A stretch of 56,290 nt of DNA from a virus (taxonomy: Duplodnaviria > Caudoviricetes), in the IMG/VR virus record IMGVR_UViG_3300020469_003527, positions 1-56,290 of that record. One strand, 5' to 3'. Positions 1 through 56,290 of the stretch are shown here, one piece after another. The notes beneath the pieces were generated by a model. The model did no database searches. It saw nothing but the letters and a program-made list of their open reading frames with translations, and had not been told where the DNA came from. Positions within the stretch are counted from its first letter, which is position 1, and every line of letters starts with the position of its first letter. A program made the position numbers and the translations under genes.

Positions 1-380
1 TGCCAACGCCAGATATCATCAGCTTCTTCTACAGTACTACTTACGCTAAACTCTGCACCACTACCAAAATTAAAAAACTTGCAATAACCTTTTTCTGGAG
101 TTGCTATTCTTTTTAAGTTATAAAACATCAATAGATTATCTTTAAAAATGTTATTGTCTATAATGTTAGGAGTTTCTCGTCCTGCCGATGCACAATGCAT
201 AATTACATCAAAAGGGCCTTTTTCTATTGCATAGTAAGTTACAGCCATTGTTGATGTCAAATTTAATTCATCTCTGTTAGGACAAAACAATTCATACTTT
301 TTGTCTAGTTTAGATTTTATCTTCTTCTTTAAAAATTTTCCGACAAAACCTGTAGAGCCTGTTAATAACATTTTTTTCAT
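1..380 (-). CDS. NAD-dependent epimerase/reductase (extended SDR), runs off the window edge
   Basis: Not in ORF track; read manually from ATG at 380: MKKMLLTGSTGFVGKFL (GxxGxxG), later HCAS and FNFGSGAE; follows the TPP enzyme by 2 nt. Confidence 0.8.
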   Translation of the reverse strand, partial: MKKMLLTGSTGFVGKFLKKKIKSKLDKKYELFCPNRDELNLTSTMAVTYYAIEKGPFDVIMHCASAGRETPNIIDNNIFKDNLLMFYNLKRIATPEKGYCKFFNFGSGAEFSVSSTVEEADDIWRW

Positions 381-382
381 AA

Positions 383-2146
383 TCAACCTCTAGCAAAATC
401 TACAAACTTATTATTTTCAACATATTCCTTATTTGTAATGTAAGGAAACTGGTCGTTGATTGGTCTGCCACCTTCTAACTTAGGCTCTATTAAAACTCTT
501 TCATCAATGACAAATTCGATTAGCAATCTTTTATTTTCACGCTTAAACATATTTTCATTAACTTGGTCAATTGATGTAACTCTTAAATAATCCATAGAAT
601 ACGCAGTAGCTATACCTGAAAGATTAGGTCTGCCTGGACCTTGACCATTTCCTGTAGCGTGATGTCTGCCTCCCATGTAAGTATTCTGAAATTGTCTTAT
701 CATACCTAAACCATGATTGTTAAATACAACGACAGTAATTCCTAAATCATACTCAAGCATTGTTTGTAATTCTTGGATATTCATTTGAATTCCGCCATCA
801 CCATTAAAACTAATTACTTGTCTATCAGGATTATTTAACTTCGCTCCTATAGATGCAGGCAAACTGTAGCCCATAGCATAATGACCTGATGATGTTGTAA
901 GAAGTTGATTTTTTCTTCTATTAAACATTTGATAAACCCATACATGATTAGCACCAGCATCAGCAAATAGCATAGCATCATCATCTATAATTTCATTCAT
1001 TTTTTGCACAACTTCGTAAGGATTTAAACTTTTATATTTTTTAGGTTCAGTAGAGATATCAACATTGTAATACTTTTCTTTCATCTCTTTTAAATAGCTT
1101 ACCCACTCTGAAGAGTATTCAGGCAATTTATAGTTCTCTAATACTTTAGGAAGATGAACTAAATCTAAAATCTCTCTTTTCCATTCGGAGTCATACTTTA
1201 CTAATTCTTCTCCATCAATATCAATAACCATAACTTTAGATTGAGGTGCAAATAGTTTAGGATTTCCAGATCGTTGCCTGTTGTCAAGTCTTGACCCTAA
1301 GACCAAAATATTACTCGCATTTTGAATAATATAATTTGCACCTCGATTACCATAAACTCCAAAATGCCCATAATAATTAGGTAGTGAATGTTCAAATGAA
1401 TTAAGTGCTGACCAACTTGAAACAAAAGGCACACAATTATCAATTAGCCATTCATTAAGTTGTTCTGAAACACCTGATAGTTCTACGCCTGCTCCATAAA
1501 CTACTAAAGGCCTTTCAGAGTCTTTAAAAAATTCAGATATGTTATTTCGTATTTCTTCAATTTTAATTGATGAAGATACTATCATTTTTACTTCTGGTAA
1601 CAGGAGTTCGCTGTTTTCCATTTCATCAGTCTGTACGTCCATAGGAATATCAATTAAAACAGGACCGCCTCTACCCTCAAATGCTTTTTCATAACATGTT
1701 TTTAATTCTTGTCTTAATTCTTCTCCATTCGTGACAGCTACAGCATAATTAGTAATCGGTTTAACCATACTAACTATATCCATTTGCTGAAAACCTGCTT
1801 GTCTTACTTTTGCTCCATTATATTGACCAACTTCTTTTCCATTTACTTGACCGCAAATGTGAAAACTAGGTATGCTATCAAAATATCCACAAGCGATACC
1901 TGTTACTAAATTAGATGCACCTGGACCACTTGTACAAAAAGTTGCTCCTATCTTTTTTCTATTAGTGGTTCTCCAAACAGCATCAGCGGCCATAGCCGCC
2001 CCTTGTTCATGTTGAAAGCATGTATAATTTATATTTTCTTTTGCAATCGCATCTACCATAAAAGAACATGCACCACCTTGTACTAAAAAAACATTATCTA
2101 CTTCAATAGCTTTTAAAAATTTAGCTATGTATTCTTTACCTTTCAT
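383..2146 (-). CDS. Thiamine-diphosphate-dependent carboligase, acetolactate-synthase fold, YerE-like
   Basis: HEQGAAMAAD catalytic Glu, TSGPGASN, TPP motif GDGG...FNN; lies directly after rfbH. Confidence 0.85.
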   Translation of the reverse strand: MKGKEYIAKFLKAIEVDNVFLVQGGACSFMVDAIAKENINYTCFQHEQGAAMAADAVWRTTNRKKIGATFCTSGPGASNLVTGIACGYFDSIPSFHICGQVNGKEVGQYNGAKVRQAGFQQMDIVSMVKPITNYAVAVTNGEELRQELKTCYEKAFEGRGGPVLIDIPMDVQTDEMENSELLLPEVKMIVSSSIKIEEIRNNISEFFKDSERPLVVYGAGVELSGVSEQLNEWLIDNCVPFVSSWSALNSFEHSLPNYYGHFGVYGNRGANYIIQNASNILVLGSRLDNRQRSGNPKLFAPQSKVMVIDIDGEELVKYDSEWKREILDLVHLPKVLENYKLPEYSSEWVSYLKEMKEKYYNVDISTEPKKYKSLNPYEVVQKMNEIIDDDAMLFADAGANHVWVYQMFNRRKNQLLTTSSGHYAMGYSLPASIGAKLNNPDRQVISFNGDGGIQMNIQELQTMLEYDLGITVVVFNNHGLGMIRQFQNTYMGGRHHATGNGQGPGRPNLSGIATAYSMDYLRVTSIDQVNENMFKRENKRLLIEFVIDERVLIEPKLEGGRPINDQFPYITNKEYVENNKFVDFARG

Positions 2147-2168
2147 ATCGCCGCCTTTCTATTAATAA

Positions 2169-3473
2169 TCAAGTCATAAACTTTTGTAAAACATATCCTA
2201 TATATTCTATTTGCTCTGGTGTAATTACAGGACTTGTACCATGAAAGTATGTATGTGTCATGGTGTACGTTGCTACAGGAAAATTGTTCTTAGCATCTTC
2301 AGGATTCATTAAATGCGAATACGCAGGCTGTAGCATTATATTACCTGCAAAATAAGGTCTTGTTTGAATCTTATGGTCTTCAAAGTAATTTACTAAATCA
2401 GTTCTAGTAAATGGAGCATCTTCACGAATCGTTATAGGAAAAGCAAACCACGATGGATTTGACAAGGCTCTCGGTCTAGGCAAATGGAAAAATTGTTCAT
2501 ACTTTTCATACATCGAGAAAAGAAGTCGATAATTTCTTCGTCTGAGTTCGTGAATTTTATCGAGCCTTTCCAATTGCACTAGACCAATCGCACCCTGTAA
2601 ATCTATAGGTTTTAAATTATAACCTATTTCATCGTAAACATACTTATGATCGAATACTTCTCCTGTCATTGTGGGAATCCATTCTGAAAATCTTTTTTTG
2701 CATGTTCCATTTTTTAGCACGTTAGCTTTTGGTCCTACACAATAACACCCTCTTCCCCATTCTCTAAATGACCTAACAACAATTTCTAATTGTTCAGATT
2801 CGCACGTTACAAATCCACCTTCACCCATAGTCATATGATGAGCAGGATAAAAAGAACATGATGCCATAGAACCAAAACTTCCTAATGATTTACCATCATA
2901 AGTTGACCCTAAGGCATCACAACAATCTTCTAATAAAACTAAATCGTATTTCTTTACTAGTGCCATTACATCATTCATGTTCGGAGGATTGCCTAATACA
3001 TGAGCGAATGTAATAACTTTAATATCATGTTCTTTAATTAAATCTTCAGCTTTAGTTAAATCTAAATTTAGAGTTTCTAATTCAATATCTAAAAACACAG
3101 GCTCAAATCCTACTTGAATTGTAGGATTAAGTGTTGTTGGAAAACCTGCAATCGGCATAAGAACTTTTGTGCCTTTTGGAAAGTTCGTGTATCGTTTTGA
3201 TGTTAACGCTGACATCATTAGTAAGTTTGAACTTGACCCAGAGTTTGTTAAAACTCCATGTTTTCTTTCCATTTGTTTTGGGAATTTGCTTTCAAATCTT
3301 ATACACGCTTTACCCATGACAAGCCAACCATCTAACAAAGATTCAATTGCCGCCATGTACTCTTCTTCAAAAAAGTATGGTCCTGCGTAGTGAACTAAAT
3401 CTTCACCAGCTTTCCATTCATGATTTTTCTTTAATATATTTTTTCTTACTATATCTAATAAATTTGAATTCAT
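2169..3473 (-). CDS. rfbH: CDP-4-keto-6-deoxyglucose 3-dehydratase E1 (RfbH/DdhC/AscC)
   Basis: DegT/DnrJ fold, NSGSSSNLL, EDCCDALGS, SFYPAHH (His replacing Lys), WGRGCYC, YDEIGYNLK. Confidence 0.9.
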   Translation of the reverse strand: MNSNLLDIVRKNILKKNHEWKAGEDLVHYAGPYFFEEEYMAAIESLLDGWLVMGKACIRFESKFPKQMERKHGVLTNSGSSSNLLMMSALTSKRYTNFPKGTKVLMPIAGFPTTLNPTIQVGFEPVFLDIELETLNLDLTKAEDLIKEHDIKVITFAHVLGNPPNMNDVMALVKKYDLVLLEDCCDALGSTYDGKSLGSFGSMASCSFYPAHHMTMGEGGFVTCESEQLEIVVRSFREWGRGCYCVGPKANVLKNGTCKKRFSEWIPTMTGEVFDHKYVYDEIGYNLKPIDLQGAIGLVQLERLDKIHELRRRNYRLLFSMYEKYEQFFHLPRPRALSNPSWFAFPITIREDAPFTRTDLVNYFEDHKIQTRPYFAGNIMLQPAYSHLMNPEDAKNNFPVATYTMTHTYFHGTSPVITPEQIEYIGYVLQKFMT

Positions 3474-4264
3474 TAAAAATATCCTATATTATCTCTTGGA
3501 AACCAAACATCACCATGTCCATGTGGAGTTGTCATGTACTCTGACTGATAATCTTTTCTTATCTCATATCTTAAATCTTTACCAAGACCTATAGCTATTG
3601 CTAGAGCAGAACTTTGATTACCTAAAAACATCTCACACCCATTTATGTATCTCGCTAATTCTAATAAATCATTTGTTCTTTGATATCTTATATCACATTT
3701 AAATTCATCACAGAAATCTGTATGTTCTTGTTCTGTTCCTACAAAAAAACAATCATCAGATATAAACTTTTCATAAACTTTTTTAGAATCTCCTGTTTCT
3801 CCATGATGATGCCTAGAGGTTCTGTTTATACAAATTTTTTCAGGCTGATAGATAGGATCAATATTGTTTAACCATGGAAGTCTAATCAAAGCATTGCTGA
3901 TTTTTTCATCATGTATATTTAAGTTTTGAGTAAGAGCATAACATTCTGTTTGATTACCTCTCCATCTATCTCCCATTAAATGAAATCTATAATGATTTTC
4001 AAAATCAACGTCAATAGACTGGTCTTTATAAACATCAACATCATGGAGATAATCTTGTGCTTTTAATAAAGGTACTAACATGTCATAATCTTTTTGTGTA
4101 TATCTTCCTGTTCCAGGACCTGCATCAGTCCAGCGTAAAACTTCTTTACAAAAATAATTTAAGTAGTTCAACTTTATGTACATGTTACCGCCACCTAAAA
4201 GTTTGACTACACAAAGACTATAAATTGTATCACCGAATGTTCCAAAATGAGAAAAATTTTTCAT
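3473..4264 (-). CDS. Putative glycosyltransferase (GT9/heptosyltransferase-like)
   Basis: GTFGDTI N-terminal motif and LLELARYINGCEMFLGNQSSALAIA C-terminal motif; sugar cluster context. Confidence 0.6.
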   Translation of the reverse strand: MKNFSHFGTFGDTIYSLCVVKLLGGGNMYIKLNYLNYFCKEVLRWTDAGPGTGRYTQKDYDMLVPLLKAQDYLHDVDVYKDQSIDVDFENHYRFHLMGDRWRGNQTECYALTQNLNIHDEKISNALIRLPWLNNIDPIYQPEKICINRTSRHHHGETGDSKKVYEKFISDDCFFVGTEQEHTDFCDEFKCDIRYQRTNDLLELARYINGCEMFLGNQSSALAIAIGLGKDLRYEIRKDYQSEYMTTPHGHGDVWFPRDNIGYF

Positions 4265-4331
4265 TTTACCAAAGGGCTACTAAAAATACAAGTGCTATAG
4301 ACATTAAAAATATATAAAGATAAATTTTCAT

Positions 4332-4994
4332 TTATTCCACCATAAATTTTTTGTACTCATGATAAAGGGCAATTCTACTTTCTAAATTTATTCCTGGCCA
4401 ATGAATTAGAAAATCACCGTGCTTCCAATTTCCATCATGCCCTAATTTATCAACGTGAGGAGGAGGGCAATCAGGATATAAATTATAATTATAAGAATTA
4501 AATGTTCTCTGAGGAACATATCTCATGATAGGAGAATATTGAGTAGCGTGGTCAATCATTGCTTGTTGTTCTGCCCAATTGTCATTTTTGTATTTGTCTA
4601 GTTGGTCGCAAATAAAATTTATATAGTTTACGCCTGCTTCAGAATTTTTTATCAAAAAACTATCAGCATTTATATCTCTATAATCTTTAGATATAATCAA
4701 GTGTGCGTTTTCATCAGCATGTTCTTTAATGATATCTTCAAGTTTGATTGTCATGTTTGTTATCATTGAATCACAACCAGTAAACCATACCCAATCAATA
4801 TCTGAATGTGCAGTAAATATTTCTAAGATATAAAATAGTTTTTTAAATCCATGGGGAACATCATCATTAGCATATATCTTACAAAGTGGCTCATAGCCAT
4901 GTCTTTGTGCGTATACTCTTTTATTATCTGTCCATGTGTGATTACCTAACTCACAATAACTATAGTCATAAGAATTAGCAATACCAATTTTCAT
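4332..4994 (-). CDS. Glycosyltransferase, GT34 (GMA12/MNN10-like)
   Basis: NKRVYAQRHGY, WVWFTGCDSMITN, EQQAM, GDFLIHWPG. Confidence 0.75.
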   Translation of the reverse strand: MKIGIANSYDYSYCELGNHTWTDNKRVYAQRHGYEPLCKIYANDDVPHGFKKLFYILEIFTAHSDIDWVWFTGCDSMITNMTIKLEDIIKEHADENAHLIISKDYRDINADSFLIKNSEAGVNYINFICDQLDKYKNDNWAEQQAMIDHATQYSPIMRYVPQRTFNSYNYNLYPDCPPPHVDKLGHDGNWKHGDFLIHWPGINLESRIALYHEYKKFMVE

Positions 4995-4995
4995 A

Positions 4996-5580
4996 TTAAA
5001 CCTTTTGTAAAATTATCTCAATTGCACAGTCTCCGAAAGAATGATATGTTTGATCAAATCTTTCACGACCATATCTGAATGTTGCATCTAATAACTCTAT
5101 CTTACATATTTTAATATTTTCTTGTGTAGAAAGCAAGTCAAAAACATTAATTGATGAGTTTTTATTCCATGATTCTTTTTTATTGATTGTGAATGTGCAT
5201 TTGTGGTCGCCATTAAATGTGCTAGGAAAAACTCCTTGTTCATATAAATCTTCATCAGGAATTACAATAACTAAATGTCCATTCTTTTTTGTAACTCTTA
5301 TCCAATTTTTTAATCCTGTATGAGCATCATGCAAATGCTCTAAACAATGACTTGAATGAACAAAATCGTAAGACTCGTCTTTTGCTGTTTTCATAAATTG
5401 TGCATCACCATCAGGCAAATCCCATGATTTGATAGAACTTATCATAGGAAAAAATTCTTTATACTTGTCTAGGGAATCTTCGCCTGACCCAATATCTATA
5501 CCGTCACCTACAAAATATCTAGTCGCAAATCTGTGGTCATGAAATCGTCTTAATACACATTTACCAGTTTCATCTGACAT
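4996..5580 (-). CDS. Class I SAM-dependent methyltransferase
   Basis: GIDIGSG, YDFVHSSHCLEH; start moved to MSDET (5580) behind a GGAG SD. Confidence 0.8.
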   Translation of the reverse strand: MSDETGKCVLRRFHDHRFATRYFVGDGIDIGSGEDSLDKYKEFFPMISSIKSWDLPDGDAQFMKTAKDESYDFVHSSHCLEHLHDAHTGLKNWIRVTKKNGHLVIVIPDEDLYEQGVFPSTFNGDHKCTFTINKKESWNKNSSINVFDLLSTQENIKICKIELLDATFRYGRERFDQTYHSFGDCAIEIILQKV

Positions 5581-5590
5581 ACTATCTCCA

Positions 5591-6271
5591 TTATGTTTTT
5601 TGTAAATATAACTCGTCAAATAACTTTCTATAAGATATAAAGTCTTTTATATAATCATCTCTCTTTTTTGTGAAAACTTGTGCATTGCCTTCTTGTACTG
5701 CAATTATTATAACTAATTCCGTAATTGGAATCTTTGTAATCTCCTCATACATTACAGCATAGGCTGAACATTGCATGAAATAATTTTGAATCCAATGTTC
5801 TTTCTTTTCTTTTGTTGAAGTTTTAAAATCAATAACTGAAAGTTTATTATCATACTCTGCAATACAATCAACTCTGCCTGCAACTCTCAAATGATGAGAA
5901 TAAAGAGGAACTTCAAGTGCATGTATGTTAGTAATTTTGTTATCTAGTATAGATTTAATTTTGTAAAACATACCTAAATCATTTACATTACAACCTTGTT
6001 TATAATACATTTCATTGTTTAGATATTTTTCACAAAGGTTATGCACTCTAGTTCCTCTTGCAGATGCTTGAGTAGAAATTTTATTAGCTTTTTCTTCGCC
6101 AACTCTTTTACGCCAGTCCATTATAGCTTTTTTACTATGCAATCCTGTAACTGTAGTAACTGATGGATATTTTTCACCCATAGGAGTGACGTAATATCTT
6201 TTATCATTTACAATTTCTGACTCTAAATCATCATATTCTAAGTCAACTCCTACATGATAAAAATTTTGCAT
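5591..6271 (-). CDS. PD-(D/E)XK exonuclease typical of T4-like phages
   Basis: YPSVTT, RGTRVH, GRVDCI...IDFKTS, YFMQCSAY; adjacent to phoH. Confidence 0.85.
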   Translation of the reverse strand: MQNFYHVGVDLEYDDLESEIVNDKRYYVTPMGEKYPSVTTVTGLHSKKAIMDWRKRVGEEKANKISTQASARGTRVHNLCEKYLNNEMYYKQGCNVNDLGMFYKIKSILDNKITNIHALEVPLYSHHLRVAGRVDCIAEYDNKLSVIDFKTSTKEKKEHWIQNYFMQCSAYAVMYEEITKIPITELVIIIAVQEGNAQVFTKKRDDYIKDFISYRKLFDELYLQKT

Positions 6272-6274
6272 AAT

Positions 6275-7066
6275 TTATATTATTCCTTGTTCTAGTTTAC
6301 TTAGTATATATTCCTTTACAAGTTCACTTCTCACTATATCTTCTTTATTAAATTCAACACAACTAAATGATTGCATGGAATTTAAAACTTTCATGAATAA
6401 AAGAAGTCCTTCTTTTTCACTTTGTCTATATAAATCGCTTTGTCTAAAATCACCGCAAAATAAAACTTTACAGTTTTCTCCTAGTCTTGTAATAACAGAA
6501 TCTAATTCGTGATATGACATATTTTGGCATTCATCAACTACTACAATAGTATCTTGCAAAGTTAATCCTCTAATGAAAGATGTGGTTACAAATTCTATTA
6601 CCCCTTGTTTTTTTAAAAAATCGTAAACATCTTTTTTAGGATAAAATAATTCATTAATTATAGAAACATAAGGTTGCTCGTAAACTCTAGCCTTCTCTAT
6701 ATTATCTCCTGGTAAAAATCCCATATCTCTTGTGGGAACTACGCTTCTCACAATAGTTACTTTTTCTTTTATAGAATTGCTATTTAATATTTCATCAAGG
6801 GCTAGGTATAACGATATAAATGTTTTACCTGTTCCTGCTAAACCATGAAGTAAGATATTTTTATCTTTATCAAAATAATCAAATGCCCTCTGTTGATTTA
6901 ATGTAATAGGATTTGTGCGTTTAGGCGAAAGATTTTTCAATTGATTTTTTGTTTGATTTTCTTTTTGTATTTTTCTTCTTTCACGTTTGGTCATCTTTAT
7001 TACGTTTGAAAATCTGTGGTCATGCTGTGGATAATCCTCAAGAGTGGTATCAAAATGAGTTGTCAT
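6275..7066 (-). CDS. phoH: PhoH-family ATPase
   Basis: GLAGTGKT, MGFLPG, FIRGLT, VDECQN, GDFRQSD, DIVRS. Confidence 0.95.
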   Translation of the reverse strand: MTTHFDTTLEDYPQHDHRFSNVIKMTKRERRKIQKENQTKNQLKNLSPKRTNPITLNQQRAFDYFDKDKNILLHGLAGTGKTFISLYLALDEILNSNSIKEKVTIVRSVVPTRDMGFLPGDNIEKARVYEQPYVSIINELFYPKKDVYDFLKKQGVIEFVTTSFIRGLTLQDTIVVVDECQNMSYHELDSVITRLGENCKVLFCGDFRQSDLYRQSEKEGLLLFMKVLNSMQSFSCVEFNKEDIVRSELVKEYILSKLEQGII

Positions 7067-7093
7067 ATCACTCCTTTGCGAATAGGTTGATGT

Positions 7094-7330
7094 TTACCAA
7101 GTGTTGATAGTCGATTTAGGGTGAGCCTCTTTTGCTTTTTGAAGTACTTCTTTGAATCCAGCATCAGGCTTTTTTATTCCTAATCTAATCGGGTCACCTA
7201 GACTTGGCGCCGTTATAATCACGGGTTCATATAAAGGATTTTTTTTGAGAAAATTATCCCTCTCACTAATTTTCATTACTTTTTCTATGATTTCGTTTGT
7301 TTCGATATTCTTAAAATTATATGTAGGCAT
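7094..7330 (-). CDS. Conserved T4-like small protein, FmdB-like N-terminus without Cys
   Basis: MPTYNF start; KPDAGFKEVL; position before phoH. Confidence 0.55.
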   Translation of the reverse strand: MPTYNFKNIETNEIIEKVMKISERDNFLKKNPLYEPVIITAPSLGDPIRLGIKKPDAGFKEVLQKAKEAHPKSTINTW

Positions 7331-7895
7331 TGGCTGTATTTAGTTGTTTAACACCTTCTGTATACCATTTAGGTGCGTTTCCATTCTTCCATTTCGCAAA
7401 ATAGTTCTTTTCATGTATATAGTAGTTTTTGTAAGATTGTATCACATTATTTTGAACTTTATGCTCTTCAGGCATTGCAGGAGGAGGCGGAGAAAATAAT
7501 TTATCAATAGAAGAATTAGGAGGATTCTTTAACGCTTTTTCTAAACCGCTTGAACGAATTAAATGTATTTTTCCATATCTATTGGTATACTCGGTAAGAC
7601 AAGCAGTAAGAAGATTATGTAGCCAAGTGTAGTGCTGTGTTGATAGTCGTACCCACACCGCACTAGGGTGGTTAATATGACCTGCTTTATAAAGAATATT
7701 TTCTCTTTCATCTGTAAGTCTCCATCTTTTGATTTTCCTGCCGTTTTTAGAAAGGTCTGTATACTCAACTCCATCTTGCATTCTATGGGCAGTTGATAAC
7801 AACTGAGCATATTCGATAACCATTTTAACTACATGTTTATCACATGTCATTTCAGCACATTTTTTTACATCGTGGTCTAAATAAAATATATTCAT
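7317..7895 (-). CDS. Pyrimidine-dimer DNA glycosylase / endonuclease V-like protein
   Basis: MNIFYLD...CDKHVVKMVIEYAQLLSTAH, HINHPSAVW, PPAMP. Confidence 0.75.
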   Translation of the reverse strand: MNIFYLDHDVKKCAEMTCDKHVVKMVIEYAQLLSTAHRMQDGVEYTDLSKNGRKIKRWRLTDERENILYKAGHINHPSAVWVRLSTQHYTWLHNLLTACLTEYTNRYGKIHLIRSSGLEKALKNPPNSSIDKLFSPPPPAMPEEHKVQNNVIQSYKNYYIHEKNYFAKWKNGNAPKWYTEGVKQLNTANAYI

Positions 7896-8113
7896 TTTTT
7901 ACCCCATAGAAAAGATACATATACTGTAGCAAAAATTACTAAGAATGTCAAAAACTCGTCTAAAGCACTAACATTTTCTTTGACAAATTCTCCAAAGACA
8001 GCAATTGTAAAAAGAGCAGTTAAATAGGAACAAAGCATAACTAAAATCGAATGTCTTAAAATACCTCCTACAAGACCTCCCAAAAAAATTATGTAATCTT
8101 TCATTACTTCCAC
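7892..8113 (-). CDS. Small membrane protein
   Basis: Two hydrophobic segments; overlaps neighbouring genes. Confidence 0.55.
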   Translation of the reverse strand: MEVMKDYIIFLGGLVGGILRHSILVMLCSYLTALFTIAVFGEFVKENVSALDEFLTFLVIFATVYVSFLWGKK

Positions 8114-8304
8114 AATCCTTTTTCTTTTTCTTCAGCAAGAGTATTTACAATTTGCCCAAAAACTTTTTTAGAATTATCTTCAATTTGAATTTGATGGTCA
8201 ATTACTTCTTTTATCTCCCTAACAAAACCTTCTGTTATAGGACTTCCATGTCTTATAGAAGAATCAAGATAAGTTGAAATTGTTTCTAACTTCATCATAG
8301 TCAC
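8104..8304 (-). CDS. Hypothetical protein
   Basis: Packed ORF in operon. Confidence 0.5.
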   Translation of the reverse strand: MTMMKLETISTYLDSSIRHGSPITEGFVREIKEVIDHQIQIEDNSKKVFGQIVNTLAEEKEKGLWK

Positions 8305-8513
8305 GCCTCCATTCTTGTTAGTTTACCTAAGACGTACCAATCACTATGATAGCTTCTTGTGATTTTACCTTTCTTAGTCTTTCTAATACATTCAGACGCC
8401 AACTCATGACCTGTATACTGCTCTAAATATTTTATGGCTTCATCTTCATGTCTAAAAATTTTCATGCCAGTATTGTTCAGCATGTTAGGCTTCGCTTTAA
8501 AATACATAATCAA
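8301..8513 (-). CDS. Hypothetical protein
   Basis: Packed ORF with 4-nt overlaps. Confidence 0.5.
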   Translation of the reverse strand: MIMYFKAKPNMLNNTGMKIFRHEDEAIKYLEQYTGHELASECIRKTKKGKITRSYHSDWYVLGKLTRMEA

Positions 8514-9121
8514 GTTCTCCTATTATAAAAATTAATATTCAAATTACTTCCCTTAACATATGGAACGCTTTTGTATAATGCAAATTTCTTTTCAACTTCT
8601 TCAAAAACATTCACTCCATCATCTTCCCATACAATATAATTTTCATCAGTTACTTTAGTAGGAACAAATCTATTTTTTTCATTTATTAAAATAAAAGTTC
8701 CTGTTCCTTTAATTTGTTGTGATATATTTTCGACTTCTTCAGCAACATTTTCTACATGCTGTAAACAAAATGCAGAAACTATACAGTCAAAAGTATTTTT
8801 TTCCGCAGGCAATTTTATTGTAGGAATAAAAAGTTCGCTAGGAATATACTTCTTTGCAAAGTATAACATACTCTGACTAGTATCATATCCTGTAACATAA
8901 TCAGCAAATTGTCTGATAATTCCTAAAGAAATTCTTCCCATTCCACAACCATAATCTAACCATGTGCGGCCGTTGTAACTACAAATCTCATTTGACAATG
9001 AACGTACAACGTGATTTGTTTCTTCTTCAAACTTATTAGGATTATTAGGGTCATTAGTAAGTGCTACATGTTTAGCATTTTCTAATGTTGTTACTTCAAA
9101 AGTTTCTTTTATATAACTCAT
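8510..9121 (-). CDS. Class I SAM-dependent methyltransferase
   Basis: WLDYGCGMGR, GYDTSQSML, FDCIVSAFCLQH. Confidence 0.85.
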   Translation of the reverse strand: MSYIKETFEVTTLENAKHVALTNDPNNPNKFEEETNHVVRSLSNEICSYNGRTWLDYGCGMGRISLGIIRQFADYVTGYDTSQSMLYFAKKYIPSELFIPTIKLPAEKNTFDCIVSAFCLQHVENVAEEVENISQQIKGTGTFILINEKNRFVPTKVTDENYIVWEDDGVNVFEEVEKKFALYKSVPYVKGSNLNINFYNRRT

Positions 9122-9122
9122 A

Positions 9123-9410
9123 TTACTTAACTATTGCCTTATTTAATTCGATTGCCTCTTGATGATGCTTAGTGTGAGTGTATTGAACACAATCAACATC
9201 ATCTAAGTTTTCGCTTTTCTGTTCAACTTTAGTACATACGAATTCATTTTTTTGTAACATGTAATGAGTATCTTGCTTTTCAGTTTTAACTTCATCAAGT
9301 TCTACTTTTTTAGCAAAAGCCATGAAATAACCAGCGGCAATAATTGCTACTAATGTTATACCCATAAGAATTCGTAAGACACGTTTACTGAATAAAATAA
9401 TTTTAGACAC
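9123..9410 (-). CDS. Membrane-anchored hypothetical protein
   Basis: N-terminal TM, two Cys; GTG start after GGAG. Confidence 0.55.
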   Translation of the reverse strand: MSKIILFSKRVLRILMGITLVAIIAAGYFMAFAKKVELDEVKTEKQDTHYMLQKNEFVCTKVEQKSENLDDVDCVQYTHTKHHQEAIELNKAIVK

Positions 9411-9518
9411 TTCGCTCTCCTATATCATAAAGGCTAATGCTATCCAAAAACAAAATGTATAGACATATAACCAAAAGATTATTTTTAAGAATGTTTTAAA
9501 TATTGTAATCATAGTATT

Positions 9519-9547
9519 ATTATCGTCTTTTTTTCAAAAAACTTCAA
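9519..9547 (-). promoter_or_regulatory. Putative sigma70-type early promoter
   Basis: Minus strand TTGAAG-N17-GATAAT upstream of a small hydrophobic ORF starting at 9511. Confidence 0.4.
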
Positions 9548-9572
9548 GTGTCTTTGTTGTATTGCTACAACA

Positions 9573-10001
9573 TTAAGCAAATAATTCTGGTAAAGCCTCT
9601 TGAACTATTTTTTTATTTATATTTTTGACTTTTAATTTCTTATCTTTCATCTTTACAATCAGTTCAGCTTCCTCAGGTGATAAGGATTCTAAGATATCAA
9701 TGAAAAGTTTTTCTTTCTTTATAATAGGTAAATTATTACCTGGAAGAAAGTATTGCATTTTTCTCCATTCGGCAGGAATTCTATTTGAGTCTGTATCTCT
9801 TAATTCCTCGTGCTGAGTGTATGGAGGTTTACCCTCGGGCAAATCCAATTTAATATCTGTAAAATTATATTTTAAAATATCTTTAAAATATGGGAGCAAA
9901 TTTGCTATGGCTTTAATTGCACCTACTCTTTTTTTAGGAGATAATTCTGATATATGATTAAATATTCCTAAGACTGTCATTTGACTTACGTCTATTGCCA
10001 T
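9573..10001 (-). CDS. Conserved T4-like hypothetical protein downstream of rnh
   Basis: LPEGKPPY, KEKLFIDILESLSPEEAELIVKMKDK. Confidence 0.65.
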   Translation of the reverse strand: MAIDVSQMTVLGIFNHISELSPKKRVGAIKAIANLLPYFKDILKYNFTDIKLDLPEGKPPYTQHEELRDTDSNRIPAEWRKMQYFLPGNNLPIIKKEKLFIDILESLSPEEAELIVKMKDKKLKVKNINKKIVQEALPELFA

Positions 10002-10003
10002 GT

Positions 10004-10867
10004 TTAAAACTCCTGTATGTGTTCGATTAGCATTTTCATTCTATGCTTTACGAAATAGTTTAATAATTTTTCCTTACCTTTTTTAGGTGTAGAAGTAAAC
10101 TCTGTAATAATCTTATCTTTATATTCATTAGGTATTTTACTTAAATCAATTAAAGACTCATTTCTTTTAAAGTTTTTTGTCATTACTTCATCACCTAAAT
10201 CTTCAGGTTCTTTATCGACCCAAATATTTAGTTTCTTTGATGTTACAGGTCTTTGTCTAATTGATTTTACTATGAAATCATCACCAGACAATATGTTAGG
10301 AATTCCATCACCTCTGTCACCTTTTATAATATGTTCTTTTAAAAATTGTAAAGGATTATTCGTGCGAATAAATTTTTTAGCTGTAGGATTGTATTGGTCT
10401 ACATTTGAAAATTTTTGTAGCTGTAGAAAATCTTTATCGCTTGATAGAATCAATATTTTTTCAGTAGTATCACAGTTCATATAAACGCCAAACTTATGCA
10501 CTATAGTTCCTATTACATCGTCAGCTTCAGTTCTATCAACTCTAATAACTTTGTAAGGAAAGTTGTCTTTTATTTCATCTCTAACTTTATTCAACGTATC
10601 AAATATTAAACTCCAATCATATGGAGAAGAGTCTCTATCTTTTTTTCTATTTGCTTTGTAGAAAGGAAAAATATCTCTACGCCAATATGATTTATCATCA
10701 GAAGTAATAACCATTTCGTTATACTCATCTTTAAATTTACTATTGTACATTCGTAAAGAATTCAAAATCATATGACGAATTAAGTTTTCGCTTATCTCTT
10801 CTGACGACCCATTTATTTGGGTCATCAGATTCGATATCATTACTTGATTTAAATCGACTAGTATCAT
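10004..10867 (-). CDS. rnh: T4-type RNase H / 5'-3' exonuclease
   Basis: ILVDLNQ, YWRRDIFPFYKANR, EADDVI, SSDKDFLQL, KGDRGDGIPN. Confidence 0.95.
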   Translation of the reverse strand: MILVDLNQVMISNLMTQINGSSEEISENLIRHMILNSLRMYNSKFKDEYNEMVITSDDKSYWRRDIFPFYKANRKKDRDSSPYDWSLIFDTLNKVRDEIKDNFPYKVIRVDRTEADDVIGTIVHKFGVYMNCDTTEKILILSSDKDFLQLQKFSNVDQYNPTAKKFIRTNNPLQFLKEHIIKGDRGDGIPNILSGDDFIVKSIRQRPVTSKKLNIWVDKEPEDLGDEVMTKNFKRNESLIDLSKIPNEYKDKIITEFTSTPKKGKEKLLNYFVKHRMKMLIEHIQEF

Positions 10868-11979
10868 AGTATTCTCAATAAAATTGTGTCTGTATTTATT
10901 CTACCAGTCAAGGAATTTTGTTTAGTTGTTAAGTCATCTAAGATTGTTCTCAACTTAACTTTACCAGCATTTAATAAGAGTTGAATTGTATCATCAGGTT
11001 TTCTGAGTGTTTTAGAAACTGATGTAGTCTTATCAAAGTTTTGTATTGTACTTCCCTTAACTGATAATCCTCTGGCATCTTCAGCGTGATAAACTCCTAA
11101 CTTTTTAGTCTTAATATTATAGACCCATAGTTGTATCGCTCCTATTATCTTTTTTGCAGAAACGCTCTTATAAGAATCACTTTCAGATGCGTACTTTAAT
11201 TTCTTCACTAGCTGTTCAGCAGGCTTTTCTTTTACTCGCCTTTTTTTACGCATGGATTTAGTTTGTGAAATTTTATGGGCTTCAGAGATTAGTTCATCTA
11301 TAAAAACTTTCCATTTTTTAATTTCTGCTTTAGTGAAATGTGCATACTCTTCACGAACATACTCGTCAGTTGCCCAAACATCAATTAGTCCTTGCAATTC
11401 TTTAGACTCTTGAATAAAAAACTCTACAATTTTTTCAGCAATGACTGATGAAATTTCTCTACTTCTCAAATAACCTTCCCAATTATATTTGAATATTCTA
11501 TTAACTAAAACATACTGGTCTAAGAGATACTCAATCTCAGCTATTTCTCTGTCTGCTTTTTGTTGAATTCTATCTTGAATAGAAATTACATTTTTAGAAG
11601 TAGTTTTTGCAGGGTCAAAACTTTTTGCCTTTTTTTTCAACTCCTCTAACTCAAAATTAAACTTTTTAGATTGTTCTTGATTTAAAGAATATCCTTTTAA
11701 TTGCATTCTAGCTAACCAAGAAACCGATGTTGATATATCTGTATGTGACAGTCTATTAAAAAGTTCAATATCTTTATCTGAGTATTTTTTTATTTTACAA
11801 AACTCTAACAGAAACTTTTTATTGTATCTATGTTTTGCAATTTTGCCATACCAAGATAATGCTTGAGAAATTTTCTCAGACAATTCTTCATCTGATAAAG
11901 ATTCGGCATCAACCCACTCTGGCTCTTTGCCGTAATAATGTTGGTCCATACCATCAATTCGGATTTTCGCTAATTTCAT
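10864..11979 (-). CDS. Conserved T4-like hypothetical protein
   Basis: 371 aa; C-terminal VKGSTI...SKTLRKP...TGRIN pattern; coupled to rnh. Confidence 0.65.
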   Translation of the reverse strand: MKLAKIRIDGMDQHYYGKEPEWVDAESLSDEELSEKISQALSWYGKIAKHRYNKKFLLEFCKIKKYSDKDIELFNRLSHTDISTSVSWLARMQLKGYSLNQEQSKKFNFELEELKKKAKSFDPAKTTSKNVISIQDRIQQKADREIAEIEYLLDQYVLVNRIFKYNWEGYLRSREISSVIAEKIVEFFIQESKELQGLIDVWATDEYVREEYAHFTKAEIKKWKVFIDELISEAHKISQTKSMRKKRRVKEKPAEQLVKKLKYASESDSYKSVSAKKIIGAIQLWVYNIKTKKLGVYHAEDARGLSVKGSTIQNFDKTTSVSKTLRKPDDTIQLLLNAGKVKLRTILDDLTTKQNSLTGRINTDTILLRIL

Positions 11980-12218
11980 AATAATTCTCCTTTATAATCA
12001 GAATACAATTCATCGTACAACTCTTTCAAACCTCCAATATGTATAGATTGTTTAAATACTTGAGGAACAGTCTTTACATTCGGAATCAAACTACCTAACT
12101 GTTTTATTGTATAGTCTTTATTCAATAAAAACAAGCGGTATGGTGTTTTTGTTGTGTATAAGATAAACTCTGCTCTATTTGTAGCCCTGCTATCTTTTGC
12201 ACCATAAACGTAATACAT
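11976..12218 (-). CDS. Glutaredoxin-like protein lacking CxxC
   Basis: YVYG, TVPQVF, HIGG; DSRAT at the CxxC position. Confidence 0.6.
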   Translation of the reverse strand: MYYVYGAKDSRATNRAEFILYTTKTPYRLFLLNKDYTIKQLGSLIPNVKTVPQVFKQSIHIGGLKELYDELYSDYKGELL

Positions 12219-12740
12219 TTATCTAAACGACTCTATAGGCATTATTCTTTTTACTTCTTTTATTTTTAATTGACGACCTGGGTCTTTTTTCATTCTAGTT
12301 GTAAACATTCTACCATCTACTTCAAAAGTAACATCATATCCTATCACTCTATCTTCATGAGTTTTTATAACAGCATCTTCACAAACATCAATTCGTTTGA
12401 CAGTAGATTGTTTCCTTGAATTTTCAACCATAACTGCACCTGTTATTGCTCCTATTCCTGTTCCTAATGCTTTATCTTTTGAAATGATGTTTCCAATAGT
12501 CGCTCCTACGGTAGTGCCTAGCAATATCAACATTGGGTCTTTTTGACGAACATTTACTTCTCTGTAAGAACATGTTTTATAAGGCTCTCTGTGATAAGAT
12601 TTTATTGTTTTAACAACAGGCTCTACAGAAATAACTGGCACATAATAATAATCTATTATAGAATTACTAGCAAACGATGTAACTGGCATAAAAATTAAGG
12701 CAGTAAAGTAAAGAGCAGATATTAGTAAAAACTTTTTCAT
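12219..12740 (-). CDS. Secreted glycine-zipper (YcfJ-like) protein
   Basis: Signal peptide; GTTVGATIG...GTGIGAITG; GYDVTF...RMKKDPG. Confidence 0.7.
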   Translation of the reverse strand: MKKFLLISALYFTALIFMPVTSFASNSIIDYYYVPVISVEPVVKTIKSYHREPYKTCSYREVNVRQKDPMLILLGTTVGATIGNIISKDKALGTGIGAITGAVMVENSRKQSTVKRIDVCEDAVIKTHEDRVIGYDVTFEVDGRMFTTRMKKDPGRQLKIKEVKRIMPIESFR

Positions 12741-13021
12741 TTTATATGTTTCCTTTTAGTTAAATTTTGTCTTTCAATTTGATTGACAAAAAAGTTATTG
12801 TTTTTTCCTGTCACTTGTCCAATTAAGAACAAAAACCATGCAATTGAAAATATAGAACTTGCATTTAATTTTATGGGAAAAATCATCATCTGTTCTACAA
12901 AAATAACATTAAAAGCCATAATAGTCAATATTGACAGTAGTAAATATACAACAGTTATTGCACTTATGATACCAAAAGCAACTAAAAACAATTCAGTCTT
13001 TTTCATAGTATTTATCCTCAT
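12737..13021 (-). CDS. Membrane protein
   Basis: Two TM segments; true start may be MKKTEL at 13006. Confidence 0.5.
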   Translation of the reverse strand: MRINTMKKTELFLVAFGIISAITVVYLLLSILTIMAFNVIFVEQMMIFPIKLNASSIFSIAWFLFLIGQVTGKNNNFFVNQIERQNLTKRKHIK

Positions 13022-13251
13022 GTAAAAAATTTACTCAAATATCCGAAAACGTATATTCCACATATTACTGCTTGAACTGTAAATAGTGACCATTTTTTCC
13101 ATATCACTCCCACAATCAACCAGCCTACATTACCCACTAAAGAAACATATACATTCAATGGGTATATATTTATAGAAGTAAGATAGACTCCTAGTAACAA
13201 TATTCCTGTAGAACTCCATTCTAATATCTCAACTTTATTTAACTTCTTCAT
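13018..13251 (-). CDS. Small 3-TM membrane protein
   Basis: LTSINIYPLN, GWLIVGVIW hydrophobic pattern. Confidence 0.6.
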   Translation of the reverse strand: MKKLNKVEILEWSSTGILLLGVYLTSINIYPLNVYVSLVGNVGWLIVGVIWKKWSLFTVQAVICGIYVFGYLSKFFT

Positions 13252-13258
13252 ATTTTAT

Positions 13259-13287
13259 ATAGTACTTAATTAAAGTGGTTTTAGCAA
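13259..13287 (-). promoter_or_regulatory. Putative sigma70-type promoter for leftward operon
   Basis: Minus strand TTGCTA-N17-TACTAT just upstream of ATG 13251. Confidence 0.45.
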
Positions 13288-13296
13288 TACAAATAA

Positions 13297-13304
13297 AATA
13301 AATA
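13297..13304 (+). promoter_or_regulatory. Putative T4-type late promoter for plus-strand island
   Basis: AATAAATA (one mismatch to TATAAATA) about 70 nt before ORF 13377. Confidence 0.4.
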
Positions 13305-13376
13305 GTAGTGAGTTCGTGAATTTATCAAAAAAGTGATATTACACTATGCTTCGCAATTACATAAAGGGGGCAAGTA

Positions 13377-13895
13377 GTGATTGATCCAGTTACAGCTTTG
13401 GCTTTAGCTTCTGCCACGTTTAATGGCGTAAAAAAAGCCGTACAAGTGGGAAAAGAAGTCTCTGAAATATACACAGAGTTGTCTAAGTGGGCAGGTCATG
13501 TAAGTGATGTTTATGAACATATCAATCAAAATGGAGAAACTAAGAAACCTGGATTATTTCAAAAAATAACTTTTAGTAAAAGTGCAACTGCTGAGGCATT
13601 TGATAGTTTTGTAGCTAAAAGAAAAATTAAAGAAATGGAAGATGAAATTAGGCATATGTTTACATGGGGTGCGTTACACCATCTTGGCCTTGAGGGCTAT
13701 CGGGAATTTATTGGTATGCGGCGAAAAATAAAAGCTGACCGTGAGAAATTAGTATATGACCAATTAAGAAGAAAAAAGAAATTTATTCAAACAATAAAAA
13801 TTTCATTGATAGCAATTTTATCATTATCACTAACAATATGGTTTATGAATTTTGCAATAACATTAATTTTAGATGCACCTGGAATGAAAGGATAA
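13377..13895 (+). CDS. Coiled-coil protein with C-terminal TM
   Basis: MIDPVTALALA start, GTG after GGGGG SD, C-terminal hydrophobic helix. Confidence 0.7.
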   Translation: MIDPVTALALASATFNGVKKAVQVGKEVSEIYTELSKWAGHVSDVYEHINQNGETKKPGLFQKITFSKSATAEAFDSFVAKRKIKEMEDEIRHMFTWGALHHLGLEGYREFIGMRRKIKADREKLVYDQLRRKKKFIQTIKISLIAILSLSLTIWFMNFAITLILDAPGMKG

Positions 13896-13899
13896 GTAA

Positions 13900-14268
13900 A
13901 TGACACAGAAAAGATTTGAAAGTAAATCAAATTTTAATAAATACGACAAAGATGGTGACGGAATTATTACTGATGAAGAATTGTCAAATATGGAAGCAAT
14001 TGAGGAAATTGAAAGATTGAATAGAAAACAAAAACATCAAAGAATGATGGCTTGGTATGCTTTAGTTGGAATGATAAGTTATCCAGCGTGTATTATATTT
14101 TGTGAGTTTGTAGGATTAAATCAGTCTGCTAAATTACTTGCAGATTTGGCGCCTACATATTTCATAGCGGCCGCTGGTATTGCCGGTGCATTTATGGGAA
14201 TTTCTGCTTGGTCTGAATCAAAAAGAAATTCATCAACAAGTAGTAAACCTATAGTAAAAAGGCCATGA
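13900..14268 (+). CDS. EF-hand-containing 2-TM membrane protein, holin candidate
   Basis: DKDGDGIITDEE EF-hand loop; two TM; basic C-terminus. Confidence 0.55.
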   Translation: MTQKRFESKSNFNKYDKDGDGIITDEELSNMEAIEEIERLNRKQKHQRMMAWYALVGMISYPACIIFCEFVGLNQSAKLLADLAPTYFIAAAGIAGAFMGISAWSESKRNSSTSSKPIVKRP

Positions 14269-14450
14269 TACCAGGTAAACAGCAACAAATATTTAAAGTA
14301 TACGATACTTGGGGAACAATATTATTGACAACTTCTTCAAGATTTTTAGCATCATGGTATCAAAACATATATAATAAAAGACAGCGTAAACGTAACACAA
14401 AAATAAGTATTTACGGAGATGATAATTTTAGTGATAAAAAAATAATTTAA
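14265..14450 (+). CDS. Hypothetical protein
   Basis: ATGA overlap with previous ORF. Confidence 0.45.
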   Translation: MIPGKQQQIFKVYDTWGTILLTTSSRFLASWYQNIYNKRQRKRNTKISIYGDDNFSDKKII

Positions 14451-14465
14451 AAGGAGATTTTATCT

Positions 14466-14576
14466 ATGGAGTTAATTATAATAGGAGTATTAGTTTTAGC
14501 ACTATGCTCAATTTTTTCCTATGCAGGCTCAAGAGCCTTAACAGTTATTGAAAAATTCAATGAACGCAATAATTAG
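14466..14576 (+). CDS. 36-aa single-TM peptide
   Basis: Manual: MELIIIGVLVLALCSIFSYAGSRALTVIEKFNERNN with AAGGAG SD. Confidence 0.55.
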   Translation: MELIIIGVLVLALCSIFSYAGSRALTVIEKFNERNN

Positions 14577-14853
14577 ATTTGTAATATCAATATCAGTATT
14601 ATTTGCAATACTGATAGTCGGTTTTACAACAACTACAGGATTACATGCTAGAATTCCATCAAGTGAATTTTATGTTGCCCCAAACAAAGACATATATGAA
14701 TGCAGACTTCAATGGATAAATGAAAATTTACCACCTAACTTAATGTGTTTATATAAGTGTGAAGACACACATAGTACATTTGAGTGGTATGAAAAATCTT
14801 GGGACCAAAAAGGTTGTAAACTCAAAACAAGAGTTTATAAATCACAGGTGTGA
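14548..14853 (+). CDS. Secreted/periplasmic Cys-containing protein
   Basis: N-terminal hydrophobic segment; 4 Cys (C..CLYKC..C); start possibly 14560. Confidence 0.55.
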   Translation: MKNSMNAIIRFVISISVLFAILIVGFTTTTGLHARIPSSEFYVAPNKDIYECRLQWINENLPPNLMCLYKCEDTHSTFEWYEKSWDQKGCKLKTRVYKSQV

Positions 14854-14856
14854 ATC

Positions 14857-15075
14857 GTGAATCAAATATTTTGGGCGTGTGTGGTAATGTTGGCATCAGA
14901 GCCATACTATGTTATGGGCACCATGCAGACAAAAGCCCAATGTGAATATATTGCTTCTACTTATATGCCACCTAGCATTGAACATAGTTCAATCGAATGT
15001 ATTCCAGTTAATGTAACAAATCGTGATGAAATCATTAAACAGATAAAGGCTCTCAAGGCTTTGAGGTTGCTTTAG
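14857..15075 (+). CDS. Small hypothetical protein
   Basis: TKAQCE...ECIP Cys pattern. Confidence 0.5.
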   Translation: MNQIFWACVVMLASEPYYVMGTMQTKAQCEYIASTYMPPSIEHSSIECIPVNVTNRDEIIKQIKALKALRLL

Positions 15076-15205
15076 GTTTTCTCTTTCTAGTTTGTCTTCT
15101 TTTATTCATTACAGGTGCTTTTTTCTTCTGTACAGGTTTTCCTGTATTATCTTCAAACAGCACTAAAGTTTTTCTTAAAAAATTTGCGATTGCTTTCTTA
15201 ATCAT
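15053..15205 (-). CDS. 50-aa basic protein downstream of endolysin
   Basis: Manual: MIKKAIANFLRKTLVLFED...RKRKPKATSKP. Confidence 0.45.
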   Translation of the reverse strand: MIKKAIANFLRKTLVLFEDNTGKPVQKKKAPVMNKRRQTRKRKPKATSKP

Positions 15206-15208
15206 TTA

Positions 15209-15838
15209 CTAATCCTTTATAACTTCTATTGCGTGGTTATAGTGTTTTATTCTATCTTCTAGTCCTATATATCCACCATTTATCTTTCTAGTCATAGTCT
15301 TTAAATCTTCCTCGTCAGCGTACTTATTTAAATTTGTTGTCTTCCAATACCAACAAGCAGAGTGTATCGCATAATATACTTCACATAATAACTCTGGATT
15401 TTCGACTAATGTATTATCACTAAAAAGATGCTCAGAACAATTCGTATAATTATTTTTTCCAGTAATCTGAATTATTCCTCTTCCTCTATACTTCCAACCT
15501 TCGCCTGATTCTGTATCTCCATTTCCCATTCTATTTGCATATATTACATTTGCAATTTTTTCAGGCTGTCTATGATACTCTTCTGCATCTCTTCCTGCAT
15601 TTTTAAAATACTTTGGAAATACTGCATTGAGTGCCTTAGCTGAATAGTTTAGATTTTCATTGAGTCTTGTAAACCCCATAGATTCGTGACCGCATTGTGC
15701 TATGAAGGCGGCCACTCTTTCTTTGGTGTTAATTTCCCAACCTGGTAATATTTCATTTAGCTGATTATACCAGTCATCTTTATCTTTTACCTTAGGTAAA
15801 AGTTCATGAACTACTTCTTCTGTTAAGAAATTCATCAA
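15209..15838 (-). CDS. Glycoside hydrolase family 19 endolysin
   Basis: AAFIAQCGHES, ENLNYS, YRGRGIIQITGKNNY, TRKINGG. Confidence 0.9.
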   Translation of the reverse strand: MMNFLTEEVVHELLPKVKDKDDWYNQLNEILPGWEINTKERVAAFIAQCGHESMGFTRLNENLNYSAKALNAVFPKYFKNAGRDAEEYHRQPEKIANVIYANRMGNGDTESGEGWKYRGRGIIQITGKNNYTNCSEHLFSDNTLVENPELLCEVYYAIHSACWYWKTTNLNKYADEEDLKTMTRKINGGYIGLEDRIKHYNHAIEVIKD

Positions 15839-15846
15839 TACCTCTC

Positions 15847-17043
15847 TTATTTTTTGTAGTTAACAGCTTCTTCTGACCCAGAAGTTGCACTACCTTCTGT
15901 GTAAGAATGTTTTCCTGTGCCATCTAATGCTCCACTTTTAACGATAGTATATTCGCTTCGTTGCTCTTCGCCATCAAATAATTTCTCAAGTATTTCTCTA
16001 ACACCTGCGGCATATCGTGCCTGTGCTGATAATGAAGTACCTGAAGTGTGAGGAGTCATTCCATGATTAGGCATAGTTCTCCAAACATGGTCGTTTGGTG
16101 CTGGTTGTGGAAACCAAACATCTCCAGCATAACCACTTAGCTGACCAGATTCAAGTGCTTTAGCGATTGCTTCTCTATCACATATTTTACCTCTTGCAGT
16201 ATTTACGATGTAAGCACCTTTTTTCATTTTTGAAATCATTGCTTCATCAAATAAATTTTCTGTTTCTGGGTGAAGAGGACAATTGATTGTAACAACATCA
16301 CATACTGAGACTAAAGATTCTACTGATTCGTGATGAACAAGATTTAATTCAGCTTCAACTTCATCTGACAATTTATGTTTATCGAAATAATGCAACTCTA
16401 CATCAAACGGTTTTAATTTTCTAAGTGCATCTAAACCTATTCTACCTGCGGCAACTGTTCCAACTTTCATACCTTCTAAATCGTAAGATTTAGATACAGC
16501 ATCAGCAATATTCCAACCGCCTTCTTTTACAATTTGATGTTGTGTGTGATAGTCTCTTACTAAAGATAATATCATCATCACAATATGTTCTGCGACCGAC
16601 CTTGAATTACAATAAGTAACTTCCATTACGTCTACACCATAATGCATTGCGGCTTGTAAATCGACATGGTCTGAACCTATACCTGCGGTAATCGCCATTT
16701 TCAAATTAGGTGCAGAGTCAATCTTTTGTCTAGTAAGATAATATGGCCAAAATGGTTGAGATATAACAACGTCAGCATCAACTAACTCTTTATCTGCTGT
16801 ACAACCTTCTCCATCTTTATCTGAAGTAACTACTAACTCATGACCATTTTCTTCTAAAAATTTTCTAAGCCCTAACTCACCTGATACACAACCTAGTAAC
16901 TCTCCAGGTTTGAAATCAACTGCTTTAGGTGACGGTAGTGTTTGACCGTCAGGATATTTTTCTATTACAGGTAAATCTTGTAATGCATATTCACTAGGCA
17001 TACCATTACTTGGGTCATCATACAAAACACACAATACTTTCAT
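15847..17043 (-). CDS. fdh: NAD-dependent formate dehydrogenase (metal-independent)
   Basis: KVLCVLYDDP, SQPFWP, GIGSDH, YCNS, AAGRIG, YFDKH, NTARG, DVWFPQP, TPHTSG. Confidence 0.97.
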   Translation of the reverse strand: MKVLCVLYDDPSNGMPSEYALQDLPVIEKYPDGQTLPSPKAVDFKPGELLGCVSGELGLRKFLEENGHELVVTSDKDGEGCTADKELVDADVVISQPFWPYYLTRQKIDSAPNLKMAITAGIGSDHVDLQAAMHYGVDVMEVTYCNSRSVAEHIVMMILSLVRDYHTQHQIVKEGGWNIADAVSKSYDLEGMKVGTVAAGRIGLDALRKLKPFDVELHYFDKHKLSDEVEAELNLVHHESVESLVSVCDVVTINCPLHPETENLFDEAMISKMKKGAYIVNTARGKICDREAIAKALESGQLSGYAGDVWFPQPAPNDHVWRTMPNHGMTPHTSGTSLSAQARYAAGVREILEKLFDGEEQRSEYTIVKSGALDGTGKHSYTEGSATSGSEEAVNYKK

Positions 17044-17057
17044 ATATTTCCTTTCTA

Positions 17058-17213
17058 CTATTTAAATCCATCTAAATATTCTCTGACATTAGACAAATCT
17101 GTAAAATGCACATCTTCATCTATCTTTTCAGCTAAAGCCATATTCAAGTCTATATAGAACGCTAAAAGTTCTATAGTACTCATACTATTGATAATTTCAT
17201 TTCTGTCTATCAT
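17058..17213 (-). CDS. 51-aa hypothetical protein
   Basis: Manual: MIDRNEIINSMSTIELLAFY...YLDGFK; ATGA overlap with upstream ORF. Confidence 0.45.
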   Translation of the reverse strand: MIDRNEIINSMSTIELLAFYIDLNMALAEKIDEDVHFTDLSNVREYLDGFK

Positions 17214-17947
17214 TCTACCACTTCCTTTCCAATAGGTGCTATCATTCCTTGAACACCCATTCTTTTTGCAAACTTAATTTTTTGAGCATCTAAAAATTGA
17301 TATAGGGAATGTTCTATATCAATGTATCCACGATTATTTATACGCTCAATCATATTTGCATATATTCTTTCGTATGTATCTGAAACATAGGAAAGTAGAT
17401 TTGCATCAAAACTCCATAGCCTAGACATATACTGAAGTCTAACTCCATTCGTAAGTTCTGGTGGGAATTGTGATGTGAAAGGACCTTTTATTACTATTTT
17501 ATCTTTTGCTTCTTCATGAAGATTTATATCAAATTCTTCAGTTAATTTATACCGTGAACTTAATTTAAATATTCTAGTATACTTTTTATGTTGAGGCTCT
17601 GATAATAATTTTTTAAAGTAGTCAGTAAAAACTAAAACTTCTATACAGTTTTTTACAATATCCCAATTTTCTATTTTTTGTATTTCTTTTACTTGAGAAT
17701 CTTGTGTGTAATCCATTACGCAATCAGAATATTTTTCAAATCTTTTTAATGTCTCTTCATTTATTGTTTCTTGCCCAGAATCTAAAATAGCTATATCAGA
17801 GTCAGGACAATATTTTCGTATTGACTCATATGTTTCCATTGATTGTTGTATTCTTTCAGTTGAATCATATACTCCGAATCTAGTATGAACTGCTGATGAA
17901 GTTACAAAAAGGTATTTGTTTTCACTTTTTAGTAGTTTTAGTAGCAT
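17210..17947 (-). CDS. Hypothetical protein, possible glycan-modifying enzyme
   Basis: FVTSSAV, ILDSG, IFKLSSRY, IDIEHSLY; weak GT-A-like pattern. Confidence 0.5.
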   Translation of the reverse strand: MLLKLLKSENKYLFVTSSAVHTRFGVYDSTERIQQSMETYESIRKYCPDSDIAILDSGQETINEETLKRFEKYSDCVMDYTQDSQVKEIQKIENWDIVKNCIEVLVFTDYFKKLLSEPQHKKYTRIFKLSSRYKLTEEFDINLHEEAKDKIVIKGPFTSQFPPELTNGVRLQYMSRLWSFDANLLSYVSDTYERIYANMIERINNRGYIDIEHSLYQFLDAQKIKFAKRMGVQGMIAPIGKEVVE

Positions 17948-18521
17948 TATCTATCTTTCCTTTTTTACTAAGTCTTTTCAATACTTCGGAAGAGTCCATC
18001 CAGATATCTTTATTTTCAAGTATAGAATCAATTTCATCTTTTGTTAAAAAATCTTTATATATTGATGCGAATAATTTTTCTGACCACTTTCTCTCATGAA
18101 GAATATTATCATACATTTCTCCACCTTTACCTAAAATCAAGCCTGAATAATTATGAAACATAAACATTGAATGCTCTGATATTTCAAATATATCTGACGA
18201 TAAAAATATTATAGTGGCGGCAGACATACACACACCTTCTACAGATGCAATAATTTTACTTTTACATTCTGCCATACATCTCATAAACTGTATAGCAGTA
18301 AATAAATCTCCGCCATAACTATTAATATGAAATCTGATTACATCAGTTTCACTTGAGTTTCTTATAATATCAAACCAATCAATATATTCAGAAGATTCTC
18401 CTATTTCACCCGACAAATAAAAAGTATGAAAATTGCCTAAACTTTTATGCTTATAAGCATTTTTATGTTTTTTATCTTCAAGAACATCTTCCTCAGTTTC
18501 GCTACACGTTTTCATAACCAT
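17922..18521 (-). CDS. ClpP-family serine protease
   Basis: INSYGG, GVCMSAAT (Ser), FMFHN (His), DIWM. Confidence 0.85.
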   Translation of the reverse strand: MVMKTCSETEEDVLEDKKHKNAYKHKSLGNFHTFYLSGEIGESSEYIDWFDIIRNSSETDVIRFHINSYGGDLFTAIQFMRCMAECKSKIIASVEGVCMSAATIIFLSSDIFEISEHSMFMFHNYSGLILGKGGEMYDNILHERKWSEKLFASIYKDFLTKDEIDSILENKDIWMDSSEVLKRLSKKGKIDNATKTTKK

Positions 18522-19059
18522 ATTTGCATATCCAATAAGAGTCTATAATATCTGATGATGGGTTCCATTGTTTTTCAGTCATATTCAATTCTTCTTTGAG
18601 TCTTATATTATTATGTAGTTCAAAAATATCTTGCATTTTTTGTTTATCGGCATTTCCTTTTCCTGTAGCATATTTTTTTATAACAGTAGGAGCAACACAT
18701 TCAAATTTAACATCAACAAGATACAATCTATATTTTAATATTCCTGTATTTTCAGCAATATTAAAAACTCTACCTTTTGAACCTAAAGAATAATCTTCTA
18801 GAAAAACCTTTACTTCTTTTTGACTTGTCATATTTCTTTCTAGTATTCTATCAATAAAAAAACTTGAGATTATATCATATCTTTCTTCATTACAATTGTA
18901 TTCAAAATAATGTCCATAAACATTTTTAAATGAAACTTCATACTTTTTACTTTGTGTTAAATAATGGAATACACAGTTTTCAAAACTAAACTCATTCTCA
19001 TCATCATATAAACATATCGCAGGTGTAGTCATTGAATAATCAATGCCTGCTATAATCAT
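18502..19059 (-). CDS. RuvC/RNase H-fold nuclease conserved in T4-like phages
   Basis: IAGIDYS, FLEDY, IAENTG, KKYATGKGNADK, DIIDS. Confidence 0.75.
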   Translation of the reverse strand: MIIAGIDYSMTTPAICLYDDENEFSFENCVFHYLTQSKKYEVSFKNVYGHYFEYNCNEERYDIISSFFIDRILERNMTSQKEVKVFLEDYSLGSKGRVFNIAENTGILKYRLYLVDVKFECVAPTVIKKYATGKGNADKQKMQDIFELHNNIRLKEELNMTEKQWNPSSDIIDSYWICKYGYENV

Positions 19060-19328
19060 GTATTCGTATAAACGTGTTCAACTGTATAATCAGTATTTTC
19101 ATTTAGTTGTGTTTTAACTCTTTCATCTTGTCCAAAGTAAAAACAAAAAGATGAGTGTAAATCATTATAATGTGCAAGTTTTTCTACTTCTTTTTCAACA
19201 GTTTCTATCCAATCACTATGTTCAGGTATTGACTGTGGATTATCTAACATGATTTGAATATTAGTTCTATGATTTTCAATCTTTGCTAAAAAATGACTTT
19301 TTAACGTCCTTACTAATTGGCCTTTCAT
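19056..19328 (-). CDS. Hypothetical protein
   Basis: NPQSIPEHSD pattern; coupled. Confidence 0.6.
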   Translation of the reverse strand: MKGQLVRTLKSHFLAKIENHRTNIQIMLDNPQSIPEHSDWIETVEKEVEKLAHYNDLHSSFCFYFGQDERVKTQLNENTDYTVEHVYTNT

Positions 19329-19480
19329 TCTTCCTCCATTTCATCTTCAAACTCTCTATTGTCTAGTTCAGCACCGCAGAAACAACAAGTAACAATCAAC
19401 TCATCACTATCATCGCATCTCTCTACTATGTATATATGTTCACATGAGGCACATTCTACTTTTGTTCTATTTGATGACAT
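19325..19480 (-). CDS. 51-aa zinc-ribbon protein
   Basis: Manual: MSSNRTKVECASCEH...TCCFCGAEL; AAGGA SD; follows nrdB. Confidence 0.65.
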   Translation of the reverse strand: MSSNRTKVECASCEHIYIVERCDDSDELIVTCCFCGAELDNREFEDEMEEE

Positions 19481-19496
19481 AAAATCCTTTTCTTAT

Positions 19497-20477
19497 CTAT
19501 GCGGCCTTTCCCCATACATTATCCCATGTACCTGAAACAGAACCTTTAGCATAATCTGTTGCTCTATTTTCAAAAAAGTTTGTGTGTATAGGAGCATTGA
19601 TCATTTCTTCAACCCAAGGTAAAGGATTCTTTTTAACTTTATGAATACCTTTCATACCCATAGAAATCAATCTTCTATCACAAATATATCTTATATATTG
19701 TTTTACATCTTGTGCGTTTAAATCTTTCATTTCACCCATACTAAACGCTAAATCAATAAATTTATCTTCAAGTTCTGTCATTTTTGTTGCTATTGTATAA
19801 ATTTTACCTTTTAACGTATCATTCCATATAGAACGATTCTCTTCAACAAAGGTCCTAAATAATTTTATCATGGCTTCTGAATGCATTGTTTCGTCAACAA
19901 TTGACCATGTTACAATTTGACCCATACCTTTCATCATTCCATGTCTAGGAAAATTCAATAGCATTATGAAAGACGAAAATAATTGCATACCTTCAGTAAA
20001 CGCACTAAACGCCGCTATGTGAGTTGCAGTAGATTCTAATGTGCTATTCTTTGAAGATATTTCTACTAGATAATCGTGTTTTTCACTCATCTCTTCATAC
20101 TCTAGAAATTCATTGTAAGTTTTCTCAGGCATACCTAGAGTTTCAATTAGATGCGAATATGCGGCAATATGTAATGCCTCTCTTGCGGCAAATCCAGCTA
20201 ACATCATACGAACTTCAGGTTGAGGAAAATGTGGAAGATAGTTGTTTATGTAACCGCCTGCAACATCAACATCACCTTGAGTAAAAAATCTAAAAATGTT
20301 TGTTAAAAAATGCTTCTCAGGTATTGATAGTTTGTTTTTCCAATCTTTTACATCTTCTAACATTGGAACTTCTGTGTGCAACCAATGAGCCTGTTCATGC
20401 TTTAGCCAATAATCATATGCCCAAGGATAGTTAAAAGGTTTAAAGTGATTTCTCTCGTCTTGAAGTTTTAATTTCAT
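19497..20477 (-). CDS. nrdB: Ribonucleotide reductase class I beta subunit
   Basis: FFTQGD, EALHIAAY (radical Tyr), EGMQLFSSF, DETMH, NFFE. Confidence 0.97.
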   Translation of the reverse strand: MKLKLQDERNHFKPFNYPWAYDYWLKHEQAHWLHTEVPMLEDVKDWKNKLSIPEKHFLTNIFRFFTQGDVDVAGGYINNYLPHFPQPEVRMMLAGFAAREALHIAAYSHLIETLGMPEKTYNEFLEYEEMSEKHDYLVEISSKNSTLESTATHIAAFSAFTEGMQLFSSFIMLLNFPRHGMMKGMGQIVTWSIVDETMHSEAMIKLFRTFVEENRSIWNDTLKGKIYTIATKMTELEDKFIDLAFSMGEMKDLNAQDVKQYIRYICDRRLISMGMKGIHKVKKNPLPWVEEMINAPIHTNFFENRATDYAKGSVSGTWDNVWGKAA

Positions 20478-20485
20478 TTTTGCTC

Positions 20486-21262
20486 CTAAAAAAATTGTTC
20501 TAAAGAATTTTCAGATTTGTAATTACGAATATTTTTTGCGTTATGTTTTACTTCATCATAATTTAATGAGAACGGCATAATTTCTGTAGTTTTATATTTT
20601 TCCTGTCCAGGTTTTAAAATTTTCCACACCAAATCTTTATCTTTTGGATAAGAATTTGTCCAAGTTTCTGTGCTTGTTTTCAAAAGTTTTTTCCATCTTT
20701 TCTGAGTGGGTATAATATATCTAAATTGTTTACCTTTAACTCTTGATAAACCTAACTCAATTCTTTTATCAAAATCGGGTCTACTTCCACAAATTAACCC
20801 ATCTTTTTTTTCTTGTATAGTTCTTGGGTGAATTTTTTCTCCAGATTTTGTAACGTATGTATCAGTCCAAATATAGCCGCCATAAAACATATTGAATGCC
20901 TGATACACATATCCAACTTTTCCTACTAATCCATCTGCCCATGTAAATAAAAATTTTACATCAGGCTTATTTTGCTTCAACCACTTTAATGCACATGATA
21001 ACATTTGAGTTTCAGAATTTCTAGGCATACTATCGTCCATACACATTTTGCCTATTTCAAAATAATCTTTTGTATCTAACTGAGGAAATAATTTTTGTAT
21101 CGTATGTTTGGGTCTAGTTCCCCAACCAAAAGTGATTATTCCTACTAACTTTCCATCAACAAAATATCCACAGAAATGCTTTGTAGCTGTGGGCATAACA
21201 GGAGAGTAGTGTTTATCATAAACAAAATTAGATGCATTTATCTTATGTATTTCTTTTATCAT
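20486..21262 (-). CDS. Mu Mom-like GNAT DNA-modification protein
   Basis: EIGKMCMDDSMPRNSETQ...FTWADGLVGKVGYVYQAFN matches the Mom pattern R/K-M...MPRNSE...FAD...G.VYQA.N. Confidence 0.75.
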   Translation of the reverse strand: MIKEIHKINASNFVYDKHYSPVMPTATKHFCGYFVDGKLVGIITFGWGTRPKHTIQKLFPQLDTKDYFEIGKMCMDDSMPRNSETQMLSCALKWLKQNKPDVKFLFTWADGLVGKVGYVYQAFNMFYGGYIWTDTYVTKSGEKIHPRTIQEKKDGLICGSRPDFDKRIELGLSRVKGKQFRYIIPTQKRWKKLLKTSTETWTNSYPKDKDLVWKILKPGQEKYKTTEIMPFSLNYDEVKHNAKNIRNYKSENSLEQFF

Positions 21263-21264
21263 TC

Positions 21265-23286
21265 TTAGCCTTCACAGGCTAAACATTCTGTATCATCTGA
21301 ACTGGACTCGTTATTTAGATAATCCATCATTTCTGTATACCCGCCTATATACTCTCCATTTAGATATATTTGAGGTACAGATTTTACTGCACGACCTGTA
21401 ACTTCGGCGGCAGTTTTGTTAATTTTATTTAAATCTACATAATCAAAAATTATCCCTCTACGAGTAAGTTCTTCCTTTGCTCTTTTACAAAATCCACATG
21501 TAGGTGTTCCATATACAATATTTCTAAACTTTGAATCTCCCTCAACAATGGCTTTCATATCTAATTCTTTAATAACTTCTCTCTCTAATCTTTTTGCTAC
21601 TTTATCAGCTTTACCTATTTTTTCTGACCTACAGTAATATAGTGTTTTAAGACCTTCTTTCCATGCTTGAAAATGTATAGCATGAATATATGCTACGTCA
21701 GAAGTTGGTCTAAAGAATAAATTGAGACTTTGTGCTTGGTCTATGTATTTCTGCCTATCAGCGGCATGTTGTACAATCCACCTTTGGTCGATTTCCATTG
21801 AAGTTTTGAAAACTTCTTTAATTGAATCATTGAAGGATTGAATGTGTTGAATTGAACCATCATTTGCGATAATCGAACTCCATAATTCATTATATTCTTT
21901 TTCATCATTTGTCGCCTCTTTTACAAGTTTATCTAAAAATTTATTTTTATTCAAATGGGCGCCAGACAAAGTATCTTGTCTGTACGCATTCGCTCTATAA
22001 GGTTCTATACTAGGAGATGTATTGCCCATGATAATACTGCTACTGGCATTGGGTGCAATAGCCATAAGATGAGAAAACCTTCGACCAGTACCAACAGCAT
22101 CAGGAGCCTCTCCTCTAAGTTTGCCAAGTTCAAGATTTGCTTCATCTAAACTTCTCCTTATGTGCCTGAATATTTCTACGTTTATAGACCTTGCTTGTGT
22201 AGATTCCCACGATAGCATATTTTTTTGTAGATAAGCATGATAACCAAGACTACCTATTCCAATTGACCTTTCTTGTATAGCACTATATTTTGCCCTTGAT
22301 ACACTATCAGGGGCATTGTCTATAAAATATTGTAAAACATTATCTAACATTTCTGCCACATCTCTTAAAAACAATGGATTATCTTTCCATTCATCATAGT
22401 ATTCTAAATTCAAAGATGATAAACAACACACGGCTGTTCTATTTTTATCTGTAGGTAAAATAATTTCTGAACAAAGATTTGACTGCTTTATGCTAAGACC
22501 TTTTTTCTTTTGAAACTCAGGCATCATTCTATTGCTCGTATCTATGAAATGAAGATATGGTTCTCCAGTTTGCATACGAATCTCTAGAATTCTTTGCCAT
22601 AATTCTTTAGCCGATACAATCTCTTTTACTGTACTTGTATTAGGGTCTTTCAATTCCCAATCATCATTTGCATTTTCATCTAACATACACTTTTCAATAA
22701 TTTGCATAAATGAATCTGGTATGTTTATTCCATGATGTAAATTTTGAGTTCTCATGTTAGGGTCGCCAGTAGGTTTACGCATTTCTAAAAATAACATAAT
22801 GTCTGGGTGAGATATATCTAGATATGTTGCGTATGAACCTCTTCTTGTTCTTCCTTGTCTATACGCTAAACAGGCCGCATCATAAGTTCTTAAATGAGGC
22901 ATAACTCCTGTAGACTTTTCATCTGCTGAACGAATACCTACACCTATACCTACTCCACCTCCTAACATTGATAACCAATTTACTTCAGCTAAACATTCTA
23001 TGAGTCCCTCTGCACTATCATGTAGATAAGGGAGAAAACAAGAAATAGGCAAGCCACGCTTACTACGCCCAAAAGATAAAATAGGTGTAGAATAAGATAA
23101 CCAATGCCTACTGCTGTAATCATACAAACGCTGTGCATGATCGCTATCACTTCCAAAACTTTTTGAAACATAAGCAAACCTCTCTTGTGGTGATATTTCA
23201 TCATCTCGCATATAAGATTCTGCTAATCTTTTCATTCCTAGTTCATCAAATAATTTATCTCTACTACAATCAATCTTAATTTCCAT
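21265..23286 (-). CDS. nrdA: Ribonucleotide reductase class I alpha subunit with internal glutaredoxin domain
   Basis: PISCF, SNLCSE, IAPNASSS, KTLYYCR, Grx CGFC/SVPQI/YIGG, terminal CLACEG; no ATP cone evident. Confidence 0.97.
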   Translation of the reverse strand: MEIKIDCSRDKLFDELGMKRLAESYMRDDEISPQERFAYVSKSFGSDSDHAQRLYDYSSRHWLSYSTPILSFGRSKRGLPISCFLPYLHDSAEGLIECLAEVNWLSMLGGGVGIGVGIRSADEKSTGVMPHLRTYDAACLAYRQGRTRRGSYATYLDISHPDIMLFLEMRKPTGDPNMRTQNLHHGINIPDSFMQIIEKCMLDENANDDWELKDPNTSTVKEIVSAKELWQRILEIRMQTGEPYLHFIDTSNRMMPEFQKKKGLSIKQSNLCSEIILPTDKNRTAVCCLSSLNLEYYDEWKDNPLFLRDVAEMLDNVLQYFIDNAPDSVSRAKYSAIQERSIGIGSLGYHAYLQKNMLSWESTQARSINVEIFRHIRRSLDEANLELGKLRGEAPDAVGTGRRFSHLMAIAPNASSSIIMGNTSPSIEPYRANAYRQDTLSGAHLNKNKFLDKLVKEATNDEKEYNELWSSIIANDGSIQHIQSFNDSIKEVFKTSMEIDQRWIVQHAADRQKYIDQAQSLNLFFRPTSDVAYIHAIHFQAWKEGLKTLYYCRSEKIGKADKVAKRLEREVIKELDMKAIVEGDSKFRNIVYGTPTCGFCKRAKEELTRRGIIFDYVDLNKINKTAAEVTGRAVKSVPQIYLNGEYIGGYTEMMDYLNNESSSDDTECLACEG

Positions 23287-23295
23287 TTAAAACCC

Positions 23296-23967
23296 TTATT
23301 CTTTAACTAGTGGGAAGACATTAGCAATCACTTCAGCACACGCTTTTGCTAATTCCATATGTTCTTTTTGTGTTCCATTTCCACATCTAACATCTAAATA
23401 ATGCACCCATGACCTAATTGTTCCATTAACGTATAACCTTGATATTGTCAGGCCTTCAGGCAATACTGCTCTTGCTTGTTCCTTTGCTATGTTATTATCT
23501 ATTGCCCACTTGTAGGCATCTCTCGCATGATTTAAAACTACTTCTTGTTTTAACTTCCACTTCATTTGTAAATTTATATCGTTTATAGTTAAACTGTTTT
23601 GTCTATTCTTGGCGTCCTGAAGTCTGGCCTCTCTAAGTACAAAATCGAGTTCCTCAGTTGGGTTGGCATATCTTTGGCTAAATTCCTGAAAGCTAAAACT
23701 TCTGTGTCTGAGTAATTGTCTGGCAATGTCTCTTGTTGTTTCGATTTCAAGGCACGCTGAGACCATTTCAAGCGGCGACCAGTGTTTGTGTTTGATGAGG
23801 TATTTGATGAGTCTTTCAGATGTTTCGGTATTCGTTTGATTGGTGGGATTGCTGACCCTGGCACAAAACGCAATAAGTTCTGAAAGAAGTTTGGATTTGT
23901 CGAAATTGTATCTATCATTATATTCCTCATGTGGTTGTGTATATGAAACTAATTTAACTTTCAACAA
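23296..23967 (-). CDS. thyX: Flavin-dependent thymidylate synthase
   Basis: HWSPLE, RHRSFSFQEFSQRY, KEQARAVLP, TQKEH. Confidence 0.97.
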   Translation of the reverse strand: MLKVKLVSYTQPHEEYNDRYNFDKSKLLSELIAFCARVSNPTNQTNTETSERLIKYLIKHKHWSPLEMVSACLEIETTRDIARQLLRHRSFSFQEFSQRYANPTEELDFVLREARLQDAKNRQNSLTINDINLQMKWKLKQEVVLNHARDAYKWAIDNNIAKEQARAVLPEGLTISRLYVNGTIRSWVHYLDVRCGNGTQKEHMELAKACAEVIANVFPLVKE

Positions 23968-24986
23968 TTACTCTCCCATCTTTGAAATTCTAGCAAACCT
24001 CTAGGAGAAGAAAACGTGTTTTTATTTATTATATCAATAATTTCTTTTTTTGTTCTATTCTGCATAATCATTTCATTTATATCTTTTTCTACAATAGATT
24101 TAGGCCAAATGCATATTTTTATATTTCCTAAAAGTGACCATCTCATTTGACCTCGTATATTAGCATTTCTACGCTCATTATCGTAAATAAGAACTAACTT
24201 TTCTTTTGGTAAATGATTTATCGCACTTTTCAAATTTGCATTTCCAACAGCAATAGAGTTATCTAAAAACATACTATCAAAACAGCCTTCAGTTACATAG
24301 ATTGTTTCATCTTTGTTAATCTTATTCAAATTGAAAAGCATAGGAGAATTATCTTTAATTCTCACTACTATATATCTTAGTAAGAGTTTCTCTCCTCTAA
24401 TCGCTCTTGCAGTAACACCCACTAAATTTTCATTTTCATCATAAAAAGGAAACACTATTCTAGGCTCATTTGTATGAATCTTACCTTTGTAATCGTCAGA
24501 TAACTGTGAAAGTTTAGAGGCATCATCTACAAAAAATAAAGAGTCAATCTTATCTTGAGGAATTTTTCTAAGTTTCAAATATACAATAGCTTCATGGTCT
24601 TCTGGTAGTTTAGACATCGGAAATAAAACTTTATTGTAGGTATCTTTAGAATCAAATCTAACAGGCTTGAATGTATAGTTATATTTCTTATGAGGCTTCA
24701 CTCCTATTTCTCCAGATTTATATCTGTCTACGCAGTATTTTCTATATAAAATAGGGTCTAAAAATTTTATAAGATTGCCAAAAGACATACTTGCTTGACA
24801 ATTATGACATTTATAGAAAAATGCATTTTTCCTCTCAAACAAATATCCTCTAGCTTTATTCTTGTGTTTTTTACTGTCGCCACAGATAGGGCAACGAAAA
24901 TTATATAAGCAGTTTGATTTTCTTTTAAATTTATCTAATCTAAAAGCAATATCGTGAACATACTGTCTATCTAAAATCGCACTCAT
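23961..24986 (-). CDS. 61: DNA primase, gp61
   Basis: RCPICGDS...KCHNC zinc finger, TEGCFDS Toprim, KDINEM. Confidence 0.95.
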   Translation of the reverse strand: MSAILDRQYVHDIAFRLDKFKRKSNCLYNFRCPICGDSKKHKNKARGYLFERKNAFFYKCHNCQASMSFGNLIKFLDPILYRKYCVDRYKSGEIGVKPHKKYNYTFKPVRFDSKDTYNKVLFPMSKLPEDHEAIVYLKLRKIPQDKIDSLFFVDDASKLSQLSDDYKGKIHTNEPRIVFPFYDENENLVGVTARAIRGEKLLLRYIVVRIKDNSPMLFNLNKINKDETIYVTEGCFDSMFLDNSIAVGNANLKSAINHLPKEKLVLIYDNERRNANIRGQMRWSLLGNIKICIWPKSIVEKDINEMIMQNRTKKEIIDIINKNTFSSPRGLLEFQRWESNC

Positions 24987-25011
24987 GGAAACTCCTATAG
25001 AATCATACTAT

Positions 25012-25041
25012 ATTCTACTAGATATTATAGATGTCTGTCAA
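25012..25041 (-). promoter_or_regulatory. Putative sigma70-type promoter for primase-thyX-nrd operon
   Basis: Minus strand TTGACA-N18-TAGAAT. Confidence 0.5.
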
Positions 25042-25460
25042 ATGTATTTTTGTGCCATACTAATTAAATATCCAAATAATATAGCACCGCCAACTACCAT
25101 CCACTTCCATTTTTCAAGTTCTGAAACTCTACTAACTAGTGCTTTTTTCATCTCTTTCATTTCGTCCATTCCACAAGTATGAGCCTGTCTAATTTCTTTT
25201 CTCAACTCATCTTTATTATCTTCTGTAATTTTTCTATAATCTTCAAATTTCTGAAAAAGTACATCAATTAAAGACTGTAACTGTTTGTCTGTATTATCTT
25301 GTTTTTCTAGTTTAGCTTCGTGTACGGCAACTATCTTTGATAAGTTTGTAGAAACCTCTCCTAACTTATCAATTGTAGTGTCTAACTTTGTGAATATACT
25401 TGAAATTTGACTTACGTCCCTTTTCAACAGTTCTAAGTCTGTTTTTAAATCATCTGACAT
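25038..25460 (-). CDS. Coiled-coil protein with C-terminal TM, possible lysis accessory
   Basis: LEKWKWMVVGG ending; follows spanins. Confidence 0.6.
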   Translation of the reverse strand: MSDDLKTDLELLKRDVSQISSIFTKLDTTIDKLGEVSTNLSKIVAVHEAKLEKQDNTDKQLQSLIDVLFQKFEDYRKITEDNKDELRKEIRQAHTCGMDEMKEMKKALVSRVSELEKWKWMVVGGAILFGYLISMAQKYI

Positions 25461-25464
25461 TTCC

Positions 25465-25758
25465 CTATTCCTTGATAGTTTCTATAAGTTTATCGTGTCT
25501 AATTGCACATTCATTATATTGAACCATCAAGTCTGTAGTATATCGAATCAAATCTCCCATATTAGATTCTTGAGATATTGAATCTATAGCATCACATCTA
25601 GTAGCTAAGTTTTGAGGCACTTTAGCAGTCTTCATATTAGGAGCGTATGCTTTTTGAACTGGCATCATACCACAACCAGTTATTCCTAAAAAAAATCCTA
25701 TTAGTATTAACACCCAAAAAAACTTAACTAGTATATTTCTTTGTTTTTCTTTATTCAT
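25465..25758 (-). CDS. o-spanin-like lipoprotein (Rz1-like)
   Basis: Lipobox ITGC; P.NLATRC; YNECAIRH. Confidence 0.75.
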   Translation of the reverse strand: MNKEKQRNILVKFFWVLILIGFFLGITGCGMMPVQKAYAPNMKTAKVPQNLATRCDAIDSISQESNMGDLIRYTTDLMVQYNECAIRHDKLIETIKE

Positions 25759-26210
25759 TGTTTTCTAAACTTCTTCAAATATTCTTTAGGTCTGAGTATA
25801 TTTATCTTTCTATCTTTGTTCATATCTTTCGCTTTCTCATTTAAAACATCAAAATCCAAAGTTTCTAATCCTCTATCAAAGTTTAACTCTTCTATAGTAT
25901 TTCTAACTAAATTTATACCTGAAGGTGGAATTACACATTGTTTATATACTGTTTTTTCTACTTCTTTTTCAACAGTCTTATAAATGACTTTAACTTTTCT
26001 TTTTTGTGTTTTTAATTTTTCTTCATATTCCATTGATATCAAGGCTCGTCTTTCTTCCTCTTTATCTAATTCAAGTTCATATTCTGCGGCAAGGTTTGCT
26101 CTAGCTTCTGCCTCTAAAGCGGAATTGAATTTCCAACCAGCACCAAAAGACCCTACTATCATTATTCCAAATAGTATTGCTTTCCAATGTGTAATTAAAA
26201 ATAACATCAA
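25755..26210 (-). CDS. i-spanin (Rz-like)
   Basis: N-terminal TM ending GAGWK, coiled coil, VYKQCVIP; overlaps lipoprotein gene. Confidence 0.75.
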   Translation of the reverse strand: MMLFLITHWKAILFGIMIVGSFGAGWKFNSALEAEARANLAAEYELELDKEEERRALISMEYEEKLKTQKRKVKVIYKTVEKEVEKTVYKQCVIPPSGINLVRNTIEELNFDRGLETLDFDVLNEKAKDMNKDRKINILRPKEYLKKFRKQ

Positions 26211-26359
26211 TCAGGCCTGTGATAATCTTTTGGAGGTGAAGAAGGTGGTCCGTCATCTTTTAACCACTCTTTTACTTTATTTACAAAAGTTTCTGCCCAA
26301 GCGGGTTTATAAAACCAAGCAAGTATTATACCTGATACTAATCCTACTAACCACTCCAT
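26207..26359 (-). CDS. 50-aa single-TM peptide upstream of spanins
   Basis: Manual: MEWLVGLVSGIILAWFYKPAW...; AGGAG SD. Confidence 0.55.
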   Translation of the reverse strand: MEWLVGLVSGIILAWFYKPAWAETFVNKVKEWLKDDGPPSSPPKDYHRPD

Positions 26360-26368
26360 ATATATCTC

Positions 26369-28240
26369 CTAAACTTTAAGTTTTAAATCTCTAGTCATGA
26401 AGTTTTTCTTTCTCATAACAGTTTTAGCAATTAAATCTAACTCTTTTGTTCTTCTATTTAAATTTAGAACGAACGGCATATTTATATCTGTTTTCATATC
26501 ATTTACAACAGCTTCAGCATCATCTCCTAAAGATGCTATTTTTTTTCCATATTTCTCATATGTTTTTTTAAACAAACTTGCAAGTTCTTGAATAGTTATA
26601 TCTTTTTTATTTCGCATATCATTAACTCTATCTAGAAAATGTCTAGTAAATTCTATATCAATACCTACAGCTTTGAAAAGCCTATCAGCGTAAGATTCAA
26701 CTTTATCTAAATCTGACCTAGTAATGTCTTCTGTTACTTGTTCTTTTACTTGTTTTTTAGAATGATATGAGATTTCGGGGTCAGCATCTCCAGACTCATC
26801 TGGCCACCAATTGACACTAAATTTTTTCCCCATGTTAAATATCTTACTCATATCTAATATTCTTTTTTCATATTCTTTTTTGCTCGGCTTTACTCTACCA
26901 GCAACAACATCTAGAACATAGTTTAATGTTACTGCGTTTGCTGTGAGAGAACCACATCTTGCACCTGCTTCACCTTTTAAATAATCTATCATTATAGATT
27001 CACTACTTTTAGCCATATCTTCTGCAAATTCATGAGGAACTTTTACATCAACATAACAGTATACAAAATCGTAATGAGGAGCAGGAGACCCGTGCAATAT
27101 ATATTCATCTCTTACTACTATTCTTTTAAATCCATCTTTGTTGTGCCAAACTACTTGTTTGTTTGTAAGTTCGTCTGGTTTTCCAAAAGTCTTTGTTAAG
27201 TGTTGTGCAAATTTTACAGGCTGTTCATGTTCCCATTGACTATATAATGAATTGTCTTCATTCATTTTTTTAGTCTTCTTTTTCATAGAATTTATAAATT
27301 TTCTGTAAATAGAAGAAGCGGCAACTTTACCCATAACTTTTGCTCTTTGCTCCATAGCTATTGCGGCTTGTATTTTATGAGCGTGAGTTCTTCCACTAGA
27401 TTTTATTTTTTTCACGCTATCTTCAGCATCTTCTTTAGTAGCAAATTTCAATCCTTTTATTGTTCCTTTAGGATTTTCGTCTGTATATAAGTCTGAGTGT
27501 TTATCTGAGTTAGCTGGTTGTCCTTTTTTTTTAGGGATTCTAGGATTTGATTCTTCAAATATACTACTTCTTCCATATCTTAGAAAAATCATACCTCCAG
27601 TTTTTTCGTCTTGAAGTATAATAGGTTTTTTAGGATATTTTAGACCATACTCTCTTATCGCTAATCCAATTTCATCATTACCTACATATTTTTCATATCT
27701 CACATATTTCTTTTTTCCTAGTCTAGCTTTTTTCATTAAGTCGCTAGAAACTACAAAAGTAGTTGTGTTAGCAAATTTACCTCTTCTTATCAGTTTATTT
27801 TGTGCTTTTTTACCTACTGGAGGATCATCACCTAAACCTGCAACTTGACCAGAACCAGCCACATTTGCAATTTCTTCATTTTTATATTTCTCTGACCACT
27901 TTTCAGTTAGGTATCTTTTTTTGTAAAAATCTAAAAATTTTTCTTTAATATTTTCTTCTGTGAGAGTATCTTGCTCTCTTAAAAGAAGTAAAGCGGCGGC
28001 ATATGATGCAAGTTTTGTTTTTCCAAAAGGTATCGTGCCCAAAACATTTTTAAGTTTTAGCATTAAATTATCAAACTTTGTATAGGAATCTTTTTGCTCT
28101 TGACTTCTACTGCTACGTTTTACAATGATTTTACCATTTTTATCAATCACACCTGTTTTATATGCTTCCCAATTCTCATAAGGCGTTGTCAATATTCTTA
28201 GGATTCTGTATACAATGTAAAGGTCTACTAAATTTGCCAT
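26369..28240 (-). CDS. Modular 623-aa protein: T4-like 61.1-type N-domain plus several appended modules
   Basis: DLYIVYRILRILTTP..WEAYKTGVID N-terminus; module junctions at LTE, NEE, FEE, MNE, VTE. Confidence 0.7.
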   Translation of the reverse strand: MANLVDLYIVYRILRILTTPYENWEAYKTGVIDKNGKIIVKRSSRSQEQKDSYTKFDNLMLKLKNVLGTIPFGKTKLASYAAALLLLREQDTLTEENIKEKFLDFYKKRYLTEKWSEKYKNEEIANVAGSGQVAGLGDDPPVGKKAQNKLIRRGKFANTTTFVVSSDLMKKARLGKKKYVRYEKYVGNDEIGLAIREYGLKYPKKPIILQDEKTGGMIFLRYGRSSIFEESNPRIPKKKGQPANSDKHSDLYTDENPKGTIKGLKFATKEDAEDSVKKIKSSGRTHAHKIQAAIAMEQRAKVMGKVAASSIYRKFINSMKKKTKKMNEDNSLYSQWEHEQPVKFAQHLTKTFGKPDELTNKQVVWHNKDGFKRIVVRDEYILHGSPAPHYDFVYCYVDVKVPHEFAEDMAKSSESIMIDYLKGEAGARCGSLTANAVTLNYVLDVVAGRVKPSKKEYEKRILDMSKIFNMGKKFSVNWWPDESGDADPEISYHSKKQVKEQVTEDITRSDLDKVESYADRLFKAVGIDIEFTRHFLDRVNDMRNKKDITIQELASLFKKTYEKYGKKIASLGDDAEAVVNDMKTDINMPFVLNLNRRTKELDLIAKTVMRKKNFMTRDLKLKV

Positions 28241-28597
28241 CTATATTTTTTTCCTTAACCTTTTTAGTAATTCTTCATCATACTCTACATCATCATTCTC
28301 AATATATTTTAAGTGTATCAAAAAAGAGTTAATTACTGCTTTACTTTTTTTGTCAACTTTGTGATTTAAAATAGATGCCGTGGCTTCTACTCCGAAAACA
28401 TTAGAAAGTAATATTATATGATTTAATATCAATCTTTCTTTTAGTTCTCCTTTGTCAGAATATTTGTTTAGTAGTCTTTTTATGTATTGTATTTTTTTTA
28501 AATCATCTAAAAATTCAAGAATCGAAACACAGTTAGGATTCTTATAACTACTTACAACATATTCTTCAAAATTTTCATCACTTAATTTAACAATCAT
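28241..28597 (-). CDS. Conserved T4-like hypothetical protein
   Basis: Y.NPNC..EFLDDLK, LKERLILNHII..NVFG. Confidence 0.7.
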   Translation of the reverse strand: MIVKLSDENFEEYVVSSYKNPNCVSILEFLDDLKKIQYIKRLLNKYSDKGELKERLILNHIILLSNVFGVEATASILNHKVDKKSKAVINSFLIHLKYIENDDVEYDEELLKRLRKKI

Positions 28598-29134
28598 TTA
28601 AAATGTACTTAAACTTGCCCTCAATATTGCTGAAGAATTTACCGCTACATAAATGTAATTAGTGTCCCAAGTAATTGTTCCTACTCCTAAACCTATACTT
28701 GAATTGTCTCCATTTGCAGGCGTTTGTGCTGTTCTAACACGAATAGAATTAGAATTTATATCTAACGCTGAAGTAGGAGCATTTGTTCTTATTCCTACTC
28801 TATCATTACCAGCATCAACATATATCATATTTTCATCATTATTTGATTCTACTCTTGTATCAGAATCTCCACCATCTTCATTTACAACCATTCCAGTTTG
28901 AACCATCATTAAGTTTGATGTATCTACTGTTAGATATGAAGATGCTATAGTTGAATTTCCTGTAGCACCAAAGTCCATAGTAGAAAAACTTGTTTGTGAA
29001 GTTGCTCCAAAAATATCTTCTAGTTCTATTTTTTTACTTACAGGAGTTCCACCTGGATCATCAATAACTAACAGCACATCGGTGTTAGCGACTGCTGTTA
29101 GTTGCGAAAGTTGAGTTACTTTTTTATCTGCCAT
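28598..29134 (-). CDS. Putative virion structural / short fibre protein
   Basis: MADKKVTQL start, RVGIRTNAP, ITWDTNYIYVAV fibre-type motifs. Confidence 0.6.
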   Translation of the reverse strand: MADKKVTQLSQLTAVANTDVLLVIDDPGGTPVSKKIELEDIFGATSQTSFSTMDFGATGNSTIASSYLTVDTSNLMMVQTGMVVNEDGGDSDTRVESNNDENMIYVDAGNDRVGIRTNAPTSALDINSNSIRVRTAQTPANGDNSSIGLGVGTITWDTNYIYVAVNSSAILRASLSTF

Positions 29135-29205
29135 TTATTTCTCCTATTCTATAAACCGAATTTAATCGGAATGCTAATCCTGGGATTCAGGCCACTAAAT
29201 TAAAA

Positions 29206-29682
29206 TTAAGAATCTTCTAATACTGCATCATCTTCAGCATCGCCAGATACGTTAAGAACGCACAAAGGCTCTACTTTATATCTAGTTGTTCCATGCATGT
29301 CGCTATAACTTACATACCTGTTCCAACCTGGAGTGTTTAGTCCTCTACCAATATTGTTAGAGACAACTGCTTCTGCATCTGATACTCCATATATATTATT
29401 TGCGGCTACGTCTGCTCCTGTAACAAATTTTGGTGCAGGTTGAATAGACACAGCATGACCTGACAGATTAATTCCGTCATACGCTGTATCGACCACAAGT
29501 GCTGTAGCATTCGTAACTGATTCTACTTGCCTTCTTTCTGCTCCTAAAAGCATGACATCTTTAACTTCTACATTTGAACTTAAAGCCGTGCCACTACCAA
29601 TTACAATTGTAGGATTTGCTGAATTACTAACTGAAACTGTTCCTAATCCTGCAACTTTATCTGCTGTTCCCCAAAGTGCCAT
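29206..29682 (-). CDS. Putative virion structural protein
   Basis: MALWG start, IYGVS, PGW, R.KVE.L; Ala/Val/Gly-rich; own late-type promoter. Confidence 0.6.
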   Translation of the reverse strand: MALWGTADKVAGLGTVSVSNSANPTIVIGSGTALSSNVEVKDVMLLGAERRQVESVTNATALVVDTAYDGINLSGHAVSIQPAPKFVTGADVAANNIYGVSDAEAVVSNNIGRGLNTPGWNRYVSYSDMHGTTRYKVEPLCVLNVSGDAEDDAVLEDS

Positions 29683-29713
29683 TTTTCTTTCTCCTTATTG
29701 TTTTTATTTTTAC

Positions 29714-29721
29714 TATTTATC
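29714..29721 (-). promoter_or_regulatory. Putative late promoter
   Basis: Minus strand GATAAATA about 30 nt before ATG 29682 with AAGGAG SD. Confidence 0.5.
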
Positions 29722-30139
29722 TATTATCAGTTTTTAACTCAGGTTGTAAATTTATGGGTTCTTTTTTACCGCTTAATTTATCTCCATTTTTCACGGTTTT
29801 TTCTGTTTTAATTCCGTCAACTCTATTTTTCAGTCTATCGACAACTTTCTTCTGCGACCTCAATTTTCTTGCCAAACGCAGTTTTGCCGCCGCTTTTTTA
29901 ACCGCATCTTCATCAAGTTCAACTTCTTCTTTTAATTTTCTAAACTCTCTTTCTGTCATCTTTTTCATGTTTATTTCCATAACTCCTAGTTCATATCTTA
30001 AAGACCTAAGTTTAGTTTTTTTGAAACCATAGTAGTCTTCGGCAGGTTGAGGTTTTGTAATTTTTTTAGTGATGTTTTTCTTTGCCTTTTCAAACATAAC
30101 ATCTAACTGTTTAAAATAAGAATTTAAGTCGAAATCCAT
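29717..30139 (-). CDS. Lys-rich putative internal head protein
   Basis: Contains KEEVELDE linker. Confidence 0.65.
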   Translation of the reverse strand: MDFDLNSYFKQLDVMFEKAKKNITKKITKPQPAEDYYGFKKTKLRSLRYELGVMEINMKKMTEREFRKLKEEVELDEDAVKKAAAKLRLARKLRSQKKVVDRLKNRVDGIKTEKTVKNGDKLSGKKEPINLQPELKTDNR

Positions 30140-33100
30140 TTTTAATCCTTTTTAGCCATTTTAGTAGCGACTGCATACATAACTTGTTTGCCTTTACCAG
30201 GATATCTCTTTTCAAAATCTGCCGCTTTGTCTTTTAAAGACATTACTATTTTTTCTTTTTTATTTTCTTCTCCTGGTGTAAGAGTTCTTTCAGATTTAGT
30301 CTTTCCGCTATCCATTTTATTCAAGTGCTTTTTAATTCTATCAGATTGACCTTTGTGCATTTTTGAAGCACCATCTAATTCACCAGCCATTTTTTCTAAA
30401 TCTAAATCATCTTTTACAATTCTTTTTTTCGCTCTATCAAGACCTGCAAATCTTTTAGATGTATTTACTGTTCCTGTAGAATGTTGTTTCTTCGCAATAT
30501 CTTTCATAGATTTTTTTGCATAACTTTTTGCTAAGTCTTTAGATATCTCGTCTATTTCTTTTTCTTCACAACCAGGTTTTACTTTTTTACGTTGTAAAGG
30601 AGTATTTCCCATATGTTTGTAATGATCAGGTTGACTTCCACGAACTCCAAGATTTACCTCAGTCTGTAAATCGCCTTTAGTTGCTAATTGCAAATCTAAT
30701 ATCTCTCCTTTTTTCCCTGACAATTCAATACCATTAGGAGTATCTTTTACTTTCAAACCAACTTGTTTTGCTAAAGCAATATACGATTGCTTTTGTTTAT
30801 TCGTTTTAAAACCTTTGATGACTCCTTTAGCTTCTTCTAAGTCTACTTCTTCTTTGAGTTTTTTAATTTGAGCATCAGAAAATTTAAATTTAGTTTTCAA
30901 AACTTTTTCTGCATCAGAAACAGACATTCCTCCTAGTAAAGCCTTTTTAGGATTCTTGACAGTATCAATTGCAATTTTCTTTTGATGTTTTTCTCCAACA
31001 CCTTCGTCAAATTTTATCACTTCTTTTACTTGAACACTTTCTACTTGGCCTCTGATTTTCAACAAGTCTGGAGCCTTATACTTATGTTTCATAATAAGTA
31101 TTCCTGATGCCTTAGTAGATACAAAAGGAACATCTGCTTTATATAATTTTTCTAATGCTTTTTTATTGCCTGAAATTGGGTCTAATATCTTATCTAATTT
31201 TTTTAAATTATCAAGACTTACTCTCTTTCCTCTAAGAGGTTCATATTTTTTTTGTAGCAACTTCATTTGAGCATCAGAGAACATTTCATCTACTTGTTCA
31301 ACCTCTTCAGCCCTACCAAGTTGTCTATTCATACTAAGTCTACCTTTAGCTTTGTCAATAGCTAAATCTCTTTTGTTGATTTTACTAGGAGAAGATGCAA
31401 TATCTTTAGAATGATAGTCTGCAACTCTCTTTGATAAATCTTTACCTGCTTTGCTTATATAACTCTTTAGCGTTTTTGATTTAAGTTCATCTACTTGTTC
31501 AGCTTCATCAACTTTAACTGCAAAATGTTGTTTAGTTCTTCCTATTCCTTTAATAAATTTGCCACCAACTTCTTTTGCTTTTTTACGAGCCTCAGCTTCG
31601 GTATCATATAGAAAAAGTTTTCCTTTCTTTTTTGCCTCATCAAGGTCAACTTCTTCTTTGAAGACATAGAATACACGACCAACTTTTCTTACACGACCGC
31701 CCATTTTTTTAGCAAAATTATCTGCTTGTGTTTTATTAGCAAATGTCTTGTCATATACTTCTTTACCCATAACCTTTGCCTCATCAAATTCGACTTCTTC
31801 TTTAAAACTCATTCCCATTTCTTTTCTGAGAGCCTGTATTTCTTTTTGAATTTTCTTTTGTGCAGGTGAATTAGGAACGGCTTTCAATGCTTTATTACCA
31901 AGTTTAAGAAGTTGTACTCTTTGTTCTGGTGTTCCTTTACCTCCAAAATGTTTGTCACTATCGTAGGCGTATTTTTTCCCACGAAAATTGCTTTTAGCTT
32001 CATCAAGTTCAACTTCTTCGTGTTTAGCTTTGTGCATAGTATCTAATTTATTGAAGAATTTTTTCTTTTCTTCAGGCGACAAGTCTCTCAAAGATTTTAT
32101 TCCCATCTTTGCCATGAGGCCTTTTACTTTTTCTTGATAGTCTTCAGAAACTTTTCTACTTGCTTCTATGATACTATCTGTTAATCCGAAATTACTTTTT
32201 GAAAACACGTTTATTCTCCTTAGTCTAAGTCTGAAACTGATTTGCCTTTTTCCCACATTTTACAAGACCAATACTTTGCTTTCCATTTAGGTCCTGGATC
32301 TGTATCGCAACCATGTCTTGCTCTAAAACTTTTTCTTCTTTCTGGGTCATCTCTTTTAATTTCCATATTTGGGTCACCAAAATTAACTTTTACAACTTTA
32401 CCTTTCGGACCCATTGTATATACAGAAAACTTTTTAGGACCTCCAGATGTTCTGAAAGGGTCGTTTAGTTTTACTTTTTTTCCTTGATATTCTGCTTCAG
32501 TTATTTCTTCTTCTTCCTCATATATCTTTTTCGCTCTTTGAGTACGAATATCATTTAACACGTTTAATACTGTATCTGCTGAATATTTTGCAGTTACTAA
32601 ATCAGGATTCTGCCCTGGTGTTTCTCTAGCGTAAGCGATTCTAGAAGCATCAGTTCCTAATTCTACTCGTTCATCAAGTTCCAGTTCTTCTTTCTTACTA
32701 CCTCTTACTTTATCAGCTAAGTCTTTATCAGCTTTGCCCCATGTTCCTTTGCCTTTTGTTATAAAAGAATTAACTCTTGCAAAAGCCCATTGCTGTTGAG
32801 ATGCTCCAGGTCTATGACCTCCTTTCCAAGCGGCCATTCCTCTATTGTAAACTTGTTTTAAAATACTGTAAGATATACCTGATTTTTCAGCTTTTTTAAC
32901 TAGACCTGCAATTTTAGATTCATTCATAATATTATGAAATTCTTGGTCAAACTTCTCTTCTTCAAGCATTTCTTCATAAATTGCTTCGACTTCTTCTTCT
33001 AGTTCGTAATCAAGTTCTAATTCTTCTAAACTTTCTCCAATATCGTCAGAGTTGTTTAAACCTTCAAACTCTAAATAATCTCTTACTGACTCTATATAAT

Positions 33101-33745
33101 CAGTAGCTTTAGCTATTTTTGAAAGAACCCATTGCTCAGGCTCCTCTTGCATATTCATAAACATCTCTTGCAAATCTTCTACATCTTGTTCTAAATTAGC
33201 AAGTTCAATTCTTGCCATACTTATACCATCAGTTGCAACTCCTTCATTGTAGTCTTCAGAAACCATCTTTGCTAGAATTCTAGCATCTACGTTAAAATAT
33301 TTTTTTGCAATTGCGGCGGCAGAAGATATAATAGCACTTTTAGGTTTTTTCTTTACTAAATCTTTTAATTCTTTTTGTGCTGATTTATACTGTGCTTTAT
33401 GAATTAAAGGACTTAATTTTTTAGTTATTCCAAAAGGATCTTCTTCTAATTTAGCTTCTTCTGTATACATGTTAAGTTCATATCTTTTATTATCAAGATT
33501 TGTAACTTGCACTTGAACTGCTTTTTTACCAGTCTTATCTAATAATCTGTAAGCATTCGCTTTACCTGAAGAAGGTCTTTTAGGTCCTGTCGCAACTTTT
33601 CTATCAATGTCTCTAGGATCAATTTCAATTTTATATTTCTTTTTCGCAAAATCATAAGCATGTTGCATAGCTGAAGAAAAATCTTTATGATAAAGTTCGT
33701 AACCTGTTCCAGATTTAGCCTCATCGACTTCAACTTCTTCTTTAG
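29908..33745. repeat. Dispersed linker-coding repeat family
   Basis: cttcatcaagttcaacttcttc exact at 29908-29929 and 31998-32019; variants near 30835, 31636, 31780, 32670, 33721; ttcatctacttgttca at 31285-31300 and 31486-31501. Confidence 0.75.
30142..32208 (-). CDS. Lys-rich modular putative internal head polyprotein (688 aa)
   Basis: Start reassigned to GTG 32208 behind AGGAG; at least 8 EEVxLDE-type linkers separate 40-100 aa basic modules. Confidence 0.75.
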   Translation of the reverse strand: MFSKSNFGLTDSIIEASRKVSEDYQEKVKGLMAKMGIKSLRDLSPEEKKKFFNKLDTMHKAKHEEVELDEAKSNFRGKKYAYDSDKHFGGKGTPEQRVQLLKLGNKALKAVPNSPAQKKIQKEIQALRKEMGMSFKEEVEFDEAKVMGKEVYDKTFANKTQADNFAKKMGGRVRKVGRVFYVFKEEVDLDEAKKKGKLFLYDTEAEARKKAKEVGGKFIKGIGRTKQHFAVKVDEAEQVDELKSKTLKSYISKAGKDLSKRVADYHSKDIASSPSKINKRDLAIDKAKGRLSMNRQLGRAEEVEQVDEMFSDAQMKLLQKKYEPLRGKRVSLDNLKKLDKILDPISGNKKALEKLYKADVPFVSTKASGILIMKHKYKAPDLLKIRGQVESVQVKEVIKFDEGVGEKHQKKIAIDTVKNPKKALLGGMSVSDAEKVLKTKFKFSDAQIKKLKEEVDLEEAKGVIKGFKTNKQKQSYIALAKQVGLKVKDTPNGIELSGKKGEILDLQLATKGDLQTEVNLGVRGSQPDHYKHMGNTPLQRKKVKPGCEEKEIDEISKDLAKSYAKKSMKDIAKKQHSTGTVNTSKRFAGLDRAKKRIVKDDLDLEKMAGELDGASKMHKGQSDRIKKHLNKMDSGKTKSERTLTPGEENKKEKIVMSLKDKAADFEKRYPGKGKQVMYAVATKMAKKD

Positions 33746-34235
33746 GAACACAATTAGGCACCATTCTATTACCTTTCTTTTTCATTCCTTTTTGTACATG
33801 AGTGTCCCAGCAAGGGTCATCTTCTTGTATTTTTCCTTTATGCTTTTCATATCCTTGTTTTGCTTGTCTTTTACGGTCTGAATGTTTACCAGCACCAGAT
33901 TTAGGAGCATTCAAATGAACTAAATTTCTTTGTTTGATTTCTTTCGTTTTTTGTTCTCCATACATTTGTTTATACTTTTCAGTATGCTTTGACGTTTTTA
34001 CTTTCCCCTTTTCTCTAGCCTTTTTATCTCCAGGAGCATCTTTGTATGCACTAGCATCTGAATCAGACTTATCGTTCTGTCTGTCGAAATGAGAAGCCCT
34101 AGAGACTTTCTTGTCTTTTGAAAGACCTTTGTAATACTTTTTAGGTTGAGAGCCGTCTCTCTTAGAGACATGAGGATCTTGCTCTAACTCTGTTTTTTCT
34201 AAAAGAAAATCTGTATATTTTTTAAATAACATCAT
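32220..34235 (-). CDS. Modular putative internal head polyprotein (671 aa)
   Basis: N-terminus MLFKKYTDFLLE resembles T4 capsid-targeting sequence; linkers EEVEVDE, AKLEE, EELELDE, EEITE. Confidence 0.75.
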   Translation of the reverse strand: MMLFKKYTDFLLEKTELEQDPHVSKRDGSQPKKYYKGLSKDKKVSRASHFDRQNDKSDSDASAYKDAPGDKKAREKGKVKTSKHTEKYKQMYGEQKTKEIKQRNLVHLNAPKSGAGKHSDRKRQAKQGYEKHKGKIQEDDPCWDTHVQKGMKKKGNRMVPNCVPKEEVEVDEAKSGTGYELYHKDFSSAMQHAYDFAKKKYKIEIDPRDIDRKVATGPKRPSSGKANAYRLLDKTGKKAVQVQVTNLDNKRYELNMYTEEAKLEEDPFGITKKLSPLIHKAQYKSAQKELKDLVKKKPKSAIISSAAAIAKKYFNVDARILAKMVSEDYNEGVATDGISMARIELANLEQDVEDLQEMFMNMQEEPEQWVLSKIAKATDYIESVRDYLEFEGLNNSDDIGESLEELELDYELEEEVEAIYEEMLEEEKFDQEFHNIMNESKIAGLVKKAEKSGISYSILKQVYNRGMAAWKGGHRPGASQQQWAFARVNSFITKGKGTWGKADKDLADKVRGSKKEELELDERVELGTDASRIAYARETPGQNPDLVTAKYSADTVLNVLNDIRTQRAKKIYEEEEEITEAEYQGKKVKLNDPFRTSGGPKKFSVYTMGPKGKVVKVNFGDPNMEIKRDDPERRKSFRARHGCDTDPGPKWKAKYWSCKMWEKGKSVSDLD

Positions 34236-35092
34236 GCCTCTGATTCCTCTTTGTATATGTAATTTTTAAACTTATCTAGATTATTCTGAACAAAAGTAGG
34301 GTAACTTAAGTACGCTGACTCTACTAATATAGGTTCATAATCTGAATACAATCTTTCTACTGCTTCTTCTTTTGTATCAAAATCAAACTTAGTTTTCTTA
34401 TTTGCATAAACATCTTTAGAATGTGCCCAACTCTTTTGTTTTAATAATACGTTTTCTCCATCTGTACCATCTAAAAATGTGTAATGCCAACCTGCATTTT
34501 GAATATACTTATCACCTAAATTCATTTGTCTAATAACTGCTGGAGATAACTCCTTTAGTTTTTTAAAAGTTGTCATACAACCTGCGGCCGTAACATTTGT
34601 TTTGTGGAGTAAATTTAATTTATAAACATACAAATCTGTATTAAATCTAACTATTTCATCTTTTCCACAAAACTGTGTAGCTTCTGTAATACTTTTTTCT
34701 TTTAGTATTTCATCTACACAATGACCTAAAACTAAATCATTATCACTAGCTTTTAAATAATCTAATATTATACAAACATAATTCACTTGAAACGCTTCTC
34801 TTTTCCAATCATCAATATTCTGATGAGACTGAACTACTTCTTCTAAAACTTTGACGTTGAAAAAATTAGGAAACTTTTTCATTTCTTCCTCAAAGTTATT
34901 TATTCTTATGTAAATGATTTTATCTTCATACTTTTTAAATCTATCTACATCAAAATTAAAAGACTTTTTTAATCCTGTGTGTGTTTGGCCTGCTTCACAC
35001 ACTATAAACTTATCAACTACATTCCAATGAGCATTTAATTTAACTTCAAATAAATCATTCTCATTCAAAAACATACAATAATCATAAATCAA
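34232..35092 (-). CDS. Glycosyltransferase family 17-like
   Basis: MFLNENDL, VVDKFIVCEA..THTG, HCVDEI, AGWHYTF. Confidence 0.8.
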   Translation of the reverse strand: MIYDYCMFLNENDLFEVKLNAHWNVVDKFIVCEAGQTHTGLKKSFNFDVDRFKKYEDKIIYIRINNFEEEMKKFPNFFNVKVLEEVVQSHQNIDDWKREAFQVNYVCIILDYLKASDNDLVLGHCVDEILKEKSITEATQFCGKDEIVRFNTDLYVYKLNLLHKTNVTAAGCMTTFKKLKELSPAVIRQMNLGDKYIQNAGWHYTFLDGTDGENVLLKQKSWAHSKDVYANKKTKFDFDTKEEAVERLYSDYEPILVESAYLSYPTFVQNNLDKFKNYIYKEESEA

Positions 35093-35095
35093 TTT

Positions 35096-35419
35096 TTATC
35101 TCCTAGATAATTCTTTCTTTCTAACTGTAGGCATTAGTCTTGTTGCTAGTTTCTTTACTGCACCTTTAAACTTACCTAATCTTCTATCGATTTGCATCTT
35201 TGCAGATGTTCCTAACTGGGCATATGATTTACCTCCTGCAAGTCTTTTTTTAAAGAAACCTCTTGCAGTTCTAGTTGCTCTTTTACTTAATCGACTTCTA
35301 TCTGCAAATCTTTTCATTTGTAGAGTTCTTGCTCTTTGTACTCTTTTTTGAAGTCTCTTAAATCTCATTGCTCTTTGTCTTCTTTGAGCCATGTCTAATA
35401 CTTCGTTTTGATTTTCCAT
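35096..35419 (-). CDS. Arg-rich putative prohead core protein
   Basis: QNEVLDMAQRRQRA...; very basic helix; late cluster. Confidence 0.55.
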   Translation of the reverse strand: MENQNEVLDMAQRRQRAMRFKRLQKRVQRARTLQMKRFADRSRLSKRATRTARGFFKKRLAGGKSYAQLGTSAKMQIDRRLGKFKGAVKKLATRLMPTVRKKELSRR

Positions 35420-35420
35420 A

Positions 35421-35774
35421 TTAGTACTCGCTAGAATCGTAAGCCGCAGTTTTTCTCAAGTGTAAAACTGTCGTATACTTGTGAGAACCACTTGTGGGAG
35501 TAATTTTTATGGGAGAAGTAGAGTTTGCACTATCAACCCAAGAATCATATTTGAAAGACCCTGTGCCTGCTAAATTATATAAAAGAGTGTTACCACGAAA
35601 TAATTGAACAATATTTGTGGTGCCTTCATTAGAATAGTGAATTTCTTTTATGTGATATTCTGTAGGTGTCACAGTATCTTTTGTACTATCAGCAAAGGCT
35701 ACGTTTGCCGTAGACTCTGAGGTAATTCTGACAACTACCTCAGTATCAGTATTTTTGAGAACATCTTTTGACAT
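35421..35774 (-). CDS. Late hypothetical protein (beta-rich)
   Basis: First gene after TATAAATA; AGGAG SD. Confidence 0.6.
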   Translation of the reverse strand: MSKDVLKNTDTEVVVRITSESTANVAFADSTKDTVTPTEYHIKEIHYSNEGTTNIVQLFRGNTLLYNLAGTGSFKYDSWVDSANSTSPIKITPTSGSHKYTTVLHLRKTAAYDSSEY

Positions 35775-35780
35775 TAAAAT

Positions 35781-35817
35781 CTCCTATATTGTTCGTTTTT
35801 CTATAGGAGTATTTATA
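35781..35817 (-). promoter_or_regulatory. T4 late promoter plus SD-sequestering hairpin
   Basis: TATAAATA 35817-35810, then CTCCTATA (35809-35802) complementary to TATAGGAG (35788-35781). Confidence 0.85.
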
Positions 35818-35821
35818 ATTT

Positions 35822-35974
35822 TTAATATGTCACCATTCTCGATATTGCTACTAATTTAGAAGATGTTGAATATATTATTACAGAATTTCTAACCAAGTAG
35901 TACATACCACTTTTTTTATACATTTTAATCCTAGTTAATTTACTTTCTTCAATTAAATCAATAGGATTAAACAT
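35822..35974 (-). CDS. 50-aa hypothetical protein
   Basis: Manual: MFNPIDLIEESKLTRIKMYKK...; fills gap, weak SD. Confidence 0.35.
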   Translation of the reverse strand: MFNPIDLIEESKLTRIKMYKKSGMYYLVRNSVIIYSTSSKLVAISRMVTY

Positions 35975-35982
35975 GTCTGAGG

Positions 35983-36354
35983 TTAAGGTCTGTTTTGTTT
36001 TGGGAATGGAAATTGGACTACGTTTTTCACTTCGTCCTCTATTTCGTGTGATTGCAAGTTCTCCTCGTCAAAATCAAATTTAAATTGTAAGTCGTTCATT
36101 TCGTCTTCATTCATAACTAAAGATGTTTCTGTTGCACCTGAACCTGAATCGTATATAGAAGTTTCCTTTACGTTTTCATACAAATCGTAAGTTTCACGAA
36201 CCTCATTATCTAAATTAACAGTTGTAGTGTAAATTGATTGGCTCCAATCTCTAGGGCATTCTATTCTATCAACTACTTTCTCAAGTTCTTTAATTGATTT
36301 TTTTAATCCGTTTAATGTAATTTTTAAGTCATCTAAATTTCTTTCGTTTATCAT
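35983..36354 (-). CDS. Acidic hypothetical protein
   Basis: ATGA overlap with gene 41; ends NVVQFP. Confidence 0.55.
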   Translation of the reverse strand: MINERNLDDLKITLNGLKKSIKELEKVVDRIECPRDWSQSIYTTTVNLDNEVRETYDLYENVKETSIYDSGSGATETSLVMNEDEMNDLQFKFDFDEENLQSHEIEDEVKNVVQFPFPKQNRP

Positions 36355-37718
36355 ACCTTAAACCCCTTAAATTTATTTTCTTTAGTTTCAGGTTGACCGC
36401 TGTCAGATACATCATTTTGAGCAGTCTGCTCTACATCATAAATTCTCATCTTAGGCTTATCTATACCCACAATAAATCTTTTATTTTTGTTTGGGTCACT
36501 ATATCTATTCTTTAGTTGCTTTATTAGAATTTGATTTAATTCTGACAACTGTTCACTAGATATTATTGCAAACATAAAATCAGCAGTAGCAGGTAATCCA
36601 AAAGATTCTGACGTATCTTCTAATCCTACATCAGTATTTGTATATCCTGACCTTGTAGATTGTGTAGCTGATATTATAGGAACGCTATATTCAACTGCTA
36701 ATCCTCTCAACTCTTCTGCGATAGCTTTAACATATGTATATGAGTTGACGTTTGTGCCAGGCTTTATTCTTGAAGAAGTGCATATGTTTATGTAATCAAT
36801 GTAAATGATGTCTGGAACAAATTGTTTTTTTAATCTCAATTCATCTAATAATCTTTTGAAATGTAGTGGGTTTGCTGTCGCTGTAGGATATTCTTTAATA
36901 ATCAATTTACCAGCAGTCTTCTCTCGTATTCTTTCTATCTTTTTCATGTAAGAATCTTTAGGTAATGCTACTAAATCATCTAACTTAACATTCATCAAGT
37001 TTGCATCAACTCTTTCGGCGATTCTCTCTTCAGACATTTCTAAGGTAATATATAAAACATTTTTACCCATAGCCATATTAGCAGAGGCACAATGACACAT
37101 AAACAAAGATTTACCTACGCCTGTACCTGCAAGTATTACGTTTAAAGATTTTTCAGGCACTCCTCCTTTTGTTATCTTATTTAACATTTCAATATCAAAA
37201 GGAACTTTCTTTTCAACTAAATGATAATATTCATGTCGCTGTTCAGCATCTTCTACAAGGTCATGACCTATGTGATTATCAAAAGATACTGCTAGTGCAT
37301 CAGTTAATATTTTAGGAATAGCACCTAAATCTAAGTGATTTCTATCTTTATCATTTTCATCTACTATTTGAATACTCTGCATTAAACCATTGTATATTGC
37401 TTTTTGTTTACAAAACTTTTCAGTTGTATCTATTAACCAATCTGAATCTTGAATATCAGAATTTGTAGTAACTTCTTTTACAAGAGTTTGAGTTTCTTTA
37501 TGTAAATTTTCAGATAAAGATGAATTTTTATCAATTTGTATTAAAAGAGATTCTTTAGTAGGTCTAGATTTATATTCATGAATATGTTTATAAATTTCAT
37601 CAAATAAAGTTATCTCAGCAGTTTCGCTGAAATATTCTTTTTTAAGAAAAGGCAAAACTGTGCGGGTATATTCTCCGTCAAAAATTAAATGTTTTAATAT
37701 TTTATGTTCTAGTTTCAT
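36351..37718 (-). CDS. 41: Replicative helicase gp41
   Basis: AGTGVGKS, ITLEM, IDY, ATQSTR, SESFGLP, KNRY. Confidence 0.97.
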   Translation of the reverse strand: MKLEHKILKHLIFDGEYTRTVLPFLKKEYFSETAEITLFDEIYKHIHEYKSRPTKESLLIQIDKNSSLSENLHKETQTLVKEVTTNSDIQDSDWLIDTTEKFCKQKAIYNGLMQSIQIVDENDKDRNHLDLGAIPKILTDALAVSFDNHIGHDLVEDAEQRHEYYHLVEKKVPFDIEMLNKITKGGVPEKSLNVILAGTGVGKSLFMCHCASANMAMGKNVLYITLEMSEERIAERVDANLMNVKLDDLVALPKDSYMKKIERIREKTAGKLIIKEYPTATANPLHFKRLLDELRLKKQFVPDIIYIDYINICTSSRIKPGTNVNSYTYVKAIAEELRGLAVEYSVPIISATQSTRSGYTNTDVGLEDTSESFGLPATADFMFAIISSEQLSELNQILIKQLKNRYSDPNKNKRFIVGIDKPKMRIYDVEQTAQNDVSDSGQPETKENKFKGFKV

Positions 37719-38016
37719 TCGACTCCTTTGAACTTATTTCTAATAAATTTTCCTCTAATATAGAGTTTAATATATTTCCTAGTATGTTTTCAAATCTTTT
37801 TTTCTTTTCATCATCAAAAGTAGATTCGATATTTTCATTTTCATTTATAGTCTCGTACTCAAAAGAAATTGTGTATGTTCCATCTTCATTTGGGTCTTTT
37901 GCTGGTTTTATTGTATTAAAATAAAAATCTATATTTCTAAATTCAGGCTCTTCTATTTTTACAATAGTAGTATTTCTTTTTGAATCAAACTCAGTTAATT
38001 TAAATAACGGCTTCAT
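37702..38016 (-). CDS. Possible gp40-like protein
   Basis: Synteny between uvsX and 41; similar size. Confidence 0.45.
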
Positions 38017-39046
38017 CTTCTTCTCCTACAGTTTCATGCCCATACAAAAATTCTTGTTTACAAACATCATCTATTTTTTGTAAAATATCTTCAGTAAAAT
38101 ATTTTTCAGGTGATTGATTTATTGCTTTTCCAAATACTTTTGTTCCATCAGGCAACTCATATCGTGTAGAAACTTTTTTTATTATATTATATTTTTCAGC
38201 TATATCTAACAAACCATAATATCTATCTAATCCTTTATCGTAAGTTAATTTAGTTTCTACTATTTTGTTTTCTTTTGTAATTCTACTTTTGTGTAGTTTT
38301 GCTTTTACAATATTTCCTATAATTTCAGTTCCATCTTTTTCTTTTTTCTTAGTTAAATATACAATCGTACTAGCTGTATATTTGAGACCGCTACCTCCTG
38401 ACATTTCTTTCATTGGAATGTAAGAACCTACAACATCGTACACATGATTAGTGACCATCAATGGAACATTAATTTTAGCTAACTTTAAATTTAGAACTCT
38501 AAACGTAGCTTTAAGAGTTTGAGATTTAGTCATGTCTCTTGTTTCTTTTCCCTCAGACGTATCTTCCATTTCTTTCGTAGAAGATAACTGACCTAAAGAA
38601 TCTAAAATCATAATCATAGGTTTTCTTTTATCTTCAGGTTGCTCAGAATATTTTTGAATAATCTGAAGTGCTGTATGTCTAAATTTTTGAATTGTATCTG
38701 GCTCTGATATAACGACTCTGCTTGTATCAATTCCTCTTTGAGTCATCATTTTATTAGTTACAGCGGCCTCAGTATCAAAGTAAACTACACCGCCTTCAGG
38801 ATTGTCTTCTAAAAATCTTTTCGCTACTCCTAAAACAAAAAATGTTTTTCCTGTGGCAGATTCGCCTGCAAAAGTAGTAACTTTGTTATTAGGAACACCT
38901 CCATGAATAGTTCCTGACAACAAGGCATTAAGTGCATAGGAACCAGTATCAATATAACCACTAAATTCTGAAGATGCATTTTGTAAACTAGCAATTGTTG
39001 TATCTTCATCTTTTAACTGCTCAACTAAATTCGTAAAAAAATTCAT
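38000..39046 (-). CDS. uvsX: UvsX RecA-like recombinase
   Basis: [32 protein letters not shown]. Confidence 0.95.
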
Positions 39047-39055
39047 AACTATCCT

Positions 39056-39871
39056 TTAAGAAATTTTATCTCGTAACTCTTTCAATTCATTTTTATCAAC
39101 AGGTACAGGCCACGGTGTAGATGCACCTATTTTTTTCTTTGTAATTTTTTTCCTTGTCGGTTTTTTTAAAACAACTTTTTTTGTTACTGGTATTTCTCCT
39201 TTTAATTGCTTAAATGAATAATTTGAAGCAACAACTAATAATACTGCTAATGGATCAAATACAAATACTAATAACATTATAACAAATCTAACAGCAGAAT
39301 CAAAGTGCGATTCCACATTATCTCCATAAATTAACTCCGCTATATATTTAAGAGGTCCTACTTCTGCCATCTGTTTATTTTCTTCTCTCATCAAAGGCAA
39401 CTGTTCAAGTTTAATTTTTTGCAAATCATCTTGAGTTTCTAAGATGGCTCTATTTGTTGCTCTAGCTATTTTTTCAGGGTCATCACCTGCTTTTTTATAA
39501 AGATATTGTAATCTTTCATTTAACATTGACTCACGCTCTTTCAGTATTTTCAATTGTACTGAAGTTTCTCCCACATTTATGTTTGCCTCTAAATGTGCTT
39601 TTGAAAGAAATCCAAATATTCCTACTGAAGTTATGAATACTAAAATAACTACTGCTATTGTAAAATAGTATTTCATAACCTTAGGTGCATTATCCCAATT
39701 CTTATATAACCAACTAGCTGTTATAAGTTTAGCTACCTCTAAAGATGCTCCCATAATAGCTATAGGGGCAGGACTAGCGGCGAATATAGCTATAAGTCCT
39801 ATGATGGAATAGTAAGCCGCAATCGCTGAGACTGATAATGCACTAAGCAACATCAATATAACAAAAAACAT
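39056..39871 (-). CDS. Membrane protein with coiled coil
   Basis: 3 N-terminal TM, GIFGFLSKAH, EVGPLKYIA, VFDPLAV TM. Confidence 0.7.
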   Translation of the reverse strand: MFFVILMLLSALSVSAIAAYYSIIGLIAIFAASPAPIAIMGASLEVAKLITASWLYKNWDNAPKVMKYYFTIAVVILVFITSVGIFGFLSKAHLEANINVGETSVQLKILKERESMLNERLQYLYKKAGDDPEKIARATNRAILETQDDLQKIKLEQLPLMREENKQMAEVGPLKYIAELIYGDNVESHFDSAVRFVIMLLVFVFDPLAVLLVVASNYSFKQLKGEIPVTKKVVLKKPTRKKITKKKIGASTPWPVPVDKNELKELRDKIS

Positions 39872-39874
39872 AAT

Positions 39875-40282
39875 TTAATCTCTAGTCAATTCTAAAACTT
39901 TATCCACTTGGTCTTGTAACTTTTCAATTCTGTTAGGCCAGTAAATATATTCTTTCTCAGGATTCTTCATTAGATTTACTAATAAAGGCATTATTAACTG
40001 TTCTATTTTAACTAGTTTAGATGCAACTTCCTCTTCCATTTGTTTTCTTTCAGCATCTAATCCTAATTTATTTTTATTATAAAGATTGACAATACTGTCT
40101 ATTTTATTTTCTAACTTTGATATATTTTCATTAGATGTAGAAATTGAGTTTGCAATAACTTCAGTTTCCAATGTGTCAGGATTTACTGTAGTCTGAAGTG
40201 ATGATTCATCTACAGCACTAAATCCATAGTCATCTTCTTTTCTAAATTTTAAATATTCTTCTGGTATGTTTCTTATGCTCAT
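39875..40282 (-). CDS. Conserved hypothetical protein
   Basis: DYGFSAVDE, PLL.NL.KNPEKEYIYWPNR; start moved to 40282 (ATGA overlap with gene 43). Confidence 0.65.
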   Translation of the reverse strand: MSIRNIPEEYLKFRKEDDYGFSAVDESSLQTTVNPDTLETEVIANSISTSNENISKLENKIDSIVNLYNKNKLGLDAERKQMEEEVASKLVKIEQLIMPLLVNLMKNPEKEYIYWPNRIEKLQDQVDKVLELTRD

Positions 40283-42759
40283 GAGAAAAACCCCTCTAGT
40301 GTATTTACTTTTTCTGTTGTCCAATCGATCTTATCTACAATAATATTCAAAGGCTCTAAAAATGCCTTTTCAAATTGTAGCTGATAATCAATATATTTTT
40401 CAAGTTTAAATTCTTTAGGTAATATGTTATTTATAGCTAAAACATTCTCTTGAATAGGGTTAGGAAGTTTTAAGTAACAAAATTTAACTTTACTTCCATT
40501 TCTTATAATTTCATATTTTTTCTCTAATTTATTTTTTCCGATTAGTGAATTAAATAACAACGCACCTCTTACATGAATAGGAGTGCCTTTTCCATAAACA
40601 TGAGTCTTATCTTTAAATTTCTCAATATCTGAAACACTTCTAGGAAAAGCAATGTCTTCAAAAGACAATTTATTAAATTCATTTTTAGCAGTTTTAATAA
40701 AAGAATGAAACTCATCTTGTTCACCTCTCATAACAACTTTTAGTGCCTCTTTAATTTTTTCTCTACATGCATAAGGAGTTGATGATTTAACAGCTTCTAT
40801 TCCTGACATCTTTAATTTAGCAGAACCATATCGTACACCTTCACTATCCCAAACATTTAAGATGTATCTTTTCTTAGCTGTCCATATTCCTTTGTCAGCT
40901 ATAACTTCTCTTTTCATAATCATCTTTTGCGAAAAAGCATTTTGTCTTTTCGCTAATTTTTCATAAGAGTTATCAATGAATGGTTCTATTTTTTCGGAAC
41001 ATGCTTTATCTAAAAAATCTACAATTTTATTTTTATCAGTTTCATTCTTAAAAACTTTTGAAACTAATGGTCCAAAGTTTATATAAACGGAATCAGTATC
41101 AGAGGCTATAACATAATCGTTATCCTTTGTCTCTAATAAATTATTTAAATATTTGTTTAAATCATTAGCAATCCATCTAATACTTAACTGACCTGACAAC
41201 GTAATTGCCTCAGCTTGTCTAACATCAAAAAATCTAAAATACTCATTACCTAAGGCACCATAAGCTGAATTTAGTTGAATCTTTTTTGCCATTTGAATAT
41301 TCTTGTATCTAGAGATATCATTAACTAAACTTTTATCTTTAGTTTTTTCATATTCTTTTTCAGCTAAAATCATTTTCTTTTTGTATTCCGACCTTTCTGT
41401 ATACATGCTTTCCATCATTTCAGGTAAGAAACCTTTTTTAGTTTTAGAGAAACAAGTTCCATTTGCCGCCACAGAATACTCAGTTTTTGTTATTTGATTT
41501 GAGGAGTTAAGATAGTGTTCAATATTTGTAGGCATACTAGACTCGCTCATAATTGTTTCAGGCGAAATATTATATTGCATAATCAAGTGAGGGTATAAAC
41601 TATTCAAGTCAAATGAAGCAATCCAGTCGTGCATTCCTACAATTGGGTCTTTCACATATGCACCTGCATATTGTACATCTTTTCTTGTAACTCTTTTTTG
41701 AGGAACTACAATATTTTTATCTATCAAATAATTATGAATTAAACAATCCCACATTCTAACTTGAGTAAATACATCTGTATAATTTGTTTTAGCATCATAA
41801 GCCAAAGCAAGTGCAAGTTCTATCAATTTCATTTTATTTTCTAAAGCATCAACTAACTCAACATCTTTTATATTATAATCAATAAATTTTTGATAGTCAT
41901 TTTTATACAAAGTATGTAAAGATTCATACTCAGAGTAATCTAATTTTTTTTCTCCCAACTCAACAAATGCAATATGGTCTAACTTATAACTTTCTTGTTG
42001 AGCATATGTAAACTTTTTGTAAAGTTCATAATAATCTAAAGTTGTTACGCCATAAATGTTGTATGATTTTTGCTCACTACCTCTAATGAATATATTATCT
42101 GCCTCGACTATTTTCCATGGTGACAAATTTTTAGATTCGGATTCTCCTAGAATTTTACACATACGATTATACAAGTAAGGAATATCAAAAAATCTTACAT
42201 TCCAACCTGTAACAACATCTGGATTATATTTACTCCACAACTGTAAAAACTTTTTTAATAGATCAGATTCCGAATCACATTTATAGTATTCTACATTTTC
42301 CTTACTGTTAGAATATTCATCGCAACCAAACACATGAAAAGTGTTTTCTAATTTAATTGTAATTGATATAACTTCTTCCGATGCTAAAGCAACGTGAGGA
42401 AATCCATTTTCAGATGCAACTTCAATATCTATATTAGCAACTCTAATTTGAGATACGTCATAGTTAATTTTTCCTGAGTATGTTTCATTGATGTAAACAT
42501 AAGGAAAATTAGTAGAACCATAAACTTGATAGTTCTCTATCTCGTTATAATTCTTAACAACTCCTAATGCACTTTTGATATTTGCTTGAGGAACAGGCTT
42601 TACATATTCGCCGTGTAAAGTTTTAAATTTAGTTTTTTCTTTTGTGGGAAAATATAATATAGGATTGTATTCAACTTTGTCGCTGAATTGTTTTCCATTG
42701 CTATATCCTCTAATAAAGATTCGGTTGCCGTATCTTAAAAAATTAGTATAAAATTTCAT
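40279..42759 (-). CDS. 43: Family B DNA polymerase gp43
   Basis: DIEV exonuclease, DLNSLYP, KIQLNSAYG, SDTDS, KKRY; no intein. Confidence 0.98.
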   Translation of the reverse strand: MKFYTNFLRYGNRIFIRGYSNGKQFSDKVEYNPILYFPTKEKTKFKTLHGEYVKPVPQANIKSALGVVKNYNEIENYQVYGSTNFPYVYINETYSGKINYDVSQIRVANIDIEVASENGFPHVALASEEVISITIKLENTFHVFGCDEYSNSKENVEYYKCDSESDLLKKFLQLWSKYNPDVVTGWNVRFFDIPYLYNRMCKILGESESKNLSPWKIVEADNIFIRGSEQKSYNIYGVTTLDYYELYKKFTYAQQESYKLDHIAFVELGEKKLDYSEYESLHTLYKNDYQKFIDYNIKDVELVDALENKMKLIELALALAYDAKTNYTDVFTQVRMWDCLIHNYLIDKNIVVPQKRVTRKDVQYAGAYVKDPIVGMHDWIASFDLNSLYPHLIMQYNISPETIMSESSMPTNIEHYLNSSNQITKTEYSVAANGTCFSKTKKGFLPEMMESMYTERSEYKKKMILAEKEYEKTKDKSLVNDISRYKNIQMAKKIQLNSAYGALGNEYFRFFDVRQAEAITLSGQLSIRWIANDLNKYLNNLLETKDNDYVIASDTDSVYINFGPLVSKVFKNETDKNKIVDFLDKACSEKIEPFIDNSYEKLAKRQNAFSQKMIMKREVIADKGIWTAKKRYILNVWDSEGVRYGSAKLKMSGIEAVKSSTPYACREKIKEALKVVMRGEQDEFHSFIKTAKNEFNKLSFEDIAFPRSVSDIEKFKDKTHVYGKGTPIHVRGALLFNSLIGKNKLEKKYEIIRNGSKVKFCYLKLPNPIQENVLAINNILPKEFKLEKYIDYQLQFEKAFLEPLNIIVDKIDWTTEKVNTLEGFFS

Positions 42760-42836
42760 TAGTAGCTTTGCTTATTTAGATTAGACTCATACAATACATA
42801 TTGTACATGAGTATACAACTCATATCAATACTAATT

Positions 42837-42866
42837 AAAAAAGGGGAACATTTTTGTTCCCCTTTT
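42837..42866 (-). terminator. Rho-independent terminator after hsp20
   Basis: AAAAGGGGAACA / TGTTCCCCTTTT hairpin followed by T-run. Confidence 0.85.
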
Positions 42867-42868
42867 GG

Positions 42869-43354
42869 CTACTTCTTTTCTATTTTCTTAGAACTTGCAA
42901 CATCACTAGTTTCATCTCTTACATCAATCTTTCTAGGTTTCTTATGTTCTGGAATAATTCTTTCCAGAAAAACTTTAAGCAACCCATTTAACATCTCTGC
43001 ATCTTTTACTTCAACTTGTTCATCAAGAGCAAAGGAACGAGTGAAAGTTCTATTTGCTATTCCTTTGAATAAGAAGTTTTCCGAGGAATCTTCAACAGTT
43101 TTTCCTGTAATCTTTAGCCTATTCTCCTCTAGAATAATTTCTAAGTCTTGTTTTGCGAATCCTGCCAAAGCAAGTTCGATAACATACTTATTATCTTCGA
43201 CCTTACGAATATTATAAGGGGGATAGTTTGGAATATTTTTGGTTAAGTCATCATGAAGTTTATGCATATTATCATAAACTGAATCACTACCAATAAAAGA
43301 TTTTGAGAATTTGTCAAAGACATCGCCAAAAGGCTGTAATGCTAGGTTTGTCAT
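42869..43354 (-). CDS. hsp20: Small heat-shock protein (IbpA-like)
   Basis: NYPPYNI, ELALAGF, GIANRTFTRSF, NGLL. Confidence 0.95.
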   Translation of the reverse strand: MTNLALQPFGDVFDKFSKSFIGSDSVYDNMHKLHDDLTKNIPNYPPYNIRKVEDNKYVIELALAGFAKQDLEIILEENRLKITGKTVEDSSENFLFKGIANRTFTRSFALDEQVEVKDAEMLNGLLKVFLERIIPEHKKPRKIDVRDETSDVASSKKIEKK

Positions 43355-43360
43355 AATAGT

Positions 43361-43378
43361 CTCCTTAAATTAAGCGAG
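43361..43378 (-). promoter_or_regulatory. ROSE-like RNA thermometer hairpin
   Basis: CUC-g-CUUA AUU UAAG-GAG; UCGCU pairs with SD around a bulged G. Confidence 0.65.
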
Positions 43379-43384
43379 TTAATA

Positions 43385-43422
43385 AAATAAAAAGCGATAC
43401 CCTTGGTAGGCGTATCGCTTTT
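43385..43422 (-). terminator. Terminator-like hairpin in hsp20 leader
   Basis: AAAAGCGATAC / GTATCGCTTTT 11-bp stem followed by T-rich run. Confidence 0.6.
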
Positions 43423-43429
43423 ATTTATA
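43422..43429 (-). promoter_or_regulatory. T4 late promoter upstream of hsp20
   Basis: Exact TATAAATA on minus strand. Confidence 0.7.
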
Positions 43430-43436
43430 ACAAAAA

Positions 43437-43637
43437 TTAACGTGAAACTATAGAATATGCAGTCGTTCCTACTCTATTTTTCACTTTCTTTACCGTATAG
43501 CCAGCTTGTCTTATTTCACTAATTCTAGCAGGTAAGTTTTTAATCTTAAATCTCTGCATGGCCTGAGACCTTGTCAGAGTACGTTTTTTGCCTCGCAAAT
43601 AACTGAGGACTTTTTGAAACTGGGACTGCTTTTTCAT
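43437..43637 (-). CDS. Small winged-HTH protein
   Basis: LTRSQAMQRF.I.NLPARISEIRQAGY. Confidence 0.7.
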   Translation of the reverse strand: MKKQSQFQKVLSYLRGKKRTLTRSQAMQRFKIKNLPARISEIRQAGYTVKKVKNRVGTTAYSIVSR

Positions 43638-43658
43638 AAAGACTCCTATGATATAAAA

Positions 43659-43871
43659 TTAAGAAAAAATACCACTCAATGGATCAACTACTACACCCTT
43701 CTGGGTTCTTACATCTCTCTCTAAATTAGGAAGAGATTGATTCAAGATTTCTCTCACAACTTGAGAAGGCCTGACATTTTTCTGGTCAGCCACAAAGTCT
43801 AGTGCATCTCTTTGTTTTTTTGTGATTCTCAAATGTAAATCGCAATCATAAACTTTTTTATTATTAGCCAT
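43659..43871 (-). CDS. Ribbon-helix-helix-like protein
   Basis: LHLRIT....DAL..VA....SQVVREIL. Confidence 0.6.
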   Translation of the reverse strand: MANNKKVYDCDLHLRITKKQRDALDFVADQKNVRPSQVVREILNQSLPNLERDVRTQKGVVVDPLSGIFS

Positions 43872-43902
43872 AACTATACTCTACAAAAAAAATATTATAA
43901 AA

Positions 43903-44310
43903 TCAAGACAAGTTTTCTCGTTTTTTCCCTATATTATATTTAGTCACAAGATTCCATTCATGTTTATCTTTGTGCGATATAATTTTTATTTGAGATAAAG
44001 GAGCGACAGGTTCTTCAGTTATATTTTGATTTACAATCTTTACTAAATTCCATTCTGCCAGTAATTTAGTTATTGCATTTCTTCTAGATAAATCATTATC
44101 TGTAAAATCTGTAGACTTTCCATCTAACCCAAACAATTCTTTAAAATGTACTATGTAGTATTTACCTCTCTTATGTAATATATGACAAGACTGATAAAGA
44201 GTCTTATCTTTTCTAGAAGCGACACCTATTCTAGTAAGAGTTTCTCGTACTTTTAAAAAATCATCTTCTTTAACTAATTCAACTTCTAATAAATTTTCTA
44301 CCCCAATCAT
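43903..44310 (-). CDS. regA: Translational repressor RegA
   Basis: DDFLKVRETLTRIG, QSCHILHKRG, VHFKELF, KYNIG. Confidence 0.97.
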   Translation of the reverse strand: MIGVENLLEVELVKEDDFLKVRETLTRIGVASRKDKTLYQSCHILHKRGKYYIVHFKELFGLDGKSTDFTDNDLSRRNAITKLLAEWNLVKIVNQNITEEPVAPLSQIKIISHKDKHEWNLVTKYNIGKKRENLS

Positions 44311-44318
44311 ATTTTTAC

Positions 44319-44684
44319 CTATTGTTGTTCTTTTAGTAGTGAGATTTGTTCAGGACTTAAAACATTCAAGATTTGTTTAGACTTTTTATGACTATAACCA
44401 TAATGTTCTGAAATCCACTCAACATCTTTCTCTTTATCTTTTTTAAACCATTTAGAATATCTTTTTCTAGGTCTAATACTATTTAGCAAATAGAGGTATT
44501 GTGCTTTTTTATCTAACTCAAAAGCCATATTCATATCATTTGCAAATATAATTGTATCTATAAAATAAGATAGACCTTTATTTACTATGAACGAATTGTA
44601 TTCTTTTTCATTGAACTCGTCATTTTTAATCATATCTTTTTTATTATGATTTATTGAGTTTAAGTAATCAAAAACATTTTTCAT
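44319..44684 (-). CDS. 62: Clamp loader small subunit gp62
   Basis: FDYLNSIN, FIVNKGLSYF.D, RPRKRYSKW; synteny. Confidence 0.9.
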   Translation of the reverse strand: MKNVFDYLNSINHNKKDMIKNDEFNEKEYNSFIVNKGLSYFIDTIIFANDMNMAFELDKKAQYLYLLNSIRPRKRYSKWFKKDKEKDVEWISEHYGYSHKKSKQILNVLSPEQISLLKEQQ

Positions 44685-45145
44685 ATATCGTTCACACTCA
44701 ATTCTTCCATTTGTTTTAGAATTAAACTATCTGAAATTTTATGGACTAATTTAACAGCATCTTGTTCTATGGGTAAAACTTTCATTGTTCTTACTCCTGT
44801 ATTCTTGTCATAGAAAACAGTTCTAGTTCTCCATCTTGCATTCTTTGGGTCTACTTGGTAGACATTACCTCCATAGTAATCAGTAAACCTTCCTTTAGTA
44901 TTAGGAACTGCAACAAAAAACAACATATCGACACTTCTACATTTTTTTAATTGATTAGGTCTAATCGTAAATCCGCTCTCTGAAAAGAAAGGCATTTGAG
45001 TTTTGACCTCTATAAATTTTCCATCTACAGTAAAATCTTTTTCATGGTCAAAAGTATTTACAGATTTTTTTACTTTATATCCCTCATCAATCAAATAGTT
45101 TTGAACTACAGCTTCACCTAGTTGACCTAGCATTTGATGTTTCAT
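44681..45145 (-). CDS. Free-standing PD-(D/E)XK endonuclease-like protein
   Basis: GQLGEAVV..YL, DFTVDG..IEVKT; start moved to MKHQM 45145. Confidence 0.65.
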   Translation of the reverse strand: MKHQMLGQLGEAVVQNYLIDEGYKVKKSVNTFDHEKDFTVDGKFIEVKTQMPFFSESGFTIRPNQLKKCRSVDMLFFVAVPNTKGRFTDYYGGNVYQVDPKNARWRTRTVFYDKNTGVRTMKVLPIEQDAVKLVHKISDSLILKQMEELSVNDI

Positions 45146-45149
45146 ATTA

Positions 45150-46094
45150 TTATCCACCAGAGACCTCACAATCTGCCATGACTTCAGTTAAAAACGCTAC
45201 CATATTTACTTCTTGGTCTGCCACAAAAGCAGATTGATATTGATATTTTGCCAAGTGCAAAACAAATTGAGGAACAGAATTAGGCTTTAATTGCTTTATA
45301 AAGTTCTCATATAAATTTTTAAACACTTCGTTTACATCATTATCAAGATTTTCTGAAACCCACTTTCTCATTGAAGAAAAGTTTTTTTCATGCATAGACT
45401 TGACTAAAGGTGCTAAAGAAATATCTTTTACATCTTGTAGTATGTCTTTACCTATATTTCCGTCATAAGAATGTCTCTGACATTCATTTAAAACTCTTCG
45501 CCAATCAGGAAAATATTTCATTATCAACTGTGCTAATACTTTTTCATCGTAAGAAATATTTTCTAAAGATAGTATGTTTTTTAATCTATTCAAAAAACTA
45601 AATGCCAGCTTTGCTTTTTCTTTAGAATTGATTTTGAAATTTATTACTGAACATCTACTATGAAGAGGATTTATAATTCTGTTTAAAAAATTACATGTAA
45701 TTATAAAACCACAATTAGATGAAAACTCTTCCATAAAATTTCTCAAAGCAGGTTGTGTGCTTTGAGCATTTAAATAATCGCCCTCATCTAAGATGACATA
45801 TTTTCTATCACCTGTGAATGACATGGTAGATGCAAAGTTTTGAATATCGTTACGCAAGGTATCAATGTTTCCATTTAACGACCCGTTAATTACGATATAG
45901 TTTGCGTTCAACTCCTCTAAAACGGCTCTAGCTATAGTTGTTTTTCCAACACCAGAGCCACCTGACAAAATTAAATTAGGAATTTCTTTTTGCTCTACAA
46001 ACTTAGAAAAAGTTTTTTTTAAATTTTCAGGTAATATAACTTCGTCAATTTTTTTAGGACGATATTTTTCCACCCATAAAATGTCTTGTAACAT
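45150..46094 (-). CDS. 44: Clamp loader large subunit gp44
   Basis: WVEKYRP, GSGVGKT, ILDE, SRC, FPDWRR. Confidence 0.97.
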   Translation of the reverse strand: MLQDILWVEKYRPKKIDEVILPENLKKTFSKFVEQKEIPNLILSGGSGVGKTTIARAVLEELNANYIVINGSLNGNIDTLRNDIQNFASTMSFTGDRKYVILDEGDYLNAQSTQPALRNFMEEFSSNCGFIITCNFLNRIINPLHSRCSVINFKINSKEKAKLAFSFLNRLKNILSLENISYDEKVLAQLIMKYFPDWRRVLNECQRHSYDGNIGKDILQDVKDISLAPLVKSMHEKNFSSMRKWVSENLDNDVNEVFKNLYENFIKQLKPNSVPQFVLHLAKYQYQSAFVADQEVNMVAFLTEVMADCEVSGG

Positions 46095-46111
46095 AAAAAC
46101 TCCATAATATA

Positions 46112-46789
46112 TTATTCACTAAATTCAGAACCTGCTTCATTGGCTAGCCAATATTCAATTCTTCCATTCACATTTTTAAAATGAGAAAAACCTTTTGTTG
46201 TGATAGAAACATCATAATCTCCAGCAATCAGTTTTAAATTTTCAGTAGCAAAATAGAAAACAAATTCAGCAGTAGTACTTCCTACTTCTATTTTAAACTC
46301 ATCGCTGTTAGAATCTTTTTGGTCTAGAGTAGCTAAGTATATACTTTCTCTATTCCCAATAACAGCTATGTTTGGAAGTCCTAAAACAGAAGATGACCTT
46401 ACAACTTGATTTAAGTCATTTTGTTTTAATTTAAACTCAACCTCAGGAGCAACTAAATCAATATCTTTTTCTGGTGGAGCAATAATCATACTCACATCAG
46501 ATAGTCTAATTTTGCTATTAGTCGAACTAGACTTTACGTTTAAAGTTTTCTCAGTTGAGTTAACTTCTATCTCAGGGTCTTTTAGCATTCCAACAAGACC
46601 TAGAAATTTATTCAAATCATACAAAACAATTTCATTATCAAAAGTCTCATTGATTGTAGCTTTGGCTAAAACATTTTTCATTTTAGAAATAGTTCTAACT
46701 GTAGACCCTGGTTTTATTTGTATGCCTTCATTTATCATGGCACAATTTTTTAAAATAGAAATCGTATCTTCACTTAATTTCATTATCAC
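46112..46789 (-). CDS. 45: Sliding clamp gp45
   Basis: MKLSEDTISILKN, YDLNKFL, ENLKL..GDY; synteny. Confidence 0.93.
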   Translation of the reverse strand: MIMKLSEDTISILKNCAMINEGIQIKPGSTVRTISKMKNVLAKATINETFDNEIVLYDLNKFLGLVGMLKDPEIEVNSTEKTLNVKSSSTNSKIRLSDVSMIIAPPEKDIDLVAPEVEFKLKQNDLNQVVRSSSVLGLPNIAVIGNRESIYLATLDQKDSNSDEFKIEVGSTTAEFVFYFATENLKLIAGDYDVSITTKGFSHFKNVNGRIEYWLANEAGSEFSE

Positions 46790-47057
46790 TTCCTTTCTCT
46801 AGATTATGAACGTGTAACATTATTATCGCATAATGAATTACTTTTAGTAAGTCATTTTTATCTTTACCACTCTTTTTTCCATATCGTTGAGCGTATTTCA
46901 TAATATTTCCGATACAGAAACCTTCACCATGACCGCCGTCAATTATAAATTCAGTAGCTTGAAAATTATTTTTTGAGTAATGTTGACTATATGTTTTATC
47001 AATATATTTCTCTATTTCTTTTAGAGAAATACTTTCATTATATTTGTAGTCTATCAT
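46770..47057 (-). CDS. DUF3310 / T7 gp1.7-like nucleotide kinase domain protein
   Basis: TYSQHY, GFCIGNIMKYAQRYGKK, DLLK..HY. Confidence 0.75.
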   Translation of the reverse strand: MIDYKYNESISLKEIEKYIDKTYSQHYSKNNFQATEFIIDGGHGEGFCIGNIMKYAQRYGKKSGKDKNDLLKVIHYAIIMLHVHNLEKGSDNEIK

Positions 47058-47893
47058 TTTTTAGGCACACTAGTATCTGCTGTAGGTGATGCTCCAATAG
47101 TTGCTAATGCTTGTAACGAACCTCCAAATATATAAGTACCTGCATGTTTTAAATTTAGCCACGGTAACATAAACACTTTAACTCCAGCTTCCCTTGCCCA
47201 TTGACAAAACATATAGTCTTCAGATAAATATCTTTTAGTCTTTGGGTCGATAACACAATCAAAGTATGCCATTATTTCTCTACTACCATCAAATGCTTTT
47301 GTTCTAACATGGTCAGGTTTATAAGATTGTTGAGGATATTTTTTAGCAAATTTATCAAATGCTGTCCTAGTCACTAACATAAATCCTGTTCCACCTTCTT
47401 TAACTTCGACAGGCTCATCAATTCTAAATGATGTAATTCCGTCAGCAGGATTAAATACATAATCTCCTACAAAGTTTTCTAAAGTATTCGGGTCTTTATC
47501 AGCATAACCTTTATCTACTGCTAGTTTTATTTTTTCCCATGAGATTGCTTTTTTAGGATAAGGTCCACAAACAATTTCCATTTCAGGTTCAGTTGCGGCA
47601 TAGTGAGATAATAAAAGTACGTCTTGAGCCTCAAAATGTATATCACTATCAATAAAAATTAGATGGTCATATCCACTTCTTATAAATTCATCAGCTAAAT
47701 AATTTCTGGCTCTAGTAATAAGTGATTCATTAAATATAAAAAACAACTTACATTCAATTTGATACTTTGTACATAAAACCATGAAGTCACTCAAAGATTT
47801 AGTGTAAACACCTGAACACATACCACCATACATTGGAGTTGCTAAAAACAATTTTTTATTTCTTAACAACTCGATATTCATTTCAATTTGCAT
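47054..47893 (-). CDS. GT-A-fold glycosyltransferase-like protein
   Basis: ATPMYGG, ESLITRARN, FIDSD (DxD), GTGFML, LSEDYMFC. Confidence 0.75.
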   Translation of the reverse strand: MQIEMNIELLRNKKLFLATPMYGGMCSGVYTKSLSDFMVLCTKYQIECKLFFIFNESLITRARNYLADEFIRSGYDHLIFIDSDIHFEAQDVLLLSHYAATEPEMEIVCGPYPKKAISWEKIKLAVDKGYADKDPNTLENFVGDYVFNPADGITSFRIDEPVEVKEGGTGFMLVTRTAFDKFAKKYPQQSYKPDHVRTKAFDGSREIMAYFDCVIDPKTKRYLSEDYMFCQWAREAGVKVFMLPWLNLKHAGTYIFGGSLQALATIGASPTADTSVPKK

Positions 47894-47933
47894 TATAACT
47901 CCATTTTAAATATGACACACTTTCTATATATAA

Positions 47934-47963
47934 GAAAAGACCCCAACTAGTGAGGTCTTTTTT
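47934..47963. terminator. Hairpin terminator downstream of cobS-like gene
   Basis: AAAAGACC / GGTCTTTT inverted repeat. Confidence 0.6.
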
Positions 47964-47973
47964 AAAAAGTTTA

Positions 47974-49179
47974 CTATTCAGTACTAGCTACGGCAGACTC
48001 TTCAGTAGAAGTTTCTTCAACATCAACACCAGCATCTATTTTGGTGTAGAGGTCAAAGAAAGATTCTTTAGTCTCTTCATCAAATCTATTGATACAATAT
48101 TTAATCGAATCTACTTTTGAAAACATAATTGATGCCTCAACAATATGAATCAATCTTCTAGTAGAAATAATCTCATCAACTCCACCTTCTTTGTAAGTCT
48201 TACGAATAATATTTGCCCACTTGATAAGATTAGTTGCCCACTCAGTATCTTGTATATTAAGAGACTCCATTTTCTTAATGATAATTTTCATTTCTGTTTT
48301 TTCATTAGCGTACTCTTGCTCAACAGTAATTGGAAATCTCTCTAGAAAAGCATCATCAAGAATTGTTGCGGCCATGTACTTACCACTATCATCACCTTTA
48401 CCTTTAGTATTTGCGGTAGCAACAACATTAAAACCTTGCACTGGCTCAACATACTCTCCAGTTTTTTTGATGATTACTCCTTTACCTTCCATAACACCTT
48501 GAATACATAAAAGAGCATTAGAGCCTCTATCTATCTCATCAAGAATAAGAACAGCACCAGACTTCATTGCTTGTACTACAGGGCCATCAAACCATTTTGT
48601 TTCGCCGTTAATCAATCTGAAACCTCCTAACAAATCATCTTCATCAGTTTCTTTTGAAATATTTACACGAATGCACTCACGTTTGGTTTTGGCACATGAT
48701 TGTTCTACCATAAATGTTTTACCATTACCTGAAAGACCTGAAACAAATACAGGATAAAATATTTTACTTGCAATCAGTTTTGTCATACTCTCAGAAAATC
48801 CAAATGGAACATATAAAGAATCTACTGTAGGAATAATATCACGCTCTACATGAGATACAGAACTGATAACAGCTTTACTAACAGGCTTAATGTCAACTAC
48901 TTGTGCCATAGCGTTTAGACTGTCATTCGACTGTGCAGGCTCATTTACATCATTCAAAACGCTTGAGTAATTATAAGTTCCTCTAGAAACTTTAAACTCT
49001 TTAGACGTTAACTTGTTATAGTCTGGCCAAGGAATTCTAAGGGAAGTAGGAGTTCTACCATCACGAAAAGTTTCCATGATTTGTTTGTTAGTGACAACAT
49101 CACCATACTTTGTTACTAACTCATTTACTTGGTCAAGATTCACATATTTGGCTACATTCATAATATAATTTCTCCTCAA
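47974..49179 (-). CDS. cobS: CobS-like MoxR AAA+ ATPase
   Basis: GLSGNGKT, LILDEID, ATANTKGKG, AFLERF, ISTRRL. Confidence 0.9.
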   Translation of the reverse strand: MRRNYIMNVAKYVNLDQVNELVTKYGDVVTNKQIMETFRDGRTPTSLRIPWPDYNKLTSKEFKVSRGTYNYSSVLNDVNEPAQSNDSLNAMAQVVDIKPVSKAVISSVSHVERDIIPTVDSLYVPFGFSESMTKLIASKIFYPVFVSGLSGNGKTFMVEQSCAKTKRECIRVNISKETDEDDLLGGFRLINGETKWFDGPVVQAMKSGAVLILDEIDRGSNALLCIQGVMEGKGVIIKKTGEYVEPVQGFNVVATANTKGKGDDSGKYMAATILDDAFLERFPITVEQEYANEKTEMKIIIKKMESLNIQDTEWATNLIKWANIIRKTYKEGGVDEIISTRRLIHIVEASIMFSKVDSIKYCINRFDEETKESFFDLYTKIDAGVDVEETSTEESAVASTE

Positions 49180-49211
49180 AAATAAAATAATATAATTAAC
49201 TACTTAAAAAC

Positions 49212-49239
49212 AGTATATCAAACTGACTGAGAATGTCAA
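49212..49239 (-). promoter_or_regulatory. Sigma70-type early promoter
   Basis: Minus strand TTGACA-N16-TATACT with extended -10 TG. Confidence 0.7.
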
Positions 49240-49254
49240 CAGAAAATGTAGCAA

Positions 49255-51591
49255 TTAAGCTACATTTTCTATTATTTTTGATAAAAATACTCTGTTAGTT
49301 AATCTTCCCTTATTCATCTTTTTGAACGCTGAAGTAATTTTTCTAATAGAATCTTCAGAACTAACTAACTCATCAAGGCTATCATTCTCTAAATTCAAAG
49401 CAGTAGTAGGAATTATGATTACTTCATCATATCCAAAATTATATACTGAAGTTTGTTTTTTTGCTCTAAACTCTTTAATTGGGTCTACATCAGAGCCATA
49501 AGTATAAACTTTAATACCATGTCTTCTAAAACAATTTTCTATCTCATATGCTTTATTAGGAATGATAAAGAAGTTGATGATTGTAGAATTTGTTCTATCT
49601 CTTAATCTATCAACAATTGTAGGAGTTATACCTTTCTCATGAGTCTTGTATATCTTGCCAGACTTACTATCTTTAATGTATGAAACATTTTTTCCGATAG
49701 AAGGTTGAATACATTCTTGACTTCTCTCGTAGTTGGTTTCTGCATCATAGATAAAAGCATAATCAGAATCGTGACCATCACTAACAAATAGAGTAGTATG
49801 CTTTTCAATTCTGTTATCAGTCTTAAACTTGTTAATCATCTTAACAGCACCACCTATAAGTATGTTTAATGGAGTGCCTCCTAATGAGAAGTTCCAATAC
49901 CAGTTGTTATAGTAGCGATGCTTATCAAAAACTGAATGAACGCTAACACTATTTCTGTTGATTAGTTTGTTATAGTTAAGAGATAAATGAGCAACATCTA
50001 ATAAATCATCAGTCATTTTTCTATATTGAGTGTTTGTCATTTTACTAGACAAAATATTCATCATAAAAATATTACTCATATCATCTCTAAACTGTAGGTC
50101 ATTATCTTTATACTTAAGACCAGATTTGTTTGCCATTTCATTTCTATCAATATTAAACTCTGCATCTAGTTTTCCATTTCCAGTAGTGAAAGTATGTACT
50201 TCAAAAGGTATACTTACTTTTCTTAAGAAGTGTGTAACTGTAACTAATTGCTCAATCGTAGGCTTAATTAAATCATGCATGGAGCCAGATAAATCTAGAA
50301 ACAAAGTAACGCCATGATTTTTTCCCTCAGGCGTAATTCCAATTTTACGAAAAATATCATCATTGAATTTGTAGCTATGTAACTTATTAGGATTGATAGA
50401 ACCTGTATTAGCTACTTGTGTTCTTTTATATTCTGCCGCCTTTTTCCTCATCTCAAATTCTTTTACAAGATAATTGATGGCAGACTTATTTTCCTTTTCA
50501 AATCTTAGTAATGTATTTTCGTTAGAATATCTTTTCTTAACATCATAGTACTCATCTCTAAGAAGTTTAACTTTTTTCCAAGGTATAATCATGCTACTAA
50601 TATCATACTCAGGAAATACAGCGTTTGTTATTTCTTTGTCGCTTGTAGCATCAACTAGAGATTGTGAAAAAGAAGTATCAGTATGAGATACTACTTCGCT
50701 ATGGTCATAGCCTTTACTATATGATGTTTCTTGAGTTTGCTCAACATCTTCTTCAATATCATCATTTGAATTAGATATGCTACTGGAAGAAGTATCTTCA
50801 GTTTGCTCATCGGAACTTTCGTCAGACTCATCAGAATTTTCATCAGACTCCTCAGAGTCATCAAAACTTTCAGTAGACTCATCAGAACCTTTACCTTCTA
50901 ACTGATTATCATCTCCATCTTCATCTTCATCTTCAAAGTCTAAATCATCATCAGCCATTTGTTGAGCAAGTTCTTCTTCTTTTTGCTCTTGCTCTTTTTT
51001 ACAGTAATCATAAATTTCTTGAGATAAAGAAATAACTTCATCTTCATTACATACTGAAACACGGTCAACAAAAACTTGCTCTTCATCAGTAAAGTTTACG
51101 TTGAAGTTAATTCCTAATTTAAATCTAAGATTGATTCTATCAATTAAAAGAAAGTCGTTAGGATTTTTTCCATTGAGTTTAAAAAAATCTCTATCCATAA
51201 AATCTTGATAACCTTTTATCATTACTTTAGCGAGACCTGGATAATCTTCTTTTATTAATCTTTCTATTCTTGCATCTTCAACAACATTAACAAAACTTTT
51301 TATCTTAGAATCAACATATGTGTACTTATTATTGTCAATGTGAGATGGGTCGAATGACCATGTAGTAGGAGTATATTTTGCATGAGAACTTTCATGACCT
51401 CCTAAAGTATCTTCCATAGCAGGAGTCATATCATCAAACTCAGGCATAGTAATTGTTCTAGTCTTTATATTGAATGAAGCAGTATCAACTTTTTTACGAA
51501 CTACGTTAATATTCTCTTCAGAAAATAATTTATAAAGAATGTTTTTTTGCTCTAAATTCATATTGTTTTTTCTCTCGTTTGTTGTTGTCAT
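49255..51591 (-). CDS. CobT-like HExxH metallopeptidase + VWA protein
   Basis: GHESSH, NVVEDARIE, long acidic linker, MIDAS DLSGS, GGTPL, VSDG. Confidence 0.85.
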   Translation of the reverse strand: MTTTNERKNNMNLEQKNILYKLFSEENINVVRKKVDTASFNIKTRTITMPEFDDMTPAMEDTLGGHESSHAKYTPTTWSFDPSHIDNNKYTYVDSKIKSFVNVVEDARIERLIKEDYPGLAKVMIKGYQDFMDRDFFKLNGKNPNDFLLIDRINLRFKLGINFNVNFTDEEQVFVDRVSVCNEDEVISLSQEIYDYCKKEQEQKEEELAQQMADDDLDFEDEDEDGDDNQLEGKGSDESTESFDDSEESDENSDESDESSDEQTEDTSSSSISNSNDDIEEDVEQTQETSYSKGYDHSEVVSHTDTSFSQSLVDATSDKEITNAVFPEYDISSMIIPWKKVKLLRDEYYDVKKRYSNENTLLRFEKENKSAINYLVKEFEMRKKAAEYKRTQVANTGSINPNKLHSYKFNDDIFRKIGITPEGKNHGVTLFLDLSGSMHDLIKPTIEQLVTVTHFLRKVSIPFEVHTFTTGNGKLDAEFNIDRNEMANKSGLKYKDNDLQFRDDMSNIFMMNILSSKMTNTQYRKMTDDLLDVAHLSLNYNKLINRNSVSVHSVFDKHRYYNNWYWNFSLGGTPLNILIGGAVKMINKFKTDNRIEKHTTLFVSDGHDSDYAFIYDAETNYERSQECIQPSIGKNVSYIKDSKSGKIYKTHEKGITPTIVDRLRDRTNSTIINFFIIPNKAYEIENCFRRHGIKVYTYGSDVDPIKEFRAKKQTSVYNFGYDEVIIIPTTALNLENDSLDELVSSEDSIRKITSAFKKMNKGRLTNRVFLSKIIENVA

Positions 51592-51599
51592 ATAGATAT

Positions 51600-51629
51600 A
51601 TTATCATAGCTAGACATAAATGCAACAAC
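51600..51629 (-). promoter_or_regulatory. Putative sigma70-type promoter, near-leaderless
   Basis: Minus strand TTGTTG-N17-GATAAT about 8 nt before ATG 51591. Confidence 0.4.
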
Positions 51630-51656
51630 TTTTTTACAATATGTGTAAAAACAACA

Positions 51657-52163
51657 CTATTTTTTAAGTTTTCTCTTTAAAATCATACGTTTTCGTAAAC
51701 CTCTTTCACTTTCAAACTTATGAGCAACATTTGTAAAGACTTGGCCTTTCAGATGGTCATACTCATGCAATACTACTCTAGCAGTCATTCCTGTAAAAGT
51801 ATTTGTCATTGTATTTCCATTCTCATCTTCATATCTAATCTTAACAGCATCAGGTCTTTTTACTTTTAAAAACAACAAAGGAAAACTTAAACAACCTTCT
51901 TGCATTGAAACTTTGTTTTCAGATATGTCTACAATTCTAGGATTAAAAAATGCACATGGAGTTTCATCTTCAACTCTTACAACAAATACTTTATATGATA
52001 GACCTACTTGATTAGCTGACAGACCTAATCCTTTATTATGAATCATAGTCTCATTTAAATCTTTAGCTAATTCTATTGGGTCAGTTTGAGGATTTTCAAA
52101 ATTAAAATCTTCACACTCTTTAAATAATATTGAATTTGTTTCTTTCACTAAATTTAATTTCAT
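51657..52163 (-). CDS. def: Peptide deformylase
   Basis: GLGLSANQVG, EGCLS, HEYDH. Confidence 0.96.
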   Translation of the reverse strand: MKLNLVKETNSILFKECEDFNFENPQTDPIELAKDLNETMIHNKGLGLSANQVGLSYKVFVVRVEDETPCAFFNPRIVDISENKVSMQEGCLSFPLLFLKVKRPDAVKIRYEDENGNTMTNTFTGMTARVVLHEYDHLKGQVFTNVAHKFESERGLRKRMILKRKLKK

Positions 52164-52177
52164 AATATACCTTTTAT

Positions 52178-52771
52178 CTATTTACCAATTTTAGCATTTA
52201 CTTTTCTATGTTTATTCCACGCAACAAAACCTGCCAATCTTAAAGAGTAATATGCTAAGTAGTTCATTAAAAAGAATCCATTTATTTCTATGTTAATATC
52301 TCTAAAAATTTCATCTGCTTTTTTTTGAGATACAATTCCCATTGTATCTTTTTTATTTGCTTTTAGCAACGTCTGATATTTGTAAGCATAATCATGTATT
52401 AAACCTCCTATCAAAAGAACTCCTACAGGAGATAAAAAGGTATGTAAAAATTTAGGTATACTTGCTCCATCAAATTTAAAGCCTGCTGGTATTACATATC
52501 TTCTACCTTTTAGTGTGTAAGTAAAATCTTTCACTACTTCCCAATGTCTAACGCCAAATATCCACATGAGAATCATTTTAAAAAATCCTTTACCTTTCGT
52601 TTTTATAGGTATAGGTTTCATGTGCGGAAAAACTGTATATTTAAAATTTATTCTATTATCTATTTTTTTATCAAATAGATTAACTAAAAATCCTATTGCA
52701 ATTAAAACAATTAAAACTGTCCATTGCCAGAAGTCTACAGCTAAAGATATTATAAATTCATTTATTTCCAT
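52178..52771 (-). CDS. DUF1353-family membrane-anchored protein
   Basis: IPAGFKFDGASIP, LIHDYAY, ADEIF. Confidence 0.8.
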   Translation of the reverse strand: MEINEFIISLAVDFWQWTVLIVLIAIGFLVNLFDKKIDNRINFKYTVFPHMKPIPIKTKGKGFFKMILMWIFGVRHWEVVKDFTYTLKGRRYVIPAGFKFDGASIPKFLHTFLSPVGVLLIGGLIHDYAYKYQTLLKANKKDTMGIVSQKKADEIFRDINIEINGFFLMNYLAYYSLRLAGFVAWNKHRKVNAKIGK

Positions 52772-53171
52772 CTATCATCTTTCTATTTTTTAAATGTTGT
52801 TCTTGTATATCTTCTTTTGACTGACCATAATATTTTACTGCATGATGTTTTTCTACCATCATCTCATTCAGAGATTGATTATTACAGCTAGATAATATAA
52901 AATCTCCTAACACTCTTCCATATTTACCAACTCCATCTTTCATAGTTTTTAAAACTTGACTACTTTCTATTGGCATCATTTCTAATACAAAATTTTTAGA
53001 TGCAAGACCGTATTTTTTTTCTTCTTTATCGCTTGTTCTAGATTCAGGTGCATCTATTCCATACAAACGCACTCTTTCTTTTTTTATCCATATTCCAAAC
53101 CCAAGGTCAATATCTACATCTACTGTATCGCCGTCAACAACTTTAACTATTTTACAATTATATTCATACAT
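52758..53171 (-). CDS. Thermonuclease (SNase-like)
   Basis: VDGDT, RVRLYGIDAPE, GKYGR. Confidence 0.88.
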   Translation of the reverse strand: MYEYNCKIVKVVDGDTVDVDIDLGFGIWIKKERVRLYGIDAPESRTSDKEEKKYGLASKNFVLEMMPIESSQVLKTMKDGVGKYGRVLGDFILSSCNNQSLNEMMVEKHHAVKYYGQSKEDIQEQHLKNRKMIDGNK

Positions 53172-53175
53172 ATTT

Positions 53176-53478
53176 TTACTTTGCGTCCTTTAGATACTCA
53201 GCTAAATTTTCTATATCAGTATCACTTAAAGGTTTAGCCATCATTATCATTAGTGCTGAGTTAGGTCCTATTTCTTTTCCACTCCGATAAGTTTTTAATT
53301 TATCAATAGTGTATTCTACTGAATTTCCAGATACTTTAGGATAACTTGCCATACCCATTCCAGCTGGACCATGACATTGTTTACAATTCATTTTAAATTT
53401 AGATTCACCTAATTTAGAATTTCCTGCCATTACAAAATTTGAAAAACAAAGTAATACTATTAACAATAATTTTTTCAT
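53176..53478 (-). CDS. Monoheme class I cytochrome c (c553/c4-like)
   Basis: Signal peptide, CKQCH, YPKVSG, distal Met region, LSDTDI; start moved to 53478 behind AAGGAG. Confidence 0.92.
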   Translation of the reverse strand: MKKLLLIVLLCFSNFVMAGNSKLGESKFKMNCKQCHGPAGMGMASYPKVSGNSVEYTIDKLKTYRSGKEIGPNSALMIMMAKPLSDTDIENLAEYLKDAK

Positions 53479-53488
53479 TATATCTCCT

Positions 53489-53914
53489 TTAACCGTATGC
53501 AAAACTTGAACCACAACCACAAGTAGATGTTGCTTGTGGGTTACGAATTACAAAAGTTGACCCCTGTAAATCATCTTTATAATCTATTTCAGCACCCATT
53601 ACATATTGATAACTCATTGCATCAACTACTACATTTGCACCATGTTGATTAACCTTTGTATCATCATCTTCAAGTTTTTCAGCAAATGCAAATCCATATT
53701 GAAATCCAGAACAACCGCCACCTTGAACAAATATTCTTAAGCCAGTCGCATCTTTCTCTTCACTTATCAAAGACTTTATCTTTTTAGCGGCCTCTTTTGT
53801 TACATGAAACGGATCTGGTGCTTTATCAGTTGTACTTGCATCGGCAAAATCTATCAACGCATCAGCATCAGACCTCTCTTCTTTTTTCTTTCTTGATAAT
53901 AATTTACTAAACAT
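53489..53914 (-). CDS. erpA: A-type Fe-S carrier ErpA with N-terminal extension
   Basis: [23 protein letters not shown]. Confidence 0.9.
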
Positions 53915-54315
53915 TATAAAATCTCCTGTTTAACTTCAATCTTTTTTTTCTTGTAATTATCTATTGCAGACCTAACGGCATCTTCAGCTAATATACTACA
54001 ATGTATTTTTACAGGAGGTAAACACAACTCTTTAGCTATCTCTGTATTTTTTATCTCCTCTGCGTGTTCTATGCTTCTACCTTTAATCCATTCTGTAACT
54101 AAACTACTACTTGCAATAGCACTACCACAACCATAAGTTTTAAACTTAGCATCTTCTATGATGCCTTCATCACTAACTTTAATTTGTAATTTCATTACAT
54201 CACCACATGCTGGAGCCCCAACCATTCCAGTTCCAACATTAGGGTCGCTCTTATCCATTGACCCTACATTTCTAGGGTTTTCATAATGGTCTATAACTTT
54301 ATCGCTGTAAGCCAT
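53914..54315 (-). CDS. iscU: Fe-S scaffold IscU
   Basis: [33 protein letters not shown]. Confidence 0.97.
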
Positions 54316-54316
54316 A

Positions 54317-54631
54317 TTATCTCCTTAAAACATTCATTACTGAAGGGCACCCGAATCCAGGTCCTACGTTATTGTTTTCAACACGATATTCTCTTTTACG
54401 GGTTTTAGGATTAAATTTTAGAGGACATCTGTATATACAATTAAATCCTCCGTCACTTCTTCTTTTTCTTTCTGTTATATAACAGTTTATAGAATCTTTA
54501 CGAGCCTTTTCTCTTTCTGCTTTAGCTTTTCTTTCTTGTCGTTTAGCTTCTACTGGGTCTATTCCTCTAGGAGGTGGAACAGCACTTGTGGAAAAACTAA
54601 ACAAAAGTAGTAATAATAATATCTTTTTCAT
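54317..54631 (-). CDS. Secreted Cys-containing hypothetical protein
   Basis: Signal peptide; C...CIYRC...CP. Confidence 0.6.
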   Translation of the reverse strand: MKKILLLLLLFSFSTSAVPPPRGIDPVEAKRQERKAKAEREKARKDSINCYITERKRRSDGGFNCIYRCPLKFNPKTRKREYRVENNNVGPGFGCPSVMNVLRR

Positions 54632-54636
54632 ATTAC

Positions 54637-54643
54637 TATTTAG
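54637..54643 (-). promoter_or_regulatory. Possible late-type promoter
   Basis: Minus strand CTAAATA 5 nt before ATG 54631, variant of the T4 late consensus. Confidence 0.35.
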
Positions 54644-54649
54644 CTTTTA

Positions 54650-55426
54650 TTAAGCTACGTTCCAAATTAATGCTCCCTTTTTACCTCTTGCTTTTACAAA
54701 CTCCCAGACTTTAGCATCATAATAAGGCTCTGAAGAATAAGGAGGCATTTTATCCTCACTAACTACTTTATCGTAAGCGTAAGGAGATTTTATAACTTCA
54801 GCCCTACCTTTCTCATAGTCACTCATTTTATGACCAATTTGTACTGCATAAGCTGGTACATTCGGAAATGCTAGTTGTAGACCTCTATTTAAAGTACCGC
54901 TAGATGCTACTGTCCAAATCTCTGTAGGTTCTACCGAAAGACTTCTTGCGACTTTTATAATAGACCCTAAAACTGTAGGGTGTTCAAGACCAAGAGGTAA
55001 TACTTTACGATTCGTTGTGTCTTCTTCGTAATATCTTTTTGCTTTTGCTTTTGTGACATTTAACATTCCGTTTGCCACCCAATGTATTTCACCATTCATG
55101 TCTAAAACTTTTTGTTGATGCCATGTTGGAGTTTTTCTTTTTGCCATAAAAAAAGTTGCTTTTTTATTATATTTGTTACAAACATAAGTTAAAGAAATAG
55201 GTCCCCAACCAACTTTATTTGCTCCTCCGAAAACCCATTCATTACCTTCAGTTTTTATAAGATAATCTATAAATCTTATCTTACTTCCATATTCCAACAT
55301 ATCATCACGCACAACAAAAAATCCATTATGATTTTCAATAATTGGAGTAGGATTAGGGTCATTCCAATCGCTAACTGTACTTAAATAATATTCAGCCGAT
55401 AAGAGACTCATGCAAACTCCTGTCAA
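54650..55426 (-). CDS. PLP-dependent enzyme, fold type II
   Basis: VRDD...GSKIR (PLP Lys), VASSGTL, YDAKVW, WNVA. Confidence 0.8.
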   Translation of the reverse strand: MTGVCMSLLSAEYYLSTVSDWNDPNPTPIIENHNGFFVVRDDMLEYGSKIRFIDYLIKTEGNEWVFGGANKVGWGPISLTYVCNKYNKKATFFMAKRKTPTWHQQKVLDMNGEIHWVANGMLNVTKAKAKRYYEEDTTNRKVLPLGLEHPTVLGSIIKVARSLSVEPTEIWTVASSGTLNRGLQLAFPNVPAYAVQIGHKMSDYEKGRAEVIKSPYAYDKVVSEDKMPPYSSEPYYDAKVWEFVKARGKKGALIWNVA

Positions 55427-56290
55427 CTATTACATCAACCACTAAATGAATTCGTTCTTCACTTCCTTTGTTTATAGCTTGATGTGGTTTTCTTGTATCA
55501 AGAAACCACACTTCTCCTTTAGACATATGAATTTTTTGAGGAACACCTTTAGTATTCCATACTGTAAAATTTGCTTCAAGATTTGTTTTTATAGGTAAAT
55601 GTATTCGTGCTAACTTACCTAAAGACCCTCCTGAATCGGGGTCAACTTGGTCTGTATGTCTTTCAAGTTCTCCGCCGTTTGTTTTTAATTTCATAAATCT
55701 AACACGATGTATTTTATTTCCTAAACTATTACAAAAACTTTTTACTTCTGGAAAATATTCATATAGAGAAGTATCTTGCATTTCAAAATTTTCTTTTCTA
55801 TGTTCTTCTTTCCATTTTTTATTCATCTCTATGGGTTTAGTAATAAAAGATGGATCGTCAGTATATCCTCTAAGAGACAATGCAGACCAAGAATTATCTT
55901 TATTGTAGTTGCTGTAGTGATTTGTAAACTCTGGTAAAGTTTTAAGTTTATCGTGAATACTTTCTACTATATTGATATCAACATCTTTTATTTTTTTTAT
56001 ACTCAATTCTTCAGCGGCATCTACAACATTAAATTTTCTAGGAGTTCCTTTGTAATAAATTGTAAAAATTTCTCCATAAGTTGTAATTTTTGCTCCAACT
56101 CTAATAAAACTCAATTCTTCCGCAAGTTTAATATGCTGTTCATTTTCTGCCCATACATACAGCCAAGTATCTTGAGGAATTTTTTCTATTTCATTTTTTA
56201 AAGAATTTATATTACCTGACAATTTACCGACAGTAACATCTCCTTTTTTCTTTTCAGCTATTACAACATTACTATACATTGTAATTTTAG
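55392..56290 (-). CDS. Asp/Asn beta-hydroxylase-type 2OG-Fe(II) dioxygenase, 5' end beyond window
   Basis: RHTD (HxD), RIHLP, DTRKPH, RIHLVVD; frame stays open to 56290. Confidence 0.8.
   Translation of the reverse strand, partial: KITMYSNVVIAEKKKGDVTVGKLSGNINSLKNEIEKIPQDTWLYVWAENEQHIKLAEELSFIRVGAKITTYGEIFTIYYKGTPRKFNVVDAAEELSIKKIKDVDINIVESIHDKLKTLPEFTNHYSNYNKDNSWSALSLRGYTDDPSFITKPIEMNKKWKEEHRKENFEMQDTSLYEYFPEVKSFCNSLGNKIHRVRFMKLKTNGGELERHTDQVDPDSGGSLGKLARIHLPIKTNLEANFTVWNTKGVPQKIHMSKGEVWFLDTRKPHQAINKGSEERIHLVVDVIVDRSLHESLIG

Follow-up and report, generated by a model that had tools for sequence, protein, structure and literature searches.

A phage-borne NAD+-dependent formate dehydrogenase as recurrent auxiliary cargo of marine phages

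Results

The stretch of DNA analyzed here (the window) is the complete IMG/VR record IMGVR_UViG_3300020469_003527, which is linear, 56,290 bp long, and has a CheckV completeness of 28%. It encodes a T4-type replisome (gp43 polymerase, clamp, clamp loader, UvsX, gp41-type helicase, and primase) together with a class I ribonucleotide reductase (RNR), ThyX, CobS, PhoH, a Mom-like protein, IscU/IscA, a ClpP-like protease, a RuvC-like resolvase, and an endolysin. The window also holds sugar-modification genes, and a tRNA scan of its whole length found none. The features that concern us are the following.

15209–15838, minus strand: GH19-type endolysin (Pfam PF00182, E = 3e-9; phrog_181 endolysin, E = 2e-79), 8 nt downstream of the formate dehydrogenase (FDH) gene
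15847–17043, minus strand: intact NAD+-dependent, metal-independent FDH of 398 amino acids, assigned from its ORF, Pfam, NCBIfam, and PDB matches, residues, and dN/dS
15853–17057: FDH-plus-spacer segment of 1205 bp, cleanly absent from ~95% identical siblings, with its bounds on two stop codons (AAATAG and AAATAA)
17044–17057, minus strand: 14-nt spacer with the FDH ribosome-binding site AGGAAA, part of the inserted or deleted segment
17058–17213, minus strand: 51-amino-acid ORF with no assigned function and no PHROG match, directly upstream of FDH
17210–17947, minus strand: 245-amino-acid protein with no assigned function, whose 96% identical copies mark FDH-less sibling contigs
19497–20477, minus strand: NrdB, RNR small subunit; in clade-A relatives (see below) FDH lies directly upstream of NrdB
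21265–23286, minus strand: NrdA, RNR large subunit, with a C-terminal glutaredoxin domain
23296–23967, minus strand: ThyX, flavin-dependent thymidylate synthase
53914–54315, minus strand: IscU/NifU-like Fe-S scaffold, a homologue of which is the immediate upstream neighbour of FDH in relatives

The FDH stop codon ends at 15847, and the endolysin ORF starts with TTG at 15838, 8 nt away. An AGGAAA-type ribosome-binding site lies 5–8 nt upstream of the FDH ATG. The flanking genes on the same strand are all phage genes (ClpP-like protease, RuvC-like resolvase, Mom-like protein, NrdB, NrdA, ThyX, and primase). These coordinates and flanking genes agree with the sequence-only reading, which had placed FDH co-oriented between phage genes and 8 nt from the endolysin. 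The GC content of the FDH gene is 36.8% compared to 31.1% for the rest of the window. A scan of positions 14900–18000 gave no promoter or terminator signal (12 promoter-like sites compared to 14.1 expected, and 1 terminator-like site compared to 1.1 expected). The T4-type late-promoter word TATAAATA matched 7 times compared to 12.4 matches expected. All 7 matches are on the minus strand, and the nearest is ~290 nt upstream of FDH, inside the 245-amino-acid ORF.

The FDH ORF starts with ATG and runs for 398 codons without an internal stop. Its matches to the Pfam domains 2-Hacid_dh_C (PF02826; E = 8.7e-50) and 2-Hacid_dh (PF00389; E = 6.1e-17), and its gap-free alignment to solved FDH structures, assign it the two-domain fold of D-2-hydroxyacid dehydrogenases, with a catalytic and an NAD-binding domain. 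The NCBIfam equivalog model NF005750 (NAD-dependent formate dehydrogenase) scored 656.2 bits over model positions 3–385 of 386, where the curated cut-off is 329 bits. PGDH, the second-best NCBIfam family, was rejected at 167 bits, below its own cut-off, and all other dehydrogenase models fell far below theirs. The top phmmer matches in the PDB (2go1/2gug and 2nac/2nad; E about 1e-185) included 2go1 at E = 1e-187 and 2nac at E = 4.5e-185, both of which are NAD-dependent formate dehydrogenases. Residues 2–393 align without gaps to 2nac and 2go1, and FDH numbering is therefore the same as that of 2nac (Pseudomonas sp. 101). All five motifs picked out in the sequence-only reading are present (TYCN146S, NTAR284G, FPQ313PAP, TPH332TSG, and HYFD221KH). 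Further residues are kept (P97, F98, I122, T282, D308, and S334), and the dinucleotide fingerprint (A/G)xGxxG reads A198-A-G200-R-I-G203, with D221 also in place. From the PseFDH literature, we take Asn146, Arg284, His332, Gln313, Ile122, and Pro97-Phe98 to be substrate or catalytic residues, and Asp221 is presumably the residue that selects NAD+ over NADP+, which predicts NADH rather than NADPH as the product. Fourteen functional residues that we checked are invariant in FDH copies from viruses (46/46) and cells (80/80). The NF005750 score, the gap-free PDB alignment, and the five motifs uphold the earlier claim of an intact NAD-dependent FDH with the residues known from Pseudomonas sp. 101. 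Judged by its sequence, the ORF is a single-subunit NAD+-dependent FDH (EC 1.17.1.9) with all catalytic and NAD-selecting residues present. Enzymes of this family are homodimers that transfer a hydride from formate to NAD+, giving CO2 and NADH, and they need no metal or prosthetic group.

The FDH of Pseudomonas sp. 101 (2nac, 2nad, 2go1, and 2gug) resembles the window FDH in family, length, two-domain build, and catalytic and NAD-binding residues, and the close bacterial homologues 2gsd and 3fn4, which we take to be Moraxella sp. C-1 FDH, show the same family likeness. In contrast to the Pseudomonas enzyme, the window FDH is phage-encoded, has a GC content of 37%, and reads PHTSG instead of PHISG and YFDKH instead of YTDRH.

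The stretch is present in 20 public runs from 14 studies. The junctions of FDH with its neighbours were checked on contigs from three DNA runs (X5, X6, and X8) of three studies; no run among these is marked as one from which the window might derive. The endolysin/FDH junction is bridged without mismatches by X6 rec20 (15725–16129) and X8 rec27 (15698–16074), and the upstream junction by X6 rec21 (16780–18231), X8 rec28 (16481–17741), and X5 rec11 (16780–17123). The sequence-only reading had argued that FDH is not a host flank and had named coverage across the junctions as the check for a chimera; with contigs as the material, both junctions are bridged with 0 mismatches, and FDH is neither a host flank nor a product of misassembly.

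A search with the 245-amino-acid neighbour identified two IMG/VR contigs (L222 and L223) that are 96% identical in that protein. Their DNA is ~95% identical to the window from 23941 and 23010, respectively, down to 17058 and then jumps to 15852, which implies that exactly 1205 bp, comprising FDH and its 14-nt leader and nothing else, is missing. At each end the segment is bounded by a stop codon, that of the upstream ORF on one side and that of FDH on the other, and the endolysin ribosome-binding site is left intact; in the FDH-less siblings, the stop codon of the 51-amino-acid ORF abuts that site. One of these two contigs, the 144-kb record G304 (CheckV 80%), contains no FDH anywhere, and a 529-nt contig of the RNA-library run X17 joins 15847 to 17091, which is the FDH-less joint. 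The siblings imply that one phage type exists side by side in FDH+ and FDH– forms, and that FDH is dispensable, accessory cargo; the difference may be either a gain or a loss of the segment. The X17 contigs over FDH itself are about 91% alike to the window (below 95%), the clear contig represents the FDH-less form, and contigs cannot show transcription. Depth peaks in X17 were rejected as FDH expression, because they add up contigs of other organisms with a likeness of 90% or more.

The surroundings of FDH were read by hand in 17 related loci (15 from IMG/VR and 2 from metagenomes). Four of these, all of clade A (L006, L138, L139, and L010), have the order primase-ThyX-NrdA(glutaredoxin)-IscU-FDH-NrdB. 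FDH lies between IscU and an IscA-like gene in L043 and L044, and in L044 it comes after nrdA-nrdB-IscA-IscU. L031 and L036 have ssb-FDH followed by a curli operon and carry HTVC008M genes at 58–87% identity, and in L026 FDH is just upstream of a primase and an RNR that is 77% identical to that of HTVC008M; over these three loci, the HTVC008M genes range from 52 to 87% identity. In L038 and L047, FDH adjoins an adenylate-cyclase-like gene and curli genes, and L022, L037, L024, L029, and L014 show yet other contexts. Counting the window, where the order is 51-amino-acid ORF-FDH-endolysin, there are at least 8 FDH neighbourhoods. An automatic count of 25 neighbour pairs among 46 loci was set aside, because it was based on the nearest ORFs of at least 50 amino acids and was inflated by small spurious ORFs. 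FDH behaves as movable cargo in variable regions of these phage genomes.

FDH at 75–93% identity is encoded by 56 IMG/VR loci, all of 31–38% GC; 45 of the 56 have at least one further gene in common with the window, and none has a stop codon inside FDH. At least 475 relatives were found in a metagenome scan, and at least 8000 candidates were scored in a protein database, the best 120 listed being 80–98% identical. By contrast, among the GenBank/INPHARED phage records open to the search, tblastn with FDH gave no close copy and no cultured phage with the gene; it gave 39 records, all below 60% identity. A query coverage of 80% or more is reached by only 2 of these records (47% identity). Both consist of several contigs without annotation and bear the label 'Staphylococcus phage SA 1306/1298 Kay'. 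The remaining matches were rejected as FDH, being serA/pdxB-type paralogues. The description of this gene as a rare auxiliary gene thus does not hold beyond the GenBank phage records, given the 56 IMG/VR contigs and one paper that mentions such a gene (PMC7029224).

Among one-per-species genomes, 186 relatives were found, and the best 80 were kept (78–82% identity). Of these 80 loci, 68 are labelled Pelagibacteraceae, Pelagibacter, Pelagibacterales, or Fonsibacter. The flanks of 77/80 have no match to phage proteins, and in two loci read with Pfam they encode ABC transporters, MoeA, and similar proteins. The single-subunit NAD-FDHs of SAR11/Pelagibacteraceae (L058–L137) equal the window FDH in length and residues at 78–82% protein identity. 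They differ from it in their chromosomal context (ABC transporters, MoeA, and others), and the viral copies form separate long-stemmed clades. In the family of a Pelagibacter genome, FDH scored above the cut-off in 95 of 301 sampled genomes, many of them incomplete (94 of 300 without the unpublished G073), which implies that the gene is patchy in likely hosts as well.

The comparison with bacterial FDHs suggested in the sequence-only reading was carried out as a quick tree of all 126 full-length FDH copies and a careful tree of 66 hand-picked rows representing every clade; the two agree. They contain two viral clades. Clade A consists of the window and L002–L014 on a long stem (support 100/100) and groups (99/96) with eight cellular rows of mixed labels (Fonsibacter, a Pelagibacterales MAG, four 'Alphaproteobacteria' single-cell genomes, a 'Rickettsiales' MAG, and a 'Flavobacteriaceae' MAG). 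Clade B is placed elsewhere (31 rows in the full tree; support 100/97 in the careful tree) and in the quick tree branches near SAR86/Cellvibrionales rows with weak support. One viral contig (L030) pairs with a Cellvibrionales MAG. A single viral clade of A and B was rejected by the AU test (p-AU 0.0059, a cost of 25.5 log-likelihood units). The grouping put to this test was chosen once the tree was known, the tree has no fixed root, and its cellular rows were drawn from the 80 of 186 that are most like the window. Subject to these caveats of sampling and root, the trees indicate at least two separate transfers of FDH between cells and phages. The phage FDHs likely came from SAR11-like bacteria, with SAR11 FDHs as the donor pool.

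The viral FDHs show the marks of purifying selection. Nei-Gojobori dN/dS values between the window and nine clade-A copies are 0.044–0.101 at a dS of about 0.8–1.3, the medians are 0.080 for clade A (45 pairs) and 0.084 for clade B (55 pairs), and the overall range across viral FDHs is 0.04–0.13. These low values, together with the invariant functional residues (46/46), imply that FDH has been kept working in phages.

Matches to the Pelagibacter phage HTVC008M were found for 30 of the 79 ORFs of the window, collinear with the 87–147 kb half of that phage. The core proteins are only 49–56% identical to those of HTVC008M and are about equally close to those of cyanophage S-T4, with the polymerase at 55% identity to S-T4 compared to 49% to HTVC008M. 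psbA was found in none of five large contigs of the FDH lineage, where a control genome was positive. The GC content of the window (31%) is low, like that of the flanks of SAR11 FDH loci (26–33%). From these matches, we call the window a probable fragment of a T4-like marine myophage of HTVC008M (pelagimyophage) type. The donor pool of FDH, the GC content, and the lack of psbA suggest that its host is SAR11. Of the methylotrophic or methylovorous host proposed earlier, 'methylovorous' may stand, since the best 80 cellular FDHs are mostly from SAR11 (68/80 Pelagibacter-type) and SAR11 oxidizes C1 compounds via formate for energy (PMC3160333).

Discussion

We conclude that this FDH is genuine: an auxiliary gene of host origin that selection maintains, and a cargo that recurs among phages. 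In the explanation that we favour, and which we consider probable, it is a working single-subunit, cofactor-free NAD+-FDH of SAR11-like origin that serves an HTVC008M-type T4-like myophage as an auxiliary metabolic gene, oxidizing formate from host C1 metabolism to NADH during infection. SAR11 is reported to oxidize methyl groups via tetrahydrofolate (THF) to formate and then CO2 for energy, and the SAR11 Ia strains studied have a molybdenum FDH with cofactor-synthesis genes (PMC3160333); in one pelagiphage infection, THF-oxidation genes rose (PMC12753301). In the infected cell, THF-linked C1 oxidation by the host would supply formate, which the phage FDH would convert with NAD+ to CO2 and NADH. 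The phage enzyme might thereby sustain the last C1 step while host gene expression fails, or add this step in hosts that do not have the gene. The NADH could then enter respiration, the reductant-hungry enzymes of DNA-precursor synthesis (ThyX and the glutaredoxin-fused RNR), or both. Because this isoform, unlike the FDH of those Ia strains, requires neither a molybdenum cofactor nor maturation genes, it is a one-gene solution that a phage can carry.

That a bacterial FDH was stitched into a phage contig by assembly, or entered it as host contamination, seems to us exceedingly improbable. The higher GC content of FDH relative to the rest of the window and the bacterial origin of its nearest named proteins would fit such an error. 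However, the same GC offset is seen for FDH in SAR11 genomes themselves, the viral copies form their own long-stemmed clades, the 8-nt and 14-nt spacers with their ribosome-binding sites match phage gene packing, and mismatch-free contigs of three runs from three studies bridge both junctions. A real insertion could still be a neutral passenger, taken up from a host not long ago and carried along although the phage gains nothing from it. This is conceivable in view of the ~95% identical siblings that do without FDH and of its position in a variable region, where more non-aligned DNA lies beyond 15060; we nevertheless regard it as very unlikely. Both viral clades are old, and dN/dS stays at 0.04–0.13 across them; dS is close to 1 when the window is compared with the viral copies most related to it. 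Neither loss of catalytic residues (kept in 46/46 viral copies) nor a stop codon (0/56 loci) was found.

The identity of the host and the main benefit of the enzyme leave more room for other readings. The host may be another streamlined low-GC marine bacterium, or several, with the SAR11-like look of FDH reflecting only its donor. The modest identity of the core proteins to HTVC008M (49–56%), with cyanomyophages equally close, is compatible with this reading, as are the taxonomically mixed sister rows of clade A, the weakly supported placement of clade B near SAR86/Cellvibrionales rows, and the presence of Methylophilales phages among the DNA matches. We nonetheless think such a host unlikely, because genes up to 87% identical to those of HTVC008M lie on clade-B contigs, 30/79 window ORFs are collinear with HTVC008M, psbA occurs in 0/5 large FDH-lineage contigs where the control was positive, and the 31% GC of the window matches the 26–33% of SAR11-locus flanks. 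As for the main benefit, it might lie in nucleotide synthesis instead of respiratory energy: removal of formate would pull the THF-linked C1 pathway and reductant would pass to ThyX and the glutaredoxin-fused RNR, with formate as the electron source for DNA precursors. ThyX enzymes consume NAD(P)H, and thioredoxin/glutaredoxin systems and ThyX usually draw on NADPH. Asp221 predicts NADH, so that a direct feed into dNTP synthesis would need a transhydrogenase. FDH is found between nrdA and nrdB, beside thyX, in 4/17 hand-read loci (L006, L010, L138, and L139) and after the nrdA-nrdB-IscA-IscU genes in L044, and the window itself encodes ThyX and an NrdA with a glutaredoxin domain, all of which would suit this role. 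Against it, FDH in the window and in most of clade B lies elsewhere (beside the endolysin, ssb, a curli operon, primase, or a clamp-loader-like gene), the predicted cofactor is not NADPH, and neighbourhood in hyperplastic T4-type regions is weak evidence. We therefore treat nucleotide synthesis as the main benefit as a possibility on the doubtful side. The earlier proposal that NADH from C1 oxidation supplies dNTP synthesis gains from the nrdA/nrdB/thyX neighbourhood in close relatives and loses in the window, where FDH is not in that neighbourhood; for its deoxysugar part, the analysis turned up no supporting evidence, although the window does hold the sugar-modification genes named above. 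In the window, FDH adjoins the endolysin, outside the RNR cluster.

A more speculative extension, to which we give limited credence, is that FDH is a mobile one-gene cassette exchanged between co-infecting marine myophages. The FDH+ and FDH– forms (~95% DNA identity) would then be a balanced polymorphism, tuned perhaps to host genotype (the gene occurs in only about a third of sampled SAR11-family genomes) or to the supply of C1 compounds and formate, for example with depth. In one lineage, the cassette would have come to lie in a ThyX-NrdA-IscU-FDH-NrdB operon, with formate as an electron donor for DNA precursors.

The proposed role has a parallel in marine T4-like cyanophages, whose auxiliary genes talC, zwf, gnd, and CP12 steer the pentose-phosphate pathway to NADPH for dNTP synthesis. 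Like the phage FDH, they are host-derived enzymes of central metabolism that redirect host catabolism to reductant, and they occur in the same family, Kyanoviridae; in contrast, the window FDH would act on C1 oxidation, yield NADH, and serve in a heterotrophic host. SAR11 is the most abundant heterotroph of the sea, and its C1 oxidation returns the carbon of methyl groups to CO2. If the phage FDH works as proposed, infected cells would keep or gain the last C1 step, and through infection viruses would influence the turnover of formate and the release of CO2.

Zaragoza-Solas et al. (2020, mSystems) listed a 'formate dehydrogenase' as unique to the deep-water uncultured SAR11 pelagimyophage PMP-MAVG-4 (PMC7029224). 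Their one sentence on it cites a Mo/Se FDH-H structure, suggests generation of a proton gradient, and gives no enzyme type; by this description, PMP-MAVG-4 resembles the window in cargo and kind of phage. No further paper describing a phage NAD-FDH came up in our literature search. Gp48 of a Citromicrobium phage, which is like the beta subunit of Fdn-N (PMC8953757), and fwdH of a digester virus (PMC13394424) were rejected as precedents, both being other enzymes. With an ordinary enzyme and the idea already in print in that one sentence of PMC7029224, the advance is one of extent and detail, not of kind. Of the new points, three are the most useful: natural siblings that differ in having FDH or not, the large number of contexts into which the gene is inserted, and the independence of the two viral clades. 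The sibling pair offers a clean natural test of the worth of an auxiliary metabolic gene to a phage.

Gene neighborhood of FDH

In relatives from both viral FDH clades (loci L006, L138, L139, L043, and L044), the FDH gene is directly adjoined by an IscU gene. The FDH of the window does not itself require an Fe-S cluster. The phage also encodes its own Fe-S genes, and the gap between nrdA and nrdB contains a Mom-like gene in the window, in contrast to IscU and FDH genes in relatives:

53489-54315, - strand, IscU (NifU_N, E 1.7e-53) and IscA-type (Fe-S_biosyn) genes
20486-21262, - strand, Mom-like DNA-modification gene, between nrdA and nrdB
21265-23286, - strand, ribonucleotide reductase large subunit (nrdA), with a C-terminal glutaredoxin domain (PF00462, residues 590-647)

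With this domain, the reductase has an electron carrier built into the same protein.

Next to the FDH site lies a group of ORFs on the opposite strand:

13377-15075, + strand, small island of ORFs flanked by - strand blocks

No family matches were found for the ORFs of this island. Window positions 14648-15060 do not align with L222, a sibling contig lacking FDH, and thus mark another variable spot beside the FDH site.

FDH matches in a likely host family and in doubtful phage records

One Pelagibacter-family genome contains an FDH match (G066:C2:43569-44729) interrupted by seven in-frame stops (3 TGA and 4 TAA). This copy is apparently a pseudogene, consistent with gain and loss of FDH in hosts.

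Two records in the phage collection (OR845000.1 and OR849882.1), labelled 'Staphylococcus phage SA 1306/1298 Kay', contain FDH at 47% together with many housekeeping-type genes (ilvB-like). Both are multi-contig and unannotated, and they look like host DNA under phage names. The FDH of L030, a 4529-bp IMG/VR locus with a viral label, pairs with a Cellvibrionales MAG copy (SH-aLRT 98), and its other ORFs matched neither the window nor the Pelagibacter phage HTVC008M. L030 stands for a third lineage of phages, if it is not a bacterial fragment filed in error.

Other genes of the window

Three further features were recorded:

383-5619, - strand, sugar-modification-like cluster
17922-18521, - strand, ClpP-like 'ATP-dependent protease' (phrog_1827, E 8e-59)
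32220-34235, cytidylyltransferase-like protein

The cluster comprises a TPP-dependent acetolactate-synthase-like enzyme (587 aa), a DegT/EryC1-type aminotransferase, a GT34-like glycosyltransferase, and a methyltransferase. The protease gene is located within the replication/AMG region, with no head genes nearby.

Follow-up and report, generated by a model that had tools for sequence, protein, structure and literature searches.

A modular gene cluster with prohead-protease-like joints in an uncultured marine T4-like phage, read as head-targeted polyproteins

The gene cluster described here is best read as a late-transcribed set of head-targeted cargo or core polyproteins, and it seems probable that these are cut by the prohead protease of a marine T4-like myophage. 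The long ORFs encode chains of small, independently folding modules, mostly Lys-rich, and the joint between modules is a short acidic peptide ending in hydrophobic-x-Glu (h-x-E), typically EEVE-L-D-E and then Ala. This repeated linker fits the T4-type head-protease rule, so the proteins probably enter the head and are divided into their modules inside it. We infer the targeting, the cleavage and the fate of the pieces, which might stay with the DNA and be injected or might leave the head.

Organization of the cluster

The window, that is the whole stretch of DNA analysed, comprises 56,290 nt of an uncultured marine T4 relative, and the cluster is read on its minus strand (Table 1). The four ORFs of 623, 140, 671 and 688 aa that the initial annotation placed here are real and lie on that strand. 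The 688-aa protein is part of a 704-aa frame at 30142-32256 (minus strand), and probably starts at the GTG at 32208, which follows AAGGAG by 8 nt, in agreement with the library gene call (P0001). The cluster is located amid replication genes, between helicase and primase genes and outside the head module, and neither structural genes nor a gp21 head protease gene were found in the window contig. The 117-aa ORF has no family match in Pfam or PHROG, while phrog_23027, a PHROG profile of 602 residues, holds both the module of the 107-aa protein and the C-terminal module of the 623-aa protein.

An exact TATAAATA late promoter had also been described. The motif is present and heads the cluster, but it falls outside the span that had been given for the cluster, and its count across the window (7 versus 12.4 expected) is not above chance. 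It also stands 35 nt ahead of the homologous ORF in L002, a 144-kb close relative, and a late-promoter motif lies directly ahead of family ORFs in five related loci. Downstream, no terminator-like site was seen on the minus strand as far as 25500.

Table 1. Positions of genes, late-promoter-like motif and joints in the window (arrow, candidate cleavage position)
Feature	Position	Strand	Remarks
TATAAATA, T4-type late-promoter-like motif	35810..35817	-	35 nt 5' of ATG of the 117-aa ORF heading the cluster
117-aa ORF, first gene of unit	35421..35774	-	conserved in L002
107-aa Arg/Lys-rich protein, pI 12.0	35096..35419	-	phrog_23027, E 2.5e-12, profile positions 223-328
286-aa glycosyltransferase family 17-like protein	34232..35092	-	PF04724, E 1.6e-15; within cluster, not a mosaic-family member
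671-aa mosaic protein	32220..34235	-	leader MMLFKKYTDFLLE, then at least 5 pieces including DUF5824 and C-terminal module
DFLLE, end of N-terminal leader, 671-aa protein	34197..34211	-	
EEVEVDE↓A, 671-aa protein	33720..33740	-	L002 DNA homology break at 33739/33743
EEAKLEE↓D, 671-aa protein	33441..33461	-	L002 homology break at 33439/33422
EELELDE↓R, 671-aa protein	32670..32690	-	
EEEEITE↓A, ahead of 671-aa C-terminal module	32496..32516	-	same joint in relatives: LEE↓A, MME↓S, ITE↓K
688-aa mosaic protein, 9 modules	30142..32208	-	GTG start behind AAGGAG
EEVELDE↓A, after module A, 688-aa protein	31999..32019	-	module and linker also in gp67-like L015 ORF
EEVEFDE↓A, 688-aa protein	31780..31800	-	L002 break at 31789; pLDDT <50 at residues 137-149
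EEVDLDE↓A, 688-aa protein	31636..31656	-	
EAEQVDE↓L, 688-aa protein	31486..31506	-	
EEVEQVDE↓M, 688-aa protein	31285..31308	-	10-residue blocks 291-310: mean pLDDT 54 and 51
KEVIKFDE↓G, 688-aa protein	31003..31026	-	pLDDT <50 at residues 389-399
EEVDLEE↓A, 688-aa protein	30832..30852	-	
EEKEIDE↓I, 688-aa protein	30547..30567	-	L002 homology break at 30549
140-aa two-module protein	29717..30139	-	L002 homolog 301 aa
EEVELDE↓D, 140-aa protein	29909..29929	-	aligns with both linkers flanking the L002 insert (overlap 29910-29933)
158-aa protein	29206..29682	-	phrog_613 'head protein', E 1e-14; BLASTP vs SSCSM1_95, E 9.5e-7
178-aa protein, start MADKKVTQLSQL	28598..29134	-	HTVC008M counterpart at equivalent relative position
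118-aa DUF7207 protein	28241..28597	-	PF23837, E 2.5e-30
623-aa mosaic protein	26369..28240	-	conserved N-terminal module, two middle modules absent from L002, C-terminal module
Plain h-x-E joints, 623-aa protein	IFE 27551-27562, MNE 27257-27268, VTE 26729-26740	-	

Linkers and modules

All of the linkers named in the initial annotation were recovered in the 671-, 688- and 140-aa ORFs. When a strict pattern, EE[VL][ED][LFVI][DE]E, was searched in all six-frame segments of at least 90 aa in the window, 7 of 7 matches fell in these three adjacent ORFs, compared with a mean of 0.001 in residue shuffles of the three proteins, where none of 5000 reached 7. A looser pattern (acidic context plus h-[DE]-E) gave 13 matches versus 0.59 expected. 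The weaker junctions described for the 623-aa protein (IFE, MNE, VTE, LTE) are present as plain h-x-E without the acidic run, and the proposed total of about 25 pieces is plausible, the present estimate being roughly 22-25. The linker copies vary at synonymous positions (GTT/GTC/GTA, CTT/TTA), and so it is the peptide that is conserved, not only the DNA.

Lysine makes up 19.2% of the 688-aa protein and 20.0% of the 140-aa protein, compared with 8.6% in 15 other large proteins of the window, and most pieces are basic (pI 9.3-10). The description of the blocks as Lys-rich and basic holds for this enrichment, but not for every piece, since two stretches of the 671-aa protein, residues 266-522 and 523-580, have a pI of 4.9 and 4.7, respectively.

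An AlphaFold2 model of the 688-aa protein (mean pLDDT 74.9, pTM 0.28) shows confidently predicted modules with dips at or beside most linkers, although at some linkers the prediction is an unbroken helix and not a loop (H45-76, H236-269). A single continuous fold across the linkers would have spoken against the polyprotein proposal; the low pTM and the separate modules of the model instead support a beads-on-a-string arrangement with no predicted global fold.

Fit to the head-protease rule

Cleavage by the T4 protease takes place C-terminal to Glu (PMC5694885). In T4, gp23 loses 65 residues, the internal proteins lose short peptides from their N-termini, and gp22, gp67 and gp68 are degraded to small peptides (PMC9958956). 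T4 IPII and IPIII begin MKTYQEFIAE↓A, and T4 gp23 has FLTE↓A at residue 65. Among 103 distinct junctions collected ahead of six anchor modules, which are related sequences and not independent events, h-x-E occurs in all 103, compared with 19.8% of random 11-aa windows. The P3 residue is L in 62, I in 16, V in 12, M in 10 and F in 3, P2 is free (D 56, E 19, others 28), and P1' is mostly Ala or Gly (A 48, G 22). In the L002 gp23, LLE↓A aligns with the T4 capsid-protein site LTE↓A, and LLDE↓A or LIDE↓A is found at the same site in more distant relatives. The L002 contig encodes a Peptidase_S77 (E 1.5e-38), this head protease being seen there and not in the window. By their sequence, the joints fit the hydrophobic-x-Glu rule of T4 gp21.

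Module shuffling and spread of the family

The comparison of module order across relatives, which had been suggested as a check, revealed modules that were lost, swapped or moved, with breakpoints in the linker codons. L002 has the same flanks as the window, about 90-94% identical, and within the cluster modules have been deleted, replaced or moved. Alignment by blastn breaks inside the linkers at 33720-33740, 33441-33461, 31780-31800, 30547-30567 and 29909-29929; the module at 33743-33439 sits in another gene in L002 at 89.8% identity, which is the level of the flanks; and the L002 homolog of the 140-aa protein is longer by two modules, inserted at the linker. When 155 family proteins were compared all against all by BLASTP, 12.0% of the alignment ends fell no more than 6 aa from a strict linker, versus 3.0% for random positions. 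The linkers behave as module joints, at which cassettes are shuffled.

The module family is large and mosaic, with 1015 library proteins matching at E<=0.001. The C-terminal module of the 671-aa protein is a stand-alone gene in many marine phages, other modules of this protein are common to the 'cytidyltransferase' fusion proteins of HTVC008M and Melnitz, and the HSDLYTDENP module of the 623-aa protein forms an ORF of its own in L069 (105 aa, leader MKTFKQYIEA). One module exists as stand-alone copies in podoviruses and archaeal spindle-shaped viruses, which indicates that the modules as such are not confined to phages with T4-type heads. DNA-binding or anti-defence roles had been proposed for the delivered pieces; no module matched PDB or a defence-related family in the sequence and fold searches run, and the 688-aa protein had no match to a head protein in Pfam, PHROG or PDB and none to phrog_1064.

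Leaders, prohead genes and virions

A T4-like leader, M-x-x-[FY]-...-E10, is found in 22 of 137 family proteins (consensus M[ST]RYR[KQ]TMxEA), and cluster genes of relatives begin MKTYRKFINEA, MKKFSEIIEA or MKTFKQYIEA. The exact leader spacing of T4 occurs in 0 of 65 ORFs of the window. The 671-aa leader KKYTDFLLE resembles the T4 KTYQEFIAE and starts 3 residues later, the N-terminal SIIE↓A of the 688-aa protein has D in place of E in some relatives (SLIDA, SLVDA), and no clear leader was seen in the 623-aa and 140-aa proteins.

The module family is linked genomically to prohead genes. In other T4-like contigs module A, the first of the 688-aa protein, is part of a fusion with a gp67-like prohead core protein; the same linker follows it, and the head protease gene comes immediately downstream. 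Relatives of module A end no more than 15 nt from the start of gp21 in 9 of 15 loci examined. ORFs of L015 and L059 match phrog_1064 'prohead' (E 1.4e-5 and 1.5e-3, respectively), and the L015 ORF, whose contig also has a gp21 homolog, is 50% identical to residues 23-71 of the 688-aa protein, linker included (E 1e-10).

Homologous cluster proteins occur in virions of a cultured cyanophage, as shown by mass-spectrometry annotation. In S-SCSM1, genes 89-93 and 95 are annotated 'virion protein', and the paper on this phage lists 45 proteins identified in virions by mass spectrometry, among them the NMNAT of ORF91. ORF91, with MKSFLQFLKEA at its start, has matches to the family members P0018 and P0054, ORF92 belongs to the mosaic family and contains KEEVELDE↓R, and ORF95 matches the 158-aa protein of the window. 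NMNAT-like/cytidylyltransferase proteins have also been reported in virions of S-CBWM1, S-SZBM1 and S-CREM2, with a warning by authors of such proteomes that abundant non-structural proteins may co-purify with virions.

Proposed mechanism and alternative explanations

The initial annotation held that the proteins are packaged in the prohead and cut there, for which the fit of the joints to the gp21 rule, the links to prohead genes, the S-SCSM1 virion annotation and the promoter now argue, and against which the window offers no head protease gene. Entry into the prohead core would be by a T4-like N-terminal leader or by the module shared with gp67-like core proteins; an active gp21-type prohead protease would cut after the Glu of each joint and free the modules inside the head; and the joint-coding DNA may act as a short homology patch for loss, gain and movement of cassettes between cluster genes. 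An unlikely alternative is that these are ordinary multi-domain proteins that stay uncut, whether virion-associated or cytoplasmic, with the joint as a spacer and its DNA as a recombination patch. A pure recombination role would also explain the breakpoints in linker DNA between close relatives, several linkers are predicted to be helical and continuous with the adjacent helices, and the S-SCSM1 mass spectrometry speaks to presence, not processing. Yet the linker peptide is kept despite synonymous-site variation, and across the 103 junctions only a hydrophobic P3, Glu at P1 and a small P1' are kept, with variation at P2 and in the upstream run, which is the signature of a recognition site and not of a spacer or DNA patch. 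Moreover, h-x-E also ends the leader when a module comes first in its gene, as in MKTFKQYIEA↓PRIP... of L069 versus ...IFEE↓SNPRIP... of the window.

It is rather improbable that the joints are cut but the pieces are extra scaffold or core, like T4 gp22, gp67 and gp68, and exit before DNA packaging with nothing delivered. The fusion of module A to gp67-like core proteins beside gp21 would suit such a role, the joints are acidic, as is the C-terminal half of T4 gp67, and T4 core proteins become small peptides that are thought to escape the head (PMC9958956). Most pieces, however, are basic like the T4 internal proteins, whose lysines contact DNA (PMC3012670); family members and the fused enzyme are reported from mature S-SCSM1 virions; and in relatives the same leaders precede enzymes, a nucleotidyltransferase among them, which would be odd for a disposable scaffold. 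Cutting outside the head, by a ClpP-like protease (17922-18521) or a host enzyme, to give small cytoplasmic proteins late in infection, is very improbable. The window does encode this Clp-family protease (PF00574, E 8.1e-9; phrog_1827, E 7.9e-59) and gp21 was not found in it, but the motif matches the Glu-specific S77 head-protease rule and the aligned capsid-protein maturation sites of relatives, the genomic links point to gp21, gp67 and virion proteins, and we know of no Glu-specific, h-x-E-directed Clp protease.

Comparison with known systems

A close parallel to the proposed head-targeted polyproteins is seen in T4 IPI, IPII, IPIII and Alt, which enter via a capsid targeting sequence and are trimmed by gp21. 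Like these, the family has a short N-terminal leader ending in hydrophobic-x-Glu-Ala (MKTYQEFIAE↓A in T4; M[ST]RYR[KQ]TMxEA, MKTYRKFINEA and MKSFLQFLKEA in the family), is basic and Lys-rich, may include an enzyme as cargo (cf. Alt), and is a highly variable set behind a conserved signal, as described for T4 (PMC3012670). No sequence similarity to the T4 internal proteins was found, the 671-aa leader of the window is offset by 3 residues, and whereas T4 internal proteins are single units with one cut near the N-terminus, up to 9 unrelated modules are chained here with a site at every joint. Multiple h-x-E sites per protein are also found in T4 gp22, and the fusion of module A and linker to a gp67-like N-terminus upstream of gp21 recalls gp67, gp68 and gp22, which gp21 degrades. 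Unlike these core proteins, the window proteins are encoded between helicase and primase genes and have folded, shuffled modules.

In head ejection proteins of the giant phages phiKZ, 201phi2-1 and SPN3US, cleavage likewise follows a Glu within a short motif, in some of them at several positions, but the motif is A/S/G-x-E, the cuts remove propeptides from single proteins, and the available part of that account describes no series of exchangeable cassettes (PMC5694885). The NMNAT/cytidylyltransferase core of cyanomyovirus virions is homologous to the HTVC008M 'cytidyltransferase' (35% identity, E 6e-38), an enzyme domain that the window 671-aa protein is without; the available parts of the papers on these virion enzymes make no mention of leaders, joints or processing. 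RNA-virus and retrovirus polyproteins likewise consist of a single translation product in which a short site recurs, and a viral protease acts on them during particle maturation. They share no kinship with the proteins described here, in which the accessory payload is reshuffled from one close relative to another and the candidate protease is an assemblin of the herpesvirus/T4 type.

Genomic setting of the cluster

The record, 56.3 kb long with about 31% G+C, covers part of the genome of a T4-like marine myophage, and its minus strand codes for nearly all genes. Genes recognised by PHROG profiles include the gp43 polymerase, gp41 helicase, UvsX, gp61 primase, clamp and clamp loader, with further matches to RegA, NrdAB, Td, PhoH and CobS. 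Protein searches place the closest cultured relatives in the Kyanoviridae, namely Pelagibacter phage HTVC008M, Methylophilales phage Melnitz and cyanomyoviruses. The 9 kb of the cluster itself gave no match to cultured phages by megablast. On the minus strand, the cluster runs through a 117-aa ORF, a 107-aa Arg/Lys-rich ORF, a GT17-like glycosyltransferase, the 671-, 688- and 140-aa ORFs, 158- and 178-aa ORFs, a DUF7207 ORF and the 623-aa ORF. The glycosyltransferase and the DUF7207 protein are without leaders or joints (the short acidic linkers ending hydrophobic-x-Glu, h-x-E), and both are conserved in L002, the cluster locus of the 144-kb close relative G001. The 623-aa ORF is followed immediately downstream by a lysis-type trio, and elsewhere the window holds several metabolic genes and, between both ribonucleotide reductase genes, a gene for a Mom-like DNA modification protein.

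Coordinates of the cluster flanks, associated genes and related loci
Feature	Sequence	Coordinates	Strand	Remarks
Helicase gene (gp41)	window	36351-37718		upstream flank of cluster
GT17-like glycosyltransferase	window	34232-35092	-	inside cluster
688-aa frame, start codon	window	32208	-	GTG behind AAGGAG
DUF7207 protein	window	28241-28597	-	inside cluster
Lysis-type trio	window	25038-26210	-	Rz-like spanin (phrog_1152); 97-aa protein with lipobox-like LGITGCG; 140-aa protein with C-terminal hydrophobic stretch
Primase gene (gp61)	window	23961-24986		downstream flank of cluster
Mom-like DNA modification protein	window	20486-21262	-	phrog_1384, E 3.7e-39
Clp-family protease	window	17922-18521	-	PF00574 E 8.1e-9; phrog_1827 E 7.9e-59
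Metabolic genes	window	383-4994; 15847-17043; 54650-55426	-	587-aa three-domain TPP enzyme, aminotransferase, GT34-like glycosyltransferase, D-2-hydroxyacid dehydrogenase, threonine-dehydratase-like protein
711-aa mosaic ORF	L060	7511-9646		directly upstream of gp21
KWDG protein, ~410 aa	L062	3436-4662
KWDG protein, ~410 aa	L069	4293-5531
KWDG protein, ~410 aa	L007	2587-3813
KWDG protein, ~410 aa	L011	2001-3254
KWDG protein, ~410 aa	L041	231-1490
KWDG protein, HTVC008M copy	L001	2041-3273		different start

The cluster had been described in the initial annotation as lying downstream of an exact late promoter. A perfect TATAAATA does occur 35 nt ahead of the ORF that opens the cluster, but it falls outside the interval then assigned to the cluster and the motif shows no excess in the window (7 observed vs 12.4 expected). 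Across all loci its copies are divided between the strands without bias (104 vs 98), and its value as evidence is its placement before cluster genes only. Sigma-70-like sites in the window are likewise at chance level (42 vs 43).

Linkers and module composition

Every linker listed in the initial annotation is present in the sequence. A strict pattern, EE[VL][ED][LFVI][DE]E, has seven matches in the window, all within the 140-, 688- and 671-aa ORFs, and none of 5000 residue shuffles reached this number. All 13 listed linkers of these three proteins fit h-x-E, and in 7 of the 13 a small residue, Ala or Gly, comes next. Cutting at the listed joints would yield 9 + 5 + 2 pieces from the 688-, 671- and 140-aa proteins. 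The 688- and 140-aa proteins contain 19-20% lysine, compared with 8.6% in 15 other large proteins. Most of the pieces have a pI of 9.3-10, as expected from the earlier description of basic mini-modules, but the 671-aa protein also includes two acidic ones.

Copies of the linker vary at synonymous codon positions, and a DNA-only repeat (a mobile element or homing site) was therefore rejected as the sole role of the linker. Internal translation starts after each joint were also rejected, since Met directly follows one linker only and relatives have F, G, A or K at that position.

Joints as recombination points

The joints are both module boundaries and recombination points. G001 shares genes on both flanks of the cluster with the window, in DNA blocks that are 89-97% identical, and a comparison of module order, as had been proposed, revealed that the L002 cluster differs by whole modules. 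In L002 the homolog of the 688-aa protein is 357 aa long, with window positions 31789-30549 absent and 200 nt of other sequence in their place, and the homolog of the 623-aa protein is without window positions 27523-26759. The module at 33743-33439, which belongs to the 671-aa protein in the window, is found at 11284-11588 of L002 within the homolog of the 140-aa protein (89.8% identity), and each of the two linkers bordering this insert aligns to the single window linker at 29909-29929. Between the window and L002, five breakpoints are inside linker codons and two are within ~30 nt of a plain h-x-E joint, while one indel pair is at weaker Y/F-G-E and I-Q-E sites.

The same organization extends to a large mosaic family. 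When the 704-aa frame, which holds the 688-aa protein, served as query in a full HMMER scan, 1015 proteins matched at E<=0.001 (182 at E<=1e-10). These proteins are 94-964 aa long, and each shares a single module or a few with the query, at scattered sites. Among 155 family proteins, the strict linker occurs at least once in 73 and at least twice in 41, and alignment ends fall within 6 aa of a strict linker in 12.0% of cases, compared with 3.0% of random positions. When the residues preceding each of six conserved modules were inspected, h-x-E was found within a few residues before the module at 103 of 103 distinct junctions, compared with 19.8% of random windows, a count that overstates the number of independent events because the junctions come from related sequences. 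At these junctions the third residue before the presumed cut (P3) is L, I, V, M or F, P2 is free, and P1', the residue after it, is mostly Ala or Gly.

DUF5824 (PF19141) covers residues 390-505 of the 671-aa protein (86.1 bits vs a gathering cut-off of 25, E 2.9e-24). No Pfam match was found for the 688/704-, 623- and 140-aa proteins, and the ESM Atlas returned only unnamed viral clusters with scores of at most 0.77. Residues 584-667 of the 671-aa protein, its C-terminal module (with RRKSFRARHGCD), also form a small gene of their own in podoviruses, in siphoviruses and in spindle-shaped viruses of archaea, for example in CRP-901, HTVC106P, Kolga and a Nitrosopumilaceae spindle-shaped virus.

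Association with prohead core genes

At least one T4-like marker was present in the fetched stretch of 56 of 68 viral loci that encode relatives of the 704-aa frame. Family loci occur in two settings, either in the helicase-primase interval, as in the window, or adjoining the genes for the prohead protease gp21, the core protein gp22 and the capsid protein gp23. In 9 of the 15 examined loci, module A, the first module of the 688-aa protein, belongs to an ORF whose end is no more than 15 nt from the start of gp21; these ORFs range in size from 64 to 711 aa. Two module-A ORFs, in loci L015 and L059 on contigs shared with gp21, have N-termini matching phrog_1064 'prohead', the family of the core protein gp67 (E 1.4e-5 and 1.5e-3). 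Direct BLASTP of T4 gp67 against the L015 ORF was weak (E 0.15), so the link to gp67 rests on the PHROG profile and on gene position. Residues 58-107 of the same ORF are 50% identical to residues 23-71 of the 688-aa protein, KHE[ES]VELDEA included.

The 704-aa frame has no PHROG match at E<=0.01, and a gp67-like identity (phrog_1064) was accordingly not assigned to the 688-aa protein, whose gene lies between gp41 and gp61 rather than directly upstream of gp21. In locus L060, a 711-aa ORF directly upstream of gp21 has module A three times in tandem followed by further modules, from which it follows that the gp67/gp68 position can itself hold a long mosaic protein.

Leaders and fit to the T4 head protease

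In the older literature the gp21 rule is worded as L/I-x-E. The T4 sequences of IPII, IPIII and gp23 agree with this rule, in that both internal proteins start MKTYQEFIAE, then A, and gp23 has FLTE, then A, at residue 65. According to PMC9958956, gp21 strips 65 residues off gp23 and short N-terminal peptides off IPI-III and Alt, and a second source places the cut of the T4 protease C-terminal to Glu (PMC5694885). The record is a fragment without structural genes and contains no Peptidase_S77 (gp21-type) gene; the head genes were therefore read from G001, which codes for a Peptidase_S77 (E 1.5e-38), a scaffold protein and a gp23 whose LLE-A aligns with LTE-A of T4 gp23. In more distant T4-like contigs with family members, gp23 has LLDE, LIDE or LIQE, then A, ~20 residues before the conserved LPLVRR.

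Where a module comes first in its gene, the site that otherwise forms a joint ends a short leader, as in MKTFKQYIEA PRIP in locus L069, compared with IFEE SNPRIP in the 623-aa protein, and a nucleotidyltransferase is preceded by the leader MKTYRKFINEA, then KG. A leader with T4 spacing, defined by an aromatic residue at position 4 and Glu at position 10, was found in 22 of 137 family proteins (consensus M[ST]RYR[KQ]TMxEA) and in none of 65 window ORFs; the 671-aa protein has a leader-like KKYTDFLLE offset 3 residues further in than the T4 spacing. The leader is also seen in Melnitz cluster genes and in ORF91 of S-SCSM1, and most of the 'control' ORFs that carry it at T4 spacing are neighbouring genes within the same clusters, one example being a ligase-like protein starting MLSFKKIINEAK.

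In related clusters, a ~410-aa protein with a ligase-like KWDG motif bears a T4-like leader (MLSFKKIINEAK, MLTFKEFLLEDK). Because of this leader, the sequences suggest that a nucleotidyltransferase or ligase-like enzyme may also be head-targeted in some relatives.

Virion homologs, predicted structure and alternative readings

The cluster is probably a set of head-targeted polyproteins, in which a gp21-type protease would cut every joint and the DNA of the joint would double as a cassette-exchange site. This is the simplest account of the motif, the breakpoints, the family, the leaders, the prohead link, the virion homologs and the structural model. Genes 89-93 and 95 of Synechococcus phage S-SCSM1 carry the annotation 'virion protein' and include homologs of cluster and family proteins. 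ORF91, an NMNAT, has the N-terminus MKSFLQFLKEA and is similar to P0018 and P0054 of the family (E ~1e-59), and its enzyme core is homologous to an HTVC008M 'cytidyltransferase' that bears modules of the window 671-aa protein. ORF92 (520 aa) is a mosaic member with KEEVELDE, then R, ORF93 is a module also found adjoining gp21 in other contigs, and ORF95 matches the window 158-aa protein (E 9.5e-7). Virions of S-CBWM1, S-SZBM1 and S-CREM2 reportedly contain NMNAT-like or cytidylyltransferase proteins as well, and the authors of the virion proteomes warn that such proteins might co-purify with virions. The S-SCSM1 annotations are reported to come from mass spectrometry, which shows presence and not processing.

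Such data would also suit multi-domain proteins that stay uncut, a reading that we regard as unlikely. AlphaFold2, given 88 of 150 listed relatives (those of at most 460 aa), modelled the 688-aa protein with a mean pLDDT of 74.9 and a pTM of 0.28. Blocks with pLDDT >90 coincide with modules. Values below 50 are found in segments at or beside linkers 2, 6 and 8 and immediately following linker 1, and pLDDT also dips at linkers 3, 5 and 7; the model places linkers 1 and 4 within long helices. One continuous fold across the linkers had been named as an outcome that would speak against polyproteins, and in this model no single fold is predicted over the joints. A PDB sequence search with the three large proteins gave nothing at E<=1, Foldseek found no PDB match to the AlphaFold model at E<=0.001 and, in BFVD, a sole strong match to another mosaic protein, and no module function was obtained from these fold and sequence searches. 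Proteins cut at the joints and then expelled as core material would fit the occurrence of mosaic proteins beside gp21, since gp22, gp67 and gp68 are degraded by gp21 (PMC9958956); with homologs annotated in S-SCSM1 virions, we hold this to be distinctly unlikely. It is very improbable that another protease cuts the joints, such as the Clp-like enzyme encoded in the window amid replication and recombination genes. A T4-like phage is expected to own a gp21 head protease, which makes the Clp-family enzyme a second protease.

Significance

If the cuts proposed for head-targeted polyproteins are real, T4-like phages that infect the main bacteria of the ocean (SAR11, OM43 methylophiles, picocyanobacteria) would load dozens of small head proteins, supplied by a few polyprotein genes and reshuffled among close relatives, and the recurrence of NMNAT-type enzymes in cyanophage virion proteomes would be explained. 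The leader and the h-x-E joints would then serve as a rule to predict injected proteins from sequence alone, naming a large pool of candidate first-minute effectors. The polyprotein reading is directly testable in the cultured phages S-SCSM1, Melnitz and HTVC008M.

Previous work covers the targeting sequence, processing by gp21 and enzymes carried in virions. In the literature searched, no description was found of cassette polyproteins, in which interchangeable modules are strung together by a standard joint that can be cut. More tentatively, the joint may be a dual-use standard connector, a cut site in the protein and a recombination patch in the DNA, by which T4-like marine phages could use a single late gene, or a few, to assemble, swap and deliver a changing set of small effectors for injection. 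Should this doubtful but possible reading be true, such connectors would be a main origin of the small 'hypothetical' proteins entering the next host with the DNA, and the phage counterpart of polymorphic toxin and effector cassette systems.
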